A stretch of DNA of 62,954 bases, filler included. It is 8 parts of 8 records of this genome, joined end to end, with 100 filler letters (N's around TTAATTAATTAA, not from the genome) between each part and the next. Parts side by side here need not be neighbours in the genome. Positions count along the whole stretch, not along the records: positions 10,275 to 22,412 come from SRR31156797_29202; 7 more parts are not named here. One strand, given 5' to 3'. The notes under the pieces were generated by a model. It had not been told where the DNA came from, searched no databases, and saw nothing but the letters and a program-made list of their open reading frames with translations. Positions 1-62,954 of the stretch are shown one piece after another; position 1 is the first letter of the stretch, and each line of letters starts with the position of its first letter. A program made the translations under genes and the position numbers.

Positions 1-1
1 C

Positions 2-844
2 GTGGAGATCGCCATCATCCGGATAGACAGACAGTTCCGGAGCGTCAGGGAATATCAGACCCTGGTCAATCCCCGCCGGGATGTGGGGCCGACCCATATC
101 CACCATATCAGCGCCTCCATGGTCCACAATGCCCCGGTCTTCGATGAGATCGCCGAAGACATACTCTCCTTCATCCCCGAAAACACCATGATCGTCGGTC
201 ATAATGTCGGCTTCGATCTGAAGTTTATAGAGAGAGAACTCTCCCGGGCCCTGGACAGGCCCGTCTCCTACCCCAGCTTCTGCACCCTGAAACAGGGACG
301 CAGGCTTCTGCAGTCCTCCTCCTACAGCCTGGGCAATCTATGCCGTCTGCTGGGAATCTCCAACGACCTGGAGCATTCGGCCATGGGCGATACCAGAGCG
401 ACCCTCCTCCTCTTCAAGCACCTGGCGGGACTCCTGGAGAAGGAGAGCTCGGTCAGGCTCCTGGAGACCTTCAAGGAGCAGTCCGTGCCCGCAGAGCTTC
501 GCGGCAGAACCAAGAAAAGGGACGCCGGCTCCTTGAGCCTGACAGCTCCCTTCTCCATACGAGCTCCGGCCGGCCCCTTTCCTCCGGAACTCCGGGGCAA
601 ATCGATCTGCTTCACCGGCACTTCCCTGACCCGCTCCGAAGGGGGTGACAAGCTGAGCCGGAGGGAGTTGGAATCCCGGGGCCGGCAGGGCGGGATGATT
701 GTCAAAGCTTACGTCACAAAGGGCCTGGACTATCTGGTCGCCGCCGATCCCCTGTCCCAGTCGGGCAAGGCCCGCAAGGCCCGGTCCTACGGGGTAAAAA
801 TCCTGTCGGAGAGGGAGTTCTGGAGGATGGCGGGATTGGTATGA
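2..844 (+). CDS. DEDDh 3'-5' exonuclease (DNA polymerase III epsilon-like) with C-terminal BRCT domain; 5'-truncated
   Basis: ExoII motif VGHNVGFDLKF, ExoIII motif HSAMGDTRAT, HIHHIS before ExoII; BRCT-like tail GKSICFTG...VTKGLDYLV...GKARKARSYGVKILSEREF. ExoI motif lies before the window start. Confidence 0.85.
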   Translation: MEIAIIRIDRQFRSVREYQTLVNPRRDVGPTHIHHISASMVHNAPVFDEIAEDILSFIPENTMIVGHNVGFDLKFIERELSRALDRPVSYPSFCTLKQGRRLLQSSSYSLGNLCRLLGISNDLEHSAMGDTRATLLLFKHLAGLLEKESSVRLLETFKEQSVPAELRGRTKKRDAGSLSLTAPFSIRAPAGPFPPELRGKSICFTGTSLTRSEGGDKLSRRELESRGRQGGMIVKAYVTKGLDYLVAADPLSQSGKARKARSYGVKILSEREFWRMAGLV

Positions 845-918
845 CTTTTGAACTTTTGAGGAAAAACTAATGAAAAAAGGGAAGCGGAGGTAGATCCATG
901 GCCTCCCTTCGGGAAGGA

Positions 919-979
919 CGCAGCCCCTCCTGGCAGGGCCGGGCGAAGCCTCGAAGAGGCCGTAAGCGGAGGGGCTGCG
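919..979. repeat. GC-rich inverted repeat between convergent genes
   Basis: CGCAGCCCCTCC (919-930) pairs with GGAGGGGCTGCG (968-979), enclosing a small hairpin GCCTC-GAA-GAGGC (948-960). Confidence 0.55.
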
Positions 980-1159
980 GGGTCATTTTCGAACTGCTAC
1001 TCAGTGCCGGACCGGCTCATCCCCAGAGCCGTGTTCAGACGGAAAAGGGGGAAAAGCCAGGGGCCTGTTACTGTGCTGTGGAGATCCTCAGGCAGCTCTG
1101 CAAATCATGCAAACAGGCCGATTCATCCCCTGTTTGCAAGATTTAATGTTATAAGACCC

Positions 1160-2182
1160 TTACTCGCTCACCTCCCGGTCCAGTGCCTTCTGCAGCAGAA
1201 CGGCTCCCAGAATCAGGATACCCTTGATCAGATCGTTTACGAAAGCCGGTACCAGGAAGGCGGACAGAATGGCGTCGATGGCATAGAGGATAATCGCTCC
1301 GAAGAAGGATCCCTGGATGAGTCCCCGGCCTCCGGCCATAGACGTTCCGCCTATGGCAACCGCGGCGATGACATCGAGCTCAAAAGATTTACCCGCCGTC
1401 GCCACATCCACCGAACCAAAACGCGTTATGTAGAGGAAGGCGGCCATACCGGTCAGCATGCCCGTTATGGAAAAGATGGCCACCTTGACCAGTTCCACAT
1501 TGATACCCGTGAGCCTGGCGGCCTTTTCATTGGAGCCGATGGCATAGACATAGCGTCCGAATCTTGTCTTGGACATCACAAACCAGACGATGACGGTCAG
1601 TAGAATAAAGATGATCACAAGATAGGGGATACCTCCCACCTTGCCGTAACCGATCTTCCGGAGCAGGTTGAAATAGGCGTCGTTGTCAACGATAAGGGGA
1701 CCGCCGTCGCCATACTGAACGGTTAAGGATCTGTACCCCACGAGGGTTGCCAGGGTCACGATAAAGGCGGCCACCTTGGCAATGCCGACGAATATCCCGT
1801 TAAACAGTCCCAGAAGCAACCCTATACCCAGGCAGGTCAAAAGGGTCAGGAAGATGCTCAGGGTGGAATTGAAGACCACCACTCCGATAGCGGCCGAAAG
1901 GCCCAGCATGGAGCCCACCGAAAGGTCGATGTTACCGGATATGATAACGAGGGACATCCCCAGAGCGATCGTGCCGATGAACACCGAAGACTTCACCAGA
2001 TTGATCAGGCTGGGCAGGGTCAGAAACTGGTCGCTCGCGATCCGCCCTATCAGAAGAAGCAGTATCAGGGAGATGAAATAGTTGTGATTGATCAACAGTT
2101 TCCTGGCCGTTTTCTTCCAGTCTTTCCCAGAGGAAGCCAAAGGAGCGCTCCCCTTGATTATCTCGCTATTGTTCTCAGCCAA
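1160..2182 (-). CDS. Monosaccharide ABC transporter permease (RbsC family)
   Basis: IISGNIDLSVGS, FIVTLAT, RFGRYVYAIGSNEKAARLTGI, ELDVIAAVAIGGTS motifs. Start placed at TTG 2182 behind AAGGAGG rather than the ORF-track 2236. Confidence 0.92.
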   Translation of the reverse strand: MAENNSEIIKGSAPLASSGKDWKKTARKLLINHNYFISLILLLLIGRIASDQFLTLPSLINLVKSSVFIGTIALGMSLVIISGNIDLSVGSMLGLSAAIGVVVFNSTLSIFLTLLTCLGIGLLLGLFNGIFVGIAKVAAFIVTLATLVGYRSLTVQYGDGGPLIVDNDAYFNLLRKIGYGKVGGIPYLVIIFILLTVIVWFVMSKTRFGRYVYAIGSNEKAARLTGINVELVKVAIFSITGMLTGMAAFLYITRFGSVDVATAGKSFELDVIAAVAIGGTSMAGGRGLIQGSFFGAIILYAIDAILSAFLVPAFVNDLIKGILILGAVLLQKALDREVSE

Positions 2183-3680
2183 TGGAGGCCTCCTTAAGAT
2201 TCGAACCGGTGGCATAGTACATAACATCCACTTCATTCAGTTCGTTTCGTTTAAACTCTTTATTGATTTGTCCCTTGTACAGGACCAGGCAACGGTCGGC
2301 GATCTGATGGATCTCGGGGAATTCAGAGCTGAAGACAATGATGCTCTTGCCCTTTTCCGCCAGCGCCGTGATCAGCTGATAGATCTCGAACTTGGCACCC
2401 ACATCTATCCCCTGGGTGGGGTTGTCCATGATGTAGACATCAGAATCCAGTCCGAACCAGCGGGAGAAGATGACCTTCTGCTGATTTCCTCCGCTGAGGG
2501 AGGTTATGCGGTTATCCGGGCTCTCGGCCTTGATATTGGTAGCCTCCTTATGGGACTGGTACCGCCGGTGCTCCTCCCTGTCACTGATATACAGTTTTCT
2601 GTGTTTGCTCGTAAAGAAGGCCATGGAAAGGTTATCCAGGATGGACATATCCTTCAGAATGGAGCGCTCTTTCCTATTGCGGGGAACCATGGAAATTCCA
2701 GACTTCATATTCTTTATGATGGACTTTCCAGTCATATCCTGTCCCTTCAGCACAATGGAACCTCCGGTGGTCTTCCGGGCGCCGAAAAGGCATTCGCTCA
2801 GCTCGCCGCGCCCGTCTCCGAACAGACCCGTCACAGCCAGGATCTCACCTTTGGCGAGGGTAAAACTTATATCCTGAAAATGCTTATGGCAGCTCAGAGC
2901 CCTGATATCCAGGACCGTGTTATCCCGGTCTACGGCATTGGATTTCTCCACCACCTCTCCCGCCAGGCTTCGCCCCACCAGCATCTCAGTGGCCTGATGT
3001 TCATCGATATCGGAAAAATTTCCTGTGGCGACCAAGAGCCCGTCCCGCATAACCGTATACCGGTCGCAGATCTCAAAAAGCTCGGGCATCTTGTGGGAGA
3101 TATAGATACAGCTTATCCCCTCCTCCTTCAGCCCCCTGATGATATTGAACAGATTGTCAATCTCCTCATTGGTCAAAGCGGTGGTGGGCTCGTCCATAAT
3201 AATCAGACGGCAGTCGAAGAGCAGAGCCCCCGCAATCTCGACGAGCTGCTTGCGTGAGGTATCGAGTTCCCGGACCATGGCGAGAGGATCGATATCCAGA
3301 TTCATCCTCTCGAAGATCTCATAGGAACGGCGTATCATCTCTTTCTTATCCAGGATCCCGAACCGCGTCAGCTCATGATGCAGAAACAGATTCTCATAGA
3401 CCTGCAGATCGTTAACCAGATTCAGTTCCTGATGGATAAAACCGATCCCCAGATGGGCGGCTTTGGGGGGAGTCAGATGGGAGAACTCTTCTCCGGAGAT
3501 AAGGATGCTCCCCCTGTCGGGTCTCAGGATCCCTCCCAGAACATTCATAAGGGTGGACTTCCCGGCTCCGTTCTCCCCCAGCAGCCCATGGATTTCGGCC
3601 TCTCCCACGGAAAGAGAGACATCCTGAACAGCCTTGACAGCGCCGAAGCTTTTATAGATATTTTTCATCTCAAGCAGCAT
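2175..3680 (-). CDS. Monosaccharide ABC transporter ATP-binding protein (RbsA/MglA type, two ABC domains)
   Basis: Walker A GENGAGKST, IIMDEPTTAL, LSGGNQQKV, DNPTQGIDVGAK. Confidence 0.95.
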   Translation of the reverse strand: MLLEMKNIYKSFGAVKAVQDVSLSVGEAEIHGLLGENGAGKSTLMNVLGGILRPDRGSILISGEEFSHLTPPKAAHLGIGFIHQELNLVNDLQVYENLFLHHELTRFGILDKKEMIRRSYEIFERMNLDIDPLAMVRELDTSRKQLVEIAGALLFDCRLIIMDEPTTALTNEEIDNLFNIIRGLKEEGISCIYISHKMPELFEICDRYTVMRDGLLVATGNFSDIDEHQATEMLVGRSLAGEVVEKSNAVDRDNTVLDIRALSCHKHFQDISFTLAKGEILAVTGLFGDGRGELSECLFGARKTTGGSIVLKGQDMTGKSIIKNMKSGISMVPRNRKERSILKDMSILDNLSMAFFTSKHRKLYISDREEHRRYQSHKEATNIKAESPDNRITSLSGGNQQKVIFSRWFGLDSDVYIMDNPTQGIDVGAKFEIYQLITALAEKGKSIIVFSSEFPEIHQIADRCLVLYKGQINKEFKRNELNEVDVMYYATGSNLKEASIG

Positions 3681-3704
3681 AACAAATCCTACTCATATCC
3701 TTTT

Positions 3705-3736
3705 AAAAAAGACCGGTCCCGAATACAGGACCGGCC
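3705..3736 (-). terminator. Intra-operon hairpin/terminator after the binding-protein gene
   Basis: Minus strand GGCCGGTCCT-GTATTC-GGGACCGGTC followed by TTTTTT. Confidence 0.7.
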
Positions 3737-3757
3737 TCTGTTCATCACTGACGTCTC

Positions 3758-4765
3758 TTAATACAGGGAGTATCTAAGAGAGTATACGGGTCCCTTCATA
3801 AAATCTTTGTAGTTCCCGTTGTCCACCATCTCCGTTTCCACCAGATACTGACCGGAAACGTCCTTTCCATCCAGGATATCGACACCCAGTTCGATGGCAT
3901 CCACAACCATGGCGGGAGAGAAGGAGTAGACTACCTGATCGATTCCGATCTCCTGATAGTGATCGAAAAGGCCCAGAAGCTCTCTGGAGGCGCTGACAGC
4001 GGAAACGAGGTTTACATTGACATCAAAGCTTCCGTCATAGCCTTCCAGGGCGGCCAGCACGCCGGCGGCCACTTCGGCGTCATGGGTGAAGATGGCTTCG
4101 ATGCTCTCGACCTGTTCCTTTGTGCTGGAGTTGAGGAAGGTTTCCATCTGGGACTGGGCCTTGTCCTTGCTCCAGTTGGTCACGTACTCATTCACCTTGT
4201 TGAACCCGGGGCTGGCCGTTGACCAGAATCCGTTTGATCTCTGCATGGGAACGGAAGAGTTGTCGCCCTTGAACTCAAGCAGATTCACCTTGCCCGAGGC
4301 CAGTTCGTCCTTGTAGTACTCGTTGAAGTAAAGGCCTGTCTGCTCGCCGATGGTGATATTGTCTCCCAGCAGTTCGGCGGTCTCGTCAAAGTTGCTGATC
4401 AATCTGTCGTAGACGATAAGGGGAATGCCCGCGTCCACAATGGACTGGGCCGCGGATTTCAGCTCATCGCCGTTATGGGGCCACAGGACGACAACGTCCA
4501 CGCCCTGAGCCACGACGGTATCGATCTGGTTAGACTGCTCAACCACGTCGTCGGAGATCAGGAACTGATACTTGTAGCCCTTCTCTTCGGCCAGCTTTTT
4601 GGTCGCGTCTTCCGCATGGGTGATGCTCTCGCCCAGGAAGCCATGGTCCGCGCTGGGCATGATGACCGCCAGAGATTTGACTCCGTCGTCCTGAGAACCG
4701 GACGCGAAGCAGAAAGAGACGCTTACCAGAGCCGCAAGAACCAAGAGAGATAGTTTTCTTTTCAT
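3758..4765 (-). CDS. Sugar ABC transporter substrate-binding protein (RbsB-like)
   Basis: Signal peptide ending FCFASGSQD (spirochaete-style), GVDVVVLWP, GIPLIVYDR, GDN motifs; GGAGG RBS. Confidence 0.9.
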   Translation of the reverse strand: MKRKLSLLVLAALVSVSFCFASGSQDDGVKSLAVIMPSADHGFLGESITHAEDATKKLAEEKGYKYQFLISDDVVEQSNQIDTVVAQGVDVVVLWPHNGDELKSAAQSIVDAGIPLIVYDRLISNFDETAELLGDNITIGEQTGLYFNEYYKDELASGKVNLLEFKGDNSSVPMQRSNGFWSTASPGFNKVNEYVTNWSKDKAQSQMETFLNSSTKEQVESIEAIFTHDAEVAAGVLAALEGYDGSFDVNVNLVSAVSASRELLGLFDHYQEIGIDQVVYSFSPAMVVDAIELGVDILDGKDVSGQYLVETEMVDNGNYKDFMKGPVYSLRYSLY

Positions 4766-4787
4766 TACAATCCTCCAATTTATTTGA

Positions 4788-5804
4788 TCACACTGAGTGT
4801 GATGATTCCTTAATCATGACCGACGTGCTTTCCCTGTGGATGATCTCATAGGGCAGTATCGTCTTCTTCACCGGGCTGTCCCGGTTTTCGATCTTCTCGT
4901 AAAGCAGGTCAAACGCCGTCTTCCCCAGATCGTATCGGGGCTGGGCGATGGTCGAGATGGTGGGCCTGTAGTATCGGGTGATATCCGAGTTGTCAAAGCC
5001 CATGACCTTCACGCTCTTCCCCTTTCCGCAGGAGTAGAGCTGGTTTACCGCTCCGATCGCCAGAGGATCGGAAGCGCAGAGGACAGCCGAGGGAGGCGCC
5101 TCCAGGCCCATCAGCTCTTCGCATTTTTTCATACCGTCCTTAAAGCGGTAGTCCGTCTTGGCCAACAGGCGCCCATCGAAGGCAATGCCTCCGTCCTCGA
5201 GGGCCCTTTTGTACCCGGTTTCCCTGCTCAGCTCCGAGTACTTGTAATAGTCGCCGCTGAGGTAGGCGATGCGGCGATGCCCCTCCCGTATGAACTCGGA
5301 GCAGGCCGTGTAGATCGCCTTCTCATTATCGATAACCACGCTGGACACCTCGGCACCCAGGGTGGGCTCACAGCCCTGGACATAGGGATAACGGACGGCG
5401 ATATCACTGATCTCACTGCTGCTGAAGGTGCTGAAAAAGTTGATGCAGCCGTCCACCTGCTTGGCCCGGAGCATGTCCAGGTACTTGAGCTCCAGGCTTT
5501 TTTCAAGCATGGTCATAACGACGACCACCTGATAGCCGCTCTTATCCGCCTGATCCTCTATCCCCTCCACAATCCGCGAGTAGAACTGGTTGGAGAAGGT
5601 CGGCAGCATCACCATGATCTTATTGCTTCTGGATGTCCTCAGATGCCGTCCCGAAGTATTGGGAACGAAATCATTCTCCTCGATGACCTTCAAAACCTTC
5701 TGTTTCGTTTTCTTCGCCACCCGGGGATCATTGTTCACCACCCGGGATACGGTGGCGATGGAAACACCGCATAGCTCGGCAATATCTGTTAGATTCAACT
5801 GCAA
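4788..5804 (-). CDS. LacI-family transcriptional regulator
   Basis: N-terminal LTDIAELCGVSIATVSRVVN HTH; C-terminal VMGFDN...PTISTIAQP. Confidence 0.95.
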   Translation of the reverse strand: MQLNLTDIAELCGVSIATVSRVVNNDPRVAKKTKQKVLKVIEENDFVPNTSGRHLRTSRSNKIMVMLPTFSNQFYSRIVEGIEDQADKSGYQVVVVMTMLEKSLELKYLDMLRAKQVDGCINFFSTFSSSEISDIAVRYPYVQGCEPTLGAEVSSVVIDNEKAIYTACSEFIREGHRRIAYLSGDYYKYSELSRETGYKRALEDGGIAFDGRLLAKTDYRFKDGMKKCEELMGLEAPPSAVLCASDPLAIGAVNQLYSCGKGKSVKVMGFDNSDITRYYRPTISTIAQPRYDLGKTAFDLLYEKIENRDSPVKKTILPYEIIHRESTSVMIKESSHSV

Positions 5805-5810
5805 ACCTCA

Positions 5811-5826
5811 ATGTAAAGCTTTACAT
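5811..5826. promoter_or_regulatory. LacI-type operator 1
   Basis: Perfect 16-bp palindrome ATGTAAAGCTTTACAT just upstream of the lacI-family start. Confidence 0.8.
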
Positions 5827-5982
5827 AACATTCCATCATTAATCTCATATTGTCAACTAAAAAGATAATAAGTCATGATTTTTCCTGATAGTGACAGCTT
5901 AAAACCACCCTGAAACACTACTTTTGGCCTATTTGAACTTTTCAATTGCCAGATTTTGATCCATAGACTATGATGAATCAGA

Positions 5983-5998
5983 ATGTAAAGGTTTACAC
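5983..5998. promoter_or_regulatory. LacI-type operator 2
   Basis: ATGTAAAGGTTTACAC, 14/16 match to operator 1, just upstream of the divergent oxidoreductase RBS. Confidence 0.75.
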
Positions 5999-6015
5999 AC
6001 TATTCGTGAGGTTAT

Positions 6016-7152
6016 ATGATTAAAATCAGATCAGCAGTTGTTGGAATAGGCTTTATAGGAGTTGCCCATATCGAGGCGATCAGACGGCTGGGATACGCTG
6101 AGGTCGTAGCCCTGTGCGATCCTGCAGACGCGGAGGCGAAGGCTGCCCGCCACTCCGTCCCCGCCCACTACAGCGACTACAAAGCCATGCTCGATAAGGA
6201 AGAGCTTGACTTCATCCATGTCTGCACACCCAACGCCAGTCATTTTGAGATCGCTTCCCATGCCGTATCCAGGGGGGTAAACGTCATCCTGGAAAAGCCT
6301 ATGACCCTGACCATAGAAGAGGGAGAGGAGCTGCGCCGGCTGGCTGAGAAGAAAGGCGTCACAGCAGCGGTGAACTTTCACAACCGCTTCTACCCGGCCA
6401 CCCATCATCTGAGGGAAAAGATCCTGAACAAGGAGCTGGGAAGGATCATCTCCGTATCGGGCTGCTACATCCAGGACTGGCTGCTCTACGACACGGACTA
6501 CAGCTGGCGACTGGATTCGGCAGTCTCGGGAAAGACCAGGGCCGTGGCCGACATAGGTTCCCACTGGATAGACCTGGCCGAATACACCACGGGGCTTAAG
6601 GTGCGGGAGGTCATGGCGGACTTCCGGACCGTCTATCCCGTGAGAAAAAAGGCCCGGGGAGAGAACCTGACCTTCAGCAATGAGAAGGCCTCAGACTACG
6701 ACGAGGTGCCTATCGACACCGAGGACATGGCCTCCCTCCTCCTGCGCTTTGACAACGGGGCCGCGGGCTGCTGTTTCATCAGCCAGATGTTCGCCGGTAA
6801 GAAAAACAGAATCCACCTGATGACTGGGGGGACCGAGTCATCGGCCGAGTGGAACGTCGAGAACCAGGAGCAGCTTGTCCTGGGCCATAGGAACAGGGGG
6901 AATGAAATCCTTGTGAAGGACCAGGGGCTGATGGCCGGCGGGAGCGCCTCCCTGATCGGCTATCCCGCGGGTCATGCCGAGGGCTTCCCGGACGCCTTCA
7001 AGCAGGGCTTCCACCAAGTCTACCAGAGCTTTCTGGACCCGGAAAAGCCCCGTTTCTACGCTGATTTCGCCGACGGGCTCAGAGAGATGAAGATCTGCGA
7101 GGCCATTCACCGCAGTTCCAGAGAGCAAAAATTTATCAGTATTGAGGATTGA
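6016..7152 (+). CDS. Gfo/Idh/MocA family NAD(P)-dependent oxidoreductase
   Basis: VVGIGFIG Rossmann motif, CTPNASH, ILEKPM, DIGSHWID. Confidence 0.93.
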   Translation: MIKIRSAVVGIGFIGVAHIEAIRRLGYAEVVALCDPADAEAKAARHSVPAHYSDYKAMLDKEELDFIHVCTPNASHFEIASHAVSRGVNVILEKPMTLTIEEGEELRRLAEKKGVTAAVNFHNRFYPATHHLREKILNKELGRIISVSGCYIQDWLLYDTDYSWRLDSAVSGKTRAVADIGSHWIDLAEYTTGLKVREVMADFRTVYPVRKKARGENLTFSNEKASDYDEVPIDTEDMASLLLRFDNGAAGCCFISQMFAGKKNRIHLMTGGTESSAEWNVENQEQLVLGHRNRGNEILVKDQGLMAGGSASLIGYPAGHAEGFPDAFKQGFHQVYQSFLDPEKPRFYADFADGLREMKICEAIHRSSREQKFISIED

Positions 7153-7155
7153 AAT

Positions 7156-8067
7156 ATGAAACTTGGATTATTGAGCGCCATCCTGGAAAACAGGAATTTT
7201 GAAGAGGTAATAGATCTGGCCCACGGGCTGGGCTACAGAGCCGTGGAGCTGGCCTGTTGGCCGGCGGGGACGGGAACCCGGCGCTATGCGGGAACCTGCC
7301 ATATAGACACGGTCAAGCTGAACGAGGCGAAGGCGCAGAGCCTCAGGGACTATGCGGACTCCCGGAATGTGGAGATCATGGCCCTCGGCTACTACCCCAA
7401 CCCCCTGGATCCCGACCGGGCGGCTTCCGCCTCGGCGATCGAACACATCCGCTCCCTCATAAGGGCCGCGGCCGTCCTGAAGGTCGGGAGGATCAGCACC
7501 TTCATCGGAAGGGACAAATCGAAAACGGAGGATGAGAACTTCAAGAGCTTCATGGCTGTGTGGCCCGGCATCATCGCCTATGCGGAGGACCACGGCGTGG
7601 ACGTGGGGATTGAGAACTGTCCCATGTACTTCTCCGCCGACGAATGGCCGGGGGGATTGAACCTGGCCTCCTCGCCCGTGATCTGGCGGAGGATGTTCGA
7701 CCTGATCCCAAGCCCCCGGTTCGGCCTCTCCTACGACCCGTCCCACCTTCACCTCCAGGGGATGGACTATATCAAACCCCTTTCAGAGTTTGCCGACAGG
7801 ATCTTCCATATCCATCTGAAGGATATCCATGTGGACAGGGATAAGCTGGATGATTACGGCATCTTCACTCCCCCCCTCAACTATATGGATCCCAGGATTC
7901 CGGGACGGGGGGGCATAGACTGGAAGCTGTTTATGGATGCCCTGCAGAGCTCGGGATTCGAAAACTGCGCCTGTGTGGAGATAGAAGACAGAGCCTACGA
8001 GGAGGAGGATAAGGCGATAGAACGGGCCCTCAAGGAGAGCTTTGACCACATATCCCCTCTCCTCTAG
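7156..8067 (+). CDS. Sugar phosphate isomerase/epimerase family TIM-barrel protein
   Basis: GIENCP, YDPSHL, FHIHLKD, PGRGGIDW, VEIED metal-binding motifs. Confidence 0.9.
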   Translation: MKLGLLSAILENRNFEEVIDLAHGLGYRAVELACWPAGTGTRRYAGTCHIDTVKLNEAKAQSLRDYADSRNVEIMALGYYPNPLDPDRAASASAIEHIRSLIRAAAVLKVGRISTFIGRDKSKTEDENFKSFMAVWPGIIAYAEDHGVDVGIENCPMYFSADEWPGGLNLASSPVIWRRMFDLIPSPRFGLSYDPSHLHLQGMDYIKPLSEFADRIFHIHLKDIHVDRDKLDDYGIFTPPLNYMDPRIPGRGGIDWKLFMDALQSSGFENCACVEIEDRAYEEEDKAIERALKESFDHISPLL

Positions 8068-8073
8068 CGAACA

Positions 8074-8095
8074 CGGGGCGGAATGACCCGCCCCG
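8074..8095. terminator. Hairpin between convergent genes
   Basis: CGGGGCGG-AATGAC-CCGCCCCG 8-bp stem; no clear U-tract. Confidence 0.5.
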
Positions 8096-8102
8096 ATGCG
8101 AA

Positions 8103-9866
8103 TCAGAAATCTTTTCCCAGACGCCTCAGGGTGGCCTCCACGGGAGACAGGATGGTCTGCCCACCCTCTTCCAGTAGACGCTGCCGGGCCAGCAGTGAGA
8201 CATGGAGCTCACAGCAGGCCTCTCCATAGGAGATCCCCATAAGCTGGGAGATGATCCGGCTGCCCCTGTCCACCAGTTTTTTGTTGGTGGGATCCAGCTG
8301 TATCATCCAGTTCCCTCTGATCCGGCCCATCCCGGCCATGGCGGCGGTGCTCATGGTATTCAGGATGAGTTTGGCAGCCAGATGATGCCATAGGAAGACA
8401 GGGCTTTCCAGAAGCGCCAGGGGAATCGCAATGTCCCCTTCGCCCGCATCGCCACAGCGTCCGATCAGGATATTGATACGCTCCCCATCCGAAGGAGTCC
8501 GCGCCTCCTTATCCACAAGGATGTTGAGGAATACCCATCCTTCAGAGACCTTGCGGCTTTGATCCTCTTCCCGGCCGATCGTATACCGGGAGATCTCTCT
8601 CTCATCCAGCAGGGGGACGTTGCCGGCATATTCGGGAGCCCCCATATCCAGATAGTCCTGACGACTCCAGTCCAGCCCCCGGGGACGTCGCCGCAGCATC
8701 CGCAGCCAGGCCTCGGAACCGTCGTGTTTCGGATCTTTGGCAAAGGCCCAGGAGGGGGGGGCCTGCTCATCATCGCCGGGACGGAAGGGAGGGAGCATAA
8801 AGGTGGGGGAGCGCTCTGTGGTATCGCTGAAGATATCCAGGAGGTAATGCTCGGCCAGGTAGGTGACAAGCCCTCCCCTGCGGTAGACCTTCTCTTCCAG
8901 ATCGGTCCAGGCGGCCAGGCCCTCCAATGCCTCTCCCCTGCTAAGACTCTCCACCAGAAGGGAGAAGGACTCGGCATAGACCCCGGCGGAGGGGGCCTTT
9001 TCCCCCGTGGATTCCAGAAGCCCCGATTCCATGGCCGCCCCGACGACCAGCATCTCCATGGTGGTCGCCTGCATCCGGGTGGAACCGGTGAGGGCCATGG
9101 GCCCCGTGTACAGATCCAGAACGGTCACATCTTCGGCATCGATGACCCGCCGGCAGCGTTCCAGTCTCTCTCTTAAAAGCCCGGCGGGATTGTTAAAGAC
9201 GAAAAACACCTGACACTTTCTCCGCCTGGCCTCTTCGACCGTACCGATAACGGAGGAGGTCTCCCCCCCCTCGCTGATGGCGACCAGAAGATCCCCTTCG
9301 GACAGGTCCAGCTCTTCAACCTGACGAGCGCCGAAGGCCTCATAATCCTCAAAGTTTTCCACGGCCCTGATAAGGGCCCGGTCGCCTCCGGTCATGATGC
9401 TGCAGGCCAGGTCGGCCCGTTCCAGGTTCTCATCTCCCCCGGTCCCTTTCAGAACGGCGTCTCCGGGCGCCGCAGAGGCACGGTCCTCCCAGAACTGCCT
9501 CCACATCTCCTCCAGGATCATGCTCAGTCGCCCGGTGCTGCCGCATCCTGTGAAACAGACGCGCCTGTTTTCGCAAGCGCTGAGTTGGAAGGCCGAAACG
9601 AGGGATCGAAAGGGAGCGCTCAGCATGACGCGCCGGGCCACCGAAGGAAGATCCCTGTCCACATTCAGTATGGACCTGATGGCGTCCCGGCTGTCCCGGG
9701 CGGCCTCGGCGCTCATATCGCGGGTATAGGGGTGGGACTGTTCGGTGGGGATAAAGCCCAGGCGGAACTGACCGTCCTCTCTGATAAATCTTTCGGCCAT
9801 GCCTCGGGCCTGCGCCCTCAGCACCGGATCAGAAGCAAACTGGTTATAATCGTTGTTTTGAATCAT
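8103..9866 (-). CDS. Long SIS-domain protein, MurQ etherase / glucokinase-regulatory-protein-like (587 aa)
   Basis: PTEQSHP, GCGSTGRL, GGDRALIRAVENFED, TGPMALTGSTRM, KLILNTMST...GNWM...NKKLVDRG. Start reassigned to ATG 9866, which overlaps the upstream permease stop (ATGA). Confidence 0.75.
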   Translation of the reverse strand: MIQNNDYNQFASDPVLRAQARGMAERFIREDGQFRLGFIPTEQSHPYTRDMSAEAARDSRDAIRSILNVDRDLPSVARRVMLSAPFRSLVSAFQLSACENRRVCFTGCGSTGRLSMILEEMWRQFWEDRASAAPGDAVLKGTGGDENLERADLACSIMTGGDRALIRAVENFEDYEAFGARQVEELDLSEGDLLVAISEGGETSSVIGTVEEARRRKCQVFFVFNNPAGLLRERLERCRRVIDAEDVTVLDLYTGPMALTGSTRMQATTMEMLVVGAAMESGLLESTGEKAPSAGVYAESFSLLVESLSRGEALEGLAAWTDLEEKVYRRGGLVTYLAEHYLLDIFSDTTERSPTFMLPPFRPGDDEQAPPSWAFAKDPKHDGSEAWLRMLRRRPRGLDWSRQDYLDMGAPEYAGNVPLLDEREISRYTIGREEDQSRKVSEGWVFLNILVDKEARTPSDGERINILIGRCGDAGEGDIAIPLALLESPVFLWHHLAAKLILNTMSTAAMAGMGRIRGNWMIQLDPTNKKLVDRGSRIISQLMGISYGEACCELHVSLLARQRLLEEGGQTILSPVEATLRRLGKDF

Positions 9867-10174
9867 TTTAAAGCTCCTGCTGTCATTCCTTTGATAAAGT
9901 ACTTGGACAGAAATATGTAGAGAACAAGCATAGGCAGGATCGCGATGGAGAGGGAGGCGAACAGAAGATGCCAGCTGATTTGATACTGCCCGAAGAAGAC
10001 GCTCATCCCCAGAGGCAAAGTCTTCAAACGGTCCGACTGGATAAAGACCAGGGGAAAGAAGAAGTCGTTCCACACGGGGACGGCATTGTAAATGGTCACA
10101 AGGGCCAGGGAGGGAGCCGTCAGGGGCATGATGATCTGAGAGTAGACCGTCCACTCCCCCGCTCCGTCGATCCG
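9863..10174 (-). CDS. Carbohydrate ABC permease (MalG type), C-terminal part
   Basis: EAA-loop remnant RIDGAG, WNDFFFPLVF, TLPLG, KYFIKGMTAGALK; truncated at the contig edge. Confidence 0.88.
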   Translation of the reverse strand, partial: RIDGAGEWTVYSQIIMPLTAPSLALVTIYNAVPVWNDFFFPLVFIQSDRLKTLPLGMSVFFGQYQISWHLLFASLSIAILPMLVLYIFLSKYFIKGMTAGALK

Positions 10175-10274
10175 NNNNNNNNNNNNNNNNNNNNNNNNNN
10201 NNNNNNNNNNNNNNNNNNTTAATTAATTAANNNNNNNNNNNNNNNNNNNNNNNNNNNNNNNNNNNNNNNNNNNN
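10175..10274. other. Artificial contig linker
   Basis: N run with TTAATTAATTAA (stops in all six frames). Confidence 0.99.
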
Positions 10275-10330
10275 AGCGCTATCATGAAGCGGAACAGGAA
10301 ACCTGAATTGAAAGGGCGTGGCCCGGATTC

Positions 10331-10378
10331 ATGCGACAATAACACGACAGTCCTCTCATTGTCACAAAACTGTCGTAT
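10331..10378. promoter_or_regulatory. Candidate operator array upstream of XRE-2TM gene
   Basis: GACA at 10335 and 10346, TGTC at 10360 and 10371: four half-sites, 11-bp pitch, symmetric about 10354.5. Confidence 0.5.
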
Positions 10379-10437
10379 GCTTTAATCTGTAATCACCCTA
10401 TCTTCATCTCATCAGATATACGGCAGGAGGCGGAAAA

Positions 10438-10905
10438 GTGCTGCTCATAAAGAAAATGAGACTTCAGAAAGGCTGGTCCCAATCGGAGCTGGCGGAGTTC
10501 AGCGGGTTAAGCACCAGAACCATTCAAAGGATTGAGAAAGGCGCGAAACCCGGTCTGGAGTCACTGAAAAGCCTGGCCGCCGTATTCGATATGGATGCTG
10601 CCGATCTGCAGCAGGAGGAAGATATGGATAAAAGCAGTGTTTCACTGGAAGAGAAAAGAGCATTCGCTCAGGTACAGGACGAGAAGGGATTCTATAGGCA
10701 TCTCATCAGCTACGCCCTTATCATCCCCCTTCTCTTCGTAATCAATTACCTTACGGAACCCAGCTACATCTGGGCGAAATGGCCGGCCCTGGGCTGGGGA
10801 ACAGGACTGTTCCTTCACGGGTTCAGGGTATTCAGTACATTCAGCCTATTCGGTCCCGAGTGGGAAAAAAAACGGGTGGAAAAAAAACTGGGCAGAAAGC
10901 TATAA
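10438..10905 (+). CDS. XRE-family HTH fused to 2TM domain
   Basis: RLQKGWSQSELAEFSGLSTRTIQRIE HTH; GFYRHLISY...WAKWPALGWG..LFLHG 2TM pattern; AGGAGG RBS. Confidence 0.88.
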   Translation: MLLIKKMRLQKGWSQSELAEFSGLSTRTIQRIEKGAKPGLESLKSLAAVFDMDAADLQQEEDMDKSSVSLEEKRAFAQVQDEKGFYRHLISYALIIPLLFVINYLTEPSYIWAKWPALGWGTGLFLHGFRVFSTFSLFGPEWEKKRVEKKLGRKL

Positions 10906-11100
10906 CCTGCTGTCCGCCCCAAACTCCTGGTTAAGGGAGCCTTCCTCGGAGTTTGGTCGTGGGCAGGGGGATGACTGTCAGGCTCTCACTGCCCCAAAAC
11001 GAGCAAAGCCGGTCATCCAAGGGGCGGAGGGGGTGTTCTTTTTTTCCAGAAACAGGTTAGCATTGTCCTGCCAGATTAGGAATGACAGGAAGGGAGAGCT

Positions 11101-11472
11101 ATGCTGAAAACAGGAATGGAACACACCATTGAACACGAGGTACGCCCCGAAGACTCGGCGAGGAATATAGGCTCGGGGCTCCTGGACGTCTACTCCACCC
11201 CCGCCATGATCGCTCTGATGGAGAAGAGCGCCATGCTCCTGGTACAGGACTCCCTGGGGGAGGGACAGGGCACCGTAGGCGTCTCGGTGAACATCAAACA
11301 CCTGAAGGCCAGCAGGATCGGAGCTTCCGTATCGGCTAAAGCCGTCCTCACTGAGATAGACGGCAATCGTCTGGTCTTCGATCTTCAGGTCCGGGAGGGC
11401 GAAAAGATGATAGGCTCCGGCGAACACCAGCGCTTCATCATCGACGAGGTGAAATTTCTATCCAGGCTCTAA
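11101..11472 (+). CDS. Hotdog-fold thioesterase (FlK-like)
   Basis: GSGLLDVYSTPAMIALME, GTVG..VNIKHL, GEHQRFII. Confidence 0.88.
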   Translation: MLKTGMEHTIEHEVRPEDSARNIGSGLLDVYSTPAMIALMEKSAMLLVQDSLGEGQGTVGVSVNIKHLKASRIGASVSAKAVLTEIDGNRLVFDLQVREGEKMIGSGEHQRFIIDEVKFLSRL

Positions 11473-11581
11473 GCTCTCGTAGCCAGACTTGCTGATAGTT
11501 TTTTCACTTCGGAATGTAACGTCTCCCGTTCAGAGTTCTTTTATCTACGTACATTGGAGATAAGAGAACCAAGGAGATTCT

Positions 11582-11761
11582 ATGACAAATATACAGCCTT
11601 TGGACGGTATCCTGAGACAGGAGGAGAGCAAGGCTCTTTGCGAAGAACTCAAAGCACTCTACCCCGACCATCAGGAGACCCTGGACCGCCTGGACAGGAT
11701 CGCGGGCTACTCGGGAAGCCCCGAGGTATACAAGCTCATGATGGAAATTTTCTCTCCCTGA
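11582..11761 (+). CDS. Small hypothetical protein (59 aa), absent from the ORF track
   Basis: AAGGAG RBS then ATG 11582; MTNIQPLDGILRQEESKALCEELKALYPDHQETLDRLDRIAGYSGSPEVYKLMMEIFSP-stop. Confidence 0.6.
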   Translation: MTNIQPLDGILRQEESKALCEELKALYPDHQETLDRLDRIAGYSGSPEVYKLMMEIFSP

Positions 11762-12081
11762 GCTTATTCAGAAACCTACAGAACCCACATCGATACCGAA
11801 AGCAGAACAGACCGCCAGTGACCTACTATGACCCCCACAGCATGGAGCGTCATTCAGGACATGGCGTAAGAAGCTCACCCAGTCAATAAAAAAAGAACAC
11901 CCACGCTTTTTAAAAATACGAAAAAAACAGTAGAAGGGAGATTCGCTGATGATATCCGCTAGTATCTTTGCACTATTTGCGCTTATTTTATATGAAAACT
12001 GATCCGGAGACCTGTTATCATAATCAAAAAACTTGAATATAATTGTTTACCTTTGTAATTACTTATTGAATCGGAGGCTTC

Positions 12082-13290
12082 ATGTCAAAGCTTATCAACG
12101 CAGGACTTATCAGCATGGGAGGCTACCTCCCCGCCAAGCCTGTACCTAAAAATAAAAAAGACGATCTGGTGGGGTTCCTGAGAAAAGAGACCCTCCTGCA
12201 TCATGAATATATTGATGAAATCGAAGAAACCGGGAATATGCCCGGCAGGATAGAAACGAACTATGACGGCTGGGAGAGCCAGCCCTGGTTTGACGAGTGG
12301 GTGGCTCAGATGCCCCCCAAGAAGCAGGCCAATCCCTTTCAGGGCGCCGTGGAAAGACGACGGGTACCCATGGATCCCGTTTCCATCAAGAAGTCGGTCC
12401 ATCCCCATCCCATGATCTCTTCCGACGCGGAAACCCTGGCCGCGGCCAAGGCTATCTACAACGCCGGCATAGACAAGGACGAGATAGATCTGGTCCTCTG
12501 CTCCTCACTGGTCCCCGACCTGGCGGTTCCCCAGAACGCCTCGCTGGTACAGCATAAGCTGGGACTGAAGAACGCGGGAGCCTACAATGTGGACACCTGC
12601 TGCTCCTCCTTCATCACTATGATGGAGATGGCCATGACCTATGTCCGGGCCGGTATGAAAAAGAAGGTTCTGATCGTAGGGAGCTCGCTGGACTCCCTTA
12701 TCAACGACAAAACCACCTATTACAGCGTCTACATCGGAGACGGAGCCGTCGCCGGTATCGTCGGAGAGGTGGAGGAAGGCTACGGCTATATAGCCTCCCA
12801 TTCCCACAGCATAGGAAAACGGCACAAGGCTATCATCTTTAAGAAGAGACAGCCCCAAATCTTTATCCCCACCAATCAGGGGCCCACCTACGAACAGGAG
12901 TTCGTCACCTTCTACGACAAGGAGATGCAGCGGGAAATCGCCCATGAGACCCAGAACGACATCATGCGGGTCACCGATAAGATGTTCGCCAAAACACCCT
13001 ACACAGCCAAAGACATCGACTTCCTCTCCACGCACCAGCCCGTTCCCTGGACACCCGAATCCTGGAGGGAATGCCTGAACGTTCCCAAGAACAAGATCTA
13101 CCAGTCCTTCGAAAAGTACGGCAACATCGCCGTAGCCTCATCGGCGGTCAACCATCTGGAGGCCGTTGAAAAGGGCTTGATGAAAGCGGGAGACAAGGCA
13201 CTGATCGTCTCGTCCGGCGTGGGCGAGAACCATATATGTCTCTTCCATAAGATATCCCCCACCCTGGTGAAAAACGTCAAGCATGGCTGA
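12082..13290 (+). CDS. 3-oxoacyl-ACP synthase III (FabH/KAS-III) family condensing enzyme, atypical
   Basis: Cys-His-Asn triad motifs DTCCSSF, STHQP, YGNIAVAS; IGDGAVA; long N-terminal insertion relative to FabH. Confidence 0.85.
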   Translation: MSKLINAGLISMGGYLPAKPVPKNKKDDLVGFLRKETLLHHEYIDEIEETGNMPGRIETNYDGWESQPWFDEWVAQMPPKKQANPFQGAVERRRVPMDPVSIKKSVHPHPMISSDAETLAAAKAIYNAGIDKDEIDLVLCSSLVPDLAVPQNASLVQHKLGLKNAGAYNVDTCCSSFITMMEMAMTYVRAGMKKKVLIVGSSLDSLINDKTTYYSVYIGDGAVAGIVGEVEEGYGYIASHSHSIGKRHKAIIFKKRQPQIFIPTNQGPTYEQEFVTFYDKEMQREIAHETQNDIMRVTDKMFAKTPYTAKDIDFLSTHQPVPWTPESWRECLNVPKNKIYQSFEKYGNIAVASSAVNHLEAVEKGLMKAGDKALIVSSGVGENHICLFHKISPTLVKNVKHG

Positions 13291-13696
13291 GAAGCGGGAT
13301 AATGGGCCCGTCATAGATCATATCGCCATCAAGGTCTCCCATATGGAGTCTTTTGCCGCAGCTATGGAAGAGATGGGCTATCCCATGACCATACCGCCGA
13401 AACAGTACGACGAGGTGGGAATGAAAATCGCGTTTATGGGCGCCGAGGGAGAGAGCCAAATGGAGCTGTTCGAGGTGACCTCCCCCGACAGCCCCGCCGC
13501 CGACTCCCCCGAGGGGATGCACCATATAGCCGTGGCGGTGGACGATATCGAAACAGCCCACAGGCAGATGAGCGAAAGCCCTCGCTTCGAGGTAATGGGG
13601 GAGATCCGTCAGGGGGCACACTCCCGAATCTTCTTCTACCGCCTGGCGAGCACTCGGGCCCCTCTTTTCGAATGTACGGAGAAACACAATGGATAA
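13283..13696 (+). CDS. VOC-family protein, methylmalonyl-CoA epimerase-like
   Basis: IDHIAI, ELFE, GMHHIAVAVDDI and C-terminal LFEC.E motifs; overlaps the upstream stop. Confidence 0.8.
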   Translation: MAEKRDNGPVIDHIAIKVSHMESFAAAMEEMGYPMTIPPKQYDEVGMKIAFMGAEGESQMELFEVTSPDSPAADSPEGMHHIAVAVDDIETAHRQMSESPRFEVMGEIRQGAHSRIFFYRLASTRAPLFECTEKHNG

Positions 13697-14474
13697 CACA
13701 CTCAAGGGGAAGACCGCCCTGGTCACCGGCGGAGCCGGGGGCATAGGACGGGAGATCAGCCGCACACTGGCGGCCGCAGGAGCCCGGGTCATCATCCTTT
13801 GCCGGGATGCGGCCAAGGCCGAAGAAACGCTGGCTTTCATTAAGAATGAGAACGGAAGCGCGGCCTATCACCTTATCGATCTTTCGGATGCCGCCGACAG
13901 AGAGGCAGGTCTGAAGAAGATCCTGCAAGACAGCGACGGCGTGGATATTCTTGTCAACAATGCGGGGATCTCCGGTTTTATGGGCCCCGTAGCCGACACC
14001 CCGCTGGAAGAACTCGATTCGGTACTTGAAGTCAATTTGAACGCCCCCTTCCATCTGGCTCAGATGCTTATTCCGGGCATGACCGGGAAGGGATTCGGGC
14101 GGATTATCAATATAAGCTCCGTCGCTCCCCGGGTGAATCCGGCCTGGACCACCACTTATAACATGAGCAAGGCCGCCCTCAACGCCTTTACGGCCTCCCT
14201 GTCCCGAGAGATCGCCTCAAGCGGTATCACCGTAAACGGCGTGGCTCCCGGGCTTGTCCTTACAGAGCGCATCCAGAAAAAACGTGTGCCCGGCCTGGCC
14301 GCTGAAAGAGGGATCAGCGAAGAGGAAGTACTGAACGGGATGAAGTCCAAATCGGATACCAGGCGCTTGACTACGGAAAGGGAGCTGGCTGAAACGGTAT
14401 TGTTTCTCTGCTCCGACGCCGCGCGGAACATAAGCGGCGAAACCATCGAAATGTCAGGCGGTTACCAGGGCTGA
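13689..14474 (+). CDS. Classical SDR oxidoreductase (FabG-like)
   Basis: TGGAGGIG, LVNNAG, INISS, YNMSK, VAPG. Confidence 0.93.
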   Translation: MDNTLKGKTALVTGGAGGIGREISRTLAAAGARVIILCRDAAKAEETLAFIKNENGSAAYHLIDLSDAADREAGLKKILQDSDGVDILVNNAGISGFMGPVADTPLEELDSVLEVNLNAPFHLAQMLIPGMTGKGFGRIINISSVAPRVNPAWTTTYNMSKAALNAFTASLSREIASSGITVNGVAPGLVLTERIQKKRVPGLAAERGISEEEVLNGMKSKSDTRRLTTERELAETVLFLCSDAARNISGETIEMSGGYQG

Positions 14475-14517
14475 GAGTCCCTGCCGCCGGAGAAATAAAC
14501 AATAAGGAAGTACAGCT

Positions 14518-14967
14518 ATGGTAGATTACGACAAGTTTAAATCTTTTATGGAAGAGTATTTCGATCACTACAGCAAATACGCCCAGGATGCGGAGACCAT
14601 GCCCAAAATGGACCGTTTCTGGACCGAAGATATCAAGGTGACCGCCTATTTTCAACTTCCCGGGGGCGAGTACCCCTTCCGGATGCCCGATCGCCGTGTA
14701 TGGCAGGACTTCCTGATCAAGGGACATCTGACCATATGGGAGAACCTTACACCCACGGATATGATGATCGATACGAAGCAGTTGAAGGCCACGGCTATGC
14801 TGAATGTGGTAAAATTTGACAGAAAGACCGATAAAAAGCTGATAGAACTGGACGGAATCGGTTATTATACTCTTAAGCAGAACGACGAGGGAGAGCTGCA
14901 GATCAAGAGCCTGGACTTCTTTACAGGCGACGCAGGAACCTTCGCCAGCCTCTACACACAGGAATAA
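14518..14967 (+). CDS. SnoaL/NTF2-like fold protein
   Basis: 149 aa; N-terminal helix F..EYFDHY, FWTEDI, then alternating beta-strand pattern ending in LQIKSLDFF; AAGGA RBS. Confidence 0.6.
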   Translation: MVDYDKFKSFMEEYFDHYSKYAQDAETMPKMDRFWTEDIKVTAYFQLPGGEYPFRMPDRRVWQDFLIKGHLTIWENLTPTDMMIDTKQLKATAMLNVVKFDRKTDKKLIELDGIGYYTLKQNDEGELQIKSLDFFTGDAGTFASLYTQE

Positions 14968-15023
14968 GAATACCAGGCGGCCCCTCACAGGGCTGTCTAT
15001 AGCATGGAAATAGGAGAGAGCAG

Positions 15024-15461
15024 ATGAGCACGAAAGCCACAATCGTTACCGGTGTTATCGGAGAGGATGTCCATGTAACGGGCATCAGGATTCTGGAACA
15101 CGCCCTGCGCAGCGACGGATTCGATATACACTCCCTGGGAATCCACAACTCCCAGGAGGACTTCGTCGCCAAAGCGAAGGAAGTGGGCGCCGACGCCATC
15201 CTGATCTCCTCTCTGGCGGGACATGCGGAGATGCTGGTTCAGGGCTTTCGCGAGCGCTGCGACAAGGCGGGACTGACAGACATCAAGCTCTATATCGGAG
15301 GGCAGCTGGTCATCCATGCCGAGCCCTGGGAAGAGACGGAGAAGCGGTTTCTGGATCTGGGATTTACCAGCGTCGCCGTACCTTTCAATCTCCCCAAGAA
15401 CGTCATAGCCGAACTGAATGACGACCTCTGCTCCAAAGAGAGCGAAGGAATAGGCGCCTAA
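15024..15461 (+). CDS. Cobalamin-binding subunit, glutamate (methylaspartate) mutase S-like
   Basis: Base-off/His-on motif DVHVTG (DxHxxG), ISSLAGH (SxL), YIGGQL; colinear with GlmS/MutS. Confidence 0.92.
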   Translation: MSTKATIVTGVIGEDVHVTGIRILEHALRSDGFDIHSLGIHNSQEDFVAKAKEVGADAILISSLAGHAEMLVQGFRERCDKAGLTDIKLYIGGQLVIHAEPWEETEKRFLDLGFTSVAVPFNLPKNVIAELNDDLCSKESEGIGA

Positions 15462-15503
15462 GGCGACGGCCAGCCGGCGGAAACCATTTCAGGAGACAGT
15501 CAA

Positions 15504-16946
15504 TTGGAAATCTCAAATAAAACCTGGTCGGACGACTATTTTCAAAGGGAGCGCGAAAAAGTACTGGCCCAGTGGCCAACCGGCGAAGACGTAGACCTGG
15601 AAGACGCTTTCGCCTTCCATAACAGCCTTCCCGCGATGCAGAATGCGGCCCGCAAGGTCCTGAAGGCCCGGGCCGAAGGAAAGACCCTTCTCTGCCCCTC
15701 TCTGGGATCGGATACGGTGGAAAACCATAAGTCCCTTCTCCTTCATATGCAGGAGAAAGGGGAAGCCGATATCCTGACCTCCTACATAGACAGCCTGACC
15801 CGTAACTGCCGTTTCGAGATGGCAAGCCAGGGACTGATGCGCGCCGAAGCCTCGGGTCGTCCCGTATTGAATGGATTCCCTTTTGTCGTGCACGGCGTGG
15901 AAAAGGCGCGGGAGGTCATCCGGGCGGTCAAGCTGCCGTCCCTCCTCTTCGGCCCCACCCCCGACGCCAGACTCACCCATGAGATAGGTCTGGCCGGCGG
16001 TCAGAGCGGTTACTCCGGAGGCCCCCTGATATCCTTTTTCAATTACACAAAGGACGTCCGTCCCGAACAGATCATCCATAACTTCCAGTATGTGAACAGG
16101 TTGATGGGCTGTTACGAGAAGGCGGGAATCCCCATACTCTATTGCGTCAGCGGAGCCATGCCCTCCATCAGCCCTCCCTCGCTGATGATCGTTCCCGAGA
16201 TCATCGAGGTTCTTATAGCCGCAGGCCAGGGGGTCAAACACGTACAGCTGAACAACTGGCTCCAGGGCCACCTCGTACAGGATCTGGCCTATATAAAAAT
16301 ATTCAAGAAAATGGCCGATCACTATCTGAGGGAACTGGGATTCGGCGATGTGGAAACCACGACCTACAGCGTCAGCCCCACGGGACGCTTCCCTGTGGAG
16401 ACGGAAAGGGTTTACGCTCTGATCTCCCACTTCACAATGATAGGGATCCTGGGAGGGGTACAGGTCTGCGGTTCGAGAACCATAGACGAGGCCCTCCACA
16501 TCCCCACTCCCGAAGGTTCGGCAAACAGCTTCCGGAACGCCCGGATGTTCCTCAACATGCTCCAGCCCCAGGGCTTCGATGTCTCTCAAAACAAAGCCGT
16601 GGAGGCGGAAGCGGAGATAATGGAGCGGGAAGTCCGCTGTATGATGGACGCCATCCTGGAACTGGGAAAGGGCGACATTGTCAAGGGAACGGTAGCCGCC
16701 GTGGACAACGGCATGATGGATCAGCCCTATTCGACCTCCCAGCTGGTGAAGGGACAGGTTTTGGGAGTGAAGGACGATACGGGGGCCGCCAGGTACTTCG
16801 ATTTCGGCAGCCTCCCCCTTTCCGAGGATATAAAGGATTTTCACCGGGAGAAGGTAGGGGCCAGGGAAAAGGTTCTGGGCGAAAAAGTGGGATACGAGAC
16901 CATCATCGCCGACATGACAGCCATAAGCTCGGGCAGTATTCTTTGA
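15504..16946 (+). CDS. Glutamate (methylaspartate) mutase E-like catalytic subunit with remodelled substrate site
   Basis: QWPTG..VDL, IDSLTR, LNGFP, TPDARL, DEA..IPT, LELGKGD, ARY.DFG.LP are colinear with GlmE; TTG start behind AGGAG. Confidence 0.9.
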   Translation: MEISNKTWSDDYFQREREKVLAQWPTGEDVDLEDAFAFHNSLPAMQNAARKVLKARAEGKTLLCPSLGSDTVENHKSLLLHMQEKGEADILTSYIDSLTRNCRFEMASQGLMRAEASGRPVLNGFPFVVHGVEKAREVIRAVKLPSLLFGPTPDARLTHEIGLAGGQSGYSGGPLISFFNYTKDVRPEQIIHNFQYVNRLMGCYEKAGIPILYCVSGAMPSISPPSLMIVPEIIEVLIAAGQGVKHVQLNNWLQGHLVQDLAYIKIFKKMADHYLRELGFGDVETTTYSVSPTGRFPVETERVYALISHFTMIGILGGVQVCGSRTIDEALHIPTPEGSANSFRNARMFLNMLQPQGFDVSQNKAVEAEAEIMEREVRCMMDAILELGKGDIVKGTVAAVDNGMMDQPYSTSQLVKGQVLGVKDDTGAARYFDFGSLPLSEDIKDFHREKVGAREKVLGEKVGYETIIADMTAISSGSIL

Positions 16947-16982
16947 GTTGCCCAATCAAAAGGAATCAGGTATTATTTCATT

Positions 16983-17411
16983 ATGTTTGTTCTGGACAAC
17001 TGCGTTTACTATATAGCCTCACTGGGACTGAAGAAGGTAACCGACTCTTATAACGATACCATCAAGTCCTTCGGGGCCACCCGTGTCCAGTGGATAGCCC
17101 TCTACTATATCGAGAAGTCCGAGGGAATCAGCCAGTCGGCCCTGGCAGAGATGATGCACTCCCAGGAGACCACCATCGCCCGCCTGGTCGGCAGACTGGT
17201 AAAGAACGGTCTTGTGGAGCGGAGGACCGACAGGGAAGACCGCAGGGCGGTAAAGCTCTACTGCACCGACGAGGGGCATGCCCTGTACCAGCGACTGCTC
17301 CCCGTCTGCAACGGCTTCTATCAGAAAATCATCAGAGACATACCTCAGGACGAGCTGGACGTGTTCCGTTCGGTCCTTGACCGCCTGGTCGATAACAGCC
17401 GAAAAGATTAA
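16983..17411 (+). CDS. MarR-family transcriptional regulator
   Basis: TRVQWIAL, SQSALA, TIARLVGRLVKNGLVER..DREDRR..KLYCTDEG. Confidence 0.92.
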   Translation: MFVLDNCVYYIASLGLKKVTDSYNDTIKSFGATRVQWIALYYIEKSEGISQSALAEMMHSQETTIARLVGRLVKNGLVERRTDREDRRAVKLYCTDEGHALYQRLLPVCNGFYQKIIRDIPQDELDVFRSVLDRLVDNSRKD

Positions 17412-17495
17412 TTTTTTAAATTTCTTTTCACCTCCTCTTGCTTTTTTTATCTTCAATTACTAGTATTTCGGTATCAATTATAGGAATTGTAATGT

Positions 17496-17930
17496 ATGAA
17501 ACTGTCTACAAAGTCCAGATACGCGGCCCGCTTGATGGTCAATCTGGCATGGGAATACGAACAGGGGCCGGTACAGCTGAATGAGATAGCCCGGAGGGAA
17601 GAGATCTCTGAGAAGTATCTGAGCCAGATCGTTATAACACTCAGAGGCGCCGGACTCATACAGTCCGTAAGAGGAGCCAGAGGGGGCTATCTTCTCGGGA
17701 AGAGGCCTTCGGATATATCCCTGGCGGATATCGTCGGGGTAATGGAAGGGGGACTGAATATTGTAGACTGTCTGGAGCAGGATCCCCGATGCGGCCGATC
17801 GGATTCCTGCATAACGCGCTACGTCTGGGACAGAGTCAGCAAGGCCGTGCGAGAAACATTGGAAGATATCAGCCTTGAGGAACTGGCCGGAAAGGTGAAC
17901 AAGAGCGACGCTCCCATGTTTTTTATCTGA
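17496..17930 (+). CDS. Rrf2-family regulator (IscR/CymR-like, three-Cys motif)
   Basis: [29 protein letters not shown]-x6-C-x5-C. Confidence 0.92.
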
Positions 17931-17971
17931 AGAAGGATCCCCGGAGGGATCATCGCTGTGAAGGAGTTACC

Positions 17972-18895
17972 ATGAGCAGAATAGCAGAGAACATTACGGA
18001 ACTGGTGGGGAACACCCCCCTGGTAAGATTGAATAAGGCGGAAGGCGAAGCCGATATCCTTTTAAAACTGGAGTTTTTCAACCCCCTCGGAAGCGTCAAA
18101 GACCGTATAGGAAAGAACATGATCGTACGGGCCGAGGAAAAGGGTCTGATCAAAGAGGGAACGACCATCATAGAGCCCACCAGCGGCAACACGGGAATAG
18201 CCCTGGCCTATGTCTCGGCTCAGAGGGGTTACAGGCTGATACTGACCATGCCGGACAGTATGAGTATTGAAAGACGGAAGCTGCTCAAGTTTCTGGGCGC
18301 CGAACTCGTCCTTACTCCCGGAAGCGAAGGGATGGGCGGGGCCATAAGAAAGGCGGAAGAACTGAAAGGGGAGATTGACAATTCCATAATCCTCCAGCAG
18401 TTTGAAAACCCCGCCAATCCGGAGATCCACCGCCTGACCACGGGACCCGAGATATGGGAATCCACCGGAGGGAAGGTGGACATCTTCGTCGCCGGCGTGG
18501 GCACAGGCGGTACGGTTACGGGCAGCGGAGAATTCCTGAAAAGCAAGAATCCCGATGTCCAGGTCTATGCGGTGGAACCGGACGGCTCCCCCGTTCTTTC
18601 AGGGGGATCGCCGGGTCCCCATAAGATCCAGGGAATAGGAGCGGGCTTCGTTCCCGGGATCCTCAATACTGAGGTCTACGACGGCGTTCTGAAAATCTCA
18701 GCCGAGGAAGCCGGAGAAACCTCACGAAGACTGGCCAGGGAAGAAGGGATTCTGGTCGGCATATCCGCCGGGGGCAATGTCAGAGCCGCGGAGATCCTCG
18801 CCTCCCATCCCGAGAACAAGGGAAAAACCATCGTCACCGTTGCCTGTGACACGGGCGAGCGCTATCTGAGTACCTGGCTCTTCGACAACATCTGA
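17972..18895 (+). CDS. cysK: Cysteine synthase A
   Basis: [55 protein letters not shown]. Confidence 0.97.
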
Positions 18896-19057
18896 AGCGC
18901 TTTTACAGAATGAAATCCTGAGGGAAGGACCTCAGACCCTATACAGAAAATTCACCGGGGTTCCCTGCGAGCCTCGGTGATATAAAAACATGGGATATGA
19001 TCGGAAACATAGCAAGGCTTCTGAAGAGCTTTGAAAAGAAAGAAAGGAGGCAATCAC

Positions 19058-20353
19058 ATGCCATACAATGAAATAGAGAAACCGGGATTTGAGACCATAG
19101 CCCTTCACGGCGGACAGACCATAGACGCCACCAAGTCCAGGGCCGTCCCCCTTCATCGTACCACAGCCTATCTGTTCGACTCAGCAGAACATGCGCAGAA
19201 CCTGTTTGCCCTGAAGGAACTGGGAAACATCTATACCAGACTGGGGAATCCCACCCAGGACGTACTGGAGCAGAGGATGGCGGCCCTGGAAGGGGGAGCC
19301 GCGGCGCTGGCGTTGGCCTCGGGAACAAACGCCATATTCTATACGGTGATCAATATCTGTGCCGCCGGGGACGAGGTGGTAGCCAGTTCCAGACTCTACG
19401 GCGGAACCCATACCATGTTTAACGATATCCTTCCGGGCTTCGGGATAAAAGTGCGCTTCGCCGATCCCACCGATCCGGAGGCATTGAAAGCGGCGGTCAA
19501 CGTAAGGACGAGGATGCTCTATACGGAAACCATAGGGAACCCCTCCCTGGATATGGCGGATCTGGATATGTTCGCGTCCTTGGCGGAAGAGAATAAGATC
19601 CCCCTGGTAGTGGACTCCACCTTTACTCCGCCCTGCCTCCTGCGCCCTCTGGACCACGGTGCTCACATCGTCGTACACTCCATGACCAAGTGGATCGGCG
19701 GACACGGAACGGCCATAGGCGGTATCGTAATCGATTCGGGCCGCTTCAACTGGCAGGAAAGCAAATTCAAGCTCTATAACGAGCCCGACGGCGGGTACCA
19801 CGGGCTGCGCTTCGCCCACGACCTGGGAGAACTCAATCCTCTGGCCTTTATCCTGCGCATGCGAACGGTGCCCCTGCGCAACCTGGGCGGGGCCATCTCT
19901 CCGGACAACTGCTGGATGTTCCTCCAGGGACTGGAAACCCTTTCGCTGCGGATGGAACGACACTCCGAAAACGCCCTGGCGGTAGCGGAGTTCCTGAGCG
20001 CCCATGACGAGGTGGCCTGGGTACGATATCCCGGCCTGCGGGAAGATCCTTCCCACGCAGAGGCTTCCCGCTATATGAAGAAGGGATACGGCGGGATGGT
20101 CGTCTTCGGCATCAAGGCCGGCAGAGAGGCGGGACAGCATTTCATCGACAGCCTGAAGCTCTTCTCCCATGTGGCGAATGTGGGAGACGCCAAGAGCCTG
20201 GCCATCCATCCGGGCTCGACCACCCATTCCCAGCTCAGCGATGAGCATCTGAAAGCGGCGGGGATCTCCGGAGAGATGATTCGTCTCTCCATTGGTCTGG
20301 AGAACATCGAAGACATAAAGAAGGACCTGGATCAGGCTCTCAGAGCTCTTTAA
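19058..20353 (+). CDS. metY: O-acetylhomoserine sulfhydrylase / aminocarboxypropyltransferase
   Basis: [51 protein letters not shown]; start at ATG 19058 after AGGAGG. Confidence 0.95.
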
Positions 20354-20434
20354 GATACCATTTATTGACATCGGGAGAGTAATTCTTGTTCTTTACCTGT
20401 ATGTGATTTACATTTTATAATATGAAAATCCTTA

Positions 20435-20466
20435 TATAAGGGCCTTCTGTAGGGAAGGCCCTTATA
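20435..20466. repeat. Perfect 13-bp inverted repeat
   Basis: TATAAGGGCCTTC-TGTAGG-GAAGGCCCTTATA between metY and the next gene. Confidence 0.65.
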
Positions 20467-20484
20467 GCTGCGTACAATAAAGAT

Positions 20485-22209
20485 ATGGACGAAGAGAAGA
20501 ATACAACACCCGATCTGCCGCAATTTTATCACATGGAATCTTTCAGACGGGAGGAATTTCTCTCCCAGCTGGGAAGTTTCACCCAGGTCCAGTATCAACT
20601 GTTCCACAACCTCTGCGACTTCTGGTCACCCGTCCTGGAGTATAACCAGTTCATACTGAAGAGCTCAAAATCCTTTCTGGCATCCAACAACCAGCTGGAA
20701 CTCCTGATGGACAAGCTGAAGGCCGCCCACATAGGCCTTCTGCAGTACGCCCTGATCGACGGAGAGCTGAAAGCCCACAGGATCATCCTGAGCGATAAGA
20801 ACGATTTCTCCTTCTATTACTATCTCTGTGAAGACCTTCTGGCCAGGCAGATCCTGAACAGCAAGCAGCCCTTTATGACAGAGAAGGCCTTCGATGACGA
20901 GGGGATAGCCCTGCCCAAGGATATGATAACGATCCTGGAATCACGGATGCTCAGCCCGGGCTTCGCGGAAGCATCCGGAGAGAAGCCCCTCATCATCGGT
21001 GTTCCCCGGAAAATGAAGGATCCCCTTCTTCTCCCTTCGGGCATGATCGAGGAGTTTATCACCGCCCTGGTCACCCATATCCGTTCAGAAATGACCAACA
21101 CGAGCCTGATGGAGTACCTGTCCAGAATTACGAATCGGAAGATCAGTGAACTACAGAAGGGATTGACCAAAAGGGAGCCTTCTTTCTGGATCCCCATCTG
21201 CCAGGCCCTCGCCGAGCATAAAGAAGAGATTAAGCTGCGCTTCAAGGGGCTCAATCCTCTGCTCTTTACCAGCGTGCAACTGCTTCAAACCTATTTCCAG
21301 AACAGCCTGAACGAGATAAAAGAGGCCCAGATCGTTGAGCAGGAAAAGATGAAGGCAAGGGATGAACTGATCAGGGAATTCAGAAACAAGGAAGCCTCCT
21401 GGACCCCCGTGACCCTGCTTGACGAAAGGCTGAAGGAAATGGAGGAGACCTGGAAAGGATTCCGGGAGGAATTCAGAACGGCGGCTTTGGTCAGAGCTGA
21501 GAACAAGGCCCTGCCCCCCCTGATCGTTATCAACAATATGCTGATTCATAAGGATTTCCTATTCCGCTACTTCACGCGGGAGACGGGGCTTCTCCGCAAG
21601 GACCTCTTCTTTAACTACCAGGAGCAGATGAGAGACCTGCTTCGCCGCAACAGGACCGAACGCTACAGCCAGTTCTTCAGCAGAAACAATTTCCGGGCCG
21701 ACATCCTGGATCAGATCAAGGACAAAGACCTTCAGCTCTGGGAACTGCTTCAGAAGCCGACCAAGGTGGCGGAAGCGGCTTTCCACTACCTGCAGACCAT
21801 AAAAGGAATCAAGAAAAACTCACGAATCAAGGACGCCCTCGGCCTCTATTTTCAGAGCGATATGAAGACCTTCAGAAACATCGACACCATGATGCAGCTG
21901 AAACTTCTGACCCTCTTCGAGCAGGCCTACAAGGAACTGGGCTGGTGGAGTCGCTTCATCCTCAGGATTACGGGCCGATACGATAGCTATATCGGCATGT
22001 TCTCCGATGAATCCCCTCAAAGGGAACCATACAGGAGTCTCTCCCGGCGGAAGAAAAGAAAACGGAGTCCCCGCATCCCCAAAGCGGCGAAGTCGAAGAT
22101 GGATCAGAGAAACTACTCGGCCAGGGAGAAGAAAAGAGCCTGGGAGGAGTTCGGCCAGGCCGTACAGAACGAGAGCCTGCAACAGCCGGAGGAACCCTCC
22201 CCGGACTGA
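20485..22209 (+). CDS. Hypothetical protein (574 aa, helical, basic C-terminal tail)
   Basis: Long open frame with codon usage like its neighbours; no recognisable motif. Confidence 0.75.
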   Translation: MDEEKNTTPDLPQFYHMESFRREEFLSQLGSFTQVQYQLFHNLCDFWSPVLEYNQFILKSSKSFLASNNQLELLMDKLKAAHIGLLQYALIDGELKAHRIILSDKNDFSFYYYLCEDLLARQILNSKQPFMTEKAFDDEGIALPKDMITILESRMLSPGFAEASGEKPLIIGVPRKMKDPLLLPSGMIEEFITALVTHIRSEMTNTSLMEYLSRITNRKISELQKGLTKREPSFWIPICQALAEHKEEIKLRFKGLNPLLFTSVQLLQTYFQNSLNEIKEAQIVEQEKMKARDELIREFRNKEASWTPVTLLDERLKEMEETWKGFREEFRTAALVRAENKALPPLIVINNMLIHKDFLFRYFTRETGLLRKDLFFNYQEQMRDLLRRNRTERYSQFFSRNNFRADILDQIKDKDLQLWELLQKPTKVAEAAFHYLQTIKGIKKNSRIKDALGLYFQSDMKTFRNIDTMMQLKLLTLFEQAYKELGWWSRFILRITGRYDSYIGMFSDESPQREPYRSLSRRKKRKRSPRIPKAAKSKMDQRNYSAREKKRAWEEFGQAVQNESLQQPEEPSPD

Positions 22210-22324
22210 AAGGCTTTTCCCCCCTGGACTCCCGGCGGACCGATGATCATAATCCGGAACGATTTCTCCCGATGCCCCGGCCGGGTTATTGACCCGGAGT
22301 CCGCTACGGTCTATGATCCAGTAT

Positions 22325-22412
22325 GCACCGGGGGTGGTTCCCTTACAGATCGTCTTGAAGGGAACCTGAGATCACACCCATGGAACCTGATCCGGGTAAT
22401 GCCGGCGAAGGG
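22325..22412 (+). promoter_or_regulatory. TPP (THI-box) riboswitch aptamer, cut at the contig end
   Basis: GGGGTG...CTGAGA..CACCC..GAACCTGATCCGGGTAATGCCGGCGAAGGG matches the conserved TPP core; P3 stem GGTTCCCTT/AAGGGAACC. Confidence 0.93.
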
Positions 22413-22512
22413 NNNNNNNNNNNNNNNNNNNNNNNNNNNNNNNNNNNNNNNNNNNNTTAATTAATTAANNNNNNNNNNNNNNNNNNNNNNNNNNNNNNNN
22501 NNNNNNNNNNNN
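22413..22512. other. Artificial contig linker
   Basis: N run with TTAATTAATTAA. Confidence 0.99.
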
Positions 22513-22595
22513 TTGAGACAAAAAAGTGCAGCCCTGCAATTTTGGGGGGCAGTGCCTTATTTTTGCCGGTTCTGCAATCCCTTTTCTGTTTAGGG

Positions 22596-24029
22596 TCAAT
22601 CCGGCTTTTTGATTTTAAGGGTCCGGATTTTGTAGTGGAGGTTCTGGCGGGAAATGCCGAGCTGGGAGGCACTCTGGGTGACATTCCCCCGGTTTTTTTT
22701 TAATACCTGGGAAATTTTTCTTTTTTCCATATCCGCAAGAAAGGTGCCCAGGTTTTCCGGGTTAAGGTTGAGGAGCTGCTGTTTGTATGCGTTTTCCGCA
22801 AGCTGTTTTTCATGGCAGGCCGGAAGGTGTTCCCGCATCAGAACCTTGGTCCCCCTGCCCAGGAGAGTCATGATACTTTCGATGATGTTTTCAAGCTCCC
22901 GGACATTGCCGGGCCATGAGTAGTCCTGAAACAGGCGGTGGAGCTGGCCGGAAATCCTCGACACAAAAAGGCCGAACCTGAGATTGTATCTGTTGATGAA
23001 CAATTTGGATAAGGCCTTTATGTCCTCGGGACGGTCCCGGAGCGGGGGAACGGTTAAGGTGACCACCGAAAGCCGGTAGAACAGGTCCGGCCTGATTTTT
23101 TTCAGCTCCATGGCCCTGTGGGGATCCTCATTCATGGCACTGATGATTCGGCACCGGATCGGTATCTGTTGGTTGCTGCCCAGTCGTCTCACCTTCCGGT
23201 CCTGGATGACCCTGAGAATTTTGGCCTGGAGGTGCATGGGCATTGAATTGATTTCATCGAGGAAAATGGTGCCGTTTTCTGCTTTCTCAAATAATCCCGG
23301 CCGGTCGGTCGCCCCTGTGAATGAGCCTTTCCGGGCGCCGAACAATACGCTTTCCAGAAGGGTGTCCGGAATGCTTGCACAATTGATGGGCACGAAAATA
23401 CCGTTGGAGAAGCGGCTGGCATAATGAATGCCCTGGGCAAAGAGTTCTTTTCCCGTGCCGGTCTCCCCTGTGATAAGGATATTGGAGTCCTTGGCCGCTG
23501 CCTTTCTGGCCATTTTTACGGTCGCTTTGATCCCCGGGCTTTTTCCGATAATATCCTCCAGGAAAAACCGGGAGTCCATCCTTTTTTCCGCCTCTGCCAA
23601 AAGGAGCCTGTTCTGCTGTTCCAGGGTGGTGGAGATGAATTTGCTGATTTGGTTCAGGCAGCGTGCAATGGTGTACACATGGGTTACCCTGCCGTTTTCG
23701 TGGTGGGGGAATGCGCTGAATATAATATGGTTATCCCGGCCGTCGGGGACGGTGTACCGGTAGGATTTTTCTATGATGGGCTGTGAATCGGCAACAATTT
23801 TCCGGGTGACGTCCTCTGCCCAGGTGTAGTCGGGGTAGACCTCTTTTTCTTTTTTTCCCAGAACTTCTTCACGCGTCATTCCGTCAATCCGTTCGTTTTC
23901 CGTGTTGTAAAGAACGATTTTTCCGGTATGGTCGGTGACAAATACGGACTCGTGGAGGTGGTCGATGATTTCCCGCAGAAGTCTGTTCTCCTTTTCCAGT
24001 TTTTCGCAGTATTCTTTTGGGGTCCCCAT
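22596..24029 (-). CDS. Sigma54-dependent activator (PAS, AAA+, Fis HTH; RocR-like)
   Basis: GETGTGKE, ESVLFG..KGSFTGA, FLDEIN, WPGNVREL, GNVTQSASQLGISRQNL; start reassigned to ATG 24029 after GGGAG. Confidence 0.93.
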   Translation of the reverse strand: MGTPKEYCEKLEKENRLLREIIDHLHESVFVTDHTGKIVLYNTENERIDGMTREEVLGKKEKEVYPDYTWAEDVTRKIVADSQPIIEKSYRYTVPDGRDNHIIFSAFPHHENGRVTHVYTIARCLNQISKFISTTLEQQNRLLLAEAEKRMDSRFFLEDIIGKSPGIKATVKMARKAAAKDSNILITGETGTGKELFAQGIHYASRFSNGIFVPINCASIPDTLLESVLFGARKGSFTGATDRPGLFEKAENGTIFLDEINSMPMHLQAKILRVIQDRKVRRLGSNQQIPIRCRIISAMNEDPHRAMELKKIRPDLFYRLSVVTLTVPPLRDRPEDIKALSKLFINRYNLRFGLFVSRISGQLHRLFQDYSWPGNVRELENIIESIMTLLGRGTKVLMREHLPACHEKQLAENAYKQQLLNLNPENLGTFLADMEKRKISQVLKKNRGNVTQSASQLGISRQNLHYKIRTLKIKKPD

Positions 24030-24135
24030 TTTTATCTCCCTTTTTGAGTCACCTATGTCATAAATGAACCGTATCCGATATTCAAGTCTAAAATGGGAAC
24101 CGGCCCGGCGGTAAAGGACAGGCCGGCTTTTTAGT

Positions 24136-24411
24136 TTATCCTTTGGGAAGATACTTGAGTCTGCTTCGCCCGTACTCGGTGAGCCTGTAGCTTGTAAGCA
24201 GCTGGTTTTCCCTGAAGTCAAGTTCCACAATTTCAGCCATGCCCCCGGCCACAAAGGATGCCAGATGGGAATCTATGGTTTTCATGGAGTGCTGTCCCTC
24301 GGTTCCGTATTCCGGTTTCGTTGCTTGGAGCAGGTCGTCTGCTGTGACCGCTTCCTTTTCGTTCATATATTCCACGATCCTGAACCGCATGGGAAGTGTT
24401 GGTCCTGCCAT
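24136..24411 (-). CDS. Small winged-helix-like hypothetical protein (91 aa)
   Basis: AGAGGA RBS; C-terminal YRLTEYG wing-like motif; co-oriented within the operon. Confidence 0.7.
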   Translation of the reverse strand: MAGPTLPMRFRIVEYMNEKEAVTADDLLQATKPEYGTEGQHSMKTIDSHLASFVAGGMAEIVELDFRENQLLTSYRLTEYGRSRLKYLPKG

Positions 24412-24434
24412 TGTATGGTCTCCTCTCTTTTATA

Positions 24435-25460
24435 TTAATGATTTCCCCGAAGGTCCAAAAGCTCTTTGGGATTGGCCACAACCAGGATGGCTCCGGCCGT
24501 GATCATGAGGGCGGAAACCGCCAGTTCTTTTGTCAGTTCATACTCCATGATGCCCAGGGCCGAAAGAATCACGCTGAAGACAATGGCCCAGAGGGCATAG
24601 GTGATGTTCAGGGCCATGGCCCGGCTCACGCCGGTGGAGATAAAGGCTTTGTACCAGAGCTGGTAGGACATGCCGCCGCACATCCCGGCCGCAATCATCA
24701 GCCCCATCAGCTTTGTGACGTCCGGGCTGGAAAATACGTTGAAAAATACGGCCGTGCCCCCGAACAGGGGCAGTACGATGAGAAAATGAATGGTGAAAGA
24801 GGCGCCTTCCCTCAGGCCGATGGCAATGTCGGAATCCACAAGATCCATCCCGTAGGTGGCAAGCACTCCTTCCATTCCCCAGCAGAATGCGGAAATTCCT
24901 GCCAGCCCGATTCCTAGGTAGAAATTTTCGGGCAGGGCCCCTTCCGGGGGGGTGTAGGACATGTAAAGCATCCCCACAACACAGAGGAGGATGCCGCCCC
25001 ATACCCGGGCCGGGATTTTTTCTTTGAGGATGATGCCGGCTGCAATGGCCCCGATGGTTGGGTACATGGCAGAGACGCAGACGGCATAGGTGCCGGCCAT
25101 GTTGAGCCCTACAAGATAGCAGGACATGCCCACAGGCCCTCCGAGAAAGGCGCCCAGGCAGACGATTCGGCCGGGTTTGGTTTTCAGGGTCCTCAGGTAT
25201 TCTTTGAATTTGCCGTTAAAGGCATTGTAGATCAGGACATAAAGACCGGCAATGCCGTCGTGCATGGCTGCATTGGCAAGGCAGGCCGCCGTGACAAGGG
25301 CTGCCGGCTCGGCAACGTTAAAGGGGATACAGTAAAATGCCAGGCCCAGGAGCACGGCGTCAAGTCCCCAGAGCATGCCCGAGGTAACGGCAAAGCCCAG
25401 TCCTCTTTTGGCGTAGCCCAGGGCTTTTTTTTCGTGTATTGCGATTGCTTGGGTATTCAT
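24435..25460 (-). CDS. DMT/EamA-family transporter (LicB-like)
   Basis: About 10 hydrophobic segments with internal repeats SGMLWG/SAFCWG, GGPVGM, SAMYP, ALNITY. Confidence 0.85.
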   Translation of the reverse strand: MNTQAIAIHEKKALGYAKRGLGFAVTSGMLWGLDAVLLGLAFYCIPFNVAEPAALVTAACLANAAMHDGIAGLYVLIYNAFNGKFKEYLRTLKTKPGRIVCLGAFLGGPVGMSCYLVGLNMAGTYAVCVSAMYPTIGAIAAGIILKEKIPARVWGGILLCVVGMLYMSYTPPEGALPENFYLGIGLAGISAFCWGMEGVLATYGMDLVDSDIAIGLREGASFTIHFLIVLPLFGGTAVFFNVFSSPDVTKLMGLMIAAGMCGGMSYQLWYKAFISTGVSRAMALNITYALWAIVFSVILSALGIMEYELTKELAVSALMITAGAILVVANPKELLDLRGNH

Positions 25461-25534
25461 CTAATCTCCTTTTGGTGTCGGCTCCGCGCTGGAAATCCGG
25501 TGGGGAAATCCAGCCAGGGGCTGGGTTAATGGTG

Positions 25535-26959
25535 TTACCTGCCGGTTGCGGCTGAGATATAGGCTTGGAGTTCCTTGTCCAGGGCCTTGTCTATGAGGCT
25601 GTCCGGTGCAGTGTCGATGATCTCCTTGTATTTTAGGTTTGCCTTTCTAATGATATCCTGCTCCTCAAGTCCGGACCATTTATCATAGGAGTTCCAGTCT
25701 GCCAGATCCGGCTGCCAGGCGTTCCTGCAATGCTCCAGGGTGGTTTTGTGAAAGAGAAATTCACTCTTGTTCTGAACCACCTCTTGAATGACCCCCAGAT
25801 ATTCATCCATGTCGGAGGTGTTGATCCCGTCCCGGAAACGGTACATCCGGGAGAGCATTTCAACGTCAAGGATGAATTTTTCATAGGAGGTGACCATGAG
25901 GTTTTCCAGGCTGCCCAGGGTATTGGACATGACATTGGTGCCCACCAGGGTGGCGGTGAGCAGGCCCTGCATGGTTTCATACCCTGCCTGATAGTCAATG
26001 GCTTTTGAGCTTGAGATGCCGCACTGGCTCCGGGCCGGCAGCTTGTAAAAATCCTTGACCATCTGGCAGCAGGCGGCAAAAAGGAGGGCGGATTCCGGGG
26101 AACCGCATTCCCAGGTTGCCAGCTGCATGTTTCCGAACACCGTACTGCCCGAGACAATGACGGGAAGGCCGGGCCGGGTCGCCTGGCAGAGGACGACCCC
26201 GCCTAGCAGTTCCGCGGCGTACTGGATCAGGGTTCCGCTGAGGCTGATGGGGGCGGTAATGCCGGACATGGCCGCCGGGATAATGACCATGGGCTGGTTC
26301 CATTTGGCATAGGTGAGGATATTCTGGCAGGAGGTTTCAACATAGGTCAGGGGACTGACCGGGGTGGATACGCCCCAGGTGCAGTAATGGTCCCGGAAAT
26401 ACCCTTTTCGGCCAAAGGGGAGTTCCAGCATGCCAATGAGGGTATCCAGTTTTTGGGGATCCTCTTCACCCAGGGGGGCCAGGATGGGTTTATCGGTGTT
26501 TTTGATGAACTCATAGGCAGACCAGAGGTCTTTTTCCGCCACATCCACATCCGATGGATTAATGGGCTCAAACCCGGCGAGCTTGAGCACATCGTAGTGC
26601 TGGGTGATTTTCTGGATGTTGGCCACGTCTTTAAGGGTGCCCGGCCGCCGGCCCCCGTCCAGGTCGCTGATGAAGACCTCCCCTCCGTTGGGGTTGACCA
26701 CCAGGCCGTCCCCGCCGATGGTCACGGAATGGTCCGGGTTCCTGGCCTCAAGAAGAAAGCTGTCAGGGCAGGTGGCCAGGCTTTTTTCCACAAGCTGCCG
26801 GGGAAAAAAGACCCGTTTCCCCGAGACCCGGGCCCCGTGATTTTTCAAAAGATCCCTTGCCGTTTCATTGAGATAGGCAATGCCGGTTTCCTCTAATAGT
26901 TTTAATGCGGATTCGTGTATTTTTCGGCAGTCGTCGCCGGTTAAAAAACGAAGATTCAT
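25535..26959 (-). CDS. MttB-superfamily corrinoid methyltransferase, non-pyrrolysine
   Basis: IHESALKLLEETG, ARNPDHSVTIGG, SPL, GITAPISLSG, GSPE, SSSKAIDYQAGYE, SYEKFILD; no in-frame TAG. Start at 26959 (GGAGG RBS) or 26971. Confidence 0.92.
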   Translation of the reverse strand: MNLRFLTGDDCRKIHESALKLLEETGIAYLNETARDLLKNHGARVSGKRVFFPRQLVEKSLATCPDSFLLEARNPDHSVTIGGDGLVVNPNGGEVFISDLDGGRRPGTLKDVANIQKITQHYDVLKLAGFEPINPSDVDVAEKDLWSAYEFIKNTDKPILAPLGEEDPQKLDTLIGMLELPFGRKGYFRDHYCTWGVSTPVSPLTYVETSCQNILTYAKWNQPMVIIPAAMSGITAPISLSGTLIQYAAELLGGVVLCQATRPGLPVIVSGSTVFGNMQLATWECGSPESALLFAACCQMVKDFYKLPARSQCGISSSKAIDYQAGYETMQGLLTATLVGTNVMSNTLGSLENLMVTSYEKFILDVEMLSRMYRFRDGINTSDMDEYLGVIQEVVQNKSEFLFHKTTLEHCRNAWQPDLADWNSYDKWSGLEEQDIIRKANLKYKEIIDTAPDSLIDKALDKELQAYISAATGR

Positions 26960-27019
26960 CTCTTCCTCCATAGGGTTGATTTAGGGGTGTTTGGGGTCGC
27001 ATGAATTATGGGGCCGGCA

Positions 27020-28255
27020 TCAGCCGGCAAGGCTTGTGAACAGTTCAGTCAGTCTGTCTGCATTTTCCTGGGCATACCGCCGCATTCTCAGGCCGTGCTG
27101 CATAATATAAATGTATTCGTATTCATTGCTCTCCCGGTGGGATTCAAAATAGCTGCGGGAGCACCAGTCGCCAACGGTCATGTAATAGGCGTAGACCTCC
27201 AGCATCATGGGCAGGGATTTCAACTCGTCCCGGTTAAGGGGGCCCAATCCGTCAGTCTTGGCCATCTCCTGCTGATAGGCGTTCAAAAAGATCATGGCTT
27301 CACGGTCCAGCAGATGACCGTCAGAAGCATAATTCCATGAAAAGGTCATATAGTTCAGGGCGCAGGCAATATCGAACATCCGGATATCTTTTTTGGTGAA
27401 ATCAAAGTCAAAGATTCCCGTGACCCTGCCCCGGGAATCATATTTGGCATTTCCCTGGTGGTAGTCGCAATGGGCTATGGTGGTCAGCAGCATATCCGGG
27501 TTCACCTCATTGTGAAGCCTGTCGCAAAGGACATTTACCCGGGGGAGGATTTCCGGAAAGGCAGCGGTGAAAACAGAGTGGAACATGTCGGGTTCACCTT
27601 TGAGCTGGATTTTAAACGCCTCTGCCCGCTGGTGAAATGATTCCGAGTATCCGGGGAAAAGTTCGAGTATTTTCGGCTCGTTTTTCCGGCAGTCGGTATC
27701 GTCAAAATCAATGCCGGCGTTGTGGAACCGGGCAAGGACACGGCTTAAGCTGTCCAGCGAGGTGTCAGTGGGAATATCAAGCCAGAAATAGGTGTTTTCA
27801 CCGGTAATGAAATCAAAAAATCCGTAATAGGCCGTGCCGGAATCGCCCTGATCAACGGCTGTGTATGTATTACCATCAATGTCCCGGACAACGCCTGCCC
27901 CCTGGTCAAACCCGGCGTTGTTGATGTGGTTGATCAGGGTGTGCTCCACCTCAATGTCCCTGGGATCAATTCCCTGGTAGTATTTTCGTACGCAATAGGT
28001 GGCTGTTTCTCCGTTTTCTTCACAGACCACCCCAAACGAGCGGTTTACGTATCCCCCGAACATTTCAAAAACATCAACAAGCTTTCCTAAACGATACCGG
28101 GTTTCCGTAATTTCCTTGAGCTGGGCAAAAATAAAGGATTGTTCCAGCTGGCCGCCGATGTCCGAGATCTTGGATTCATTGGTCTTCAGTTTTTTTTGAA
28201 TTTCGAAAAGCCTTGCCGGACGATATTTTTCAAATTGTAAAATAGAATTTCCCAT
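27020..28255 (-). CDS. APH/choline kinase/homoserine kinase II family phosphotransferase
   Basis: GGYVNRSF loop, VRKY, LARFH, catalytic HCDYHQGN, IFDFDF. Start 28255 (AAGGA RBS) or 28303. Confidence 0.88.
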   Translation of the reverse strand: MGNSILQFEKYRPARLFEIQKKLKTNESKISDIGGQLEQSFIFAQLKEITETRYRLGKLVDVFEMFGGYVNRSFGVVCEENGETATYCVRKYYQGIDPRDIEVEHTLINHINNAGFDQGAGVVRDIDGNTYTAVDQGDSGTAYYGFFDFITGENTYFWLDIPTDTSLDSLSRVLARFHNAGIDFDDTDCRKNEPKILELFPGYSESFHQRAEAFKIQLKGEPDMFHSVFTAAFPEILPRVNVLCDRLHNEVNPDMLLTTIAHCDYHQGNAKYDSRGRVTGIFDFDFTKKDIRMFDIACALNYMTFSWNYASDGHLLDREAMIFLNAYQQEMAKTDGLGPLNRDELKSLPMMLEVYAYYMTVGDWCSRSYFESHRESNEYEYIYIMQHGLRMRRYAQENADRLTELFTSLAG

Positions 28256-28365
28256 AATATCCTTTTCAAACTGTTGAATACAGCCCGTAAAATTAAAAGC
28301 CATATTGGGTTAATGCATACAATTTCCCTTGCACGTCTCCGGTGGGTTCGGATGTTCCATATTAG

Positions 28366-28381
28366 AGCAATAAGAATGCCA
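28366..28381 (-). promoter_or_regulatory. Sigma54 -24/-12 promoter for the kinase-MttB operon
   Basis: Minus strand TGGCATTCTTATTGCT (GG-N10-GC). Confidence 0.85.
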
Positions 28382-28739
28382 TTTGCGTAAGGTGCTGAAT
28401 ATTAGACATTTTCTTTTATTTTTGCCGGGAGGTTAAATCAGGAGGGCAGGGAACAGTGTCAATAAATTTTTCAGTTCAGGCGAAATCTTTCCCGGCATGA
28501 CCCTTCCCGTGAAAACGGGAGATCCGTATGAGGGGGACAAAAAAATCCTAATAGGTCCGGCGGGTGTCGCCTGATTTTTCACTGAAAAAAAAATGACATG
28601 GTATCGGTGCTTCCCTGGGGAAATGGGCTCTGGCGGTATTGCCCGAAAATTGTATGGGATTCCCTGTATGTGGCGAATAGAAGGGCAGAAGGGCGTTCTT
28701 GGAGGGGAATATTTTTTTTGGTAAAAAAAGCCTGGGGTC

Positions 28740-28755
28740 TGGCATGATTGTTGTA
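28740..28755 (+). promoter_or_regulatory. Candidate sigma54 promoter for the corrinoid protein (variant -12)
   Basis: TGGCATGATTGTTGTA: canonical -24 element, GT instead of GC at -12. Confidence 0.5.
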
Positions 28756-28830
28756 TTTTACCCCCTTCAATCTTCTCTTGCACGGGTAGACCTAATATGA
28801 TGACAACCCTAATTTAAGGAAACGGTTAAA

Positions 28831-29145
28831 ATGGATTTTAATACAATACAGTCAACATTGGTTGCCTGCGACCAGAATAAACTCATAAACTTGGTAAACG
28901 ACGCCGTTGAAACGGGTGTTCCGGCCTCAGATATTCTTTCCCGGGGGTTGATCGCGGGCATGGATATTGTCGGGGAGAAAATGGAAAGCGGGGATATGTT
29001 CATTCCCGAAGTTCTTATGGCCGCCCAGGCCATGGCAGGTTGTGTTGAGATTCTCAAACCCCTGCTCGGGGAAGGGGACGGCGCTTCAACGGCCTCTGTG
29101 ATCATCGGCACCGTAAAAGGGGATCTCCACGACATCGGGAAAAAC
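28831..29145 (+). CDS. Methyltransferase cognate corrinoid protein (MttC/MtbC-like), N-terminal part
   Basis: Cap domain GLIAGMDIVGEK...FIPEVLMAAQAM; GTVKGDLHDIGKN (DxHxxG); truncated by contig end. Confidence 0.93.
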
Positions 29146-29245
29146 NNNNNNNNNNNNNNNNNNNNNNNNNNNNNNNNNNNNNNNNNNNNTTAATTAATTA
29201 ANNNNNNNNNNNNNNNNNNNNNNNNNNNNNNNNNNNNNNNNNNNN
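29146..29245. other. Artificial contig linker
   Basis: N run with TTAATTAATTAA. Confidence 0.99.
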
Positions 29246-29263
29246 ATCCTCTCATCCCGACCA
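29246..29263 (+). tRNA. 3' end of a tRNA-Pro-like gene or its att-site duplication (fragment)
   Basis: ATCCTCTCATCCCGACCA reads as the T-arm 3' side plus acceptor strand CATCCCG-A-CCA, typical of tRNA-Pro starting CGGGATG; only 18 nt visible. Confidence 0.55.
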
Positions 29264-29271
29264 GATAAATC

Positions 29272-29305
29272 AAGGACTTACGAGAAATACTCGTAAGTCC
29301 TTTTT
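29272..29305 (+). terminator. Hairpin with U-tract after the tRNA end
   Basis: AAGGACTTACGAG-AAATA-CTCGTAAGTCCTT (13-bp stem) followed by TTT. Confidence 0.75.
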
Positions 29306-29568
29306 CGTTTTTGCTAACCTATTGCTAACATCAATCACCACAATCGCCTCCAGAACACTTTCGACTCCCCACATCCTTGCCCCCAATAGCTGACCAATAA
29401 GAATTTGTACGAGCTTTACAGAAAAAACGGTGAATGATATTGGCCTTGCAGCTATAGTAGATTCATTATCATTAAGCTTGCCTGTATTATGGTCTGGATT
29501 TTCTGGCTAAATAGTTTCTAAGCACCCCAAGATGACCGTTTTTCACACAAGCATCCATAGGGTTATTT

Positions 29569-30651
29569 ATGAGCAAAACAGCAACAAACGCAGGGGTCAT
29601 AGCCACAACTGGCTTTGGATTGCAAAAAAACATAGCCATATTCTGCCTACTGGAAGACTATCACCAATTTAAAGACAGAAAATACTCAATATTCATGGAA
29701 CATCATGATGATGTTGTTTTTTGTTTTTTTACCCCCGACGACAGAATTGAAGAGTTAAAAGCTCTTCAATCCAAAAAAAACAGCAAAGAATGGCTCATTA
29801 ATAAAGAGCTAGCAGAGATTGTAGCAAAACTTCTTGAAACAGGATCAAAGCTCGCTAAGGACGTAACTGTTCCTAAAACTAAAAACTGCCAAAAAACACT
29901 TATCTTTGCCTCAAACCAATCCTTAAGATTAAGCTCTGGACGCAAGAAAGATGATGCCACAAAACGCATTAATGAAGAGTGCGTTCATTGCTTATACACA
30001 GATTTACCTGATAAAATTCAAAAGAAATTTATCGAAAAGATAGGCAACACAGGTTTTAACAATGAATTAAAGCACCTATCATTTACTTACATTGACTTGC
30101 CTGCCACTATCAAAGGCCAAAAAGAAACCTTATCCGGTAAACTCCAAACATTATTTGGGAATACAATCACGGACCACACGGCGGCCATCGATACGATCAT
30201 TCATCTGCTAGGAAAGACAGAAACTACTTACAATCAAAACAGAGAAGCAAAACTTGTTGATAAAACGAAGCAGGTCACACACTTAGAAATCGAAGACGTT
30301 TTTAATCTATGTAAATCAAAGGCAAAATCCTTTGACTACTGGAGAAAGCAAGCCATCAGCATTTCAAAAGCTTTAAGACTATTCCCACGGGATAAAGAAA
30401 GCTTTAAAGAAAATTTCCGAAACGCATTCGATTATTTTAAGAGCAAAGAGCAAGCTGAACACTTAAGGATTCTCGATTTCGTAAAAGATAATTACAAAAA
30501 ATACGAAGAGATTGAAGAAATCGACAGTATCCAGAACCTATTCAATGCCTTTACTGACAGCAATAGTTCTCCCTTAGAAGAACTCACTTTAAAATCAATA
30601 ATATATGCCGCATATTTTGAAGTGACATATAAAAGAGATACTCAGCAATGA
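29569..30651 (+). CDS. lmuA: Cap4/DUF4297-like dsDNA nuclease effector (Lamassu LmuA-like)
   Basis: N-terminal AG..A..GF.LQ...A, EHHDDV and QSK motifs (PD-(D/E)xK variant); ATGA-coupled to an SMC-like ATPase. Confidence 0.75.
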   Translation: MSKTATNAGVIATTGFGLQKNIAIFCLLEDYHQFKDRKYSIFMEHHDDVVFCFFTPDDRIEELKALQSKKNSKEWLINKELAEIVAKLLETGSKLAKDVTVPKTKNCQKTLIFASNQSLRLSSGRKKDDATKRINEECVHCLYTDLPDKIQKKFIEKIGNTGFNNELKHLSFTYIDLPATIKGQKETLSGKLQTLFGNTITDHTAAIDTIIHLLGKTETTYNQNREAKLVDKTKQVTHLEIEDVFNLCKSKAKSFDYWRKQAISISKALRLFPRDKESFKENFRNAFDYFKSKEQAEHLRILDFVKDNYKKYEEIEEIDSIQNLFNAFTDSNSSPLEELTLKSIIYAAYFEVTYKRDTQQ

Positions 30652-32372
30652 ACTCAACCATACGATTTGATAGATTTTTTGCTTTCTCGGAGAGGAAAAA
30701 CAAATTCTTCAACACCACATTTGGCGACAAACTAAATATTATCTATGGCAAAAACACATCAGGAAAGAGCACGCTTATACAATCAATTCTTTATACGTTT
30801 GGTATAAACAGTGAAAATAATAAATTAAATGAAATTCTCGATGCGGATGCTGTATTCAGATTAGACTTAACCCTACAATCAACAACAAATGAAAGCATAA
30901 CCATTATTCGAGATAACAATGAACTAATTTTGAACAGAGGAAATGGCCCAACAAAACGGTTTATTGGAATAAATGGAGATAATTCTCGCGAGCACATAAA
31001 ACTAAAAAAATACTTTGGAGAGCTTTTTGCCTTTAATCTAAATCTCAACTCTTCAGGCACTTACAAGCAAGCCGCAATAGAAGCCTTTTTCCTCCCCTAC
31101 TATGTCGCACAAGATGTAGGATGGGTTTATCCTTTTAAATCATTCAAAGGCCTTGACTACGTAAAAGGATTTAAAACAGATTTTTTTGATTATTATTTAG
31201 GTGTGACCAACCAAGATGATATTGATAAAAAGCTAAAACTGGAGGCCAAAAAAAATGAACATGACACAAAAAAGGCTTTTCTCATAAAATCAATACAAAA
31301 AGACAAAGTCTATGAAGTGGCACGAGCAAAAGATGAGAATTACATAGAAAAAGCAAACACTTTCATAAATGATCACAAAGCTACAAAAAGAGAACTAATC
31401 CTAAGTGAAAAAAAATCTCTTCATATTGCCAACCAACTCACACTACTTCGAAGACGTAAAAATCTTTTATTAGCGATTAAAAGAGAGTCACTTCAACAAA
31501 AGCCAATTGAAGGAACTTGTCCAACATGTAAGCAGAGCATCTCAAACAGCTTAGATGAGCATTACGAATTTTATCAGAACATAAACGACACAGTCTCAGA
31601 GCTTGACATAATCAACACCAAAATCAAAAAATTACAGGGACAAAACAATTCTAATGATAAATTAATTGATGGTTTAAAAAAAGACATTAAAAAAGGCCAT
31701 GATGCCTTAAAAGAGTATGCTATTGACGAAACCTCATTCACCGACTGGCTTGATCGAAAAACAGATGTAAAACTACTTGAAAGAACAGAAAAAACTATCG
31801 GAAAACTAGAGGTACTATCTGAAAAATTAAAAAAGAAACTGAAAGAATTTGATGACAGTGAGTTAACCAAGATCCGAAACAATTACAGCAATAATTTCAA
31901 AACCATATTTCAAGCATATTTATCAGAACTCGGCGTCACGCCATTCAAGGATCGTAGATATCTTCTCCTGTATCAAATTCCCGGCTTCCCTAAACAAGGA
32001 GTCGAACTGCTGAAAACGTTGCTAGCATTTTATTTTGCTTTTAATAAAATCACATCATTCACAGCAACGATTCACAGGTGCCCGTTCTTGCTCGACTCAG
32101 TATTTGAGGGGGACGTTGAAGACGACAATAAAAATAGAGTTCTTAAATTTATTAACTCACATGCCCCGAATGACACTCAAACCTTTATTACTATAGCTGA
32201 TGATGTTAAAAGTAAAACACCTGTTGAAGAATACAACAAAACCATATTTAGCAACAAAGCAAAACTAATCTGCATAGGAAACAACGAAAAAGAAAGAGCG
32301 TTTCTCACTGACTACAATGATGAACATGCAGATTACCTGAATGAAACACGAAAACTACTTGAAGAAACATAA
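30648..32372 (+). CDS. lmuB: Short SMC/Rad50-like ATPase (Lamassu LmuB-like)
   Basis: Walker A GKNTSGKST, YVAQDVGW Q-loop, coiled coils around a CPTC Zn-hook, degenerate signature KQGVE, Walker B PFLLDS. Confidence 0.8.
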   Translation: MNSTIRFDRFFAFSERKNKFFNTTFGDKLNIIYGKNTSGKSTLIQSILYTFGINSENNKLNEILDADAVFRLDLTLQSTTNESITIIRDNNELILNRGNGPTKRFIGINGDNSREHIKLKKYFGELFAFNLNLNSSGTYKQAAIEAFFLPYYVAQDVGWVYPFKSFKGLDYVKGFKTDFFDYYLGVTNQDDIDKKLKLEAKKNEHDTKKAFLIKSIQKDKVYEVARAKDENYIEKANTFINDHKATKRELILSEKKSLHIANQLTLLRRRKNLLLAIKRESLQQKPIEGTCPTCKQSISNSLDEHYEFYQNINDTVSELDIINTKIKKLQGQNNSNDKLIDGLKKDIKKGHDALKEYAIDETSFTDWLDRKTDVKLLERTEKTIGKLEVLSEKLKKKLKEFDDSELTKIRNNYSNNFKTIFQAYLSELGVTPFKDRRYLLLYQIPGFPKQGVELLKTLLAFYFAFNKITSFTATIHRCPFLLDSVFEGDVEDDNKNRVLKFINSHAPNDTQTFITIADDVKSKTPVEEYNKTIFSNKAKLICIGNNEKERAFLTDYNDEHADYLNETRKLLEET

Positions 32373-32387
32373 CAGACCACACATCAA

Positions 32388-35186
32388 TCATTCTAACATT
32401 CCCTCAAGCTTTGCATAGTCCTTTGCAAGATCATTTGCGTATTTTTCATTATTACAATTCTTTATTGCCAAAGAGCATTCTTTCAGCGCTTTTTCGATAT
32501 CGCCTGATTTCTCATAGCAGGAGCTTAAGCGATTATGGTAGATCGAAATCCTCCCCTGGCCTGCTCGATCTTTCGCAGCAAGATCGAAAGCCTTGATAGC
32601 AGATTGAAGAGCCGCATCGTTTTCTTGAACTGCTGAAAGAGTTTTCGACTTTGCATACAGTATCCAATGATCAAGCTGATCTTCGGGGACCTTATCAATA
32701 ACAGCAAGAGCCTTTTCAGGTCTTCCTGCAGCATTGTACGCCTTAGATGCTGCACGCGCATCAAATGACTTCAACACATTCTTAGTAGATATTGAATCAG
32801 CGAAAGAGCAACTCGCCCTAGCGAGTTCACACGAAAGGCTCAGCTTTCCTTCCATGGCTGCAGTGTTTGCCATATTTGCTAACGCATCACAGGCATTAAC
32901 CCACTGCCTCTCATCAACTAAACTTGGCGGCATAGCCAACATTTCAGGAAGAGCTTCTGCAAGGTCAACACAGCACTTACCATGATTATATCCAAAAAGG
33001 GATGTAAGAGCGACAAAGGCCTCATAAAATTGATCAAATCCCTCCAACGCAGACATAGCAATGACATCTGACAGAATCTGAACTTCCGCAGGATTTGCTT
33101 TGATGGAGTTTGCGATTTTCCAATATGACCTGAGCCTCGAAATACCTGCAAGAGATACTCGCAACGGCACCGCCAGAGGGTCTACTAAAACGCTCTCCAT
33201 TAGCATCTCAAAAGCCTTTTGACCTTCTGCTTTTATTGCCTCATCGGCTTTGTATTGTGAACCAAGATGCGCAATCTGCCCATATGTTGCGTGCCAATTA
33301 GGTTTGATTTCAAGGAGTTTCTTGAAACACTCAAGAGCCTCTTTATGCTGTCCACAACGCCTAAGAGCTTTTCCGCCATGGTGTAACAACTCTGCTTTTA
33401 CTTCCTCGTTTTCCGAAGCTGCAAAACAAGCTTCATACTCTTGAGCACAAGCCTTGTAATACTCTTGACGCTCCTCACGGCCCTCAATGGAATATGAATA
33501 TATTTCTTTTGAATCGACTATACTCACTACTGAAGCAAGATCCATATCCGGCGTAATTTCATTAGTATAAATCTGCTCGTAGATGGCCTGCTCTTCTTCT
33601 CCTTCAAGTTGCAAAAGTGCGTAAGTCAACCAATCAGGATTCCGCTCTCCTCGACGTAAATGCTCATCATAGATTTGCTTTTTTGCAAGATGGATTTGTC
33701 TAAGCACCCCGAACTCCATCTCCCCTTCATGTTCAGCAATGTAGTTCTCTATAGCCTCGGCTAACCCCGTCGAGCCATCTTCATCATGCATAGACAGATA
33801 TACAAGATCATGTACCTTGACCACTCCAGGTGTGCTTGCTGGCATCACGATTGAGAGCCGCTGGAGATTGATACATGCATTAAAACCTACAAATCCTCTT
33901 AAGAAATCCAAATCATGTGTAGTCAGCCCTGAATTAGCAATCTTGGAAAGAGCATTGAGTTCCCCTCCTTGAAGCTTTGACAGAATTTGACGCATAATGG
34001 ACTTTCCATCATCTCCATAAATGGCTTTAGGATCATCCAGCACCTCTCTATAAAAAGCATCTCCATTCACTCCCTGCAATCGCACCATATTTCTTGCAGT
34101 AGCCAAAATAAGAGGAGAGAAAAGACATGCCTCGACAAACTCTCTACACGTTGCTGAAGCTGTTTCTGGATCTTCCCCAAGCACCTTAAGCGCAACATCT
34201 TCTGATAACGTTGGAATTGGTAAATATAACTCATTCCCTGGCACTGATAACTGAGAAGTCACTAAAACAATGCCGCCTTTCTCAAATCCACCAGCCAACT
34301 CAGATAACAGATTAAGGTCGATCCCTCGCTCAAAACTATCAATAACTAGAATAGTTTTGCCTGCATTAAATGCTCCTGCGATATTAACGGGCGTCCCCCC
34401 TCTGGATCGCTGAATTGCACTCAATGGAGTATCTCTCTTCCAATCATCACCATTGATCCATAAATAATTATCAAAATTATCGCGATTGTGATGAATATAA
34501 TCGATCGCAGCCTGCGTCTTACCAGCTCCACTCAAACCATAAAGCACACATGTATTTACACCTCGCTCATAATAAGCATTCACCGCATCAATAATGTTTG
34601 CAGCGGAGACATGCATGTCACATTGCCCAGGCACTTTCCCATAATACTCGTAGTTATTTAGGTCTGCTAAGAATCCTGGAAGAAAATCTGTGAAAAATCT
34701 AGTAATTGTACCATTTTCTAAAGACAATTCGTAAATGGTTTTTGCCAATTCACGAGCATCAAATATTACAACCTTGTAGCCGACTTTCTTCGCTAGAGGA
34801 GTTGAATTGAACTTTGCTCGAAACGAGGGAATTTCCTCCTCTGTGCTGATTAAATAGATTTTATCTGGTCCATTTGGTTCATTGTGCCCCTGAGCATGAT
34901 TTAAGTCCTTTTCAATCTTCTCGTATGTAGGAGCCGCCTTAGGCGTACTGTCCTCAAAATACTTTTTCTCTGTGCTATACTCTGCAACGATGGTTGAATC
35001 AGGAGAAAAACTGTCTACTGTATGACCTACGGGTTTATAGTCCTTGTTGATTCCTCGATGCACCATCCTCTGAGATTCAAGCAAGGAAACAACATTATGT
35101 CCGATTAACTCTAATTCAATGGCACCAAGGCATTGAATTTCAGAGATTAAATTTTTTACAATCCGTTTCTTGATATATTCTGACAT
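32388..35186 (-). CDS. STAND/NB-ARC-like NTPase with N-terminal putative nuclease and C-terminal TPR region (Avs/NLR-like)
   Basis: Walker A GLSGAGKT, Walker B LVIDSFE, sensor VLVTSQ, FSPL (GxP-like), KVHDLV (MHD-like), TPR-like helices; start at ATG 35186 after AAGGGG. Confidence 0.8.
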   Translation of the reverse strand: MSEYIKKRIVKNLISEIQCLGAIELELIGHNVVSLLESQRMVHRGINKDYKPVGHTVDSFSPDSTIVAEYSTEKKYFEDSTPKAAPTYEKIEKDLNHAQGHNEPNGPDKIYLISTEEEIPSFRAKFNSTPLAKKVGYKVVIFDARELAKTIYELSLENGTITRFFTDFLPGFLADLNNYEYYGKVPGQCDMHVSAANIIDAVNAYYERGVNTCVLYGLSGAGKTQAAIDYIHHNRDNFDNYLWINGDDWKRDTPLSAIQRSRGGTPVNIAGAFNAGKTILVIDSFERGIDLNLLSELAGGFEKGGIVLVTSQLSVPGNELYLPIPTLSEDVALKVLGEDPETASATCREFVEACLFSPLILATARNMVRLQGVNGDAFYREVLDDPKAIYGDDGKSIMRQILSKLQGGELNALSKIANSGLTTHDLDFLRGFVGFNACINLQRLSIVMPASTPGVVKVHDLVYLSMHDEDGSTGLAEAIENYIAEHEGEMEFGVLRQIHLAKKQIYDEHLRRGERNPDWLTYALLQLEGEEEQAIYEQIYTNEITPDMDLASVVSIVDSKEIYSYSIEGREERQEYYKACAQEYEACFAASENEEVKAELLHHGGKALRRCGQHKEALECFKKLLEIKPNWHATYGQIAHLGSQYKADEAIKAEGQKAFEMLMESVLVDPLAVPLRVSLAGISRLRSYWKIANSIKANPAEVQILSDVIAMSALEGFDQFYEAFVALTSLFGYNHGKCCVDLAEALPEMLAMPPSLVDERQWVNACDALANMANTAAMEGKLSLSCELARASCSFADSISTKNVLKSFDARAASKAYNAAGRPEKALAVIDKVPEDQLDHWILYAKSKTLSAVQENDAALQSAIKAFDLAAKDRAGQGRISIYHNRLSSCYEKSGDIEKALKECSLAIKNCNNEKYANDLAKDYAKLEGMLE

Positions 35187-35487
35187 TGACAATCCCCTTC
35201 TCACCCTTGCCTAACTCCTCATACCTACAAAAAATACCACCTTCAGACACGTTGACCGACACACTTCTCAATATTTCTCTATAATCATTAAGTAAGAGCA
35301 TACTAAATAAAACCCAGCAAATAGCCAACTAACCAGCTACGATAATTTTATTTTCTACCCGAAAAATGCCATATAATCCACAATCAATATCGACTTACGA
35401 AATCAGATCGTAAATCGACGTAGCCTATGGATACGCTAACGCTGACGTACTGGTTGATCAGCAATGCTCGGACATGTCCGTGAAGTA

Positions 35488-35587
35488 NNNNNNNNNNNNN
35501 NNNNNNNNNNNNNNNNNNNNNNNNNNNNNNNTTAATTAATTAANNNNNNNNNNNNNNNNNNNNNNNNNNNNNNNNNNNNNNNNNNNN
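35488..35587. other. Artificial contig linker
   Basis: N run with TTAATTAATTAA. Confidence 0.99.
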
Positions 35588-37050
35588 GTCACGGCGCCTT
35601 CCATTGTGCCTGCGTCGGCTCTGGCGGCGGGAGCGGAAAGCACGGCCTCAGAATAATCGACCGAACCGGGAGGCACGACTGCGGTACCGATCTCGGTCCG
35701 GATGCCTCCGCCGTTCTTGATGGAAACCTGAACGGGCTCTTTCGCCATCTGATTGGCGTACCAGAGATTGGCGTCTGCGGTCAGGCTTCCCAGATTGGTC
35801 TGCATGGTTCGCACGCTGCTTCTTCTGCCGTCCAGGTAGACAGAGGTGTAGCCCAGCACATTGCTGTACTGCTTGAGGATCACGCCGTGAATGGCTTCCT
35901 GAACCTTGACGACCTCGGGATTTGCGGTTCCGCCTACGGCTGCTACGTTCTCGGAGGTAGCGGCCCAACTTCCGTTCAGCTCTTCGTCCAGGCTGTCTAC
36001 GACAAGAACGCCGTCGGCATCGAATCCGATAACAAGACGTCCCAGATATTTGTAATCGCCGTCAACGTTTACAACCAGGGTGGGCATTCCGGCAGCGTCC
36101 ATAGTCTCGAAGGGATAGGACTCGTCCCATGCCTCGTCAGCTCCGAACAATGTATCGGTTTCATCACCCATTCTGGTGTTGGAACCTCCGGCGACGATGA
36201 TATCCACATCCTTCAGATAAGTGGCCAGCTCTTTCTCTATGGAGATCTGCTGCATATGGGCCAGAACAATGATCTTGTTGATGCCCTTTGCGGTCAGAGC
36301 GTCAACGGCACCCTGAATCTCGGCTGCCAGGGCGGGGATGTCCCAGCCATCGGCAGCGGGAGAAACGACCAGGCCGCCCACGCTGGTTATATCCTTAAGG
36401 ATGGGAGTGGAGGCGCCGACGAGACCGATCTTCTCTCCGTTTACCTCAACCACCGCGGAAGCGGCGAACTTACCGGCCAGGTCATCGGCCATTCCGCCGT
36501 CCATGCCCATCATTTCCGCCGTGTCTTCCTCCTTGGAGAAGTCGGTGTTGGCTGACAGATAGGGAAAGAGGGAACCGGGAAAATCAACGCCGTTCTTGGA
36601 TTCTGCGGACATGGCGTCTGCCAGTTCGCCGGGGCCGGCGTCCAGATCATGGTTACCCAGGGCACAGGCCTTTACGTTCATAGCGTTCAGGAAAGCGATA
36701 TCCGCATGGCCGGGCTCGTTGCTTCCCGTAACCGCGCGAACAGGCTTCTGCTCGGCTGCATAGAAACGGGGACCGGGGATGATAACGTCACCGGAGCTGA
36801 CGACCAGGGTGGACGCACCATATACAGCGTCCTTTGAAAAGCCATCCACGAGAGCGGAAAACTCATCAACAGCATCCAGGGCGATCTCTTCATTCCCGTC
36901 GATATCGGCGAAATGCAGCAGCTGCAGAGTATACGCCACAGGCCCGGCCTTATAATCACTGGTCGGAACGGATGAGGTCGCGCAACCGATGAAAAGGGCG
37001 GTACTTGCAAGCAGCAGAGCTGCCAGTCCAAGTAACAGATTTTTTTTCAT
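35588..37050 (-). CDS. 5'-nucleotidase / metallophosphoesterase lipoprotein, C-terminally truncated
   Basis: Lipobox LFIGC; LQLLHFAD, SSGD, LGNHD, IIVLAH, TNLGSLTADA, KNGGGIR; start ATG 37050 after GGAG. Confidence 0.9.
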
Positions 37051-37215
37051 AAACTTCTCCTTCAGAAATAACTGCAATAGCGTTCACAGAGGCACTATTG
37101 ATACTTCCTCTTATGAGTATAAAGGCCATTCAGGAATAATCAACTATAATAATGCAATCTGGTTCATGAAGTTTTACCAGTTTCATCATTAACAGGAGGA
37201 CGGATTGATGAAAAT

Positions 37216-37251
37216 AAAAAAAGGACAGCCCTTCGCTGAGGGACTGTCCTT
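37216..37251 (-). terminator. Rho-independent terminator
   Basis: Minus strand AAGGACAGTCCCT-CAGCGA-AGGGCTGTCCTT followed by TTTTT, downstream of the Zn-finger gene. Confidence 0.75.
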
Positions 37252-37307
37252 AAATTGTTTCAGAGATTTTTCAGATAAAAAAATTAACTTATATAGAGAA
37301 CCGAGAT

Positions 37308-37568
37308 TCAGCCGGTCTTCCGGCTCTGCCCCAGATTCCAGCGCGTATAGTGGGGAAAATGCTTCACGCTGAAGTCCTTTTTCAGGTCCTTCAGGGGCGG
37401 CGTTTTCTTTTTCAGGGCGACCCCGCAGTCCGGGCAGCTCGCCCCCTTGTCCTGACAGCGATTGCAGATATAAAAATACTTGTCGCAGTGAGGACAGTAG
37501 TGCTTCTTGTTGATGGCTCTGAAAATGGTACGGCAGCCATCGCATGTGGCTTCATTCAGTTCGTACAT
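37308..37568 (-). CDS. Small Cys-rich protein with four CxxC motifs (86 aa)
   Basis: CDGC, CPHC, CNRC, CPDC; AGGAG RBS; has its own terminator. Confidence 0.75.
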   Translation of the reverse strand: MYELNEATCDGCRTIFRAINKKHYCPHCDKYFYICNRCQDKGASCPDCGVALKKKTPPLKDLKKDFSVKHFPHYTRWNLGQSRKTG

Positions 37569-37748
37569 ACCCGGTCTCCTTTCATCAAATGGTTTCTACT
37601 CTATTTTACGGAACAAAACACCATCAACTGCATAGACCGTTTGGTATAATTTACAGCCCAAGCCCCTATGGATTGTAACCTGAGAGCAGCACTGCTGTTC
37701 AAAACCGCCCCCTTTCCCACCTTTTGCAAAGGGGAACGGGCTCTCAAT

Positions 37749-37778
37749 AAAAAAAATCGCTCCCCACAGGGAAGCGAT
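37749..37778 (-). terminator. Rho-independent terminator of gltBD
   Basis: Minus strand ATCGCTTCC-CTGTG-GGGAGCGAT followed by a T-run. Confidence 0.7.
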
Positions 37779-37812
37779 CCATATTATCCGATTCGGCCGA
37801 AACGACTTTGGC

Positions 37813-39237
37813 TTATTTCAGATAACAGTCCACGGCTTCGGCCGCCTTTCTGCCGTGATCCATGGCGCGGACCACAAGAGAGGCTCCGGTCTCGGCGTCT
37901 CCGGCGGCGAACACGCCGTCGATGGAGGTGCCGTAGTTTCCGTCGGTCTTGATATTGCCCCGGCCGTCGAGCTCCAGGTTCAGATCGGTGATGATCCTGT
38001 TGTGCTCCACATGGACGAATCCCATGGCCAGGAAGACCAGATCAACCTTCAGGTCGAACTCGCTGCCCTCGACGGGGACCATCTGAGGGCGTTCGCCGGG
38101 CTTGCCGGGCTTCCATTCGACCCTCTGAAAGCTTCCCTTCGTAACGACGCCGTTCTTGCCTTCGAAGCCGCCCGTGGCGATGTTCCACTCCCTCTCGCAT
38201 CCCTCTTTATGGGAGGATGAGGTTCTCAGGATCTGGGGCCAGTCGGGCCAGCTGGGATTGTGAGATTCCTTCCAGTCCAGGGGCCGGGGCATGATCTCAT
38301 ACTGATACACTTTCTTGGCGCCCTGTCTGTTGGCGGTGCCCACACAGTCGGAACCGGTGTCTCCCCCGCCTATGACCAGGACGGTCTTGCCCTCGGCGTT
38401 TATCACCTCATCGTCGTAGATCTCTCCGGAGACGTTCTTGTTGGACTGTCCCAGGTACTCCAGGGCGAAGTGCACTCCCTTCAGCTCCCGTCCGGGAACG
38501 GGAAGGTTACGGGGAGCGCCGGCGCCCATGGTCAGGAGCACCGCGTCAAACTTGTTCTGAAGATAGCGGATGGAAAGGTCCTCTCCGATGGCCACGCCGG
38601 TCTCGAAGTTCAGTCCCTCGGCCTTCATCTGATCGATTCTTCTATCCAGCACGCCCTTGTCCAGCTTGAAATCGGGGATCCCGTAACGCAGGAGGCCTCC
38701 GATCTTTTCGCTCTTTTCGAAGAGGGTCACCTGATGGCCCATACGGCGCAGCTGCTGGGCGGCCGCCATACCGGCGGGTCCGGAGCCGACGACGGCTACG
38801 CTCTTGCCCGTCTCCGTCTTGGGAGGCCTGGGAACGACCCAGCCCGCGGCAAAGGCCTTTTCGATGATCCCCAGCTCCATCTGCTTGATGGTCACGGGAG
38901 CGTCGTTGATGCTCAGGGTACAGGAGGCCTCACAGGGGGCGGGGCAGACCCGACCGGTGACCTCGGGAAAGTTGCTGGTAATCTCCAGCCGCTCATAGGC
39001 CTCCTTCCACTGCCCTCTGTAGACCGCGTCGTTCCACTCGGGAATAAGGTTTCCCAGGGGACAGCCGAGGATGTGGCAGAAGGGGGTTCCGCAGTCCATA
39101 CAGCGGGCGCCCTGATCGCCGAGACTCTCCACGGGCGTGGGGATCATGACTTCCTTGTAATCCTTCAGTCTTTCTTCAATGGAGCGGTAGGCGAAGTCCG
39201 CTCTCTCATGGTCTAAAAATCCGAGAACCTGTCCCAT
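37813..39237 (-). CDS. gltD: Glutamate synthase small (beta) subunit
   Basis: RCMDCGTPFC..GCP, GRVCPAPCE, VGSGPAG, GGLLRYGIP, IGGGDTGSDC. Confidence 0.97.
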   Translation of the reverse strand: MGQVLGFLDHERADFAYRSIEERLKDYKEVMIPTPVESLGDQGARCMDCGTPFCHILGCPLGNLIPEWNDAVYRGQWKEAYERLEITSNFPEVTGRVCPAPCEASCTLSINDAPVTIKQMELGIIEKAFAAGWVVPRPPKTETGKSVAVVGSGPAGMAAAQQLRRMGHQVTLFEKSEKIGGLLRYGIPDFKLDKGVLDRRIDQMKAEGLNFETGVAIGEDLSIRYLQNKFDAVLLTMGAGAPRNLPVPGRELKGVHFALEYLGQSNKNVSGEIYDDEVINAEGKTVLVIGGGDTGSDCVGTANRQGAKKVYQYEIMPRPLDWKESHNPSWPDWPQILRTSSSHKEGCEREWNIATGGFEGKNGVVTKGSFQRVEWKPGKPGERPQMVPVEGSEFDLKVDLVFLAMGFVHVEHNRIITDLNLELDGRGNIKTDGNYGTSIDGVFAAGDAETGASLVVRAMDHGRKAAEAVDCYLK

Positions 39238-40902
39238 TAGTTATATACCTCCTCGGTAATTGCTGTTTCTTCGGTCTCTTTGGTCTCCCGCTCCTTGATC
39301 CGCTCAAGGGCCTTTCTGTAGTCCAGCGGCATGACCTTGACGAAGTTGGGCAGAGCCTCCTCCCAGGATTCCATCAGACGCTTACCCTGCTTACTGTCCG
39401 TATACTCGATATGGCGGCCTATCATCATCTTGAGGAAATCGATATCCTCCTGCTCGATAACAGGCTCCACATCCACCATCTCCAGGTTACATCTCGTATC
39501 GAAGAGCTGGTTCTCATCGTAGACATAGGCCACGCCTCCGGACATTCCCGCCGCGAAGTTGACGCCCGTCTTACCCAGGATGACCACCCGGCCGCCGGTC
39601 ATATACTCACAGCCGTGGTCTCCCACTCCCTCGACAACCGCTACGGCTCCCGAGTTTCTTACGGCGAAACGTTCACCCGCGCGGCCATTGATATAGGCCT
39701 CGCCGCCGGTGGCTCCGAAGAGGTTGACGTTACCGGTGATGATGTTCCTGTATCCTGAGAAGGTGGAGCCCTTGTGGGGATAGAGGATGATCTTTCCGCC
39801 GGAAAGCCCCTTGCCCAGGTAGTCGTTGCTCTCCCCTTCCAGCTCGAAGGTGATCCCCTTGGTGAGGAAGGCGCCGAAGCTCTGCCCCGCCGATCCTTTG
39901 AGATTGACATGGACGGTATCGTCCGCCAGCCCTTCGGCGCCATAGCGGCTGGTCACCTCGTAACTGAGGGTGGCCCCTACGGTCCTGTTGCAGTTCCTGA
40001 TGGGCTGCTCGATGACAACGGGCTTTCCGTTCTCCAGGGCGTCCTTCGCCTTCTCGATCATCCCCTGATCCAGGGAGAGGGAGAAGTCGTGATCCTGGCT
40101 GGAGATGCAGCGCAGGGATTCGCCGCCCGAGGTATCGGGAGGCGTCAAAACCTTGGAGAAGTCCAGTCCCCGGTCTTTGTAGAAATCAAGGGCGTCGTTG
40201 GCCTCGATCATGTCCACCCGCCCGACCATCTCGTCGAAGGTCCGGAATCCGAGTTCCGCCATGTGCTCCCTCACCTCTTCGGCGACGAAGGTCATGAAGT
40301 TTCTGATATGTTCGGGCTTACCCTGGAATCTCTTTCTCAGCTCGGGATTCTGGGTAGCGATTCCCACGGGACAGGCATTGGTGTGGCACTTTCTCATCAT
40401 GACGCATCCCAGGGACACGAGAGAGGCCGTACCGAAACCGAACTCCTCGGCTCCCAGCAGGGCGGCGATGACGACATCCCGTCCGGTCTTCATCTGACCG
40501 TCGCACTGGATGCGGATCCTGGATCTCAGCTTGTTCATAACCAGGACCTGCTGGGTTTCGGCCAGTCCGATCTCCCAATAGGATCCCGCATGTTTGAGAG
40601 AGGACAGGGGCGACGCTCCCGTTCCCCCGTCTCCTCCGGAGATCAGAACCATATCGGCCTTGCCCTTGGCCACGCCTGCGGCGACCGTACCGACTCCCAC
40701 TTCGGAAACCAGCTTGACAGAAACGCGGGCCTTGGGGTTGGCGTTCTTCAGGTCGAAGATAAGCTGGGACAGGTCCTCGATGGAGTAAATGTCATGGTGG
40801 GGCGGAGGGGAGATCAGCATAACGCCGGGGGTGGAGTGCCGTACCCGGGCGACCACCTCGTTCACCTTGTGACCGGGCAGCTGGCCGCCTTCGCCGGGCT
40901 TG
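39237..40902 (-). CDS. gltB: Glutamate synthase large (alpha) subunit, C-terminal part
   Basis: [37 protein letters not shown] domain ([21 protein letters not shown]). Confidence 0.97.
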
Positions 40903-41002
40903 NNNNNNNNNNNNNNNNNNNNNNNNNNNNNNNNNNNNNNNNNNNNTTAATTAATTAANNNNNNNNNNNNNNNNNNNNNNNNNNNNNNNNNNNNNNNNNN
41001 NN
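40903..41002. other. Artificial contig linker
   Basis: N run with TTAATTAATTAA. Confidence 0.99.
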
Positions 41003-42599
41003 ATTGTATCAACTCATTTGGATACCCTTTTATATCAATCGAATGATCAAGGTTTAATACTAACTCTACACTATGTCTATTAAAAGAGGGACTTACAAGA
41101 TTCAAAAAGGTTTCTATATTTTGAGAGAGATTAAACTGTATAAACTTCCGTTCATTTTTAATAAAATTTTTAAAGTCATCGATAGTATTTGAAAGATATT
41201 GAGCATTGTCATTAATAATATTACACGTTTTCTCAAGCTGTTCATCACTTAAATCATTGAGTTTTTTTTGTAATATCATCCCAGTAGCTCCAGTAGAGAT
41301 CACTGAGAGTGGTTGTCTCCACTGATGTGAAATATTACCTATCATCTCACCCATTGAAGACATCTTTTCTGCTTGGTGAAGTTTTTTTAATATCTGTTCA
41401 TGCTCTTGTAAGGCTTTTTCAACTTTTTTTTCTAACTCTTTATTGATCTCTTGGAGTTGTTTTGTTTTTAGATCCACTTGGGATTGAAGATTTTGATTTA
41501 GATGTTCTAACTGTGTAATATCAACAAAAATGATACGAAACTTAATCTCTTCAAACTCATTTTCTTTATTACATGTGATCTTAAAATAGATATCACCTAT
41601 CTTTATTTTATACTCAACTTGTTCATATGTATCTAAAGTATCATGAATGATATTGTCCCATATATCTTTATCTAATACTTTTAATATACTTTGATCTATA
41701 ACCTTAACTCCAAATAGATCAAAAGCTTTTTTATTGCACCAGCTAATGATATATTCTCTATCAAAAAGGCTTACCTCTACGATAGCTTCTTGTATTGAGT
41801 TAAGTGCAAGTTTTGATTGTTCTAGTTTTTTTTCTATAAGTGAGCCATAGGTTCCTTTTATAATATTTAAAAGATCTCGTATACTTAAAATCTTATATTG
41901 ATCCCTATCTTGAACCACGATTCTTTGAATATGGTTTTCTTTCATAGTTGCCAATACTGTTTCAACTGTTTCATCTATCTTTGCATAAATAATTGGTTTA
42001 CTCATTATAGTAGAGATTTTTTCATCTATTTTTTTATTTTTTTGGATAACCTTTACAGTATCTCTTTCAGTGATGATCCCCTCAGGTACATTCTCTTTTG
42101 TAACTATAACTGAACCAATTTTATTTTTTTTCATTATCTCAAAGGCATCTTTTATTGTAGAGTTATGATCAAGGGTAATTATAGTGTGGAGGTTACTAAG
42201 ATGATAAAGTTTCATCTTTATTTTATATACTTCTTTATCTACATAGTGTATTAACTCCTCTTGAGTTGTTACACCCACAAAATTATCATTATTATCAACT
42301 ATGACTACTCTTCTAAAACCAAACTCTATAAGGGAAAATAACACATATTCAACACTTCTATTCTCTTTAAAAGTGATCACGTCTTTGTGTGCATACTGAT
42401 AAGCTGATTTTTGATGATTATCGGCATTGAGTAAATAAGTTACCAAATCCTTTTCTGTTAAGATTCCAATCACTTTATTATTTTCACAAAAAACTACAAA
42501 ACCATTTTTATTATTTGACATTTGTTCAATGGCTTCTAATATTGTTGCCTCTTTTGTTAATATGGGAAAATTCTTATTTATTATTGCACTTACTAACAT
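41003..42599 (-). CDS. Cytoplasmic sensor histidine kinase with four CBS domains and a PAS-like region; truncated
   Basis: CBS motifs GILTEKD, GVTTQEE, GIITERD, ILSIRD; H-box GEMIGNISHQWRQPL. Confidence 0.88.
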
Positions 42600-42764
42600 T
42601 ATCTTCCTTTTTTAAACACTTCAATAGAGCTATACTCTTAATAGTCATTTTATGTAAAAAATACTTAAAAGAGTCTCTACTTTTAAAATACTTGCAAAAT
42701 GCAATTTTTTTAAAAAATACTTTTTATTTTTGTTATGATTCAAAAAAACTAAAAGGTATCAAGG

Positions 42765-43271
42765 ATGGAAAAAGATATTTTATGTAGATGCAAATGTGGT
42801 GGAGAAGTTATTACTCATTCACACCTTTATGAATGTAATAAGTGTAACTCCCAAGTGTGGAAAGTAAGCTTTCGTAGAGAATTTAAAGAGCGTGAAGTAA
42901 AAAAGCTTTTTCGAGGGGAAACGATTATGTTAAAAGGTATCAAATCAAACTCAAATACCCTTTTTGATACAAAAGCTAGATTAAGTGAAAAAAAAGTGGA
43001 ACTTCTTTTTGATGAAAATACAAAACCTACTACTATGTTTTTATGTCAATGTGGTGGAGAAGTCACACAAATAAAAGGGGGCTATAGATGTAACTCTTGT
43101 GAACAAATAGTTTGGGAGAAGTTTATGAATAAAATGCTCACCTTTAGACAGATCAAAAGACTTTTTAAAGGGGATGAACTTAAACTTACAAACTTACGAT
43201 CAAGTCGTGGAAATATTTTTAATGCTGAAATCTACTATATTGATAAAGAATTGAATTTAGATTATATTTGA
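42765..43271 (+). CDS. Stand-alone protein of two topoisomerase C-terminal-repeat / Zn-ribbon units
   Basis: Two ~80-aa repeats CxCGGEV...YxCxxC..QVW/IVW...K.LF.G...S..G/N..F.A/T. Confidence 0.7.
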   Translation: MEKDILCRCKCGGEVITHSHLYECNKCNSQVWKVSFRREFKEREVKKLFRGETIMLKGIKSNSNTLFDTKARLSEKKVELLFDENTKPTTMFLCQCGGEVTQIKGGYRCNSCEQIVWEKFMNKMLTFRQIKRLFKGDELKLTNLRSSRGNIFNAEIYYIDKELNLDYI

Positions 43272-43305
43272 TACAATACACATAATTTCAATAAAAGGGT
43301 TTCAT

Positions 43306-44085
43306 GTGTTATTAGGGGTAAATATAGACCACATCGCTGTTCTAAGAGAAGCAAGAAAAATCAATGATCCAAATATTATAGATGCTGTTGGTATTTGTAA
43401 ACTAGCTGGAGCTGATCAGATCACGATCCACTTAAGAGAAGATAGACGTCATATCCACGATAGTGATGCAAAAAATATTATTGCACTCTCTCCACTTCCA
43501 GTAAACCTTGAATGTAGTATCAATGATGATATTATCGATATAGTATGTGATTTAAAGCCCCATAGAGCTACACTAGTACCTGAAAATAGAGAAGAGGTCA
43601 CCACTGAGGGTGGACTTAATATCTCTTCAAATATTTCTCAGATACAAAAAACTATAAAAAAGCTTCATGAGCATGAGATCGAAGTATCACTTTTCATTGA
43701 TCCAAATATCCATATGATCAATATCTCAAAAGAGATTGGGGCTGAATGGATTGAGCTTCATACAGGATCATTTGCAAATATCTATGCGATGCTTTATGGG
43801 GGACTTGATAATTCTCACCATAGTATCAAAGAGCTTGAACTTCCAAGAGCTGAACTTAAGAAAAAACTAGATCATTCAATAGAACAGATCATCCAAGCAG
43901 CTGAGCAAGCTCAAAAGATAGGTTTAAAAGTAGCTGCTGGTCATGGACTTAATTATCAAAACATTGATATGATCACAGATATTAAAAGTATAGAGGAGCT
44001 GAATATTGGTCAAAGTATTATTGCACGGTCTGTTTTTACAGGGCTTCATAAAGCGATACTAGATATGAAAGAGCTTACAAAATAG
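43306..44085 (+). CDS. pdxJ: Pyridoxine 5'-phosphate synthase
   Basis: LGVNIDHIA.LREAR, ITIHLREDRRHI, TLVPE.REEVTTEGG, AGHGL, ELNIG. Confidence 0.97.
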   Translation: MLLGVNIDHIAVLREARKINDPNIIDAVGICKLAGADQITIHLREDRRHIHDSDAKNIIALSPLPVNLECSINDDIIDIVCDLKPHRATLVPENREEVTTEGGLNISSNISQIQKTIKKLHEHEIEVSLFIDPNIHMINISKEIGAEWIELHTGSFANIYAMLYGGLDNSHHSIKELELPRAELKKKLDHSIEQIIQAAEQAQKIGLKVAAGHGLNYQNIDMITDIKSIEELNIGQSIIARSVFTGLHKAILDMKELTK

Positions 44086-44997
44086 ATGAAAAAAATTGCA
44101 ATAAGTTTAGGTGATCCAAATGGTATAGGGATAGAGCTCGCTCTTAGATCCCATAGTACGATTTCTAAACTCTGCCAACCTATCTATTGTATTGATAAAA
44201 AACTTTTAAATCAAGCCTCTAAAAAGCTCTCTTTACCTATTCCAAAAGACCTTAATCTTTTTGGAAAATACTCAAAAGTTTCTATAACTCCAGGATTTGT
44301 TTCAAGAGATGCTGGTCTTTTTTCATACCAATCTTTTTTAACAGCTATCAACTTAGCAAAAGAGAATAAGGTAGATGCGATCTGTACCTTGCCAATCAAT
44401 AAAGAAGCTTGGGCAAAAGCAGGAATAGAATATGTTGGACATACAGATATGCTAAGAGATGAGTTTGGGGAAGATGCTATTATGATGCTAGGATGCCAAA
44501 AGCTTTTTGTAGCTCTTTATACAGAACATATCCCATTAAAAAAAGTTCCTAAAGCTTTAAAAGTAAAAAAACTTACAAGCTTTTTATTAAATCTACAAAA
44601 CTCTTTAAATACCAATGAAACTATTGGGGTTCTTGGATTAAATCCCCATGCTGGAGATAATGGTGTTTTAGGGGATGAAGAGATCAAAATAAAAAAAGCG
44701 ATCAAAAGAGCAAATAAAAGACTAGAAAAAAATATCTTTGAGGGTCCACTTGTACCAGATATCGCTTTTACTAAAACATCAAGGGAAAAATATCGATACT
44801 TTGTAGCAATTTATCATGATCAAGGTTTAGCACCTCTAAAAGCTCTATATTTTGATGAAAGTATCAATGTATCTTTAAATCTACCAATTTTAAGAACCTC
44901 TGTAGATCATGGAACTGCTTTTGATATAGCTTACAAAAAGTCTCATACTCTTTGTAACAAAAGCTATATCAATGCAATCAAGATGGCTATAGCTTAG
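44086..44997 (+). CDS. pdxA: 4-hydroxythreonine-4-phosphate dehydrogenase
   Basis: GDPNGIG, PINK, GHTD, GLNPHAGD, YHDQGL, RTSVDHGTAFDIA. Confidence 0.97.
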   Translation: MKKIAISLGDPNGIGIELALRSHSTISKLCQPIYCIDKKLLNQASKKLSLPIPKDLNLFGKYSKVSITPGFVSRDAGLFSYQSFLTAINLAKENKVDAICTLPINKEAWAKAGIEYVGHTDMLRDEFGEDAIMMLGCQKLFVALYTEHIPLKKVPKALKVKKLTSFLLNLQNSLNTNETIGVLGLNPHAGDNGVLGDEEIKIKKAIKRANKRLEKNIFEGPLVPDIAFTKTSREKYRYFVAIYHDQGLAPLKALYFDESINVSLNLPILRTSVDHGTAFDIAYKKSHTLCNKSYINAIKMAIA

Positions 44998-45923
44998 CCA
45001 TCATTTGTAATTGTTTCAATAAGCTCTTCTAAAACTCTTTCAGAATCTTCATGGGACACTTGACAAGTTCCAGCTGCTTTGTGACCACCGCCACCATATT
45101 TTAAACAAAGCTCACCAATATTTGTTTTAGATGTTCTATTAACAATAGATTTTCCTAAAGCAAATACTGTATTTTGTTTTTGGAATCCCCAGATAACATG
45201 GATAGAGATATTTACCTCTGGATTTACTGCATACATTACAAATCTATTTCCTGGATAGATAATCTCTTCATCTCTAAGATCAAGTACGATTAAGTTGTTA
45301 TACATGATAGAACATCTCTCTAATTGTTCTCTAAATCTATCTTCATATTCATTATAAAGTTCAACTCTCTCTACCACATCTGGAAGCTGCATAATCTCTT
45401 CAATAGTATGATCGATACAATAATCAATTAAGTCCATCATTAATTGGTAATTTGAGATTCTAAACTCTTTAAATCTTCCAAGACCAGTTCTTGAATCCAT
45501 AAGGAAACTAAGGAGTTCCCAACCTTGTGGATTTAAGATCTCATCTACACTAAATTGAGCTGCATCTGCTTTATCAACTGCCATCATCATAAGATCACTA
45601 ATTTGTGGTAACTTTGCTTTTCCACCATAATAGTTGTATACAACTCTAGCAGCACTTGGAGCATCTGGCTCAATAATATGATTATCAGCTTTTTCATTTC
45701 TGATAGTTTCACTCTCATGATGATCAAATACCATATACGCTTGTGGAACATATGGAAGATTTGTGATGATATCATTTTCAGTGATCTCTATCTTTCCATC
45801 TTGCATATCTTTAGGGTGAACAAATTTTATATCATCTACCATATCTAATTGTTTTAGGATTACTGCACATACTAATCCATCCATATCACTTCTTGTTACT
45901 AGTCTATATTTTTTATTAGCCAT
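44994..45923 (-). CDS. DHH/DHHA1-family phosphoesterase (nanoRNase/exopolyphosphatase-like)
   Basis: TRSDMDG, FDHH, SAARVV, GGGGHKAAG. Confidence 0.85.
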   Translation of the reverse strand: MANKKYRLVTRSDMDGLVCAVILKQLDMVDDIKFVHPKDMQDGKIEITENDIITNLPYVPQAYMVFDHHESETIRNEKADNHIIEPDAPSAARVVYNYYGGKAKLPQISDLMMMAVDKADAAQFSVDEILNPQGWELLSFLMDSRTGLGRFKEFRISNYQLMMDLIDYCIDHTIEEIMQLPDVVERVELYNEYEDRFREQLERCSIMYNNLIVLDLRDEEIIYPGNRFVMYAVNPEVNISIHVIWGFQKQNTVFALGKSIVNRTSKTNIGELCLKYGGGGHKAAGTCQVSHEDSERVLEELIETITNDG

Positions 45924-45932
45924 AAAATTCCC

Positions 45933-46598
45933 CTATTCTAAATTTGTAAATACATTTTGAACATCATCATCATCTTCAAGTTTATCTAAAAGAATTGAAA
46001 GTTCTTCCATCTGCTCGTCTGTTATCTCTACTGGAGAGTTTGGAATTCTTTGAAGTGAACCTTTTTCATACTCTATTTCCAACTCTTCAAGTTTTTTTGA
46101 CATATCACCAAAATCTTTATAATCTACTATAATAGAGATATTTTCATCATCCTCTTGCTTGATCTCTTCCAATCCAGCATCAATAAGCTCTAACTCTAAC
46201 TCTTCCATATCCATCTCAGGAACTTTAAGCTCAAACACTGCTTTTCGAGAGAACATAAACTCCAAAGACCCAGTAGGAACAACCTCTCCACCAGCTTTTT
46301 TAAAAATATTTTTTATATTTGCTACGGTTCTTGTATTATTATCAGTTGCAGCTTCTACAAAGATAAGAACACCATGTTGCCATTTCCCTTCATAGTTTAC
46401 TTCTGCAAGATCTGCTGCATCTTTAGAAGTAGCTCTTTTAATTGCTGCTTCAATATTATCTTTTGGTAAATTTTGTGATTTTGCTGTTGCAATTGCTGTT
46501 CGAAGTGCTGGATTAAGCTCTGGATCAGCCCCTCCACTTTTTGCTGCCATTGTGATTGCTTTTGCTAATTTTGGGAAAACTCTTGACATATTTCCCCA
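45933..46598 (-). CDS. yebC: YebC/PmpR family protein, N-terminally truncated
   Basis: GGADPELNPALR, NLPKDNIEAAI, TDNNTRT, LEDDDDVQNVFTN. Confidence 0.93.
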   Translation of the reverse strand, partial: WGNMSRVFPKLAKAITMAAKSGGADPELNPALRTAIATAKSQNLPKDNIEAAIKRATSKDAADLAEVNYEGKWQHGVLIFVEAATDNNTRTVANIKNIFKKAGGEVVPTGSLEFMFSRKAVFELKVPEMDMEELELELIDAGLEEIKQEDDENISIIVDYKDFGDMSKKLEELEIEYEKGSLQRIPNSPVEITDEQMEELSILLDKLEDDDDVQNVFTNLE

Positions 46599-46698
46599 NN
46601 NNNNNNNNNNNNNNNNNNNNNNNNNNNNNNNNNNNNNNNNNNTTAATTAATTAANNNNNNNNNNNNNNNNNNNNNNNNNNNNNNNNNNNNNNNNNNNN
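46599..46698. other. Artificial contig linker
   Basis: N run with TTAATTAATTAA. Confidence 0.99.
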
Positions 46699-47356
46699 AT
46701 CAACCCTGGCCAAAACGATTTTGCGCCTGCTTCCATTTAACGGCAGTGTCCGTTTGGACGGACGGGATATTGCGCCGCTTTCCGGTAAAACACTTCTCCC
46801 GGTGCGCAGACGGATGCAGATTGTATTCCAGGACCCCTTTGCCAGCCTCAACCCGCGCATGACCATCGGAGAAATCATCGCCGAAGGACTGAAAGCCCAG
46901 GGCCGTCCATCCGATAAAACCGGCGACACCAACCCTTCGGCTGTTATTTCCGCCGGAACAACGGACGAGATGGTTGCACAGGCCCTGAAAAAGGTTGGTC
47001 TTACGCCTTCCATGGGCCAACGGTATCCCCATGAATTTTCCGGGGGACAGCGCCAGCGTATCGCCATTGCCAGGGCCATTGTCATGGGCCCGGACCTGCT
47101 GATCCTGGATGAACCGACCTCATCCCTTGACCGCAACCTCCAGTTTCAGATACTTGACCTGCTGGGCAATCTTCAACAGGAGCTGGACATGGCGTATCTT
47201 TTTATCACCCATGACCTGAAACTGGTCCAGGGTTTCTGCAACAGGGTCATGATCATGCGCCAGGGACGCATGGTCGAAGAGGGAAATACCCGGGAAATTT
47301 TCACATCACCGTCAGCGCCCTATACCAGGGAACTTCTGGCTGCTGCCGGATTATAG
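46699..47356 (+). CDS. Peptide ABC transporter ATPase (YejF/OppF-like), C-terminal part
   Basis: VFQDPFASLNPR, YPHEFSGGQRQR, ILDEPTSSLD, ITHDL. Confidence 0.92.
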
Positions 47357-47546
47357 CGTCTCCCATATGAATTGGGCCGTCCCTATTCGCCCCCAGCTCC
47401 CGGAAACGGGTCTGGCATTTTGTGTTTGACATGCTCCCGGCCGCCATACTAACCTGATGGAGGCATATCGTTCAGGAGAAATAAATCGGCAGGGGGTGAT
47501 GTTTTGCCAGCCGCCCCCCATTGCACCGGATAACAACGGAAAGCTG

Positions 47547-48374
47547 ATGAAACATTGCAGATATTGTATCATAGCGCTGTCACTGATTCTTTTGCTTTTG
47601 CAAGGCCGGCTCCACGCCGGGGTCAACGTCACCGTCTATTGCGATGAGGGCTACCCGCCTTACAGCTACCTGGAGAAAGGCCGAATCAAGGGCATCTACA
47701 CCCGGATTCTGACCCGGGCATTTGACCGCATGACCGGCTATACCGTCACCATCAAAGCCGTTCCTTATAAACGGGGGCTCAATCTGCTGGAGACCGGCAA
47801 GGGATTTGCCATCTACCCGCCCTACTACTATCCCGATGAGCGGCCTTACATGGACTACTCCATCCCAATCCTGGAAGAGCGGCTCACCGCCTTTACCACC
47901 CCCCGGATCACCAAACAGCGGCATCTCACCCAATGGCCCCGGGACTTCCTGGGACTGCGCATAGGAAAAAACCGCGGATTTGTGATTTCAAAGGATCCCG
48001 ACCATGTCCAGGCGGTCAAGGCCGGCACCATCCAGGTCGAAGAGGCCGGTGGAAACCGGGAAAACATCCTGAAACTTGCCACAGGGCGCATCGATGTCTA
48101 TGTCAACGACGACCGCTCCATCCTCTGGGAGTTAGGAAGACTCCGGGAATGCGGGATGTATGACCCGGCAAAGGGCCACCAGCCCATTGTCATGGGTCCC
48201 ACCCTTTCCATTCAACACGGTTTTCTCGGGTTCACCAACAGGGATGAAGGACGATTCTTCTACAAAAAAGATTTCAAGCGCCGGTTGAACACCATCATCA
48301 AATCCATGCAGGACAGCGGAGAGATCGACCGGCTGGTCAGGGAGAGCTTTGCCGCAATGCCGTGCCCGGAATAG
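47547..48374 (+). CDS. Amino-acid ABC-type substrate-binding protein (family 3-like)
   Basis: Signal peptide after MKHCRY, YPPYSY...GI, VPYKRG, L.TGRID, M.DSGEI; start placed at ATG 47547. Confidence 0.8.
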   Translation: MKHCRYCIIALSLILLLLQGRLHAGVNVTVYCDEGYPPYSYLEKGRIKGIYTRILTRAFDRMTGYTVTIKAVPYKRGLNLLETGKGFAIYPPYYYPDERPYMDYSIPILEERLTAFTTPRITKQRHLTQWPRDFLGLRIGKNRGFVISKDPDHVQAVKAGTIQVEEAGGNRENILKLATGRIDVYVNDDRSILWELGRLRECGMYDPAKGHQPIVMGPTLSIQHGFLGFTNRDEGRFFYKKDFKRRLNTIIKSMQDSGEIDRLVRESFAAMPCPE

Positions 48375-48380
48375 GGCGGC

Positions 48381-49301
48381 CTATTTGGAAAACAGTCTGC
48401 CCTGGAACGACTCCCTTGCCGCCATGGTATCCTGAATCATCTTAAAGGTCTCGTTTCTCTCCATGGACCAGGCCGGCGCCGCAAGCTCTTCCGGATGGGG
48501 ATCCCCGGTAACCCGCTGGATAATCATCTCCTTCGGAAGAAGCTCCAGAAAATCGCACAGGATATCCACATACTCCCGTTGTTCAAGGCAGCGGTATTCG
48601 CCCCGTTTCCACATCTCCTCCAGGGGGGTGTCCTTGACGACATAGAGAAGATGAAGCTTGACCCCGTCGATGCCAAGGTCCCCCAGCACCTTTGCCGTCT
48701 CAAGCATCATGGCGCGGTCCTCCCCGGGCAGCCCCAGGATCACATGGGCGCACACATTGATGCCCCGTTCCCGGGTCATGGCAGCCGCCTGTTTGAAACA
48801 CGCAAAATCGTGGCCCCGGTTAATCCGTTTCAGGGTTGAATCGTGGACCGACTGCAACCCATACTCCACCCAGACGAGATAATCATCGGTGTAGGAGGCA
48901 ATGAGGTCCAGTTTCTCATCATCCACACAGTCGGGCCGGGTGCCGATGGCCATGCCGACCATTCCGGGAACCGAAAGGGCCTCGTCATACATCCGCTTCA
49001 TGTTGGCACAACTGGTGTAGGTGTTGGTATAGGACTGGAAGTAAACAAGGAACTTGCTCGCCTTGTAACGCCGTATCATGGCCCTTCTGCCCCTCTCGAT
49101 CTGCTCGTTGATGGACAGTCCCTTGCTGAAAAGTCCGGACCCGGAGCCCCTGCTGTTACAATAGATACACCCGCCCGAAGCAATGGATCCGTCCCGGTTG
49201 GGGCATCCCAGCCCCGTATCCACGGTGATCTTCTGGACCCGCTGGCCGAAAATAGATCGTAGATATTTGTTATAGTCTGAATAGCGCCGTTTGATGCTCA
49301 T
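48381..49301 (-). CDS. TIGR01212 family radical SAM protein (YhcC/YtqA-MnmL-like)
   Basis: CPNRDG...GGCIYC, YFQSYTNTY, IGTRPDC, EYGLQS, INRGH, HVILGLPGE. Confidence 0.92.
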   Translation of the reverse strand: MSIKRRYSDYNKYLRSIFGQRVQKITVDTGLGCPNRDGSIASGGCIYCNSRGSGSGLFSKGLSINEQIERGRRAMIRRYKASKFLVYFQSYTNTYTSCANMKRMYDEALSVPGMVGMAIGTRPDCVDDEKLDLIASYTDDYLVWVEYGLQSVHDSTLKRINRGHDFACFKQAAAMTRERGINVCAHVILGLPGEDRAMMLETAKVLGDLGIDGVKLHLLYVVKDTPLEEMWKRGEYRCLEQREYVDILCDFLELLPKEMIIQRVTGDPHPEELAAPAWSMERNETFKMIQDTMAARESFQGRLFSK

Positions 49302-49381
49302 CTGAAAAATCGTTCCCCTTGTTATCACCCGTGCTCTTCTTGTCTTGACCCGGGCGGAAACCAGATATATATTACATTCCC

Positions 49382-51265
49382 ATGAAATTTTACAGAAAAA
49401 AATATGATGTCATTGTTGTGGGAGCAGGCCATGCCGGCTGTGAAGCGGCCCTGGCCGCAGCCAACATGGGCTGCCGAACCCTGCTTGCAGCCATCGATCT
49501 CGACAAGGTGGCGGCCATGCCCTGCAGCCCTTCCATCGGCGGCATGGCAAAGGGCCAGCTTGTCAAGGAGATCGATGCCCTGGGCGGCTATATGGCCAAG
49601 GTCTCGGATGCCTCGGCCATCCAGTACCGCACCCTGAACACGCGAAAAGGCCCGGCCGTCCACTCGACCCGGACCCAGAACGACAAGCTGCGCTACCACC
49701 GGGCCATGAAAGCGATCATCGAGACCACTTCCGGGCTCGATTTCAAGCAGATGATGGTGGAAGAGCTGGTGATCGAGAACAACCGGGTCGTTGGAATCAT
49801 CGAAGCCACCGGGTTCGGGTATTCAGCCGACGCGGTGGTCCTTGCCACGGGCACCTTTCTCAAGGGCGTGGTTCACATCGGCTCTTCCAGGATAGATGCG
49901 GGAAGGGCCGGGGAGTTTGCATCCATCGGCCTTGCCGCCTCCCTTGCCAAGGCAGGTTTTACCCTGGGCAGGATGAAGACCGGCACGCCGCCGAGGCTTG
50001 CCCGGGACACCATCGATTTTTCCCAGTTTGCCAACCAGGATTCGGATCCTGCGCCGACCCCCTTTTCCTATTCCACCGGCGAGATCACACGCCCCATGCT
50101 GCCGAGTTATATCGGCCATACAAACAAACGGTCCCACGACCTTGTCAGGCGCAACCTGAAACACTCCGCCCTCTACGGCGGCAGCATCATCGGCAAATCG
50201 GCCCGGTACTGCCCCTCCTTTGAGGACAAGATCGTCAAATTCCCGGACCGGGAGCAGCACCAGATCATCCTGGAGCACGAAGGCGTCGACACCGAGGAGA
50301 TCTACGCCTCGGGCCTTGGCAACTCCCTTCCAGTGGAGATCCAGATCGAATTCGTCCGGTCGGTCCAGGGACTGGAGCAGGCCGAGATCATGCGGCCCGG
50401 ATATGCCATCGAATATGACTACATCAATCCCCTGGAGCTCAATCCGACCCTGGAGACAAAACGGCTCAAGGGCCTCTACCTGGCCGGCCAGATCAACGGC
50501 ACCTCAGGCTATGAAGAGGCGGCCGCCCAGGGCATGTGGGCGGGGATCAACGCCGCCTGCATGATCCAGAAGCGTAAGCCCTTCATCCTGGACCGCTCGG
50601 AAGCCTACATGGGCGTAATGATCGACGATCTTGTGACCAGGGGAACAAGGGAACCATACCGGATGTTCACCTCCCGTGCCGAATACCGACTGATGCTCAG
50701 GGAAGACAACGCGGACTTAAGGCTTACCGAAACAGGCCATGAACTCGGCCTGGTGGACGATGAGACCCTTGCCCGGGCCCGGGAGATCAAGGCCGGCACC
50801 GAAAGCGAGATCTCCAGGATACGAACCGTTATCGTCAAACCCGGCCCCCATACCAACGACTGGCTCAGCGCTGCCGGATCACCCGCCATCACAACCGGGC
50901 TCAAGCTTGACCAGCTGCTCAAGCGCGCCGGAATCGACTACTCGGCTGTGGATCAGTTTGCACCGGCAGAGCCTGCGGTATCACCGAGGATACGGCAGCA
51001 GGTGGAGATCGAAGTCAAGTACGAGGGGTATATCGCCCGCCAGCTCAACGAAATCAAGAAATTCAAGGACATGGAAAGAATCAGGATCCCGAAATCCATG
51101 GACTTTAGATCCATCCACGGGCTCTCCAACGAGGTAAGGGAGAAGCTTGTCAATGTGATGCCCGAATCCCTGGGCCAGGCGTCGAGAATCGACGGCATGA
51201 CCCCCGCCGCCCTGTCCGTAATCATGGTGGCCATAACCGCCCTGGAGCGCAGGTCCGCCACTTGA
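49382..51265 (+). CDS. mnmG: tRNA uridine-5-carboxymethylaminomethyl(34) synthesis enzyme MnmG (GidA)
   Basis: [60 protein letters not shown]. Confidence 0.98.
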
Positions 51266-51340
51266 CTTTGATGGGATGTTAGTTACTTTTTATACCATAA
51301 AATACCGGGACACGAATTTTAATAAAGGAACAACGATATA

Positions 51341-52264
51341 ATGGCAGAAACCGACTACTATAAAATCCTCGGGGTCGACAAATCGGCCTCCGACGCTGAA
51401 ATCAAAAAGGCCTACCGAAAATTAGCCCTCAAATACCACCCAGACAAGGCCAACGGCAACAAAGCCTTTGAGGCAAAATTCAAAGAAATCAGCGAAGCCT
51501 ATGCCGTGTTGAGCGACAAGGAGAAACGCCGCCAGTACGACACTTACGGGTCTGCGGATTTCCAGCAGCGATTCTCCCAGGAGGATATTTTCAGCAACTT
51601 CGATATCGGCGACATCCTCAGGGAGTTCGGCTTTGGCGGCGGCAGCAGGGGATTTGGCGGTGGTTTTGGCGGCAGGGGCGGAATGGGCGGCAGCCCGTTT
51701 GGCCAGGGCATGGGAGGCCGCCAGGCAAGACCCCGGCAGATGAAGGGAAACGATCTCGAATATGAAGCCGCCCTGACCCTGGAAGAGATGATCACGGGTA
51801 CCAGGAAGACCATCACCATCAACCGCGGCAACGCCACCGACACCATCACTGTCAAAATTCCCAAGGGCATGATCCAGGGCAAAAAGATACGGGTTGCCGG
51901 CAAGGGGGAGACCAGCCCCTATGGCGGCCAGCCGGGGGATCTGTTCATCAAGTCAAGGCCCATGCCCAACCCGGGATTCAGAATCGACGGCAACGACGTC
52001 CACACGACAAAGGAGATCAAGCTGACCCAGGCTCTGCTGGGAACAAAGATAGAGATCAGAACCCCCCGGGGGAAAAACATCAGCCTCAACGTCCCCCAGG
52101 GAACGAGGCACAAGGCAAAAATGCGCCTTGCCGACCAGGGTATTCCCCATATAAACGGAGGGGGTTGCGGTGATCTCTTTGTGGAAATTCAGGTCAACAT
52201 GCCCAGGAAGCTCGATGACGCCCAGAAAAAATTAGTTGAAAAAATGGCTCAAACCGGATTATAA
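51341..52264 (+). CDS. Class B J-domain protein (DnaJ/CbpA-like, no Zn finger)
   Basis: [16 protein letters not shown]-rich linker, two GDL-containing C-terminal domains. Confidence 0.92.
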
Positions 52265-52272
52265 ATCATTTT

Positions 52273-52788
52273 ATGACACAACTTATCCCAATGATCTCCG
52301 AAGAGGAGATAAGAACCCAGGTAAAAGAGACAGGGCGCCAGATATCAAGTGATTACGAAGGTAAGAATCTTGTGCTTGCAGGAGTCCTCAAAGGTGCCTT
52401 TGTTTTTCTTGCCGATCTGACAAGAGCAATCACCATTGACCATGAGATCGACCTGATCGGCGCATCCAGCTATTCCGGCACAACGTCAACGGGAGAAATA
52501 TCATTCACCAAAAAACCCGACATAGACCTTGAAGGCAAGGATGTTCTGCTGGTTGAAGACATTGTTGATACGGGAAACACCCTTTCCGCGCTCCTGGAAT
52601 ATATCAAGACCCTGAACCCCGCTTCCGTAAAAATATGCACCCTGATCAACAAGCATGAACGCCGGGAAACAGACATCGATGTGGCGTACTCATGTTTCAC
52701 ACTTGAAAAAGGATTCATTGTCGGCTACGGACTTGACTACAACGAACTCTACAGGAATCTTCCAGCAATATTTGATCTGAAACTATAG
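52273..52788 (+). CDS. hpt: Hypoxanthine phosphoribosyltransferase
   Basis: GVLKGA..F.ADL, SSY, VLLVEDIVDTGNT, FIVGYGLDY..LYRNLP. Confidence 0.96.
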   Translation: MTQLIPMISEEEIRTQVKETGRQISSDYEGKNLVLAGVLKGAFVFLADLTRAITIDHEIDLIGASSYSGTTSTGEISFTKKPDIDLEGKDVLLVEDIVDTGNTLSALLEYIKTLNPASVKICTLINKHERRETDIDVAYSCFTLEKGFIVGYGLDYNELYRNLPAIFDLKL

Positions 52789-52805
52789 CAAACAAGGGGA
52801 AAACC

Positions 52806-53231
52806 ATGGTTATCACCTGTGAAAAGTGCTCAATACGGTTCAATCTTGATGAATCCCTTTTGAAAAAAGAGGGGTCCAAGGTTCGCTGCAGCCAGTGCAA
52901 ACATGTGTTCATGGCCTACCCCCCTGCCCCTGCCGTCAAACCCCTTGATCTTGGTAAAGACATCGACAAGGCCATGGAGCCGGAGGATCTCAAGCTTGAA
53001 GAAGACCTTGGCCTTGACGAAACCGAGGAACTGGAAGAGTTCCGGCTCGATGATGATTTTGAAGAAGAGCTGGAACCGGTGGAACCTGACCTCGGGGAGG
53101 AGCCGGCCGTCCCGCCCCCCCCGGAAGACCTTGAAATAGAAGGCCTTGAACTTGAAGAAGAGCCGGAAACCGAGGACCTCGACCTGGAATTCGACCTTGA
53201 AGACGATCTTGAGCTTGACCTCGAGGAGGAA
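52806..53231 (+). CDS. MJ0042-type zinc-ribbon protein with acidic low-complexity linker; truncated
   Basis: MVITCEKC...KVRCSQCKHVF followed by D/E/L-rich repeats. Confidence 0.85.
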
Positions 53232-53331
53232 NNNNNNNNNNNNNNNNNNNNNNNNNNNNNNNNNNNNNNNNNNNNTTAATTAATTAANNNNNNNNNNNNN
53301 NNNNNNNNNNNNNNNNNNNNNNNNNNNNNNN
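53232..53331. other. Artificial contig linker
   Basis: N run with TTAATTAATTAA. Confidence 0.99.
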
Positions 53332-53389
53332 TAATGACCCGAATAAAAATTAACTAAAGTAAAATGTAAATTAATTTAATTAAAATTGC

Positions 53390-53418
53390 TTGACGGTAGT
53401 TGTTACACTTGATATCGT
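53390..53418 (+). promoter_or_regulatory. Candidate sigma70 promoter for the tetR-rdh cluster
   Basis: TTGACG-17 bp-TATCGT with extended -10 TG and an AT-rich upstream tract. Confidence 0.55.
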
Positions 53419-53525
53419 ACTCACATTCGAAAAATACCGGAACAACTTGTCAGCAATTCTCACGATGTCAAAATGCGGATTAAAACTGATAAGTAATTTC
53501 AACCAGCGAAAAGGATGTCCAGGCT

Positions 53526-54275
53526 ATGAATACTGAATTCTCCCATTCGGCCAAGTTTTTGCGGGAAGGCAAGATCCGTTGGGAAGCCAGGCATAAGCGT
53601 GAAGAATTCATGCTGGAGCAGGCCCGGGTGATTGTAAAGGAGCACGGCCTGCAAGCCCTCACCCTGCCGCGTCTGGCTGAAGTGAGTCAATATTCCAAGC
53701 CAACCGTGTACAAGTATTTTCCGACAAGGGAAGATCTGGTCGTGGCCTTGGCCGTGCAGTCGGCCGCGGTGAGAGCATCTTATTATGAAAATGTGCTCGA
53801 TTTTAAAGCCAGGCCTCGTGAAAAACTGATCGCCATCCATTCCTTGAACGTCGGCCCCCTGGCCGGATATTTCAGCGATATGCTCAATGTCCATATAAAC
53901 CGTTTGAGCAGCCGGGCTTCGGCCGACCGCAGACGGAAGCTGCTTGAACATGAAGACAGGATTGCGGAAATACATGCAGTCATCGTTCGGGAAGCAGTTG
54001 AAAACGGCGATCTCAATCTTCCTCCGGGAGTGGACGAATGCAGGATTTTACTGACTTTGACGGCTGCAACCTTTGGCGCCCACGTGATGCAGGAATCTGA
54101 TTCTCCGGTTGTTGAAAAATGGTTTAAAGCTGCAAAATTCATAGAAGGCGTCTGCGGCTTGGTCATCCTGGACAGTCTTGGTTGGCGTCCTTTGTCAAGC
54201 GAATGGGATTATAACGAAACCCTGCAACGCTTTTACGACGAAATATTACCGGAATTGAAAGGCGCGGGGTTTTAG
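53526..54275 (+). CDS. TetR/AcrR-family regulator
   Basis: HGLQALTLPRLA..SQYSKPTVYKYFPTREDL HTH. Confidence 0.9.
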   Translation: MNTEFSHSAKFLREGKIRWEARHKREEFMLEQARVIVKEHGLQALTLPRLAEVSQYSKPTVYKYFPTREDLVVALAVQSAAVRASYYENVLDFKARPREKLIAIHSLNVGPLAGYFSDMLNVHINRLSSRASADRRRKLLEHEDRIAEIHAVIVREAVENGDLNLPPGVDECRILLTLTAATFGAHVMQESDSPVVEKWFKAAKFIEGVCGLVILDSLGWRPLSSEWDYNETLQRFYDEILPELKGAGF

Positions 54276-54332
54276 CCCGGCAGCTTGCGATTTTTAAATT
54301 TATGAATTCCGGCTTCAATAAACGGGGGTGTT

Positions 54333-55661
54333 ATGGCTGTTGATTATGTAATTCCAGGAAATCATGGTTTTAAGGATCCGGCATCCATTCCCGAAGGCTA
54401 TGTCTTTCGGGATCAACGCGGTCGTTACCCCTGGTGGGTAAAGTCCGTGGACAGGATTACGACTCAAGTGGATTTATCTAACTGGCAGCGCAAGACGACT
54501 GACAGAATCATGAAGATGGTGTTCGGCCCTGACCAACCGGAAATGGCGGCCCGGCTGGAAAAATCTCGCCCGAAAATGATCCAAAGAATGAAAGACGAAG
54601 TTCCGGGCCATCGCTTGCAGGATTTTGCTCTCCATTACGCTTCGGAAACTTATTTCGCCGCCGGAGTCGATCTTTTTAAAGCCGGAATGATTTTAGAGTT
54701 CCTTAATATCCGTAAAACCGTTGGCGCGTTAATCCATCCGCCTGAAGAGCTTGGGATGGAACCATGGAAAGGGACCGCGTTGGAAGCGTCGGCCATGCTG
54801 GAAAAAGCAGCCGTTCATCTGGGCGCGTCCCAGGTAGGCTTTACGGCCCTGAATCCCTATAACCTTGAACACATGGTCCATATAGATTCCGAAGTGGAAA
54901 AGATTAAAACCACTGAAGACGGGCGCATACTGGTTCCGGAAAGTATGCGCTATGTCGTTGTTCTGGCCGGGCAGGTCCCTTTTGACGCCGCGGCGAGATC
55001 TCCCAGCCAGATCGGAGACGCGGCCGACCGGGCCGGATACGAAAATCGCGGCATGGTCGTGGAAAGAATGATCAATTTTATCCGAGGCCTGGGTTATAAG
55101 GCTAAAATGATCCCCGGTTTTATGCCGCCCGCGATCCCCCTGGCCCTGATGGCCGGCCTGGGAGAAATGGGCCGGACCAATCGCCTTATATCACCCCTTT
55201 ACGGCGGCGCGGTCCGCCTGGAAGCTATTTTGACCGACCTTCCCCTGGCACTGGACAAACCCATAGATTTTGGCCTTCAAAAATTCTGCAGGGGATGTAA
55301 AAAGTGCGCCAAATCCTGTCCAGCCGGCGCAATAAGCATGGATGACGAACCCACATGGGAGCCTTACGGCGACTGTTCCACCGGCGGTAAAAAAGTGTAT
55401 TACGACAATTACGATAAATGCTCATCCTTCACCGGAAGCATGCATCTTTATTGCGCTGCCTGCCTGGCATCCTGCCCCTGGAACAAGGACGACAAAACAG
55501 TATTGCATTCGGTTGTTAAGGCTGTGTCCGCAAAGGCGCCGGCTTTGTCTCCATTCATGGTCTTTATGGACGATTTGTTCGGATACGGCCTGGCGCCGAA
55601 AGAAAAACTGAACGATTGGTGGGAACTCGACCTGCCCCCCAAGGGATTGAGAAGCTTCTGA
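54333..55661 (+). CDS. rdhA: Reductive dehalogenase catalytic subunit, no Tat signal
   Basis: PWWVK.VD..T, W.GT..E..AML..AA..LGA..VG, GY, AGLGEMGR, TDLPL..DKPIDFG, FCxxCxxCxxxCP and C-x10-CxxCxxxCPW. Confidence 0.9.
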   Translation: MAVDYVIPGNHGFKDPASIPEGYVFRDQRGRYPWWVKSVDRITTQVDLSNWQRKTTDRIMKMVFGPDQPEMAARLEKSRPKMIQRMKDEVPGHRLQDFALHYASETYFAAGVDLFKAGMILEFLNIRKTVGALIHPPEELGMEPWKGTALEASAMLEKAAVHLGASQVGFTALNPYNLEHMVHIDSEVEKIKTTEDGRILVPESMRYVVVLAGQVPFDAAARSPSQIGDAADRAGYENRGMVVERMINFIRGLGYKAKMIPGFMPPAIPLALMAGLGEMGRTNRLISPLYGGAVRLEAILTDLPLALDKPIDFGLQKFCRGCKKCAKSCPAGAISMDDEPTWEPYGDCSTGGKKVYYDNYDKCSSFTGSMHLYCAACLASCPWNKDDKTVLHSVVKAVSAKAPALSPFMVFMDDLFGYGLAPKEKLNDWWELDLPPKGLRSF

Positions 55662-55690
55662 ACAGGATCCATGGAAAAAAGGAGTAAATA

Positions 55691-55936
55691 ATGGTCAACC
55701 TGGTGCTCGGAGTTTTGATCGGTATTGCAGGATCACGGCTTTATACCCAGCCCCTTCCTGTGCCCTGGTTTGCCTGGGCGCTCTTTGCCATGGGCTCGAC
55801 CGCTATAGTCCTGGCCTTTGATGTCTTAATCGGTTCTTTAAAGGAAAACCAGCCCAGGGCGGCCTGGATGGGGTTGGGCATGTTCGGCGGTTTGGGCCTG
55901 GTCATGATCTTTATCGGCTATGGCTTGGCTTTTTAG
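55691..55936 (+). CDS. rdhB: Reductive dehalogenase membrane anchor (3 TM)
   Basis: 81 aa with three hydrophobic segments, WFAW (WYEW-like) and GS..E..P.AAWM motifs; directly after rdhA with AAGGAG RBS. Confidence 0.8.
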   Translation: MVNLVLGVLIGIAGSRLYTQPLPVPWFAWALFAMGSTAIVLAFDVLIGSLKENQPRAAWMGLGMFGGLGLVMIFIGYGLAF

Positions 55937-56037
55937 GTATTTGAGTCAGGCACGTTCAGAAATATGTGAGGTGAAAAAAGAGTCGATTGGCTCGTCGGGT
56001 TTTTATCAGGTTTTCATAATTCAAAAGAGGAGTCGTA

Positions 56038-57123
56038 ATGAGCGAGCAGGTTTATAAAGACATGGTCGGTGTAATGGCCCAACGAGGGTTGTCCTTTGGC
56101 GGAATGGACATTCCCGAGTTTTACCGCGTCGTGGAAGAGTTGTTTACGCCGGAAGAGGCGGCAATTAATAACGCCATGCCCCGCGGTTCCTTCACTACCG
56201 CGGATATTGCCGGCATTTTGAGCCGTGAAGAAAAGGACATGGAATCCATCCTGAAAAACATGGCGGACAAAGGACTGTGTTTTTCCCACGTGAAAGACGG
56301 CGTCCGAAAGTTCCGTGCGGCCCCGTTTGTTCCGGGTATATTTGAATTCGTTTTCTACAGGGGGACAAAGGACGAGCGCGACAAGAAACTGGCCAGGTAT
56401 ATTCACGATTACAAGGAAGCCTGGCAGGCCCGGCAGCCTATCGTCATTCCATATCCTATTCAGCGGGTCATCACCGTGGATCGGACCGTTGAAACAGGGA
56501 AAATGGTTCATACATACGACCAGGTAAAAACATACATAGAACAAAGCGATGCCATTGCGGTGGGGCGCTGTTACTGCCGTCACATGGCCGAGCTTCTCGG
56601 GGAAGACGCCCATGGCGCGCCCATGGATGTCTGTATGTTTTTGGGCCGTAATGCCGAATTCGCCATCGATTGCCTGGGCGCGCGCAGCGTGACAAAGGAT
56701 GAGGGCTTGAAAATTCTGGAAGAATGTGAAGAAGCCGGGTTGATTCACCAGACCCAGAATGTGACCGATGAAATCGGCTATATCTGTAATTGCGACCGCT
56801 GGCATTGTTTTGCGGTCAAGATCGTTCTGCAGCAGCCCCATCCCGGAAAAATGCTGAATTCCGGATTCGAACCCCGGTTCGACGCCGACCTTTGCACGGC
56901 CTGTGAAACCTGTATTGACCGCTGCCCCCCGGAAGCTTTGGTCATGGGTGGCGACGACTTGCCGAAAATAGATCTTAACCGGTGTTTCGGCTGCGCTGTC
57001 TGCGCCACCGGCTGCCCAAGCGATGCAATTACCATGGTAAACAAGCCGGAATTCGAGGCGCCGCCTAAAAATCAAAAAGCCTTGACCGAAGCCCTGATGA
57101 ACAGCCTGGCAAATCCGGCATAG
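56038..57123 (+). CDS. Multi-Fe-S protein with C-terminal 2x[4Fe-4S] ferredoxin domain
   Basis: CYCRH, ICNCDRWHC, CTACETCIDRCP, CFGCAVCATGCP. Confidence 0.9.
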   Translation: MSEQVYKDMVGVMAQRGLSFGGMDIPEFYRVVEELFTPEEAAINNAMPRGSFTTADIAGILSREEKDMESILKNMADKGLCFSHVKDGVRKFRAAPFVPGIFEFVFYRGTKDERDKKLARYIHDYKEAWQARQPIVIPYPIQRVITVDRTVETGKMVHTYDQVKTYIEQSDAIAVGRCYCRHMAELLGEDAHGAPMDVCMFLGRNAEFAIDCLGARSVTKDEGLKILEECEEAGLIHQTQNVTDEIGYICNCDRWHCFAVKIVLQQPHPGKMLNSGFEPRFDADLCTACETCIDRCPPEALVMGGDDLPKIDLNRCFGCAVCATGCPSDAITMVNKPEFEAPPKNQKALTEALMNSLANPA

Positions 57124-57171
57124 GAGTGATTGGGAAGGACAAGAGTTGATTATTAACCATAAGGAGTCATT

Positions 57172-57531
57172 ATGGCCTTTATAAATCCTACTCACGACCA
57201 GTTTAAACAACTGATGAGCCTGGAGGATGACGGACCGGTGGTCATGGTTAACCTGCTCAAGTTCAAGCCTGACGGCGGCGCTGAATTGTATGAAAAGTAT
57301 GCGGAGGGCTCGGCTGCAACATTCGATAGAGTCGGCGGCAGGGTCATATTCCGGGGCAGTTACCGAATGCCGCTCATCGGTGACGAGGACTGGGATGAAA
57401 TCCTGGTGGTGGAATATCCTTCCATTGCCGCTTTCATTGATATGCAACGGGATGTAGATTATCAGTCGTTTGTCGAATTTCGAACCGAAGCGTTAGTTGA
57501 TTCTCGTTTGTGGGCTGTGAAACCAGGTTGA
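57172..57531 (+). CDS. DUF1330-family dimeric alpha-beta barrel protein
   Basis: GPVVMVNLLKFK, Y..Y, GGRVIF, WDEILVVEYPS...F, Y.....R..AL. Confidence 0.8.
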   Translation: MAFINPTHDQFKQLMSLEDDGPVVMVNLLKFKPDGGAELYEKYAEGSAATFDRVGGRVIFRGSYRMPLIGDEDWDEILVVEYPSIAAFIDMQRDVDYQSFVEFRTEALVDSRLWAVKPG

Positions 57532-57676
57532 GGGTGTGTTTTTCACTGATATTTATCGGGCCTTCATAGCTTTGAGGCTTTCAATTTAGTTACGGTTGAG
57601 ATAAAAAATAAAGCGCTACTGAAAAAATCGGCAATCATGAGAACTCAACCTTAAGTATTATCTGAGTGGAGGAGAA

Positions 57677-58531
57677 ATGTCCTACGAAACCATTATCACG
57701 GATACGCCCGAACCCGGGATTCACTTGATTACTCTCAACCGGCCGGACAGAATGAACGCCTGGACTCCCAAAATGATGGAAGAACTTATTGACGCCTTCC
57801 GCCTGGCTGATGACGACGATGAGGTGCGGGCGATTATTATCACCGGTCAAGGCAAAGCATACTGTGCGGGCGCGGATCTCGATCCGAATGGAACTTTGGG
57901 CAAGGATACGGACAAAGGCAAACTTCATCGCGACACGGCCGGCCAATTGACCTTGACCATTTACGATCTGAAAAAGCCGGTTATAGCGGCCATTAACGGG
58001 GCCGCCGTAGGCGTGGGCGCCACCATGACCCTGCCCATGGATATACGCATTGCATCAAAAAACGCCAAAATAGGCTTTGTTTTCGACCGTAGGGGCATGG
58101 TCGCCGAAGGGTGTTCAACCTGGTTTTTGCCTCGTATCGTCGGCATCAGCCAAGCATCTGAATGGATTCTGACCGGCCGGATCATGATGGCGGAAGAAGC
58201 CAAATCCGGCGGGCTGCTCAGCCGGGTGGTCGAACCTGAAGAACTGATGACGACCGCTTTTGAACTGGCCCGCGAGGTCGCCCATAATACATCCCCCATT
58301 TCCACCGCCCTAAGCCGGCAGATGATGTGGAAGATGCTGGGCGCGGATCACCCCATGGAAGCCCATAAAATTGAATCCAAAAACCTGTCCTACATGTTCC
58401 ATTCAGAGGATTTTCTGGAAGGAGTCATGTCTTTCCTGGAAAAACGGCCGCCGAAATTTCCTGGCAAGCCCGGCAAGGATCTGCCCGAATGGTGGCCCTG
58501 GTGGGAAGACCGGCCCTTTGACATAGAGTAG
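57677..58531 (+). CDS. Enoyl-CoA hydratase/isomerase (crotonase) family
   Basis: ITLNRPDRMNA, YCAGADL, KPVIAAINGAAVGVG, EGVMSFLEKRPP.F. Confidence 0.93.
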   Translation: MSYETIITDTPEPGIHLITLNRPDRMNAWTPKMMEELIDAFRLADDDDEVRAIIITGQGKAYCAGADLDPNGTLGKDTDKGKLHRDTAGQLTLTIYDLKKPVIAAINGAAVGVGATMTLPMDIRIASKNAKIGFVFDRRGMVAEGCSTWFLPRIVGISQASEWILTGRIMMAEEAKSGGLLSRVVEPEELMTTAFELAREVAHNTSPISTALSRQMMWKMLGADHPMEAHKIESKNLSYMFHSEDFLEGVMSFLEKRPPKFPGKPGKDLPEWWPWWEDRPFDIE

Positions 58532-58620
58532 ACATAGGTATGCAAGCGAATCGGAACAGTCTGGATCGATTCCGGAGCGTATGATTACACAGTGATAAAA
58601 CCTGCGTGGAGGTTGGTGAA

Positions 58621-59445
58621 ATGGATGATTTGACAAGATATCATGAAATCGGCGCCGCCTTTATCGATAAACTCAAGCTGACCACTTACCCGGTTGCCGT
58701 ACGGATGATACGCCCGGACGAGGAACCTCCGGAAGCCGCCATGCAGCCGTCAATGGTTTTTGAGGGCGAAGTTCCGGCCTGTCTCGCTTACACATACTGC
58801 CGCCGGACCGGTTTCAGCTTTTTTCTCACAAAGGATGACATCGCCTGCAAGCCCATTGTCATCTATTTCGGTCTTGATCACACCGATAACCCGGACGATC
58901 TGTACCAGGCCTGGGCCGATCATGCCGGGTACAAACGCGACTTTGAGGCGGAAAAACGCTCGCGTGAGGACGATGTCCGGTTCGATCTTCATGAGTTTAA
59001 AGGCTTTGTTGTTTCACCGCTTCACCAGGCAGTATGCAAACCGGACCTGGTTATGATTTTCTGTTCGCCACTGGCCCTTTCCCACCTTATTCTTTCGGCC
59101 ACGTACGACGGCGCCAACATCGTCAGCAACTTCAACGGCATGGAAAGCACTTGCAAGGAAGGCGTTATCCGCACCTTTAAAACAGGCGCCTGCCAGGTTG
59201 TAACGCCAGGCATGGGCGACCGGGTCATGGGGGGAGTCCAGGATGATGAGATGCTGTTTTCCATCCCGGAACACCTGTTTGAATCTGTATTAAACAACCT
59301 GTTTCTGGCCGGGAACAAGTTGCAGGAACCCTCGCCGTTCATAATACCTCATATGGCGCCGACCCTGGGACCCAACAAAATATTGGGCAATCCTGTAGAA
59401 CCGCCGGTCTGGCCGACGCTGCGTGAGAAGATGAAACGCAAGTGA
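58621..59445 (+). CDS. DUF169-family protein
   Basis: LKLTTYPVAV, conserved Cys positions, PDLVMIF..P, PGMGDR.MGG..DDE..F.IP; ATG 58621 after GGAGG. Confidence 0.75.
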   Translation: MDDLTRYHEIGAAFIDKLKLTTYPVAVRMIRPDEEPPEAAMQPSMVFEGEVPACLAYTYCRRTGFSFFLTKDDIACKPIVIYFGLDHTDNPDDLYQAWADHAGYKRDFEAEKRSREDDVRFDLHEFKGFVVSPLHQAVCKPDLVMIFCSPLALSHLILSATYDGANIVSNFNGMESTCKEGVIRTFKTGACQVVTPGMGDRVMGGVQDDEMLFSIPEHLFESVLNNLFLAGNKLQEPSPFIIPHMAPTLGPNKILGNPVEPPVWPTLREKMKRK

Positions 59446-59803
59446 TTAATCACGGTTGGAACTCCTTATAGAGGGGTTTGATAGCCATTCATTGTAGAAA
59501 TAAAACTGAATGCCGGCAGATTCCCCCGGCTCGTGATTGAGATAATATCTGTCGCCCGACCGATCATCCATTCCTGGTTCGGACAGATGTACTGAATGCG
59601 TCCAATGGAGATATTTGTTAATCGCCGCTTCGACGTGAGTTAAAACGGGGCCGATTATCCGGCCCGGTTTCACCAGCCGCTCTTTCAGGAAGTTGTGGAT
59701 GTGGCGAGGCCTCGGTTCCAAGTTCATTCGATATGAATCGAATAAAATATGCTATTCGGATAATAACTGTTGACCTGTAGCGATCAGCCATGTTAGTAAT
59801 TTG

Positions 59804-59825
59804 AGAGACCGACTGGTCGGTCTCT
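59804..59825. promoter_or_regulatory. TetR-type operator 1
   Basis: AGAGACCGAC-TG-GTCGGTCTCT with 10-bp perfect arms, between a TTGACC -35-like box and the tetR start. Confidence 0.85.
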
Positions 59826-59843
59826 ATAGGGTTGATATCTACT

Positions 59844-60476
59844 ATGAGTGAAGTGAAATTACGTAACAGAATTATACATGAGTCGCTTAAGCTCTTTTCT
59901 TATAAAGGGTTTCTGAATACCTCCATCGACGATATCCTCTCAAAGGTCAACGCCTCCAAGGGCGGCCTGTATAACCATTTCAAGAGCAAGGACGAACTGT
60001 TCCTGGTGGTGCTGGAAGAAGCGCGGCATATTTGGCGGCAAAAAGTGCTTCACGGCGTATCGGATATCGACGATCCGCTTGAAAAGATTCGTTTGATAAT
60101 TATTAATTACCGCGATCGGTATCTCAAGGATACGGAAAACATCCCCGGCGGCTGCGTATTTGTAACGCTTTCCGTCGAATTGGACGACCAGCGCCCCGAG
60201 TTTGCAAAGGAAATTCAAAAAGGCTTTGATGGCGTTAAGGGGATGATAAAGCGCTTTTTGGATCAAGCCCAGGCGTTGGGGCGCTTGCCGGAAAACGTGC
60301 ACACGGCGGATATTAGTGAATTGCTGTTTTCGGGGATGCTCGGCGCTTCGGTTCAATACGGGATGAGCAAGTCCTCCAAGGATTTGCACCGGGCCATTAA
60401 CCCTTTGATCGGGTATATTGACAGCCTCCCGGCCAAAAACGCTGCTGCGATTGACAGGAATCCTGCTGGATTCTGA
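59844..60476 (+). CDS. TetR/AcrR-family regulator (NemR/LmrA-like)
   Basis: LFSYKGF..TSIDDI...ASKGGLYNHFKSKDEL; GGC motif in the ligand domain. Confidence 0.93.
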   Translation: MSEVKLRNRIIHESLKLFSYKGFLNTSIDDILSKVNASKGGLYNHFKSKDELFLVVLEEARHIWRQKVLHGVSDIDDPLEKIRLIIINYRDRYLKDTENIPGGCVFVTLSVELDDQRPEFAKEIQKGFDGVKGMIKRFLDQAQALGRLPENVHTADISELLFSGMLGASVQYGMSKSSKDLHRAINPLIGYIDSLPAKNAAAIDRNPAGF

Positions 60477-60593
60477 AGCAACAGCCGATTAAGGCGATAC
60501 GGGCGGCATCGGAATGTCGTTTCTCTAATTTGGATAAATTATAAAGCAAATAGCTTGGTAATAATTCCGGCTTTGGGTTATTAGGGCTTCAAG

Positions 60594-60615
60594 AGAGACC
60601 GACCGTTCGGTCTGT
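60594..60615. promoter_or_regulatory. TetR-type operator 2
   Basis: AGAGACCGACCGTTCGGTCTGT, near-copy of operator 1, upstream of the ABC transporter. Confidence 0.8.
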
Positions 60616-60809
60616 TCGGGGTAAGCATCTTTAAATTACCGCCGCTTCGACAGTCATTCCCCGGGGTATGGGCTCACGTGAATCGAAACAGGAGTCCGTT
60701 AAGCCGTTAAGGGACAGTCAAATAATACTGAGGAGTATAAATTGTTAAATAAATAGTAATTCCAAACAGGTCGAGCCGGTGAACCGGTTAACCGCCAAAG
60801 GAGGTAATC

Positions 60810-62393
60810 ATGTCCGATTTAAAGCAAATTGAGGCCCTGTTTAAAAAAGGTGAAATATCCCGTCGAGACTTTTTGGCCCGTGTATCCGCTTTGGGCATAA
60901 CCGCCGCAATTTCACCGGCGCTGCTTTCAACTCCGGCCCGCGCCGCCGCTCCAAAAAAGGGCGGGCGTTTCAGGATGGGGCTTGGCGGCGGTTCAACCAC
61001 AGATTCGCTCGACCCGGCTACATTGCCCGACATCGTCCCCCAAATTATCAACCGGCAAGTCCGTAACAGCCTGACAGAAACCGATTATCAAGGCAAGGTC
61101 GTGCCAGAGTTGGCGGAAAGCTGGGAGTCGTCGCCGGATGCGGCGACCTGGACTTTCAAGCTGAAACAAGGCGTTGAATTCCACAATGGTAAAACCCTTG
61201 AAGCCGAAGATGTTATTGCTTCCTACAACCACCACAGAGGGGAAAAATCCAAATCAGCAGCCAAAAGCCTGTTGGAGTCTTTAAATGACATAAAGGCTGA
61301 CGGTAAGAACACGATTGTATTCACTCTGAAAGAGGGAAATGCAGACTTTCCTTATGTTGCCAGCGATTATCATTTGACAATTTTTCCGGCCGGGACCGCG
61401 GATCTGGAAAAAGGCATGGGCACAGGCCCTTACATGCTTGTCAGCCATGAACCCGGGGTTAAGGCCCTTACCAAAAAGAATCCCAACTATTTCAAATCGG
61501 ACCGGGCCCATTTCGCTGAAGTGGAAACCATCACCATCAATGATGTTAACGCCAGAACTAATGCCTTGAAAACCGGGCAGATAGACGCCATGAACCGGTG
61601 TGAACGAAAAACCGTTCACTTATTGGAAAAAATGCCCGGCATCCAGGTAATAATCAGTAATGGAACTAAACATTACACCATGCCCATGCTGACAACGGCC
61701 AAGCCGTTCGACAATAACGACGTAAGAATGGCCCTGAAATATGTGGTCGACCGCGAACAGTTGGTTAAGACCATTTTGCGCGGTTACGGCTACCCTGGCA
61801 ACGATCATCCGATCGGCAAAAGCCAGCGTTTCTTCGACAAAAGTCTTGAGCAGAGGACATACGATCCTGACAAGGCAAAATTCCACCTGAAAAAAGCCGG
61901 GTTGGAAGGCTACGCCTTCAAGCTCCATACTTCCGACGCCGCCTTTGGCGGGGCTGTTGATTCCGCCGTCCTTATTAAAGAAAGCGCGTCCAAATCAGGT
62001 TTCAGCATTGATGTGGTCAAAGAACCCGCGGACGGGTACTGGAGCAACGTCTGGATGAAGAAACCCTGGTGTTTCTGCTTTTGGAGCGGCCGGATCACAT
62101 CGGATTGGATGTTTTCCATAGCCTTTGCCGCGGACGCGGGCTGGAACGATACTTTCTGGAAGCATGAACGTTTTAACATGCTGCTCAAGGAAGCCAGGGC
62201 GGAGTTAGACGAAGCCAAAAGAAGTGAAATGTATAGTGAGATGCAAAGAATCGTCAGGGATGAAGGCGCCGTGATTATCCCGATGTTCGCCGCGGATCTG
62301 ACCGCGGCGTCAAAGAAGATTCACGTTGGGAACGTAGGCGCCGATTGGGAAATGGACGGTATGCGCGCCCATGAACGGTGGTGGTTCGTCTAA
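60810..62393 (+). CDS. Peptide/nickel ABC substrate-binding protein (family 5), Tat-exported
   Basis: SRRDFL twin-arginine motif, ARA cleavage site, PELAESWE, F.LKQGVEFHNG, GTGPY, YDPDKAK..LK.AG. Confidence 0.93.
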   Translation: MSDLKQIEALFKKGEISRRDFLARVSALGITAAISPALLSTPARAAAPKKGGRFRMGLGGGSTTDSLDPATLPDIVPQIINRQVRNSLTETDYQGKVVPELAESWESSPDAATWTFKLKQGVEFHNGKTLEAEDVIASYNHHRGEKSKSAAKSLLESLNDIKADGKNTIVFTLKEGNADFPYVASDYHLTIFPAGTADLEKGMGTGPYMLVSHEPGVKALTKKNPNYFKSDRAHFAEVETITINDVNARTNALKTGQIDAMNRCERKTVHLLEKMPGIQVIISNGTKHYTMPMLTTAKPFDNNDVRMALKYVVDREQLVKTILRGYGYPGNDHPIGKSQRFFDKSLEQRTYDPDKAKFHLKKAGLEGYAFKLHTSDAAFGGAVDSAVLIKESASKSGFSIDVVKEPADGYWSNVWMKKPWCFCFWSGRITSDWMFSIAFAADAGWNDTFWKHERFNMLLKEARAELDEAKRSEMYSEMQRIVRDEGAVIIPMFAADLTAASKKIHVGNVGADWEMDGMRAHERWWFV

Positions 62394-62422
62394 GCCTTTT
62401 GTTCATTTGTCAACCGAACCTT

Positions 62423-62457
62423 CCCCGACGTTTCCATTAAGCAGGTAAACGTCGGGG
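62423..62457 (+). repeat. Intercistronic hairpin after the binding-protein gene
   Basis: CCCCGACGTTT pairs with AAACGTCGGGG (11 bp). Confidence 0.6.
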
Positions 62458-62490
62458 GGCGCCGGGAACCCATAGCGAAAATGGAGAAAA

Positions 62491-62954
62491 ATGAGTCTAC
62501 TCAGAGGCATGGTGATAAAACGCCTTTTGTTGGGCATAGTAACCATCATCGCCATTTCGGTTTTAATCTTTATTGGAGTTGAGGCGCTGCCGGGAGACCT
62601 TGCCGAGGCAATATTGGGGCAAAGCGCTCTGCCGGAAACCGTGGCCGCCTTCCGTAAGGAGCTCAAGCTAGATCTGCCTCCACATGTCCGGTATTTTTCC
62701 TGGCTGGGAGGATTAGCCAATGGCGAACTTGGAAACTCACTGGCCAATGGACGTCCGGTATCGGAAATGATCGGCTGGAGGTTTTCCAACACGCTTTTCC
62801 TGGCCGGTTCGGCCGCCGTTATTGCGGTCCCGCTTTCAGTCATGTTGGGCATTCTGGCCGCTCTTTATCGGGATAGCTTTTTTGATAAGGCTATTTCCAC
62901 GGTTACTCTCAGCACGATCTCGTTTCCCGAATTTTTCGTGGCCTATATCCTCAT
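62491..62954 (+). CDS. Peptide ABC permease (DppB-like), runs off the window; absent from the ORF track
   Basis: Manual translation MSLLRGMVIKRLLLGIVTIIAISVLIF...LPGD.A.AILG...LDLP..VRY..WL...GELGNS. Confidence 0.9.
   Translation, partial: MSLLRGMVIKRLLLGIVTIIAISVLIFIGVEALPGDLAEAILGQSALPETVAAFRKELKLDLPPHVRYFSWLGGLANGELGNSLANGRPVSEMIGWRFSNTLFLAGSAAVIAVPLSVMLGILAALYRDSFFDKAISTVTLSTISFPEFFVAYIL

Follow-up and report, generated by a model that had tools for sequence, protein, structure and literature searches.

The locus at positions 12082 to 16946 raises the question of which reaction is catalyzed by a glutamate mutase-like, B12-dependent pair of proteins that is encoded together with a condensing enzyme, an epimerase-like protein and a reductase. 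It lies in a stretch of 62,954 nucleotides, which was analyzed as a whole and is called the window here. ORF calling placed six plus-strand genes in one operon-like run, with 8-nt overlaps or gaps of 42–56 nt, just as the initial annotation had described. A promoter-like site (TTATCA-17-TATAAT, 10/12) precedes the first gene by 39 nt on the plus strand, at 12015..12043; it is a consensus match only, and 8 such sites were seen compared to 4.3 ± 2.1 expected from shuffles. RNA-library contigs from four libraries in four studies match portions of all six genes, and some span the junctions between the second and third and between the third and fourth genes. DNA carry-over is possible for all of these contigs, and they were taken as a weak hint of expression.

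Co-occurrence in other genomes had been named beforehand as the test that could refute the grouping, and when it was run the genes were found together. Twenty related loci of the KAS type (those containing the KAS-III gene) had at least 3.1 kb of upstream sequence and were thus informative; 16 of them contain all six genes. The gene order is rearranged in two loci (L013 and L021), which keep the six-gene set. The set is carried by 6/38 genomes of the host's order, which is the order of relative G001, and is missing from the other 32. The same six genomes hold the gene for the NTF2-like protein, a variant GlmE (>850 bits) and a KAS ortholog (>720 bits), all within 5 kb, and none of these three was found in the remaining 32. 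The grouping is far beyond chance, and the operon is a single conserved module. A MarR-family regulator (16983..17411, plus strand, PF01047 match) follows the last gene after a 36-nt gap. It was found after GlmE in one other locus only (L001, 88% identity) and in 0/40 further loci at E ≤ 1e-5 (L002 and 39 metagenome loci). The regulator that was initially placed after the six genes is indeed adjacent in the window, but it is lineage-specific and outside the conserved unit. Two KAS-type loci, L008 and L009, add an O-methyltransferase and an ene-reductase-like flavoprotein, which matches vinyl phenol reductase best but, at 354 bits, stays under the cut-off of 600.

The mutase pair consists of a GlmS-like B12-binding small subunit (15024..15461, plus strand, 145 aa), encoded 56 nt after the NTF2-like gene, and a GlmE-like catalytic large subunit (15504..16946, plus strand, 480 aa, TTG start), encoded 42 nt further on. 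The small subunit scored 156 bits with NF002612, over the cut-off of 110, and carries the DxHxxG motif of base-off/His-on B12 binding as DVHVTG; the motif reads DVHVTG or DVHITG in 17/17 sequences (here and below, the window plus 16 full clusters). The large subunit matched PF06368 (380.9 bits) and no other Pfam family, and its score with TIGR01503, 392.7 bits, is marginally over the equivalog cut-off of 390.1. It aligns end to end with the epsilon subunit of glutamate mutase (6h9e_B, E 2e-102), gap-free over residues 1–220, and this alignment shows that the adenosine contacts G68 and N123 are kept. With the motif, these contacts and Arg100 in place, the original assignment as a B12 carbon-skeleton mutase is probably right.

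The substrate pocket is a different matter. Its residues in the window are S66, R100, F149, S171, S177, Y181, R325 and E329. R100, the carboxylate anchor, and E329 are retained, and R66S, R149F, E171S, Y177S and K326R are replacements relative to glutamate mutase. According to an excerpt of one account of glutamate mutase, R66, R149 and E171 bind the glycyl moiety of glutamate, and R100 binds the acrylate half with Y177 (PMC10947579). At the arginine claw (R66/R100/R149) and E171, which bind glutamate in glutamate mutase, the window thus reads S66, R100, F149 and S171. The large subunit also had no match to the MCM barrel (PF01642) of acyl-CoA mutases. The signature S-R-[FLMWY]-[SAT]-[STA]-Y-R-E is common to 73/73 full-length homologs at ≥51% identity, so that position 149 is hydrophobic (F, L, M, W or Y) throughout the clade; the canonical RRREYYKE is confined to homologs at ≤39% identity. 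In the tree the variant clade is monophyletic (support 0.974) and the true RRREYYKE clade is separate. Since the mutase essentials are kept and all three residues that hold the glycyl moiety are lost, the pair very probably acts as a B12 mutase on something other than glutamate. Y177 is lost too and, therefore, binding of the acrylate half is only partly conserved.

The genes that usually accompany glutamate mutase were also looked for. There is no glmL between the S and E genes, and neither the MutL nor the MAAL family was found among the 56 window ORFs scanned (15 + 41). The initial annotation had reported both absences, and they extend to two near-complete relative genomes of ~5 Mb each (G001 and G002), in which neither PF13941 (GlmL) nor PF07476 (MAAL_C) had a match over cut-off. 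An MCM-family mutase (PF01642) had no match in these two genomes or in any of the 38 genomes of the order. Elsewhere in the clade, GlmL does occur at some loci (L008, L009, L024, L027 and L028). NCBI and JGI name the relatives "methylaspartate mutase subunit E". This name is probably wrong because the pocket residues are lost and GlmL, methylaspartate ammonia-lyase and an MCM-type mutase are absent from G001 and G002.

The KAS-III (FabH)-like enzyme (12082..13290, plus strand, 402 aa) matched ACP_syn_III and ACP_syn_III_C (PF08545 and PF08541) and stayed below the curated FabH cut-offs (141 vs 249 bits for NF006829; 134 vs 292 bits for TIGR00747). Its best solved relative is Staphylococcus aureus FabH (1zow, E 5.5e-25). 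Additional stretches lie close to its N-terminus and around residues 245–300, and the triad Cys174-His318-Asn348, aligned to 1zow, is intact in 17/17 sequences. The next gene overlaps it by 8 nt and encodes a VOC/glyoxalase-fold protein resembling methylmalonyl-CoA epimerase (13283..13696, plus strand, 137 aa; PF13669, 52 bits). H13, E61, H81 and E130 are invariant in 17/17 and, judged by motif, these four may correspond to the metal-binding positions of the epimerase (His, Glu/Gln, His and Glu). The protein scored 51.8 bits with the methylmalonyl-CoA epimerase model TIGR03081, far under the equivalog cut-off of 114.95, and the cluster gene is the top TIGR03081 match in both G001 and G002. The earlier label of epimerase corresponds to no more than a sub-threshold similarity to the epimerase model. 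The third gene (13689..14474, plus strand, 261 aa), with another 8-nt overlap, encodes a classical SDR with the TGxxxGxG motif (adh_short, 179 bits), whose best NCBIfam matches, 3-hydroxybutyrate dehydrogenase and FabG, are each below cut-off. The tetrad N116-S144-Y157-K161 and Arg39, presumably an NADP marker, are retained in 17/17, and the protein is probably an NADP(H)-dependent ketoreductase or dehydrogenase. The operon genes do not include the hotdog thioesterase that had been mentioned initially. The KAS-type module as a whole contains no thioesterase, CoA ligase, CoA transferase, ACP or transporter gene.

The fourth gene (14518..14967, plus strand, 149 aa), 43 nt after the SDR gene, was initially called SnoaL. 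Its product had no Pfam or NCBIfam match at E ≤ 1e-3, SnoaL models included, and no PDB sequence match; 51 representatives of its small unnamed family were found at E ≤ 1e-3 among 1.84 billion. The AF2 model (pLDDT 96.8) gave Foldseek matches with probability 1.0 and TM 0.6–0.74 to SdnG, limonene epoxide hydrolase (LEH), SnoaL-type cyclases and KSI-like proteins. By this model the protein has the NTF2/SnoaL-like alpha+beta cone fold, so the SnoaL call agrees with the predicted fold. In a protein atlas, a SnoaL_2 annotation covers 41% of one neighbouring cluster only. Y14, Y18, H70, D85, K99 and Y117 are invariant in 17/17. The family is not exclusive to the variant mutase, since G185 has a homolog with no SR-type GlmE nearby, beside enoate-reductase-like and KstD-like flavoproteins.

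Three sister loci (L024, L027 and L028) share the mutase clade and the pocket signature, with W149, and contain TetR, TRAP DctPQM, GlmS, GlmE, GlmL, an SDR, an AMP-forming CoA ligase, and DUF35 with an SCP-x/BbsB-like thiolase. The ligase falls within a long-chain acyl-CoA ligase subfamily and the thiolase resembles BbsAB; no carboxylase is present in these loci. Three NTF2-like paralogs were found in each of L024 and L027, and none in L028. The sister loci thus resemble the window in the mutase clade, the NTF2-like family and an SDR, and differ in that KAS-III and VOC are replaced by the transporter, GlmL, CoA ligase and thiolase. The SDRs are only 33–35% identical to that of the window and may not perform the same step. 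The sister set, likewise uncharacterized, looks catabolic. Across the loci, KAS-III of one type is swapped for ligase plus thiolase in the other, and both make or cleave β-oxoacyl thioesters.

From residue identity and gene context, we propose that the substrate keeps the -CH2-CH2-COO- half bound by Arg100 and that the migrating group is uncharged and most likely a carbonyl, and we put the probability of this reading at roughly 0.35–0.45. The mutase step would be X-CO-CH2-CH2-COO- ↔ X-CO-CH(CH3)-COO-, where X would most simply be alkyl or H, so that a free 4-oxo acid would become a 2-methyl-3-oxo acid and methylmalonyl-CoA mutase chemistry would be done in a glutamate mutase fold. C2 of the branched product, between carbonyl and carboxylate, would be acidic and offer a setting for the epimerase-like VOC protein. 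The product would be a malonyl-type β-oxo acid that KAS-III could make or consume by Claisen chemistry, possibly as a decarboxylating nucleophile in the way 2-aminobenzoylacetate serves PqsBC. An excerpt of one study describes FabH-like PqsBC as condensing an acyl-CoA with a free β-keto acid (PMC4807248). In the KAS-type module, the link between a free acid and a thioester can be explained only if KAS-III takes such an acid. The NADP-type SDR would reduce a keto group, and the NTF2-like protein, with its invariant Tyr, Asp and Tyr, might catalyze an enolization-type step such as isomerization, dehydration or cyclization. The KAS-type module looks biosynthetic since it has no transporter or CoA ligase, and it might yield a small keto or hydroxy compound with a methyl branch. 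The sister module with TRAP, GlmL, ligase and thiolase might use this rearrangement for catabolism.

The alternative that survives best, though unlikely, is a non-glutamate mutase whose migrating group is not a carbonyl: vinyl or isopropenyl, on the pattern of 2-methyleneglutarate mutase but in a mono-acid; aryl, turning 3-arylpropionate into 2-arylpropionate; or a carbon with a hydroxy or amido substituent. An aromatic or terpenoid acid would then be what the operon processes. The change of Arg, Glu and Tyr to Ser enlarges the pocket, which is always hydrophobic at position 149, and NTF2-like enzymes such as the Foldseek matches usually work on hydrophobic cyclic molecules. The flavoprotein and O-methyltransferase of L008 and L009, the flavoproteins beside the NTF2-like homolog in G185, and the long-chain-type ligase and BbsAB-like thiolase of the sister loci point the same way. 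However, an epimerase-like VOC protein and a KAS-III would have no natural role, the substitution of KAS-III by a thiolase would be left without explanation, and we know of no precedent for an aryl-migrating B12 mutase.

Slightly less likely again is a thioester substrate, with the pair as a glutamate mutase-fold analogue of methylmalonyl-CoA mutase that interconverts succinyl- and methylmalonyl-CoA (or -ACP, or -pantetheine). VOC would act as a genuine epimerase and KAS-III would join the methylmalonyl extender to an acyl primer. Reduction of the 3-oxo group would be the task of the SDR and dehydration that of the NTF2-like protein, in a module that builds a methyl-branched chain from its own supply. 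This scheme gives a textbook role to every gene and agrees with the intact KAS triad, and the three large pocket residues changed to Ser might make space for a pantetheine arm. The cluster VOC as the best epimerase-like gene of G001 and G002, neither of which has an MCM-family mutase, would also fit, but such a mutase is missing from the whole order with or without the cluster and, therefore, its absence favours neither reading. The VOC score is far too low for an epimerase equivalog, we know of no glutamate mutase-type enzyme that accepts a CoA ester, and a free-acid substrate is simpler for sister loci with TRAP carboxylate import, their own CoA ligase and thiolase, and no carboxylase. The initial suggestion that a glutamate mutase fold was recruited into acyl-thioester chemistry thus stands in part, as glutamate is very probably not what the enzyme rearranges; its thioester substrate does not follow, since the kept Arg100 and the sister transporter and ligase are both compatible with a mutase that works on a free acid. 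An ordinary glutamate (methylaspartate) mutase that supplies 3-methylaspartate beside unrelated genes is very improbable, since its model scores and database names are outweighed by the loss of two of three claw arginines and E171 in every clade member, the missing GlmL and methylaspartate ammonia-lyase of G001 and G002, the tight linkage to five non-glutamate genes and the separate RRREYYKE clade.

With the carbonyl-migrating reaction preferred, the operon probably represents an undescribed B12 rearrangement within an undescribed pathway. The gene set had not been recognized from any described pathway, and our literature searches likewise gave no characterized pathway with these six genes. 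Glutamate mutase GlmS/GlmE of Clostridium cochlearium and C. tetanomorphum (1CCW, 1I9C and 6H9E) is like the window in its two-subunit architecture, in DxHxxG in the S subunit and in G68, N123, R100, Y181 and E330 (E329 in the window). The window differs by the five pocket replacements and its separate clade, and its partners are KAS-III, VOC, SDR and NTF2-like genes rather than those of glutamate fermentation, with relatives that lack GlmL and methylaspartase. Methylmalonyl-CoA mutase with its epimerase carries out a 1,2-shift of a carbonyl beside a -CH2-COO- unit, to which the proposed reaction is formally identical, and the window has a VOC-fold epimerase-like gene adjoining the mutase in the same manner. 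In contrast, the window barrel is of the GlmE type with no sequence relation to PF01642, CoA in its substrate is only hypothetical, and its VOC protein scores far under the epimerase equivalog cut-off. 2-Methyleneglutarate mutase of nicotinate fermentation is an AdoCbl carbon-skeleton mutase that acts on a free carboxylic acid and moves an uncharged sp2 carbon unit. Its likeness lies in this chemistry, and its substrate is a dicarboxylate compared to the mono-carboxylate proposed here. PqsBC and FabH-like enzymes share the fold and catalytic Cys of the window KAS-III, which has PqsC and PqsD among its solved relatives (1e-18 to 1e-12), is closer to FabH, and is set apart by its own insertions and its intact Cys-His-Asn triad.

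Six genes in the same orientation (+ strand) encode a KAS-III-like condensing enzyme (12082-13290, 402 aa), a VOC/glyoxalase-fold protein (13283-13696, 137 aa), a classical SDR (13689-14474, 261 aa), an NTF2/SnoaL-like fold protein (14518-14967, 149 aa), a GlmS-like B12-binding subunit (15024-15461, 145 aa), and a GlmE-like subunit (15504-16946, 480 aa, TTG start). In the ORF listing, two of the junctions are 8-nt overlaps and the other three leave 43, 56, and 42 nt between genes; MarR is encoded at 16983-17411, 36 nt past the GlmE-like gene. The first three products were assigned with Pfam/NCBIfam. The GlmS-like subunit scored above its NCBIfam cut-off, and the GlmE-like subunit lay just above the NCBIfam equivalog cut-off (392.7 versus 390.1 bits). 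The 149-aa protein has no Pfam/NCBIfam family. It was predicted to form an NTF2/SnoaL-like cone (pLDDT 96.8), and Foldseek matched the model to SdnG, limonene epoxide hydrolase, SnoaL-type cyclases, and ketosteroid-isomerase-like proteins. Its family has few members: 1.84 billion proteins yielded 51 representatives at E<=1e-3. The protein atlas gave the operon products only generic names (KAS-III family, hypothetical, SnoaL-like). The six-gene operon seen in the initial annotation was confirmed, and the family assignments and predicted fold bear out its gene list. A hotdog thioesterase, which it had also mentioned, is absent from the operon. Its labels "epimerase" and "SnoaL" hold at the level of fold only. 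The best specific model for the VOC protein, methylmalonyl-CoA epimerase, scored 51.8 bits, far below the cut-off of 115.

A promoter-like site lies 39 nt 5' of the first operon gene. The terminator scan returned 7 sites versus 7.0 expected and is, therefore, silent on the operon ends. An index search found sequencing runs containing the window sequence, and contigs from four metatranscriptome libraries (four studies), with a likeness of at least 90%, cover stretches of each of the six genes. Single contigs span the VOC/SDR junction (13448-13753) and the SDR/NTF2 junction (14338-14624 and 14304-14740). These are assembled contigs with possible DNA carry-over, a two-gene contig is no proof of one transcript, and operon parts without such contigs are not evidence of silence. 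Expression of the locus is hinted at only weakly.

The GlmE-like protein and the epsilon subunit of glutamate mutase, whose structure is solved, aligned at an E-value of 2e-102 and without gaps over residues 1-220, so residue numbers carry over directly. Crystallographic work on glutamate mutase describes an "arginine claw" of R66, R149, and R100 around the substrate, with the migrating glycyl moiety of glutamate bound by R66, R149, and E171, the acrylate half bound by R100 and Y177, and the adenosine contacted by the backbone of G68 and N123 (PMC10947579). The alignment places S66, R100, F149, S171, S177, and Y181 in the window protein and retains G68 and N123. All the residues for the charged migrating group have been swapped for small or hydrophobic ones, and the carboxylate anchor R100 and the cofactor side are retained. 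K326 and E330 of glutamate mutase, which we take to be ribose contacts, correspond to R325 and E329, and the small GlmS-like subunit keeps DxHxxG. Y177 is likewise lost, which is a weak point of reading the acrylate half as conserved. The pair belongs to the GlmE and GlmS protein families by homology and, judged from its substrate-binding residues and genomic partners, falls outside the functional definition of a glutamate mutase.

Next, relatives of the protein were compared. A search of 5.8 billion proteins returned at least 120 relatives of the window GlmE among the matches listed, and the 115 of these 120 that were at least 440 aa long were aligned to it. An eight-residue signature was read at positions 66, 100, 149, 171, 177, 181, 326, and 330. 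The pattern S-R-[F/L/M/W/Y]-[S/A/T]-[S/T/A]-Y-R-E was present in 73 of 73 aligned relatives with at least 51% identity, the canonical RRREYYKE was confined to aligned relatives at 39% identity or less, and several further signatures occurred at identities between the two. In a FastTree phylogeny built from these query-biased sequences, all 74 SR-type tips were monophyletic (support 0.974) with a small MRW/MRY group as their sister, and the 7 canonical sequences formed a separate clade (support 1.0). By these patterns, the variant GlmE is a clade and not a decayed gene. The clade holds at least 74 sequence clusters, and the source names of its members include Oceanispirochaeta, Spirochaetales, Aminicenantes, Acidobacteria, and Deferrimicrobium, as well as unnamed metagenome bins. 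Public annotation calls them "methylaspartate mutase subunit E" or hypothetical, and the label "methylaspartate mutase" probably misleads reconstructions of glutamate fermentation in these phyla. Further signatures within PF06368 are DRRECYKE, MRW/MRY.., GRR..D[HM], YRS..CYF, and RRR with altered 171/177 (listed relatives P0077-P0120; loci L047, L052, and L054), and each may represent another uncharacterised specificity.

The six genes also occur together elsewhere. Two Oceanispirochaeta MAG loci from the genome-collection scan, L001 (GlmE identity 91%) and L002 (79%), carry all six in the same order as the window, with different flanks in L002. A metagenome scan with the clade alignment added 39 further loci, giving 41 in all, at which gene presence was scored by tblastn and signatures were read per locus. 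At least 3.1 kb upstream of GlmE was available at 24 of the 41, four of which (L024, L026, L027, and L028) are of a different cluster type. All six genes were found in 16 of the 20 remaining loci (L001, L002, L005, L006, L008, L009, L011, L012, L014, L018, L020, L021, L022, L030, L031, and L039). L023 has five of the six, the NTF2-like gene not being found by tblastn, and L017, L033, and L034 hold truncated KAS and/or SDR remnants. The latter three look like decayed copies; L017 and L033 adjoin reverse-transcriptase ORFs (scanned in L017, seen as mirrored ORFs in L033), and L034 adjoins AbiE genes. The NTF2-like gene precedes the SDR in L021, and KAS and VOC lie downstream on the opposite strand in L013; these altered orders indicate that the set survives rearrangement. 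MarR follows GlmE in L001 only among the 41 related loci.

Whole genomes gave a similar result. Three markers were used: the NTF2-like gene, a GlmE match above 850 bits, and a KAS ortholog above 720 bits. All three lie within 5 kb on one contig in 6 of the 38 genomes of the order of G001, the relative genome reached through L001 (G001, G002, G406, G407, G409, and G429). The remaining 32 lack all three markers, and four of these 32 have a GlmE-family match near 390 bits. Among 401 sampled genomes of the phylum, the high-scoring GlmE variant was found in G001 only and the NTF2-like family in two genomes, G001 and G185. The four next-best GlmE matches inspected outside G185 were canonical RRREYYKE, and the two in G185 were other variants. 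Co-occurrence in other genomes, on which the initial annotation had made its proposal depend, was thus found both at the loci and as linked markers.

The following residues are kept in the window and in each of the 16 full clusters: Cys174-His318-Asn348 in KAS; Asn-Ser-Tyr-Lys and Arg39, presumably an NADP(H) marker, in the SDR; DxHxxG in GlmS; H13, E61, H81, and E130 in the VOC protein; and Y14, Y18, H70, D85, K99, and Y117 in the NTF2-like protein. On this sequence evidence, the other operon enzymes are intact. The usual partners of glutamate mutase, which the initial annotation had found lacking on the contig, are absent more widely: a family scan of the window ORFs found no GlmL/MutL and no methylaspartate ammonia-lyase, and G001 and G002 (about 5 Mb each, the latter reached through L002) have a single GlmE-family gene each and no PF13941 or PF07476 match above cut-off. 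We consider it very probable (roughly 0.85) that the pair is a non-glutamate mutase within a functional six-gene module. The interpretation in the initial annotation is supported in part: recruitment of the fold to new chemistry is strongly supported by the replaced glycyl-binding residues and by the tight linkage to four enzymes of carbonyl/thioester chemistry, and that chemistry may or may not run on acyl-thioesters.

Several other features were seen in the window. After MarR (17496-20353) lie a Rrf2/CymR-like regulator, the cysteine synthase CysK, and an O-acetylhomoserine sulfhydrylase; L001 has ORFs of corresponding sizes after its MarR, and these genes are absent past the cluster in L002. 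Corrinoid-linked genes at 25535-29193 and 54333-55661 encode an MTTB-family methyltransferase, a B12-binding_2 fragment, and a reductive-dehalogenase-like protein. G+C is low (0.30-0.42 versus about 0.55) at 28000-36000 and 40000-46000. The former stretch, possibly an acquired defence island, encodes a Cap4-nuclease-domain protein and has three large ORFs that match no Pfam family. Bordering the latter, a glutamate-synthase-like ORF (39237-40865, - strand) aligns to the Glu_synthase profile from position 162 onwards only and may be truncated or split. A 574-aa ORF (20485-22209, + strand) has no Pfam or NCBIfam family, and a 683-aa ORF (8103-10154, - strand) is SIS/MurQ-etherase-like only at residues about 195-372.

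The sister loci L024, L027, and L028 carry a GlmE with 52-53% identity and W149, the signature being otherwise unchanged. Residue 149 (F versus W) was dropped as a marker of cluster type because L021 pairs W149 with the full KAS-type set. The sister set includes TetR, a TRAP DctPQM transporter, GlmS, GlmE, an SDR, a genuine GlmL (551 bits versus a cut-off of 475), an AMP-forming acyl-CoA ligase, and a DUF35 protein with an SCP-x/BbsB-like thiolase, and seems to serve the import and degradation of a carboxylic acid. The shorter fragments L025 and L026 have the sister-type GlmE and an NTF2-like gene, with GlmS too in L026. Paralogs from the window's NTF2-like family number three in L024 (616-1131, 1404-1847, and 5071-5598) and three in L027 (9004-9453, 11498-11854, and 11904-12329), and none was found in L028; the KAS-type locus L008 has a second copy (12991-13458). 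The multiple copies suggest several related substrates or stereoisomers.

Among KAS-type loci, L008 and L009 carry two further genes, one for GlmL and one for an ene-reductase-like flavoprotein. O-methyltransferase genes neighbour the cluster in L033 (6800-9377), L008 (16474-17583), and L009 (15146-16252), and a B12-binding radical SAM enzyme is directly downstream of GlmE in L033. In two different lineages, a dCache-domain methyl-accepting chemotaxis protein is directly upstream of the six genes (L011, 4144-5988; L012, 2413-4281), which could reflect synteny within lineages or hint at sensing of a pathway compound. L052 (G185:C67:9800-29700) encodes a fused GlmE-GlmS of 639 aa (ORF 67-1986, - strand) with the signature RRRPWYKE, adjoining a glycyl-radical enzyme and its activase, TetR, SDRs, an MFS transporter, and KstD-like and old-yellow-enzyme-like flavoproteins. 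A homolog of the 149-aa protein lies 17 kb from this fusion.

What the mutase rearranges may be proposed from its pocket residues and gene context. The substrate half -CH2-CH2-COO- would sit on R100 and the migrating group would be uncharged. A carbonyl would be the simplest candidate because B12 mutases need a migrating group that is sp2 or radical-stabilising. The reaction would be X-CO-CH2-CH2-COO- <-> X-CO-CH(CH3)-COO-, which would give every neighbour gene a role. C2 of the product would lie between carbonyl and carboxylate, a setting for an epimerase (the VOC protein), and the product would be a malonyl-type beta-oxo acid usable in Claisen chemistry by KAS-III. PqsBC, which is FabH-like, is reported to join an acyl-CoA to a free beta-keto acid (PMC4807248). 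The SDR is similar to 3-hydroxybutyrate dehydrogenase and FabG, and the Tyr, Asp, and Tyr of the NTF2-like protein would fit enolisation. Of the candidate substrates, we favour a free 4-oxo acid, with X as alkyl or H.

X may also be a thiol, making the substrate pair a succinyl-/methylmalonyl-thioester. The cluster VOC is the best methylmalonyl-CoA-epimerase-like gene in both G001 and G002, and neither genome has an MCM-family mutase. MCM is absent from 38 of the 38 genomes of G001's order, so its absence cannot separate the thioester from the free acid. Another possible explanation is a different migrating group, for instance an alkenyl or an aryl group; the pocket, enlarged where Ser replaces three large residues, and hydrophobic 149 fit carbonyl, thioester, alkenyl, or aryl alike. 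Weak points of carbonyl migration are the loss of Y177, the sub-threshold VOC assignment, and the KAS-type module having no thioesterase, ligase, or ACP gene, and we hold this specific mechanism at somewhat short of even odds. No firmer is the full scheme, in which an acyl-migrating mutase, the first of the glutamate-mutase type with a second substrate class, would convert a 4-oxo carboxylate or succinyl-type thioester to a 2-methyl-3-oxo (methylmalonyl-type) unit used by a dedicated KAS-III, as an undescribed anaerobe route to methyl-branched small molecules with a catabolic mirror in the sister loci.

Few adenosylcobalamin carbon-skeleton mutases are known, and to our knowledge only one physiological substrate has ever been assigned to the glutamate-mutase type. 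The initial annotation recognised no described pathway, and the literature searched, which left subscription journals mostly uncovered, likewise yielded nothing on this six-gene set, on GlmE-type enzymes that use a different substrate, or on B12 mutases for 4-oxo acids (levulinate/4-oxopentanoate) or 2-methylacetoacetate. We rate the enzyme as part of an undescribed pathway, linked to an NTF2-like family without a name or known function. Since the SR-type clade keeps the radical machinery, has a rebuilt substrate pocket, and occurs in two conserved gene contexts, a new B12 rearrangement is directly testable with a handful of candidate substrates. If true, the other PF06368 pocket signatures would represent a family of undiscovered B12 rearrangements.

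The two contexts differ in that the sister type has a ligase and thiolase where the window type has KAS-III and VOC. The thiolase would cleave and KAS-III would make the same kind of intermediate, beta-oxoacyl thioesters. The window system may work like methylmalonyl-CoA mutase and its epimerase, yet it is unrelated to that family.

Follow-up and report, generated by a model that had tools for sequence, protein, structure and literature searches.

The closest described relative of the system reported here is the glutamate mutase of Clostridium cochlearium (1CB7, 1CCW, 1I9C, 6H9E), which likewise consists of separate sigma and epsilon subunits, GlmS and GlmE. The cavity formed by the barrel of GlmE is closed in the solved enzyme. 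Methylmalonyl-CoA mutase (MCM) catalyzes an AdoCbl-dependent 1,2-shift of a carbonyl carbon located beside a carboxylate that is anchored by an arginine. The 2-methyleneglutarate mutase of Eubacterium barkeri is an AdoCbl carbon-skeleton mutase whose substrate is a free carboxylic acid that has no amino group and whose migrating group is sp2; this substrate is a dicarboxylate and the enzyme a single polypeptide. The literature search returned nothing on membership of this enzyme in PF06368. To our knowledge, very few AdoCbl carbon-skeleton rearrangements have been described, and those added in the last two decades, as far as we know, were all found on the methylmalonyl-CoA mutase scaffold.

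The available text of PMC9545868 assigns the binding of the glycyl moiety in GlmE to R66, R149, and E171. The initial annotation of the DNA analysed here described a GlmE homologue that has lost the residues that bind the amino acid, an observation that was confirmed by alignment, by a structural model, and by conservation of the changes throughout a clade.

The E subunit

The E (epsilon) subunit is encoded on the plus strand at 15504..16946, with the stop codon included at 16946, in the window, the whole stretch of 62,954 nucleotides that was analysed. The open reading frame starts with TTG at 15504, 7 nt downstream of AGGAGA, and specifies a TIM-barrel protein of 480 residues. Gaps in the cover by RNA-library contigs, such as that at 16575-16948, are uninformative. 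A Pfam profile search identified the protein as a homologue of PF06368 (Met_asp_mut_E) with a score of 381 bits, and phmmer matched it to GlmE in the PDB (6h9e_B, E=4e-102; 1cb7_B, E=7e-101), pairing residues 1-479 with residues 1-478 of the C. cochlearium protein. The alignment was gap-free over residues 1-218, so that the colinearity noted initially for the first ~180 residues was borne out. The AlphaFold2 model (pLDDT 91.4) superposed on 1cb7_B with a TM score of 0.97 and an rmsd of 1.4 Å over 481 columns at 36% identity, which indicates that the residue pairing is structural and not an artefact of the alignment.

The glycyl-binding residues R66, R149, H150, and E171 of GlmE were replaced by S66, F149, G150, and S171, with P151 following G150. 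The replacements read from the sequence alone (CPS66LG for QPR66AG, LLF149G150P for QAR149H150G, YS171GG for NE171GG, T94Y, Y177S, and SVSPTG for FHQWMG) were all present in the phmmer alignment, and neither this formal alignment nor the superposition restored the arginines or the glutamate. The assignment of replaced residues to the cavity lining was based on the GlmE literature and the alignment. The predicted retentions were also found, namely R100 (in SLTR), G68, N123, Y181, and the adenosyl-contacting glutamate (TIDEA for TPHEA), E329 in E and E330 in GlmE, while Lys326 of GlmE has become R325.

The carboxylate anchor had been given as R100 and Tyr181. The arginine stood, but the available text of PMC9545868 names Y177 as its partner in holding the acrylate carboxylate and has Y181 touching the methylene radical. 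As Y177 is a serine in E, just half of the R100/Y177 anchor described in that text is retained.

The S subunit

The gene immediately preceding E (15024..15461, plus strand) encodes a B12-binding S (sigma) subunit of 145 residues that scored 156 bits against NF002612 and matched GlmS (1i9c_A) with E=2.4e-34. The DxHxxG sequence claimed for this subunit, a His-on B12 motif, was located at D15-x-H17-x-x-G20. The two open reading frames are predicted to encode a two-subunit member of the AdoCbl carbon-skeleton mutases of the base-off/His-on type. The closest folds to the E model were all AdoCbl isomerases. Unlike methylmalonyl-CoA mutase, the E open reading frame had no PF01642 match, and its model gave a TM score of only ~0.5 with MCM chains. 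In contrast to the Clostridium system, no mutL lies between the S and E genes.

Conservation of the altered active site

Homologues were compared in an alignment of 115 rows, from which 6 of 121 sequences, shorter than 440 residues, were left out. A relative from another subfamily (L017, 37% identity) was also set aside since its E gene was split over two frames. The signature was common to 74 of the 115 homologues, which had 50-91% identity and came from at least five phyla. These 74 rows made up one side of a single branch with an SH-like support of 100. Seven residues, S66, Y94, R100, N123, G150, P151, and Y181, occurred in every one of the 74, S171 in 96%, and S177 in 95%, while position 149 was F, W, L, M, or Y, a pattern far removed from chance. 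R100 of the lower clamp is kept, as is Y181, with Y177 replaced by serine in nearly all members, and the arginine aligned with K326 of GlmE was present in 100% of the clade. R100, N123, Y181, and E329 were among the residues invariant over the 74 clade members and 36 canonical sequences. In all, 16 positions were fixed in the clade differently from canonical GlmE, and the clade-specific replacements other than those of the glycyl site included Y94, F178, N180, Y213, S216, and T293.

The E gene was intact in 17 of the 17 cases examined, and comparison with the closest relative, L001, gave a dN of 0.052 and a dS of 1.02 (dN/dS ~0.05). The clade is monophyletic and under purifying selection, with members spread across five or more phyla; the substitutions are not private to a decaying gene. 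It was found in 1 of 401 sampled Spirochaetota genomes and in 1 of 401 sampled genomes of the phylum of G004, in both cases the genome on which the sample was centred, so that the clade is rare in these samples, which does not imply absence.

One Aminicenantes contig carries the KAS III-like gene described below and the E gene duplicated together, and the variable cavity positions 64, 65, 67, 148, 177, and 291 distinguish one E copy from the other. FAD_binding_2 reductase-like genes and an O-methyltransferase gene were observed near the cassette in Aminicenantes loci.

Only about one quarter of the PF06368 sequence clusters have the glutamate signature. A sister group within the family (L024, L025), which has M66 and W149-G150-P151, also kept R100, N123, and the adenosyl glutamate with a divergent upper claw. 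This group is uncharacterised and likewise labelled methylaspartate mutase, but it differs from the present clade in its identity (42%), in its gene order, E-MutL-S, and in its neighbours, Oxidored_FMN/Pyr_redox_2, MmgE/PrpD, and DUF2284.

A cavity so heavily remodelled, with 16 positions fixed differently, raises the question of whether the protein is a mutase at all; it might be another type of AdoCbl radical enzyme, such as an eliminase or a reductase-like enzyme, or a catalytically dead B12-binding module. We regard this as very unlikely because the features that contact the cofactor and the adenosyl group are all kept together with R100 under strong purifying selection, the nearest folds are all AdoCbl isomerases, and several loci include a linked gene for a MutL reactivase. 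The MutL gene is directly 3' of E in L007 and L014 and occurs also in the second operon type described below, a placement that would be expected of a mutase reactivase.

Relation to glutamate fermentation

The E open reading frame passed the cut-off of the NCBIfam equivalog TIGR01503 (390.1 bits) with 392.7 bits, a margin of 2.6 bits. This cut-off is barely passed, and pipelines consequently name the protein methylaspartate mutase. The mislabelling anticipated by the initial annotation was found in practice, as both NCBI and JGI call members of the clade 'methylaspartate mutase subunit E'.

In each of five genomes with the cassette, its E gene was the sole PF06368 gene. Methylaspartate ammonia-lyase (MAAL_C, PF07476) was over the cut-off in none of these five related genomes, a difference from the Clostridium system, and none was present within the 62.9-kb window. 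The operon partners, which also differ from those of GlmS/GlmE, are unrelated to glutamate fermentation in both operon types. PF01642 mutases were found in none of the three spirochaete cassette genomes, and the Desulfobacter and Aminicenantes genomes had 3-4 matches alongside the cassette.

The TIGR01503 score and a fold identical to that of GlmE could be taken to mean that the enzyme is still a mutase of glutamate or a close amino-dicarboxylate, bound by other residues. This is extremely improbable considering that both upper-claw arginines, H150, and E171 are missing from all, or almost all, of the 74 members, that the ammonia-lyase was over the cut-off in none of the five genomes, and that the partners are foreign to glutamate fermentation. 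The TIGR01503 pass was regarded as a false positive, and the cassette probably rearranges some organic acid other than glutamate. A literature search, outside which most subscription-journal papers on glutamate mutase fell, brought up no paper dealing with the clade, with PF06368 enzymes other than glutamate mutases, or with the cassette.

The type I cassette

At the locus in the window, S and E are the last two genes of a six-gene cassette, designated type I, with the order KAS III-like, MCE-like VOC, SDR, NTF2-like, S, and E. Of the 15 loci with upstream DNA, 13 had the complete set of six genes arranged in this way; the remaining two are the two copies on one contig, with the accessory genes divided between them. 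A candidate sigma-70-like promoter, TTATCA-17-TATAAT (12015..12043, plus strand), which is a consensus match only (10 of 12 positions), lies ~40 nt 5' of the first gene. Sigma-54 control was rejected, as TGGCAC-N5-TTGC had 3 matches against 3.3 expected and none near the operon. An Rfam scan of the window gave 0 matches, and thus no cobalamin riboswitch.

The conserved first gene (12082..13290, plus strand) encodes a KAS III (FabH)-like condensing enzyme of 402 residues, identified by profile and structure matches, with an N-terminal extension of ~60 residues; Cys174, His318, and Asn348 align with the positions of the FabH triad. It overlaps by 8 nt the gene for a VOC-fold protein (Glyoxalase_4; 13283..13696, plus strand) that resembles methylmalonyl-CoA epimerase. 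The VOC protein matched 3oa4 and human MCE, 3rmu, in the PDB, but its TIGR03081 score of 51.8 bits was under the cut-off of 115. The pair formed by methylmalonyl-CoA mutase and its epimerase serves only as an analogy of how the cassette might work.

The third gene (13689..14474, plus strand) encodes a short-chain dehydrogenase/reductase (SDR) of 261 residues; among solved structures, 3-hydroxybutyrate dehydrogenases and the SDR domains of 8hjw come closest to it. The carboxylate ligands of 3-hydroxybutyrate dehydrogenases are Q94, H144, and K152 in 1wmb. The aligned residues in the cassette SDR are S, A, and T. The assignment as a 3-hydroxybutyrate dehydrogenase was rejected because these positions are changed, and the SDR consequently does not speak for a 3-oxo acid that is short and free.

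The fourth gene (14518..14967, plus strand) encodes an NTF2/SnoaL-like fold protein of 149 residues with no Pfam match. Its predicted structure (pLDDT 94.6) gave Foldseek matches to SdnG, ActVI-ORFA, polyketide-cyclase-like and KSI-like proteins, and LEH. A 137-residue family, A3, found beside B12-radical-SAM genes was considered and proved unrelated to it (hhalign probability 0.5%).

A MarR-family regulator (16983..17411, plus strand) is directly 3' of E. Its gene was common only to this locus and L001 and thus does not belong to the conserved cassette; the protein may be a local regulator. Elsewhere in the window, two 574-residue open reading frames without a Pfam match (20485-22209 and 30648-32372) were unrelated to each other.

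The type II operon

The F64/W149/D291 subclade had a different arrangement, type II, in both of its loci: TetR, TRAP carboxylate transporter, NTF2-like, S, E, MutL, SDR, acyl-CoA ligase, DUF35, and thiolase. The two loci are metagenome contigs (L026 and L027), each cut at one end; TetR, MutL, SDR, ligase, DUF35, and thiolase were seen in L027 only, as L026 stops after two NTF2-like genes. An NTF2-like gene accordingly accompanies S and E in type I and type II alike, as does an SDR gene, in type II from L027. The TRAP binding protein (L027 3802-4848) resembles DctP-family structures, and the DUF35 protein and thiolase are of the BbsA/BbsB type. Enzymes of this type act on alpha-branched 3-oxoacyl-CoA. 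No acyl-CoA dehydrogenase or hydratase was found in the type II pieces.

The BbsA/BbsB-like pair brings to mind an aryl or vinyl carbon as the migrating group, for example in a neophyl-type shift between 3-arylpropionate and 2-arylpropionate in anaerobic phenylpropanoid metabolism. The aromatic and hydrophobic gains (Y94, F/W149, F178, Y213), the reductase-like and O-methyltransferase genes of the Aminicenantes loci, and the MarR regulator in the window would fit such a role. Nevertheless, it leaves the KAS III-like enzyme, the MCE-like epimerase, and the SDR unexplained as conserved partners, a dehydrogenase and a hydratase are missing from the type II pieces, and the many new Ser, Thr, and Tyr hydroxyls suit an oxygenated group. 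An aryl or vinyl shift is quite unlikely on balance.

Proposed reaction

We consider, with a probability of roughly 0.55, that S and E form an AdoCbl carbon-skeleton mutase on the GlmS/GlmE scaffold that is not a glutamate mutase and acts on a carboxylic acid without an amino group by the shift proposed here. The adenosyl radical would take a hydrogen next to the carboxylate held by R100, and a neutral oxygen-bearing carbon group, X, would migrate instead of the glycyl group, X-CH2-CH2-COO(-) <=> CH3-CH(X)-COO(-), with X preferably an acyl (ketone) or 1-hydroxyalkyl group. We infer that the likeliest reaction interconverts gamma-oxo or gamma-hydroxy acids and 2-methyl-beta-oxo or 2-methyl-beta-hydroxy acids, which would make it the ketone counterpart of the reaction that methylmalonyl-CoA mutase catalyzes. 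Epimerization at C2 may fall to the VOC protein, and the interchange of 3-hydroxy and 3-oxo forms to the SDR. In the type II operon, the 2-methyl-3-oxoacyl-CoA would be split by a thiolase tolerant of alpha branches. Type I would then make such an acid from acyl-CoAs, and type II would take one up and use it, although type I could run catabolically instead.

The earlier interpretation, that the migrating group is not glycyl, was supported by the alignments, by the conserved clade under purifying selection, by the operons, and by the lack of an ammonia-lyase over the cut-off in the five genomes; the larger or more hydrophobic monocarboxylate suggested as the substrate fits the TRAP transporter and acyl-CoA ligase of type II.

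Some observations run counter to the proposed free-acid mutase, the altered ligand positions of the SDR among them. Y177, the partner of R100 in holding the carboxylate that is retained, has been lost. Moreover, KAS III enzymes normally yield thioesters, yet the conserved cassette has no thioesterase, ACP, or CoA ligase, which weakens the proposal. The substrate might instead be a CoA- or carrier-bound thioester with a free carboxylate, resembling succinyl-CoA, methylmalonyl-CoA, or 3-oxoadipyl-CoA. R100 would hold the free carboxylate, while the loss of R66, H150, E171, and Y177 would open a channel for the pantetheine, and the enzyme would be an analogue of the acyl-CoA mutases on the GlmE scaffold, working with the MCE-like epimerase before or after the KAS III-like enzyme. 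A mutase beside an MCE-like VOC protein parallels the MCM/MCE pair, thioesters of CoA or ACP are the substrates of KAS III enzymes, a thioesterase is missing from the conserved cassette, the type II operon has an acyl-CoA ligase, and the three spirochaete cassette genomes have no PF01642 mutase. However, the PF01642 matches in the Desulfobacter and Aminicenantes genomes indicate that the cassette is no simple replacement for MCM, the closed cavity of the solved GlmE barrel is at odds with a bound carrier, and type II opens with a transporter for free acids and has its ligase after the mutase. A thioester substrate therefore appears rather unlikely.

Taken further, the proposed shift would be a reaction new to biology, a rearrangement of the Dowd-Beckwith type in which AdoCbl drives the 1,2-migration of a ketone or carbinol carbon within a free acid. 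Type I would be the maker and type II the consumer of one class of metabolite exchanged among anaerobes, and PF06368 would harbour a large stock of B12 mutases still to be discovered. This extension is tentative and rather doubtful.

Implications

Studies of metagenome-assembled genomes that take 'methylaspartate mutase' as a sign of glutamate fermentation may err for members of this clade, which include spirochaetes, Aminicenantes, Bacteroidales, and Desulfobacter. The question lends itself to direct experiment, as the two subunits are small and soluble, the six genes form a conserved cassette, and the ligand of the TRAP binding protein would reveal what the substrate is. If true, a second specificity built upon the glutamate mutase scaffold would represent a new reaction and an O2-free route to make or break branched carbon skeletons.

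The E subunit and its substrate site

The gene for the GlmE-like E subunit (15504-16946, + strand) starts with TTG, preceded at 7 nt by AGGAGA, and codes for 480 residues. The product scored 381 bits against the Pfam family Met_asp_mut_E and matched the Clostridium cochlearium GlmE chains (6h9e_B, E = 4e-102; 1cb7_B, E = 7e-101), with residues 1-479 aligned to GlmE 1-478 and no gap until after residue 218. The initial annotation had suggested a structural comparison, and the AlphaFold2 model (pLDDT 91.4) superposed on 1cb7_B with a TM score of 0.97 and an rmsd of 1.4 Å over 481 columns; the next closest folds, lysine/ornithine aminomutases and methylmalonyl-CoA mutases, gave TM scores of about 0.5. 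The S subunit (15024-15461, + strand) is of the GlmS type of B12-binding protein (NF002612, 156 bits; 1i9c_A, E = 2.4e-34) and contains D15-x-H17-x-x-G20.

The formal alignment bore out every replacement and retention that had been read by eye. In GlmE numbering, Arg66 is replaced by Ser, Thr94 by Tyr, Arg149/His150 by Phe/Gly, Glu171 by Ser, Tyr177 by Ser and the segment FHQWMG by SVSPTG, while Gly68, Arg100, Asn123 and Tyr181 are unchanged, Glu330 is retained as Glu329 of the ORF and Lys326 is replaced by Arg (Arg325). The GlmE cavity is closed. According to PMC9545868, the "arginine claw" of GlmE consists of Arg66, Arg149 and Arg100; Arg66, Arg149 and Glu171 hold the migrating glycyl moiety, Arg100 and Tyr177 hold the acrylate part, and Tyr181 contacts the methylene radical carbon. 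On that description, the entire glycyl-binding half has been lost from E, since Arg66, Arg149 and Glu171 are all replaced; of the acrylate-binding half, Arg100 is retained and Tyr177 is lost. The earlier assignment of the γ-carboxylate to Arg100 and Tyr181 holds for Arg100, but according to the same paper the partner is Tyr177, Tyr181 being the contact of the methylene radical.

Conservation of the signature

A word-indexed protein search with E gave 142 proteins at E ≤ 1e-20, 120 of them listed, and 115 of 121 sequences were aligned, six of under 440 residues being left out. Ser66, Tyr94, Arg100, Asn123, Gly150, Pro151 and Tyr181 were common to 74 of the 115 rows, at 50-91% identity to the query. 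Position 149 was Phe, Trp, Leu, Met or Tyr in all 74, and Ser171 and Ser177 were present in 96% and 95% of them, respectively. These rows constitute one side of a FastTree branch with SH-like support of 100, in a tree of the 115 rows with the signature columns included. Within the same 115 rows, canonical R66/R149/H150/E171 sequences appeared only at 37-39% identity to the query (P0102, P0104, P0109). Sixteen positions were fixed differently in the clade and in 36 canonical sequences, the clade residues being S66, G150, S171, S177, F178, N180, Y213, S216, M219, P220, N250, T293, R325, Y409, T411 and K423; the invariants common to both groups were R100, N123, Y181, E329 and 34 further positions.

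The E gene was free of internal stops in all 17 cases examined (the window and 16 loci), and comparison with the homologue at L001, the closest relative of the window, gave a dN of 0.052 and a dS of 1.02. The idea that the substitutions are private to a decaying gene thus fails against the 74-row clade, the intact genes and these substitution rates. Members of the clade are rare: sampling detected them in one of 401 Spirochaetota genomes and one of 401 genomes from the phylum of the Desulfobacter MAG, in each case the centre genome itself.

The type I cassette

When a single genome was scanned for each species, 17 loci were obtained, of which 16 belong to the clade, with hosts among Oceanispirochaeta, Spirochaeta and Spirochaetales, Desulfobacter, a Clostridia MAG, Aminicenantes, Bacteroidales, Deferrimicrobium and Acidobacteriota. 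Searches of the loci by tblastn, using the window neighbours as queries, revealed a single cassette in constant order on a single strand. In the window, all on the + strand, it comprises a KAS III-like protein (12082-13290) whose Cys174, His318 and Asn348 align to the FabH triad, an MCE-like VOC protein (13283-13696) and an SDR (13689-14474), both recognized by family and structure matches, a 149-residue protein without a Pfam hit that has an NTF2/SnoaL-like fold (14518-14967; model pLDDT 94.6), and then S and E. Two 8-nt overlaps (KAS III-like/VOC and VOC/SDR) occur in the window, and a consensus match to a sigma-70-like promoter lies upstream of the first gene.

The complete six-gene cassette was found by tblastn at 13 of the 15 loci with upstream DNA, counting L010, where the VOC match was weak (40.8 bits). 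The two exceptions share a single Aminicenantes contig and have the compositions KASIII_A-VOC-NTF2-E_A and KASIII_B-SDR-S-E_B; here the condensing enzyme has been duplicated along with E, and the E copies differ at variable cavity positions. The copies (L012, 4354-16984; L016, 6309-15468) are 6.8 kb apart, and the VOC, NTF2, SDR and S genes are each present only once for the pair. Between and after the copies are three B12-binding radical-SAM genes, each beside a member of an unnamed 137-residue family (alignment A3), as well as genes for an FAD_binding_2 oxidoreductase, an O-methyltransferase and a DUF4388 response regulator. The region resembles a biosynthetic gene cluster.

Apart from this, the lineages have unrelated flanking genes. 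At the Aminicenantes and Clostridia loci the cassette is followed by MutL, FAD_binding_2 oxidoreductases, B12-radical-SAM enzymes, an O-methyltransferase and the 137-residue family. At L013 (10557-16321) and L023 (contig C52 of G005), a defence-like block of Roc/DUF4365, AAA/PD-(D/E)XK, SIR2-TIR and STAND NTPase/WD40 genes separates the cassette from a MutL/FAD_binding_2/SpoIIAA-like/B12-radical-SAM/DUF4388 module about 20 kb away, as if an island had been inserted into a formerly contiguous cluster.

In the window, the cassette is preceded at a distance of 600 nt by the gene for an FlK-family hotdog thioesterase (PF22636, 118 bits; 11101-11472, + strand), which is common only to the window and L001 (73% identity) and could, in that lineage, provide the thioesterase step absent from the conserved cassette. 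After a MarR gene, 17496-20353 (+ strand) encodes a CymR-like Rrf2 regulator, the cysteine synthase CysK and an O-acetylhomoserine sulfhydrylase, syntenic with L001 only.

Pieces of the cassette, 95-100% identical, occur in contigs of four metatranscriptome libraries from four studies. Some cover parts of E (X6, 15983-16555, and X8, 16140-16549, among others), and some span the junctions VOC/SDR and SDR/NTF2. Since DNA can occur in RNA libraries, these matches only weakly hint that the cassette is transcribed.

The type II operon

A scan of metagenomes that began with the M66/W149-G150-P151 sister group additionally turned up L026 and L027, two contigs, both cut at an end, from which the type II operon is known. 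Their E proteins are 53% identical to that of the window and have the full signature (F64, C65, S66, S67, Y94, R100, W149, G150, P151, S171, S177 and D291). At L027 a TetR regulator comes first, followed by the DctP/DctQ/DctM TRAP transporter, an NTF2-like gene, S, E and two further NTF2-like genes; MutL is next, and after it come an SDR, an AMP-binding acyl-CoA ligase, a BbsA-like DUF35 protein and a BbsB/SCPx-like thiolase that is truncated where the contig stops. At L026, TRAP genes, S, E and a pair of NTF2-like genes precede the contig end. This context differs from that of type I and is clearly catabolic. TRAP systems take up carboxylate-bearing compounds; the binding protein was matched to structures of the DctP family, and one alignment places in its LKGLKIRA stretch an Arg that we take to be the carboxylate-binding arginine. 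Comparison of the two gene contents therefore gives a common core of NTF2-like protein, S, E and SDR.

Glutamate pathway and other mutases

Each of five cassette genomes had exactly one PF06368 match, that of the cassette itself. Methylaspartate ammonia-lyase was not found over the cut-off in any of the five, nor within the 62.9-kb window. MutL was present in one of the five, and PF01642 mutases in two of the five but in none of the three spirochaetes; the window contains neither gene family. Other corrinoid-linked genes in the window encode an MttB-family methyltransferase (25535-26971, - strand), a B12-binding_2 domain protein (28831-29193, + strand) and a reductive-dehalogenase-like protein with 4Fe-4S domains (54333-55661, + strand); the organism appears to make wide use of corrinoids.

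Proposed reaction

We consider it probable (roughly 0.8) that S and E form a functional AdoCbl mutase acting on a carboxylic acid other than glutamate; an alternative is a radical reaction other than a mutase. Since Arg100 is kept, the stationary part of the substrate of such a mutase is predicted to be the same -CH2-COO(-) unit that GlmE holds. With X as the migrating group, the reaction would take the general form X-CH2-CH2-COO(-) <=> CH3-CH(X)-COO(-). A thioester that also has a free carboxylate would be an alternative substrate.

The new cavity is predicted to carry hydroxyls from S66, S171, S177, S216, T293, Y94 and Y213 and hydrophobic side chains from F/W149, L/S67, C/W/F64, F178 and M219. 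Being hydroxyl-rich, hydrophobic and uncharged, it would suit a neutral oxygenated X; an aryl or vinyl group is an alternative. If X were an acyl or 1-hydroxyalkyl group, the cassette partners would be compatible: the MCE-like epimerase would suit a C2 carbon between carboxylate and carbonyl, and the SDR the interconversion of 3-hydroxy and 3-oxo compounds. In type I the decarboxylative condensing enzyme at the operon head would make the 2-methyl-3-oxo skeleton, and in type II the CoA ligase and the α-branch-type thiolase would split 2-methyl-3-oxoacyl-CoA into propionyl-CoA and acyl-CoA. This specific reaction class is put forward tentatively, as a possibility on the unlikely side.

The PF06368 family

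When representatives clustered at 50% identity were searched exhaustively with HMMER, 774 proteins matched at E ≤ 1e-3, of which 186 reached E ≤ 1e-30. In about 30 representatives the two subunits are fused, as S-E or E-S, into a chain of roughly 620-695 residues, and the divergent members that were looked up also bear the label "methylaspartate mutase". In a sister subfamily (L024 and L025; M66, W149-G150-P151, 42% identity), the gene order is E-MutL-S, and an enoate-reductase-like protein (Oxidored_FMN+Pyr_redox_2), two SDRs, MmgE/PrpD and DUF2284 are encoded nearby; it is probably a further new mutase pathway. At L017 (9001-10130), the E homologue of another subfamily (37% identity) is broken by a frameshift or assembly error into two frames that overlap, 9001-9570 and 9561-10130.

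Among the 119 full-length sequences in the best 150 representatives (P0122-P0271), R66/R100/R149/H150/E171 was complete in 33, R66 and R149 occurred without E171 in 25, and neither R66 nor R/K149 was present in 27, while R100 was found in 112, N123 in 110 and the adenosyl Glu in 111. Judged from these residues, the family looks multi-specific, the general pattern being a constant radical machinery and lower clamp with a variable upper half of the cavity; the clade is thus one well-defined case of this pattern.
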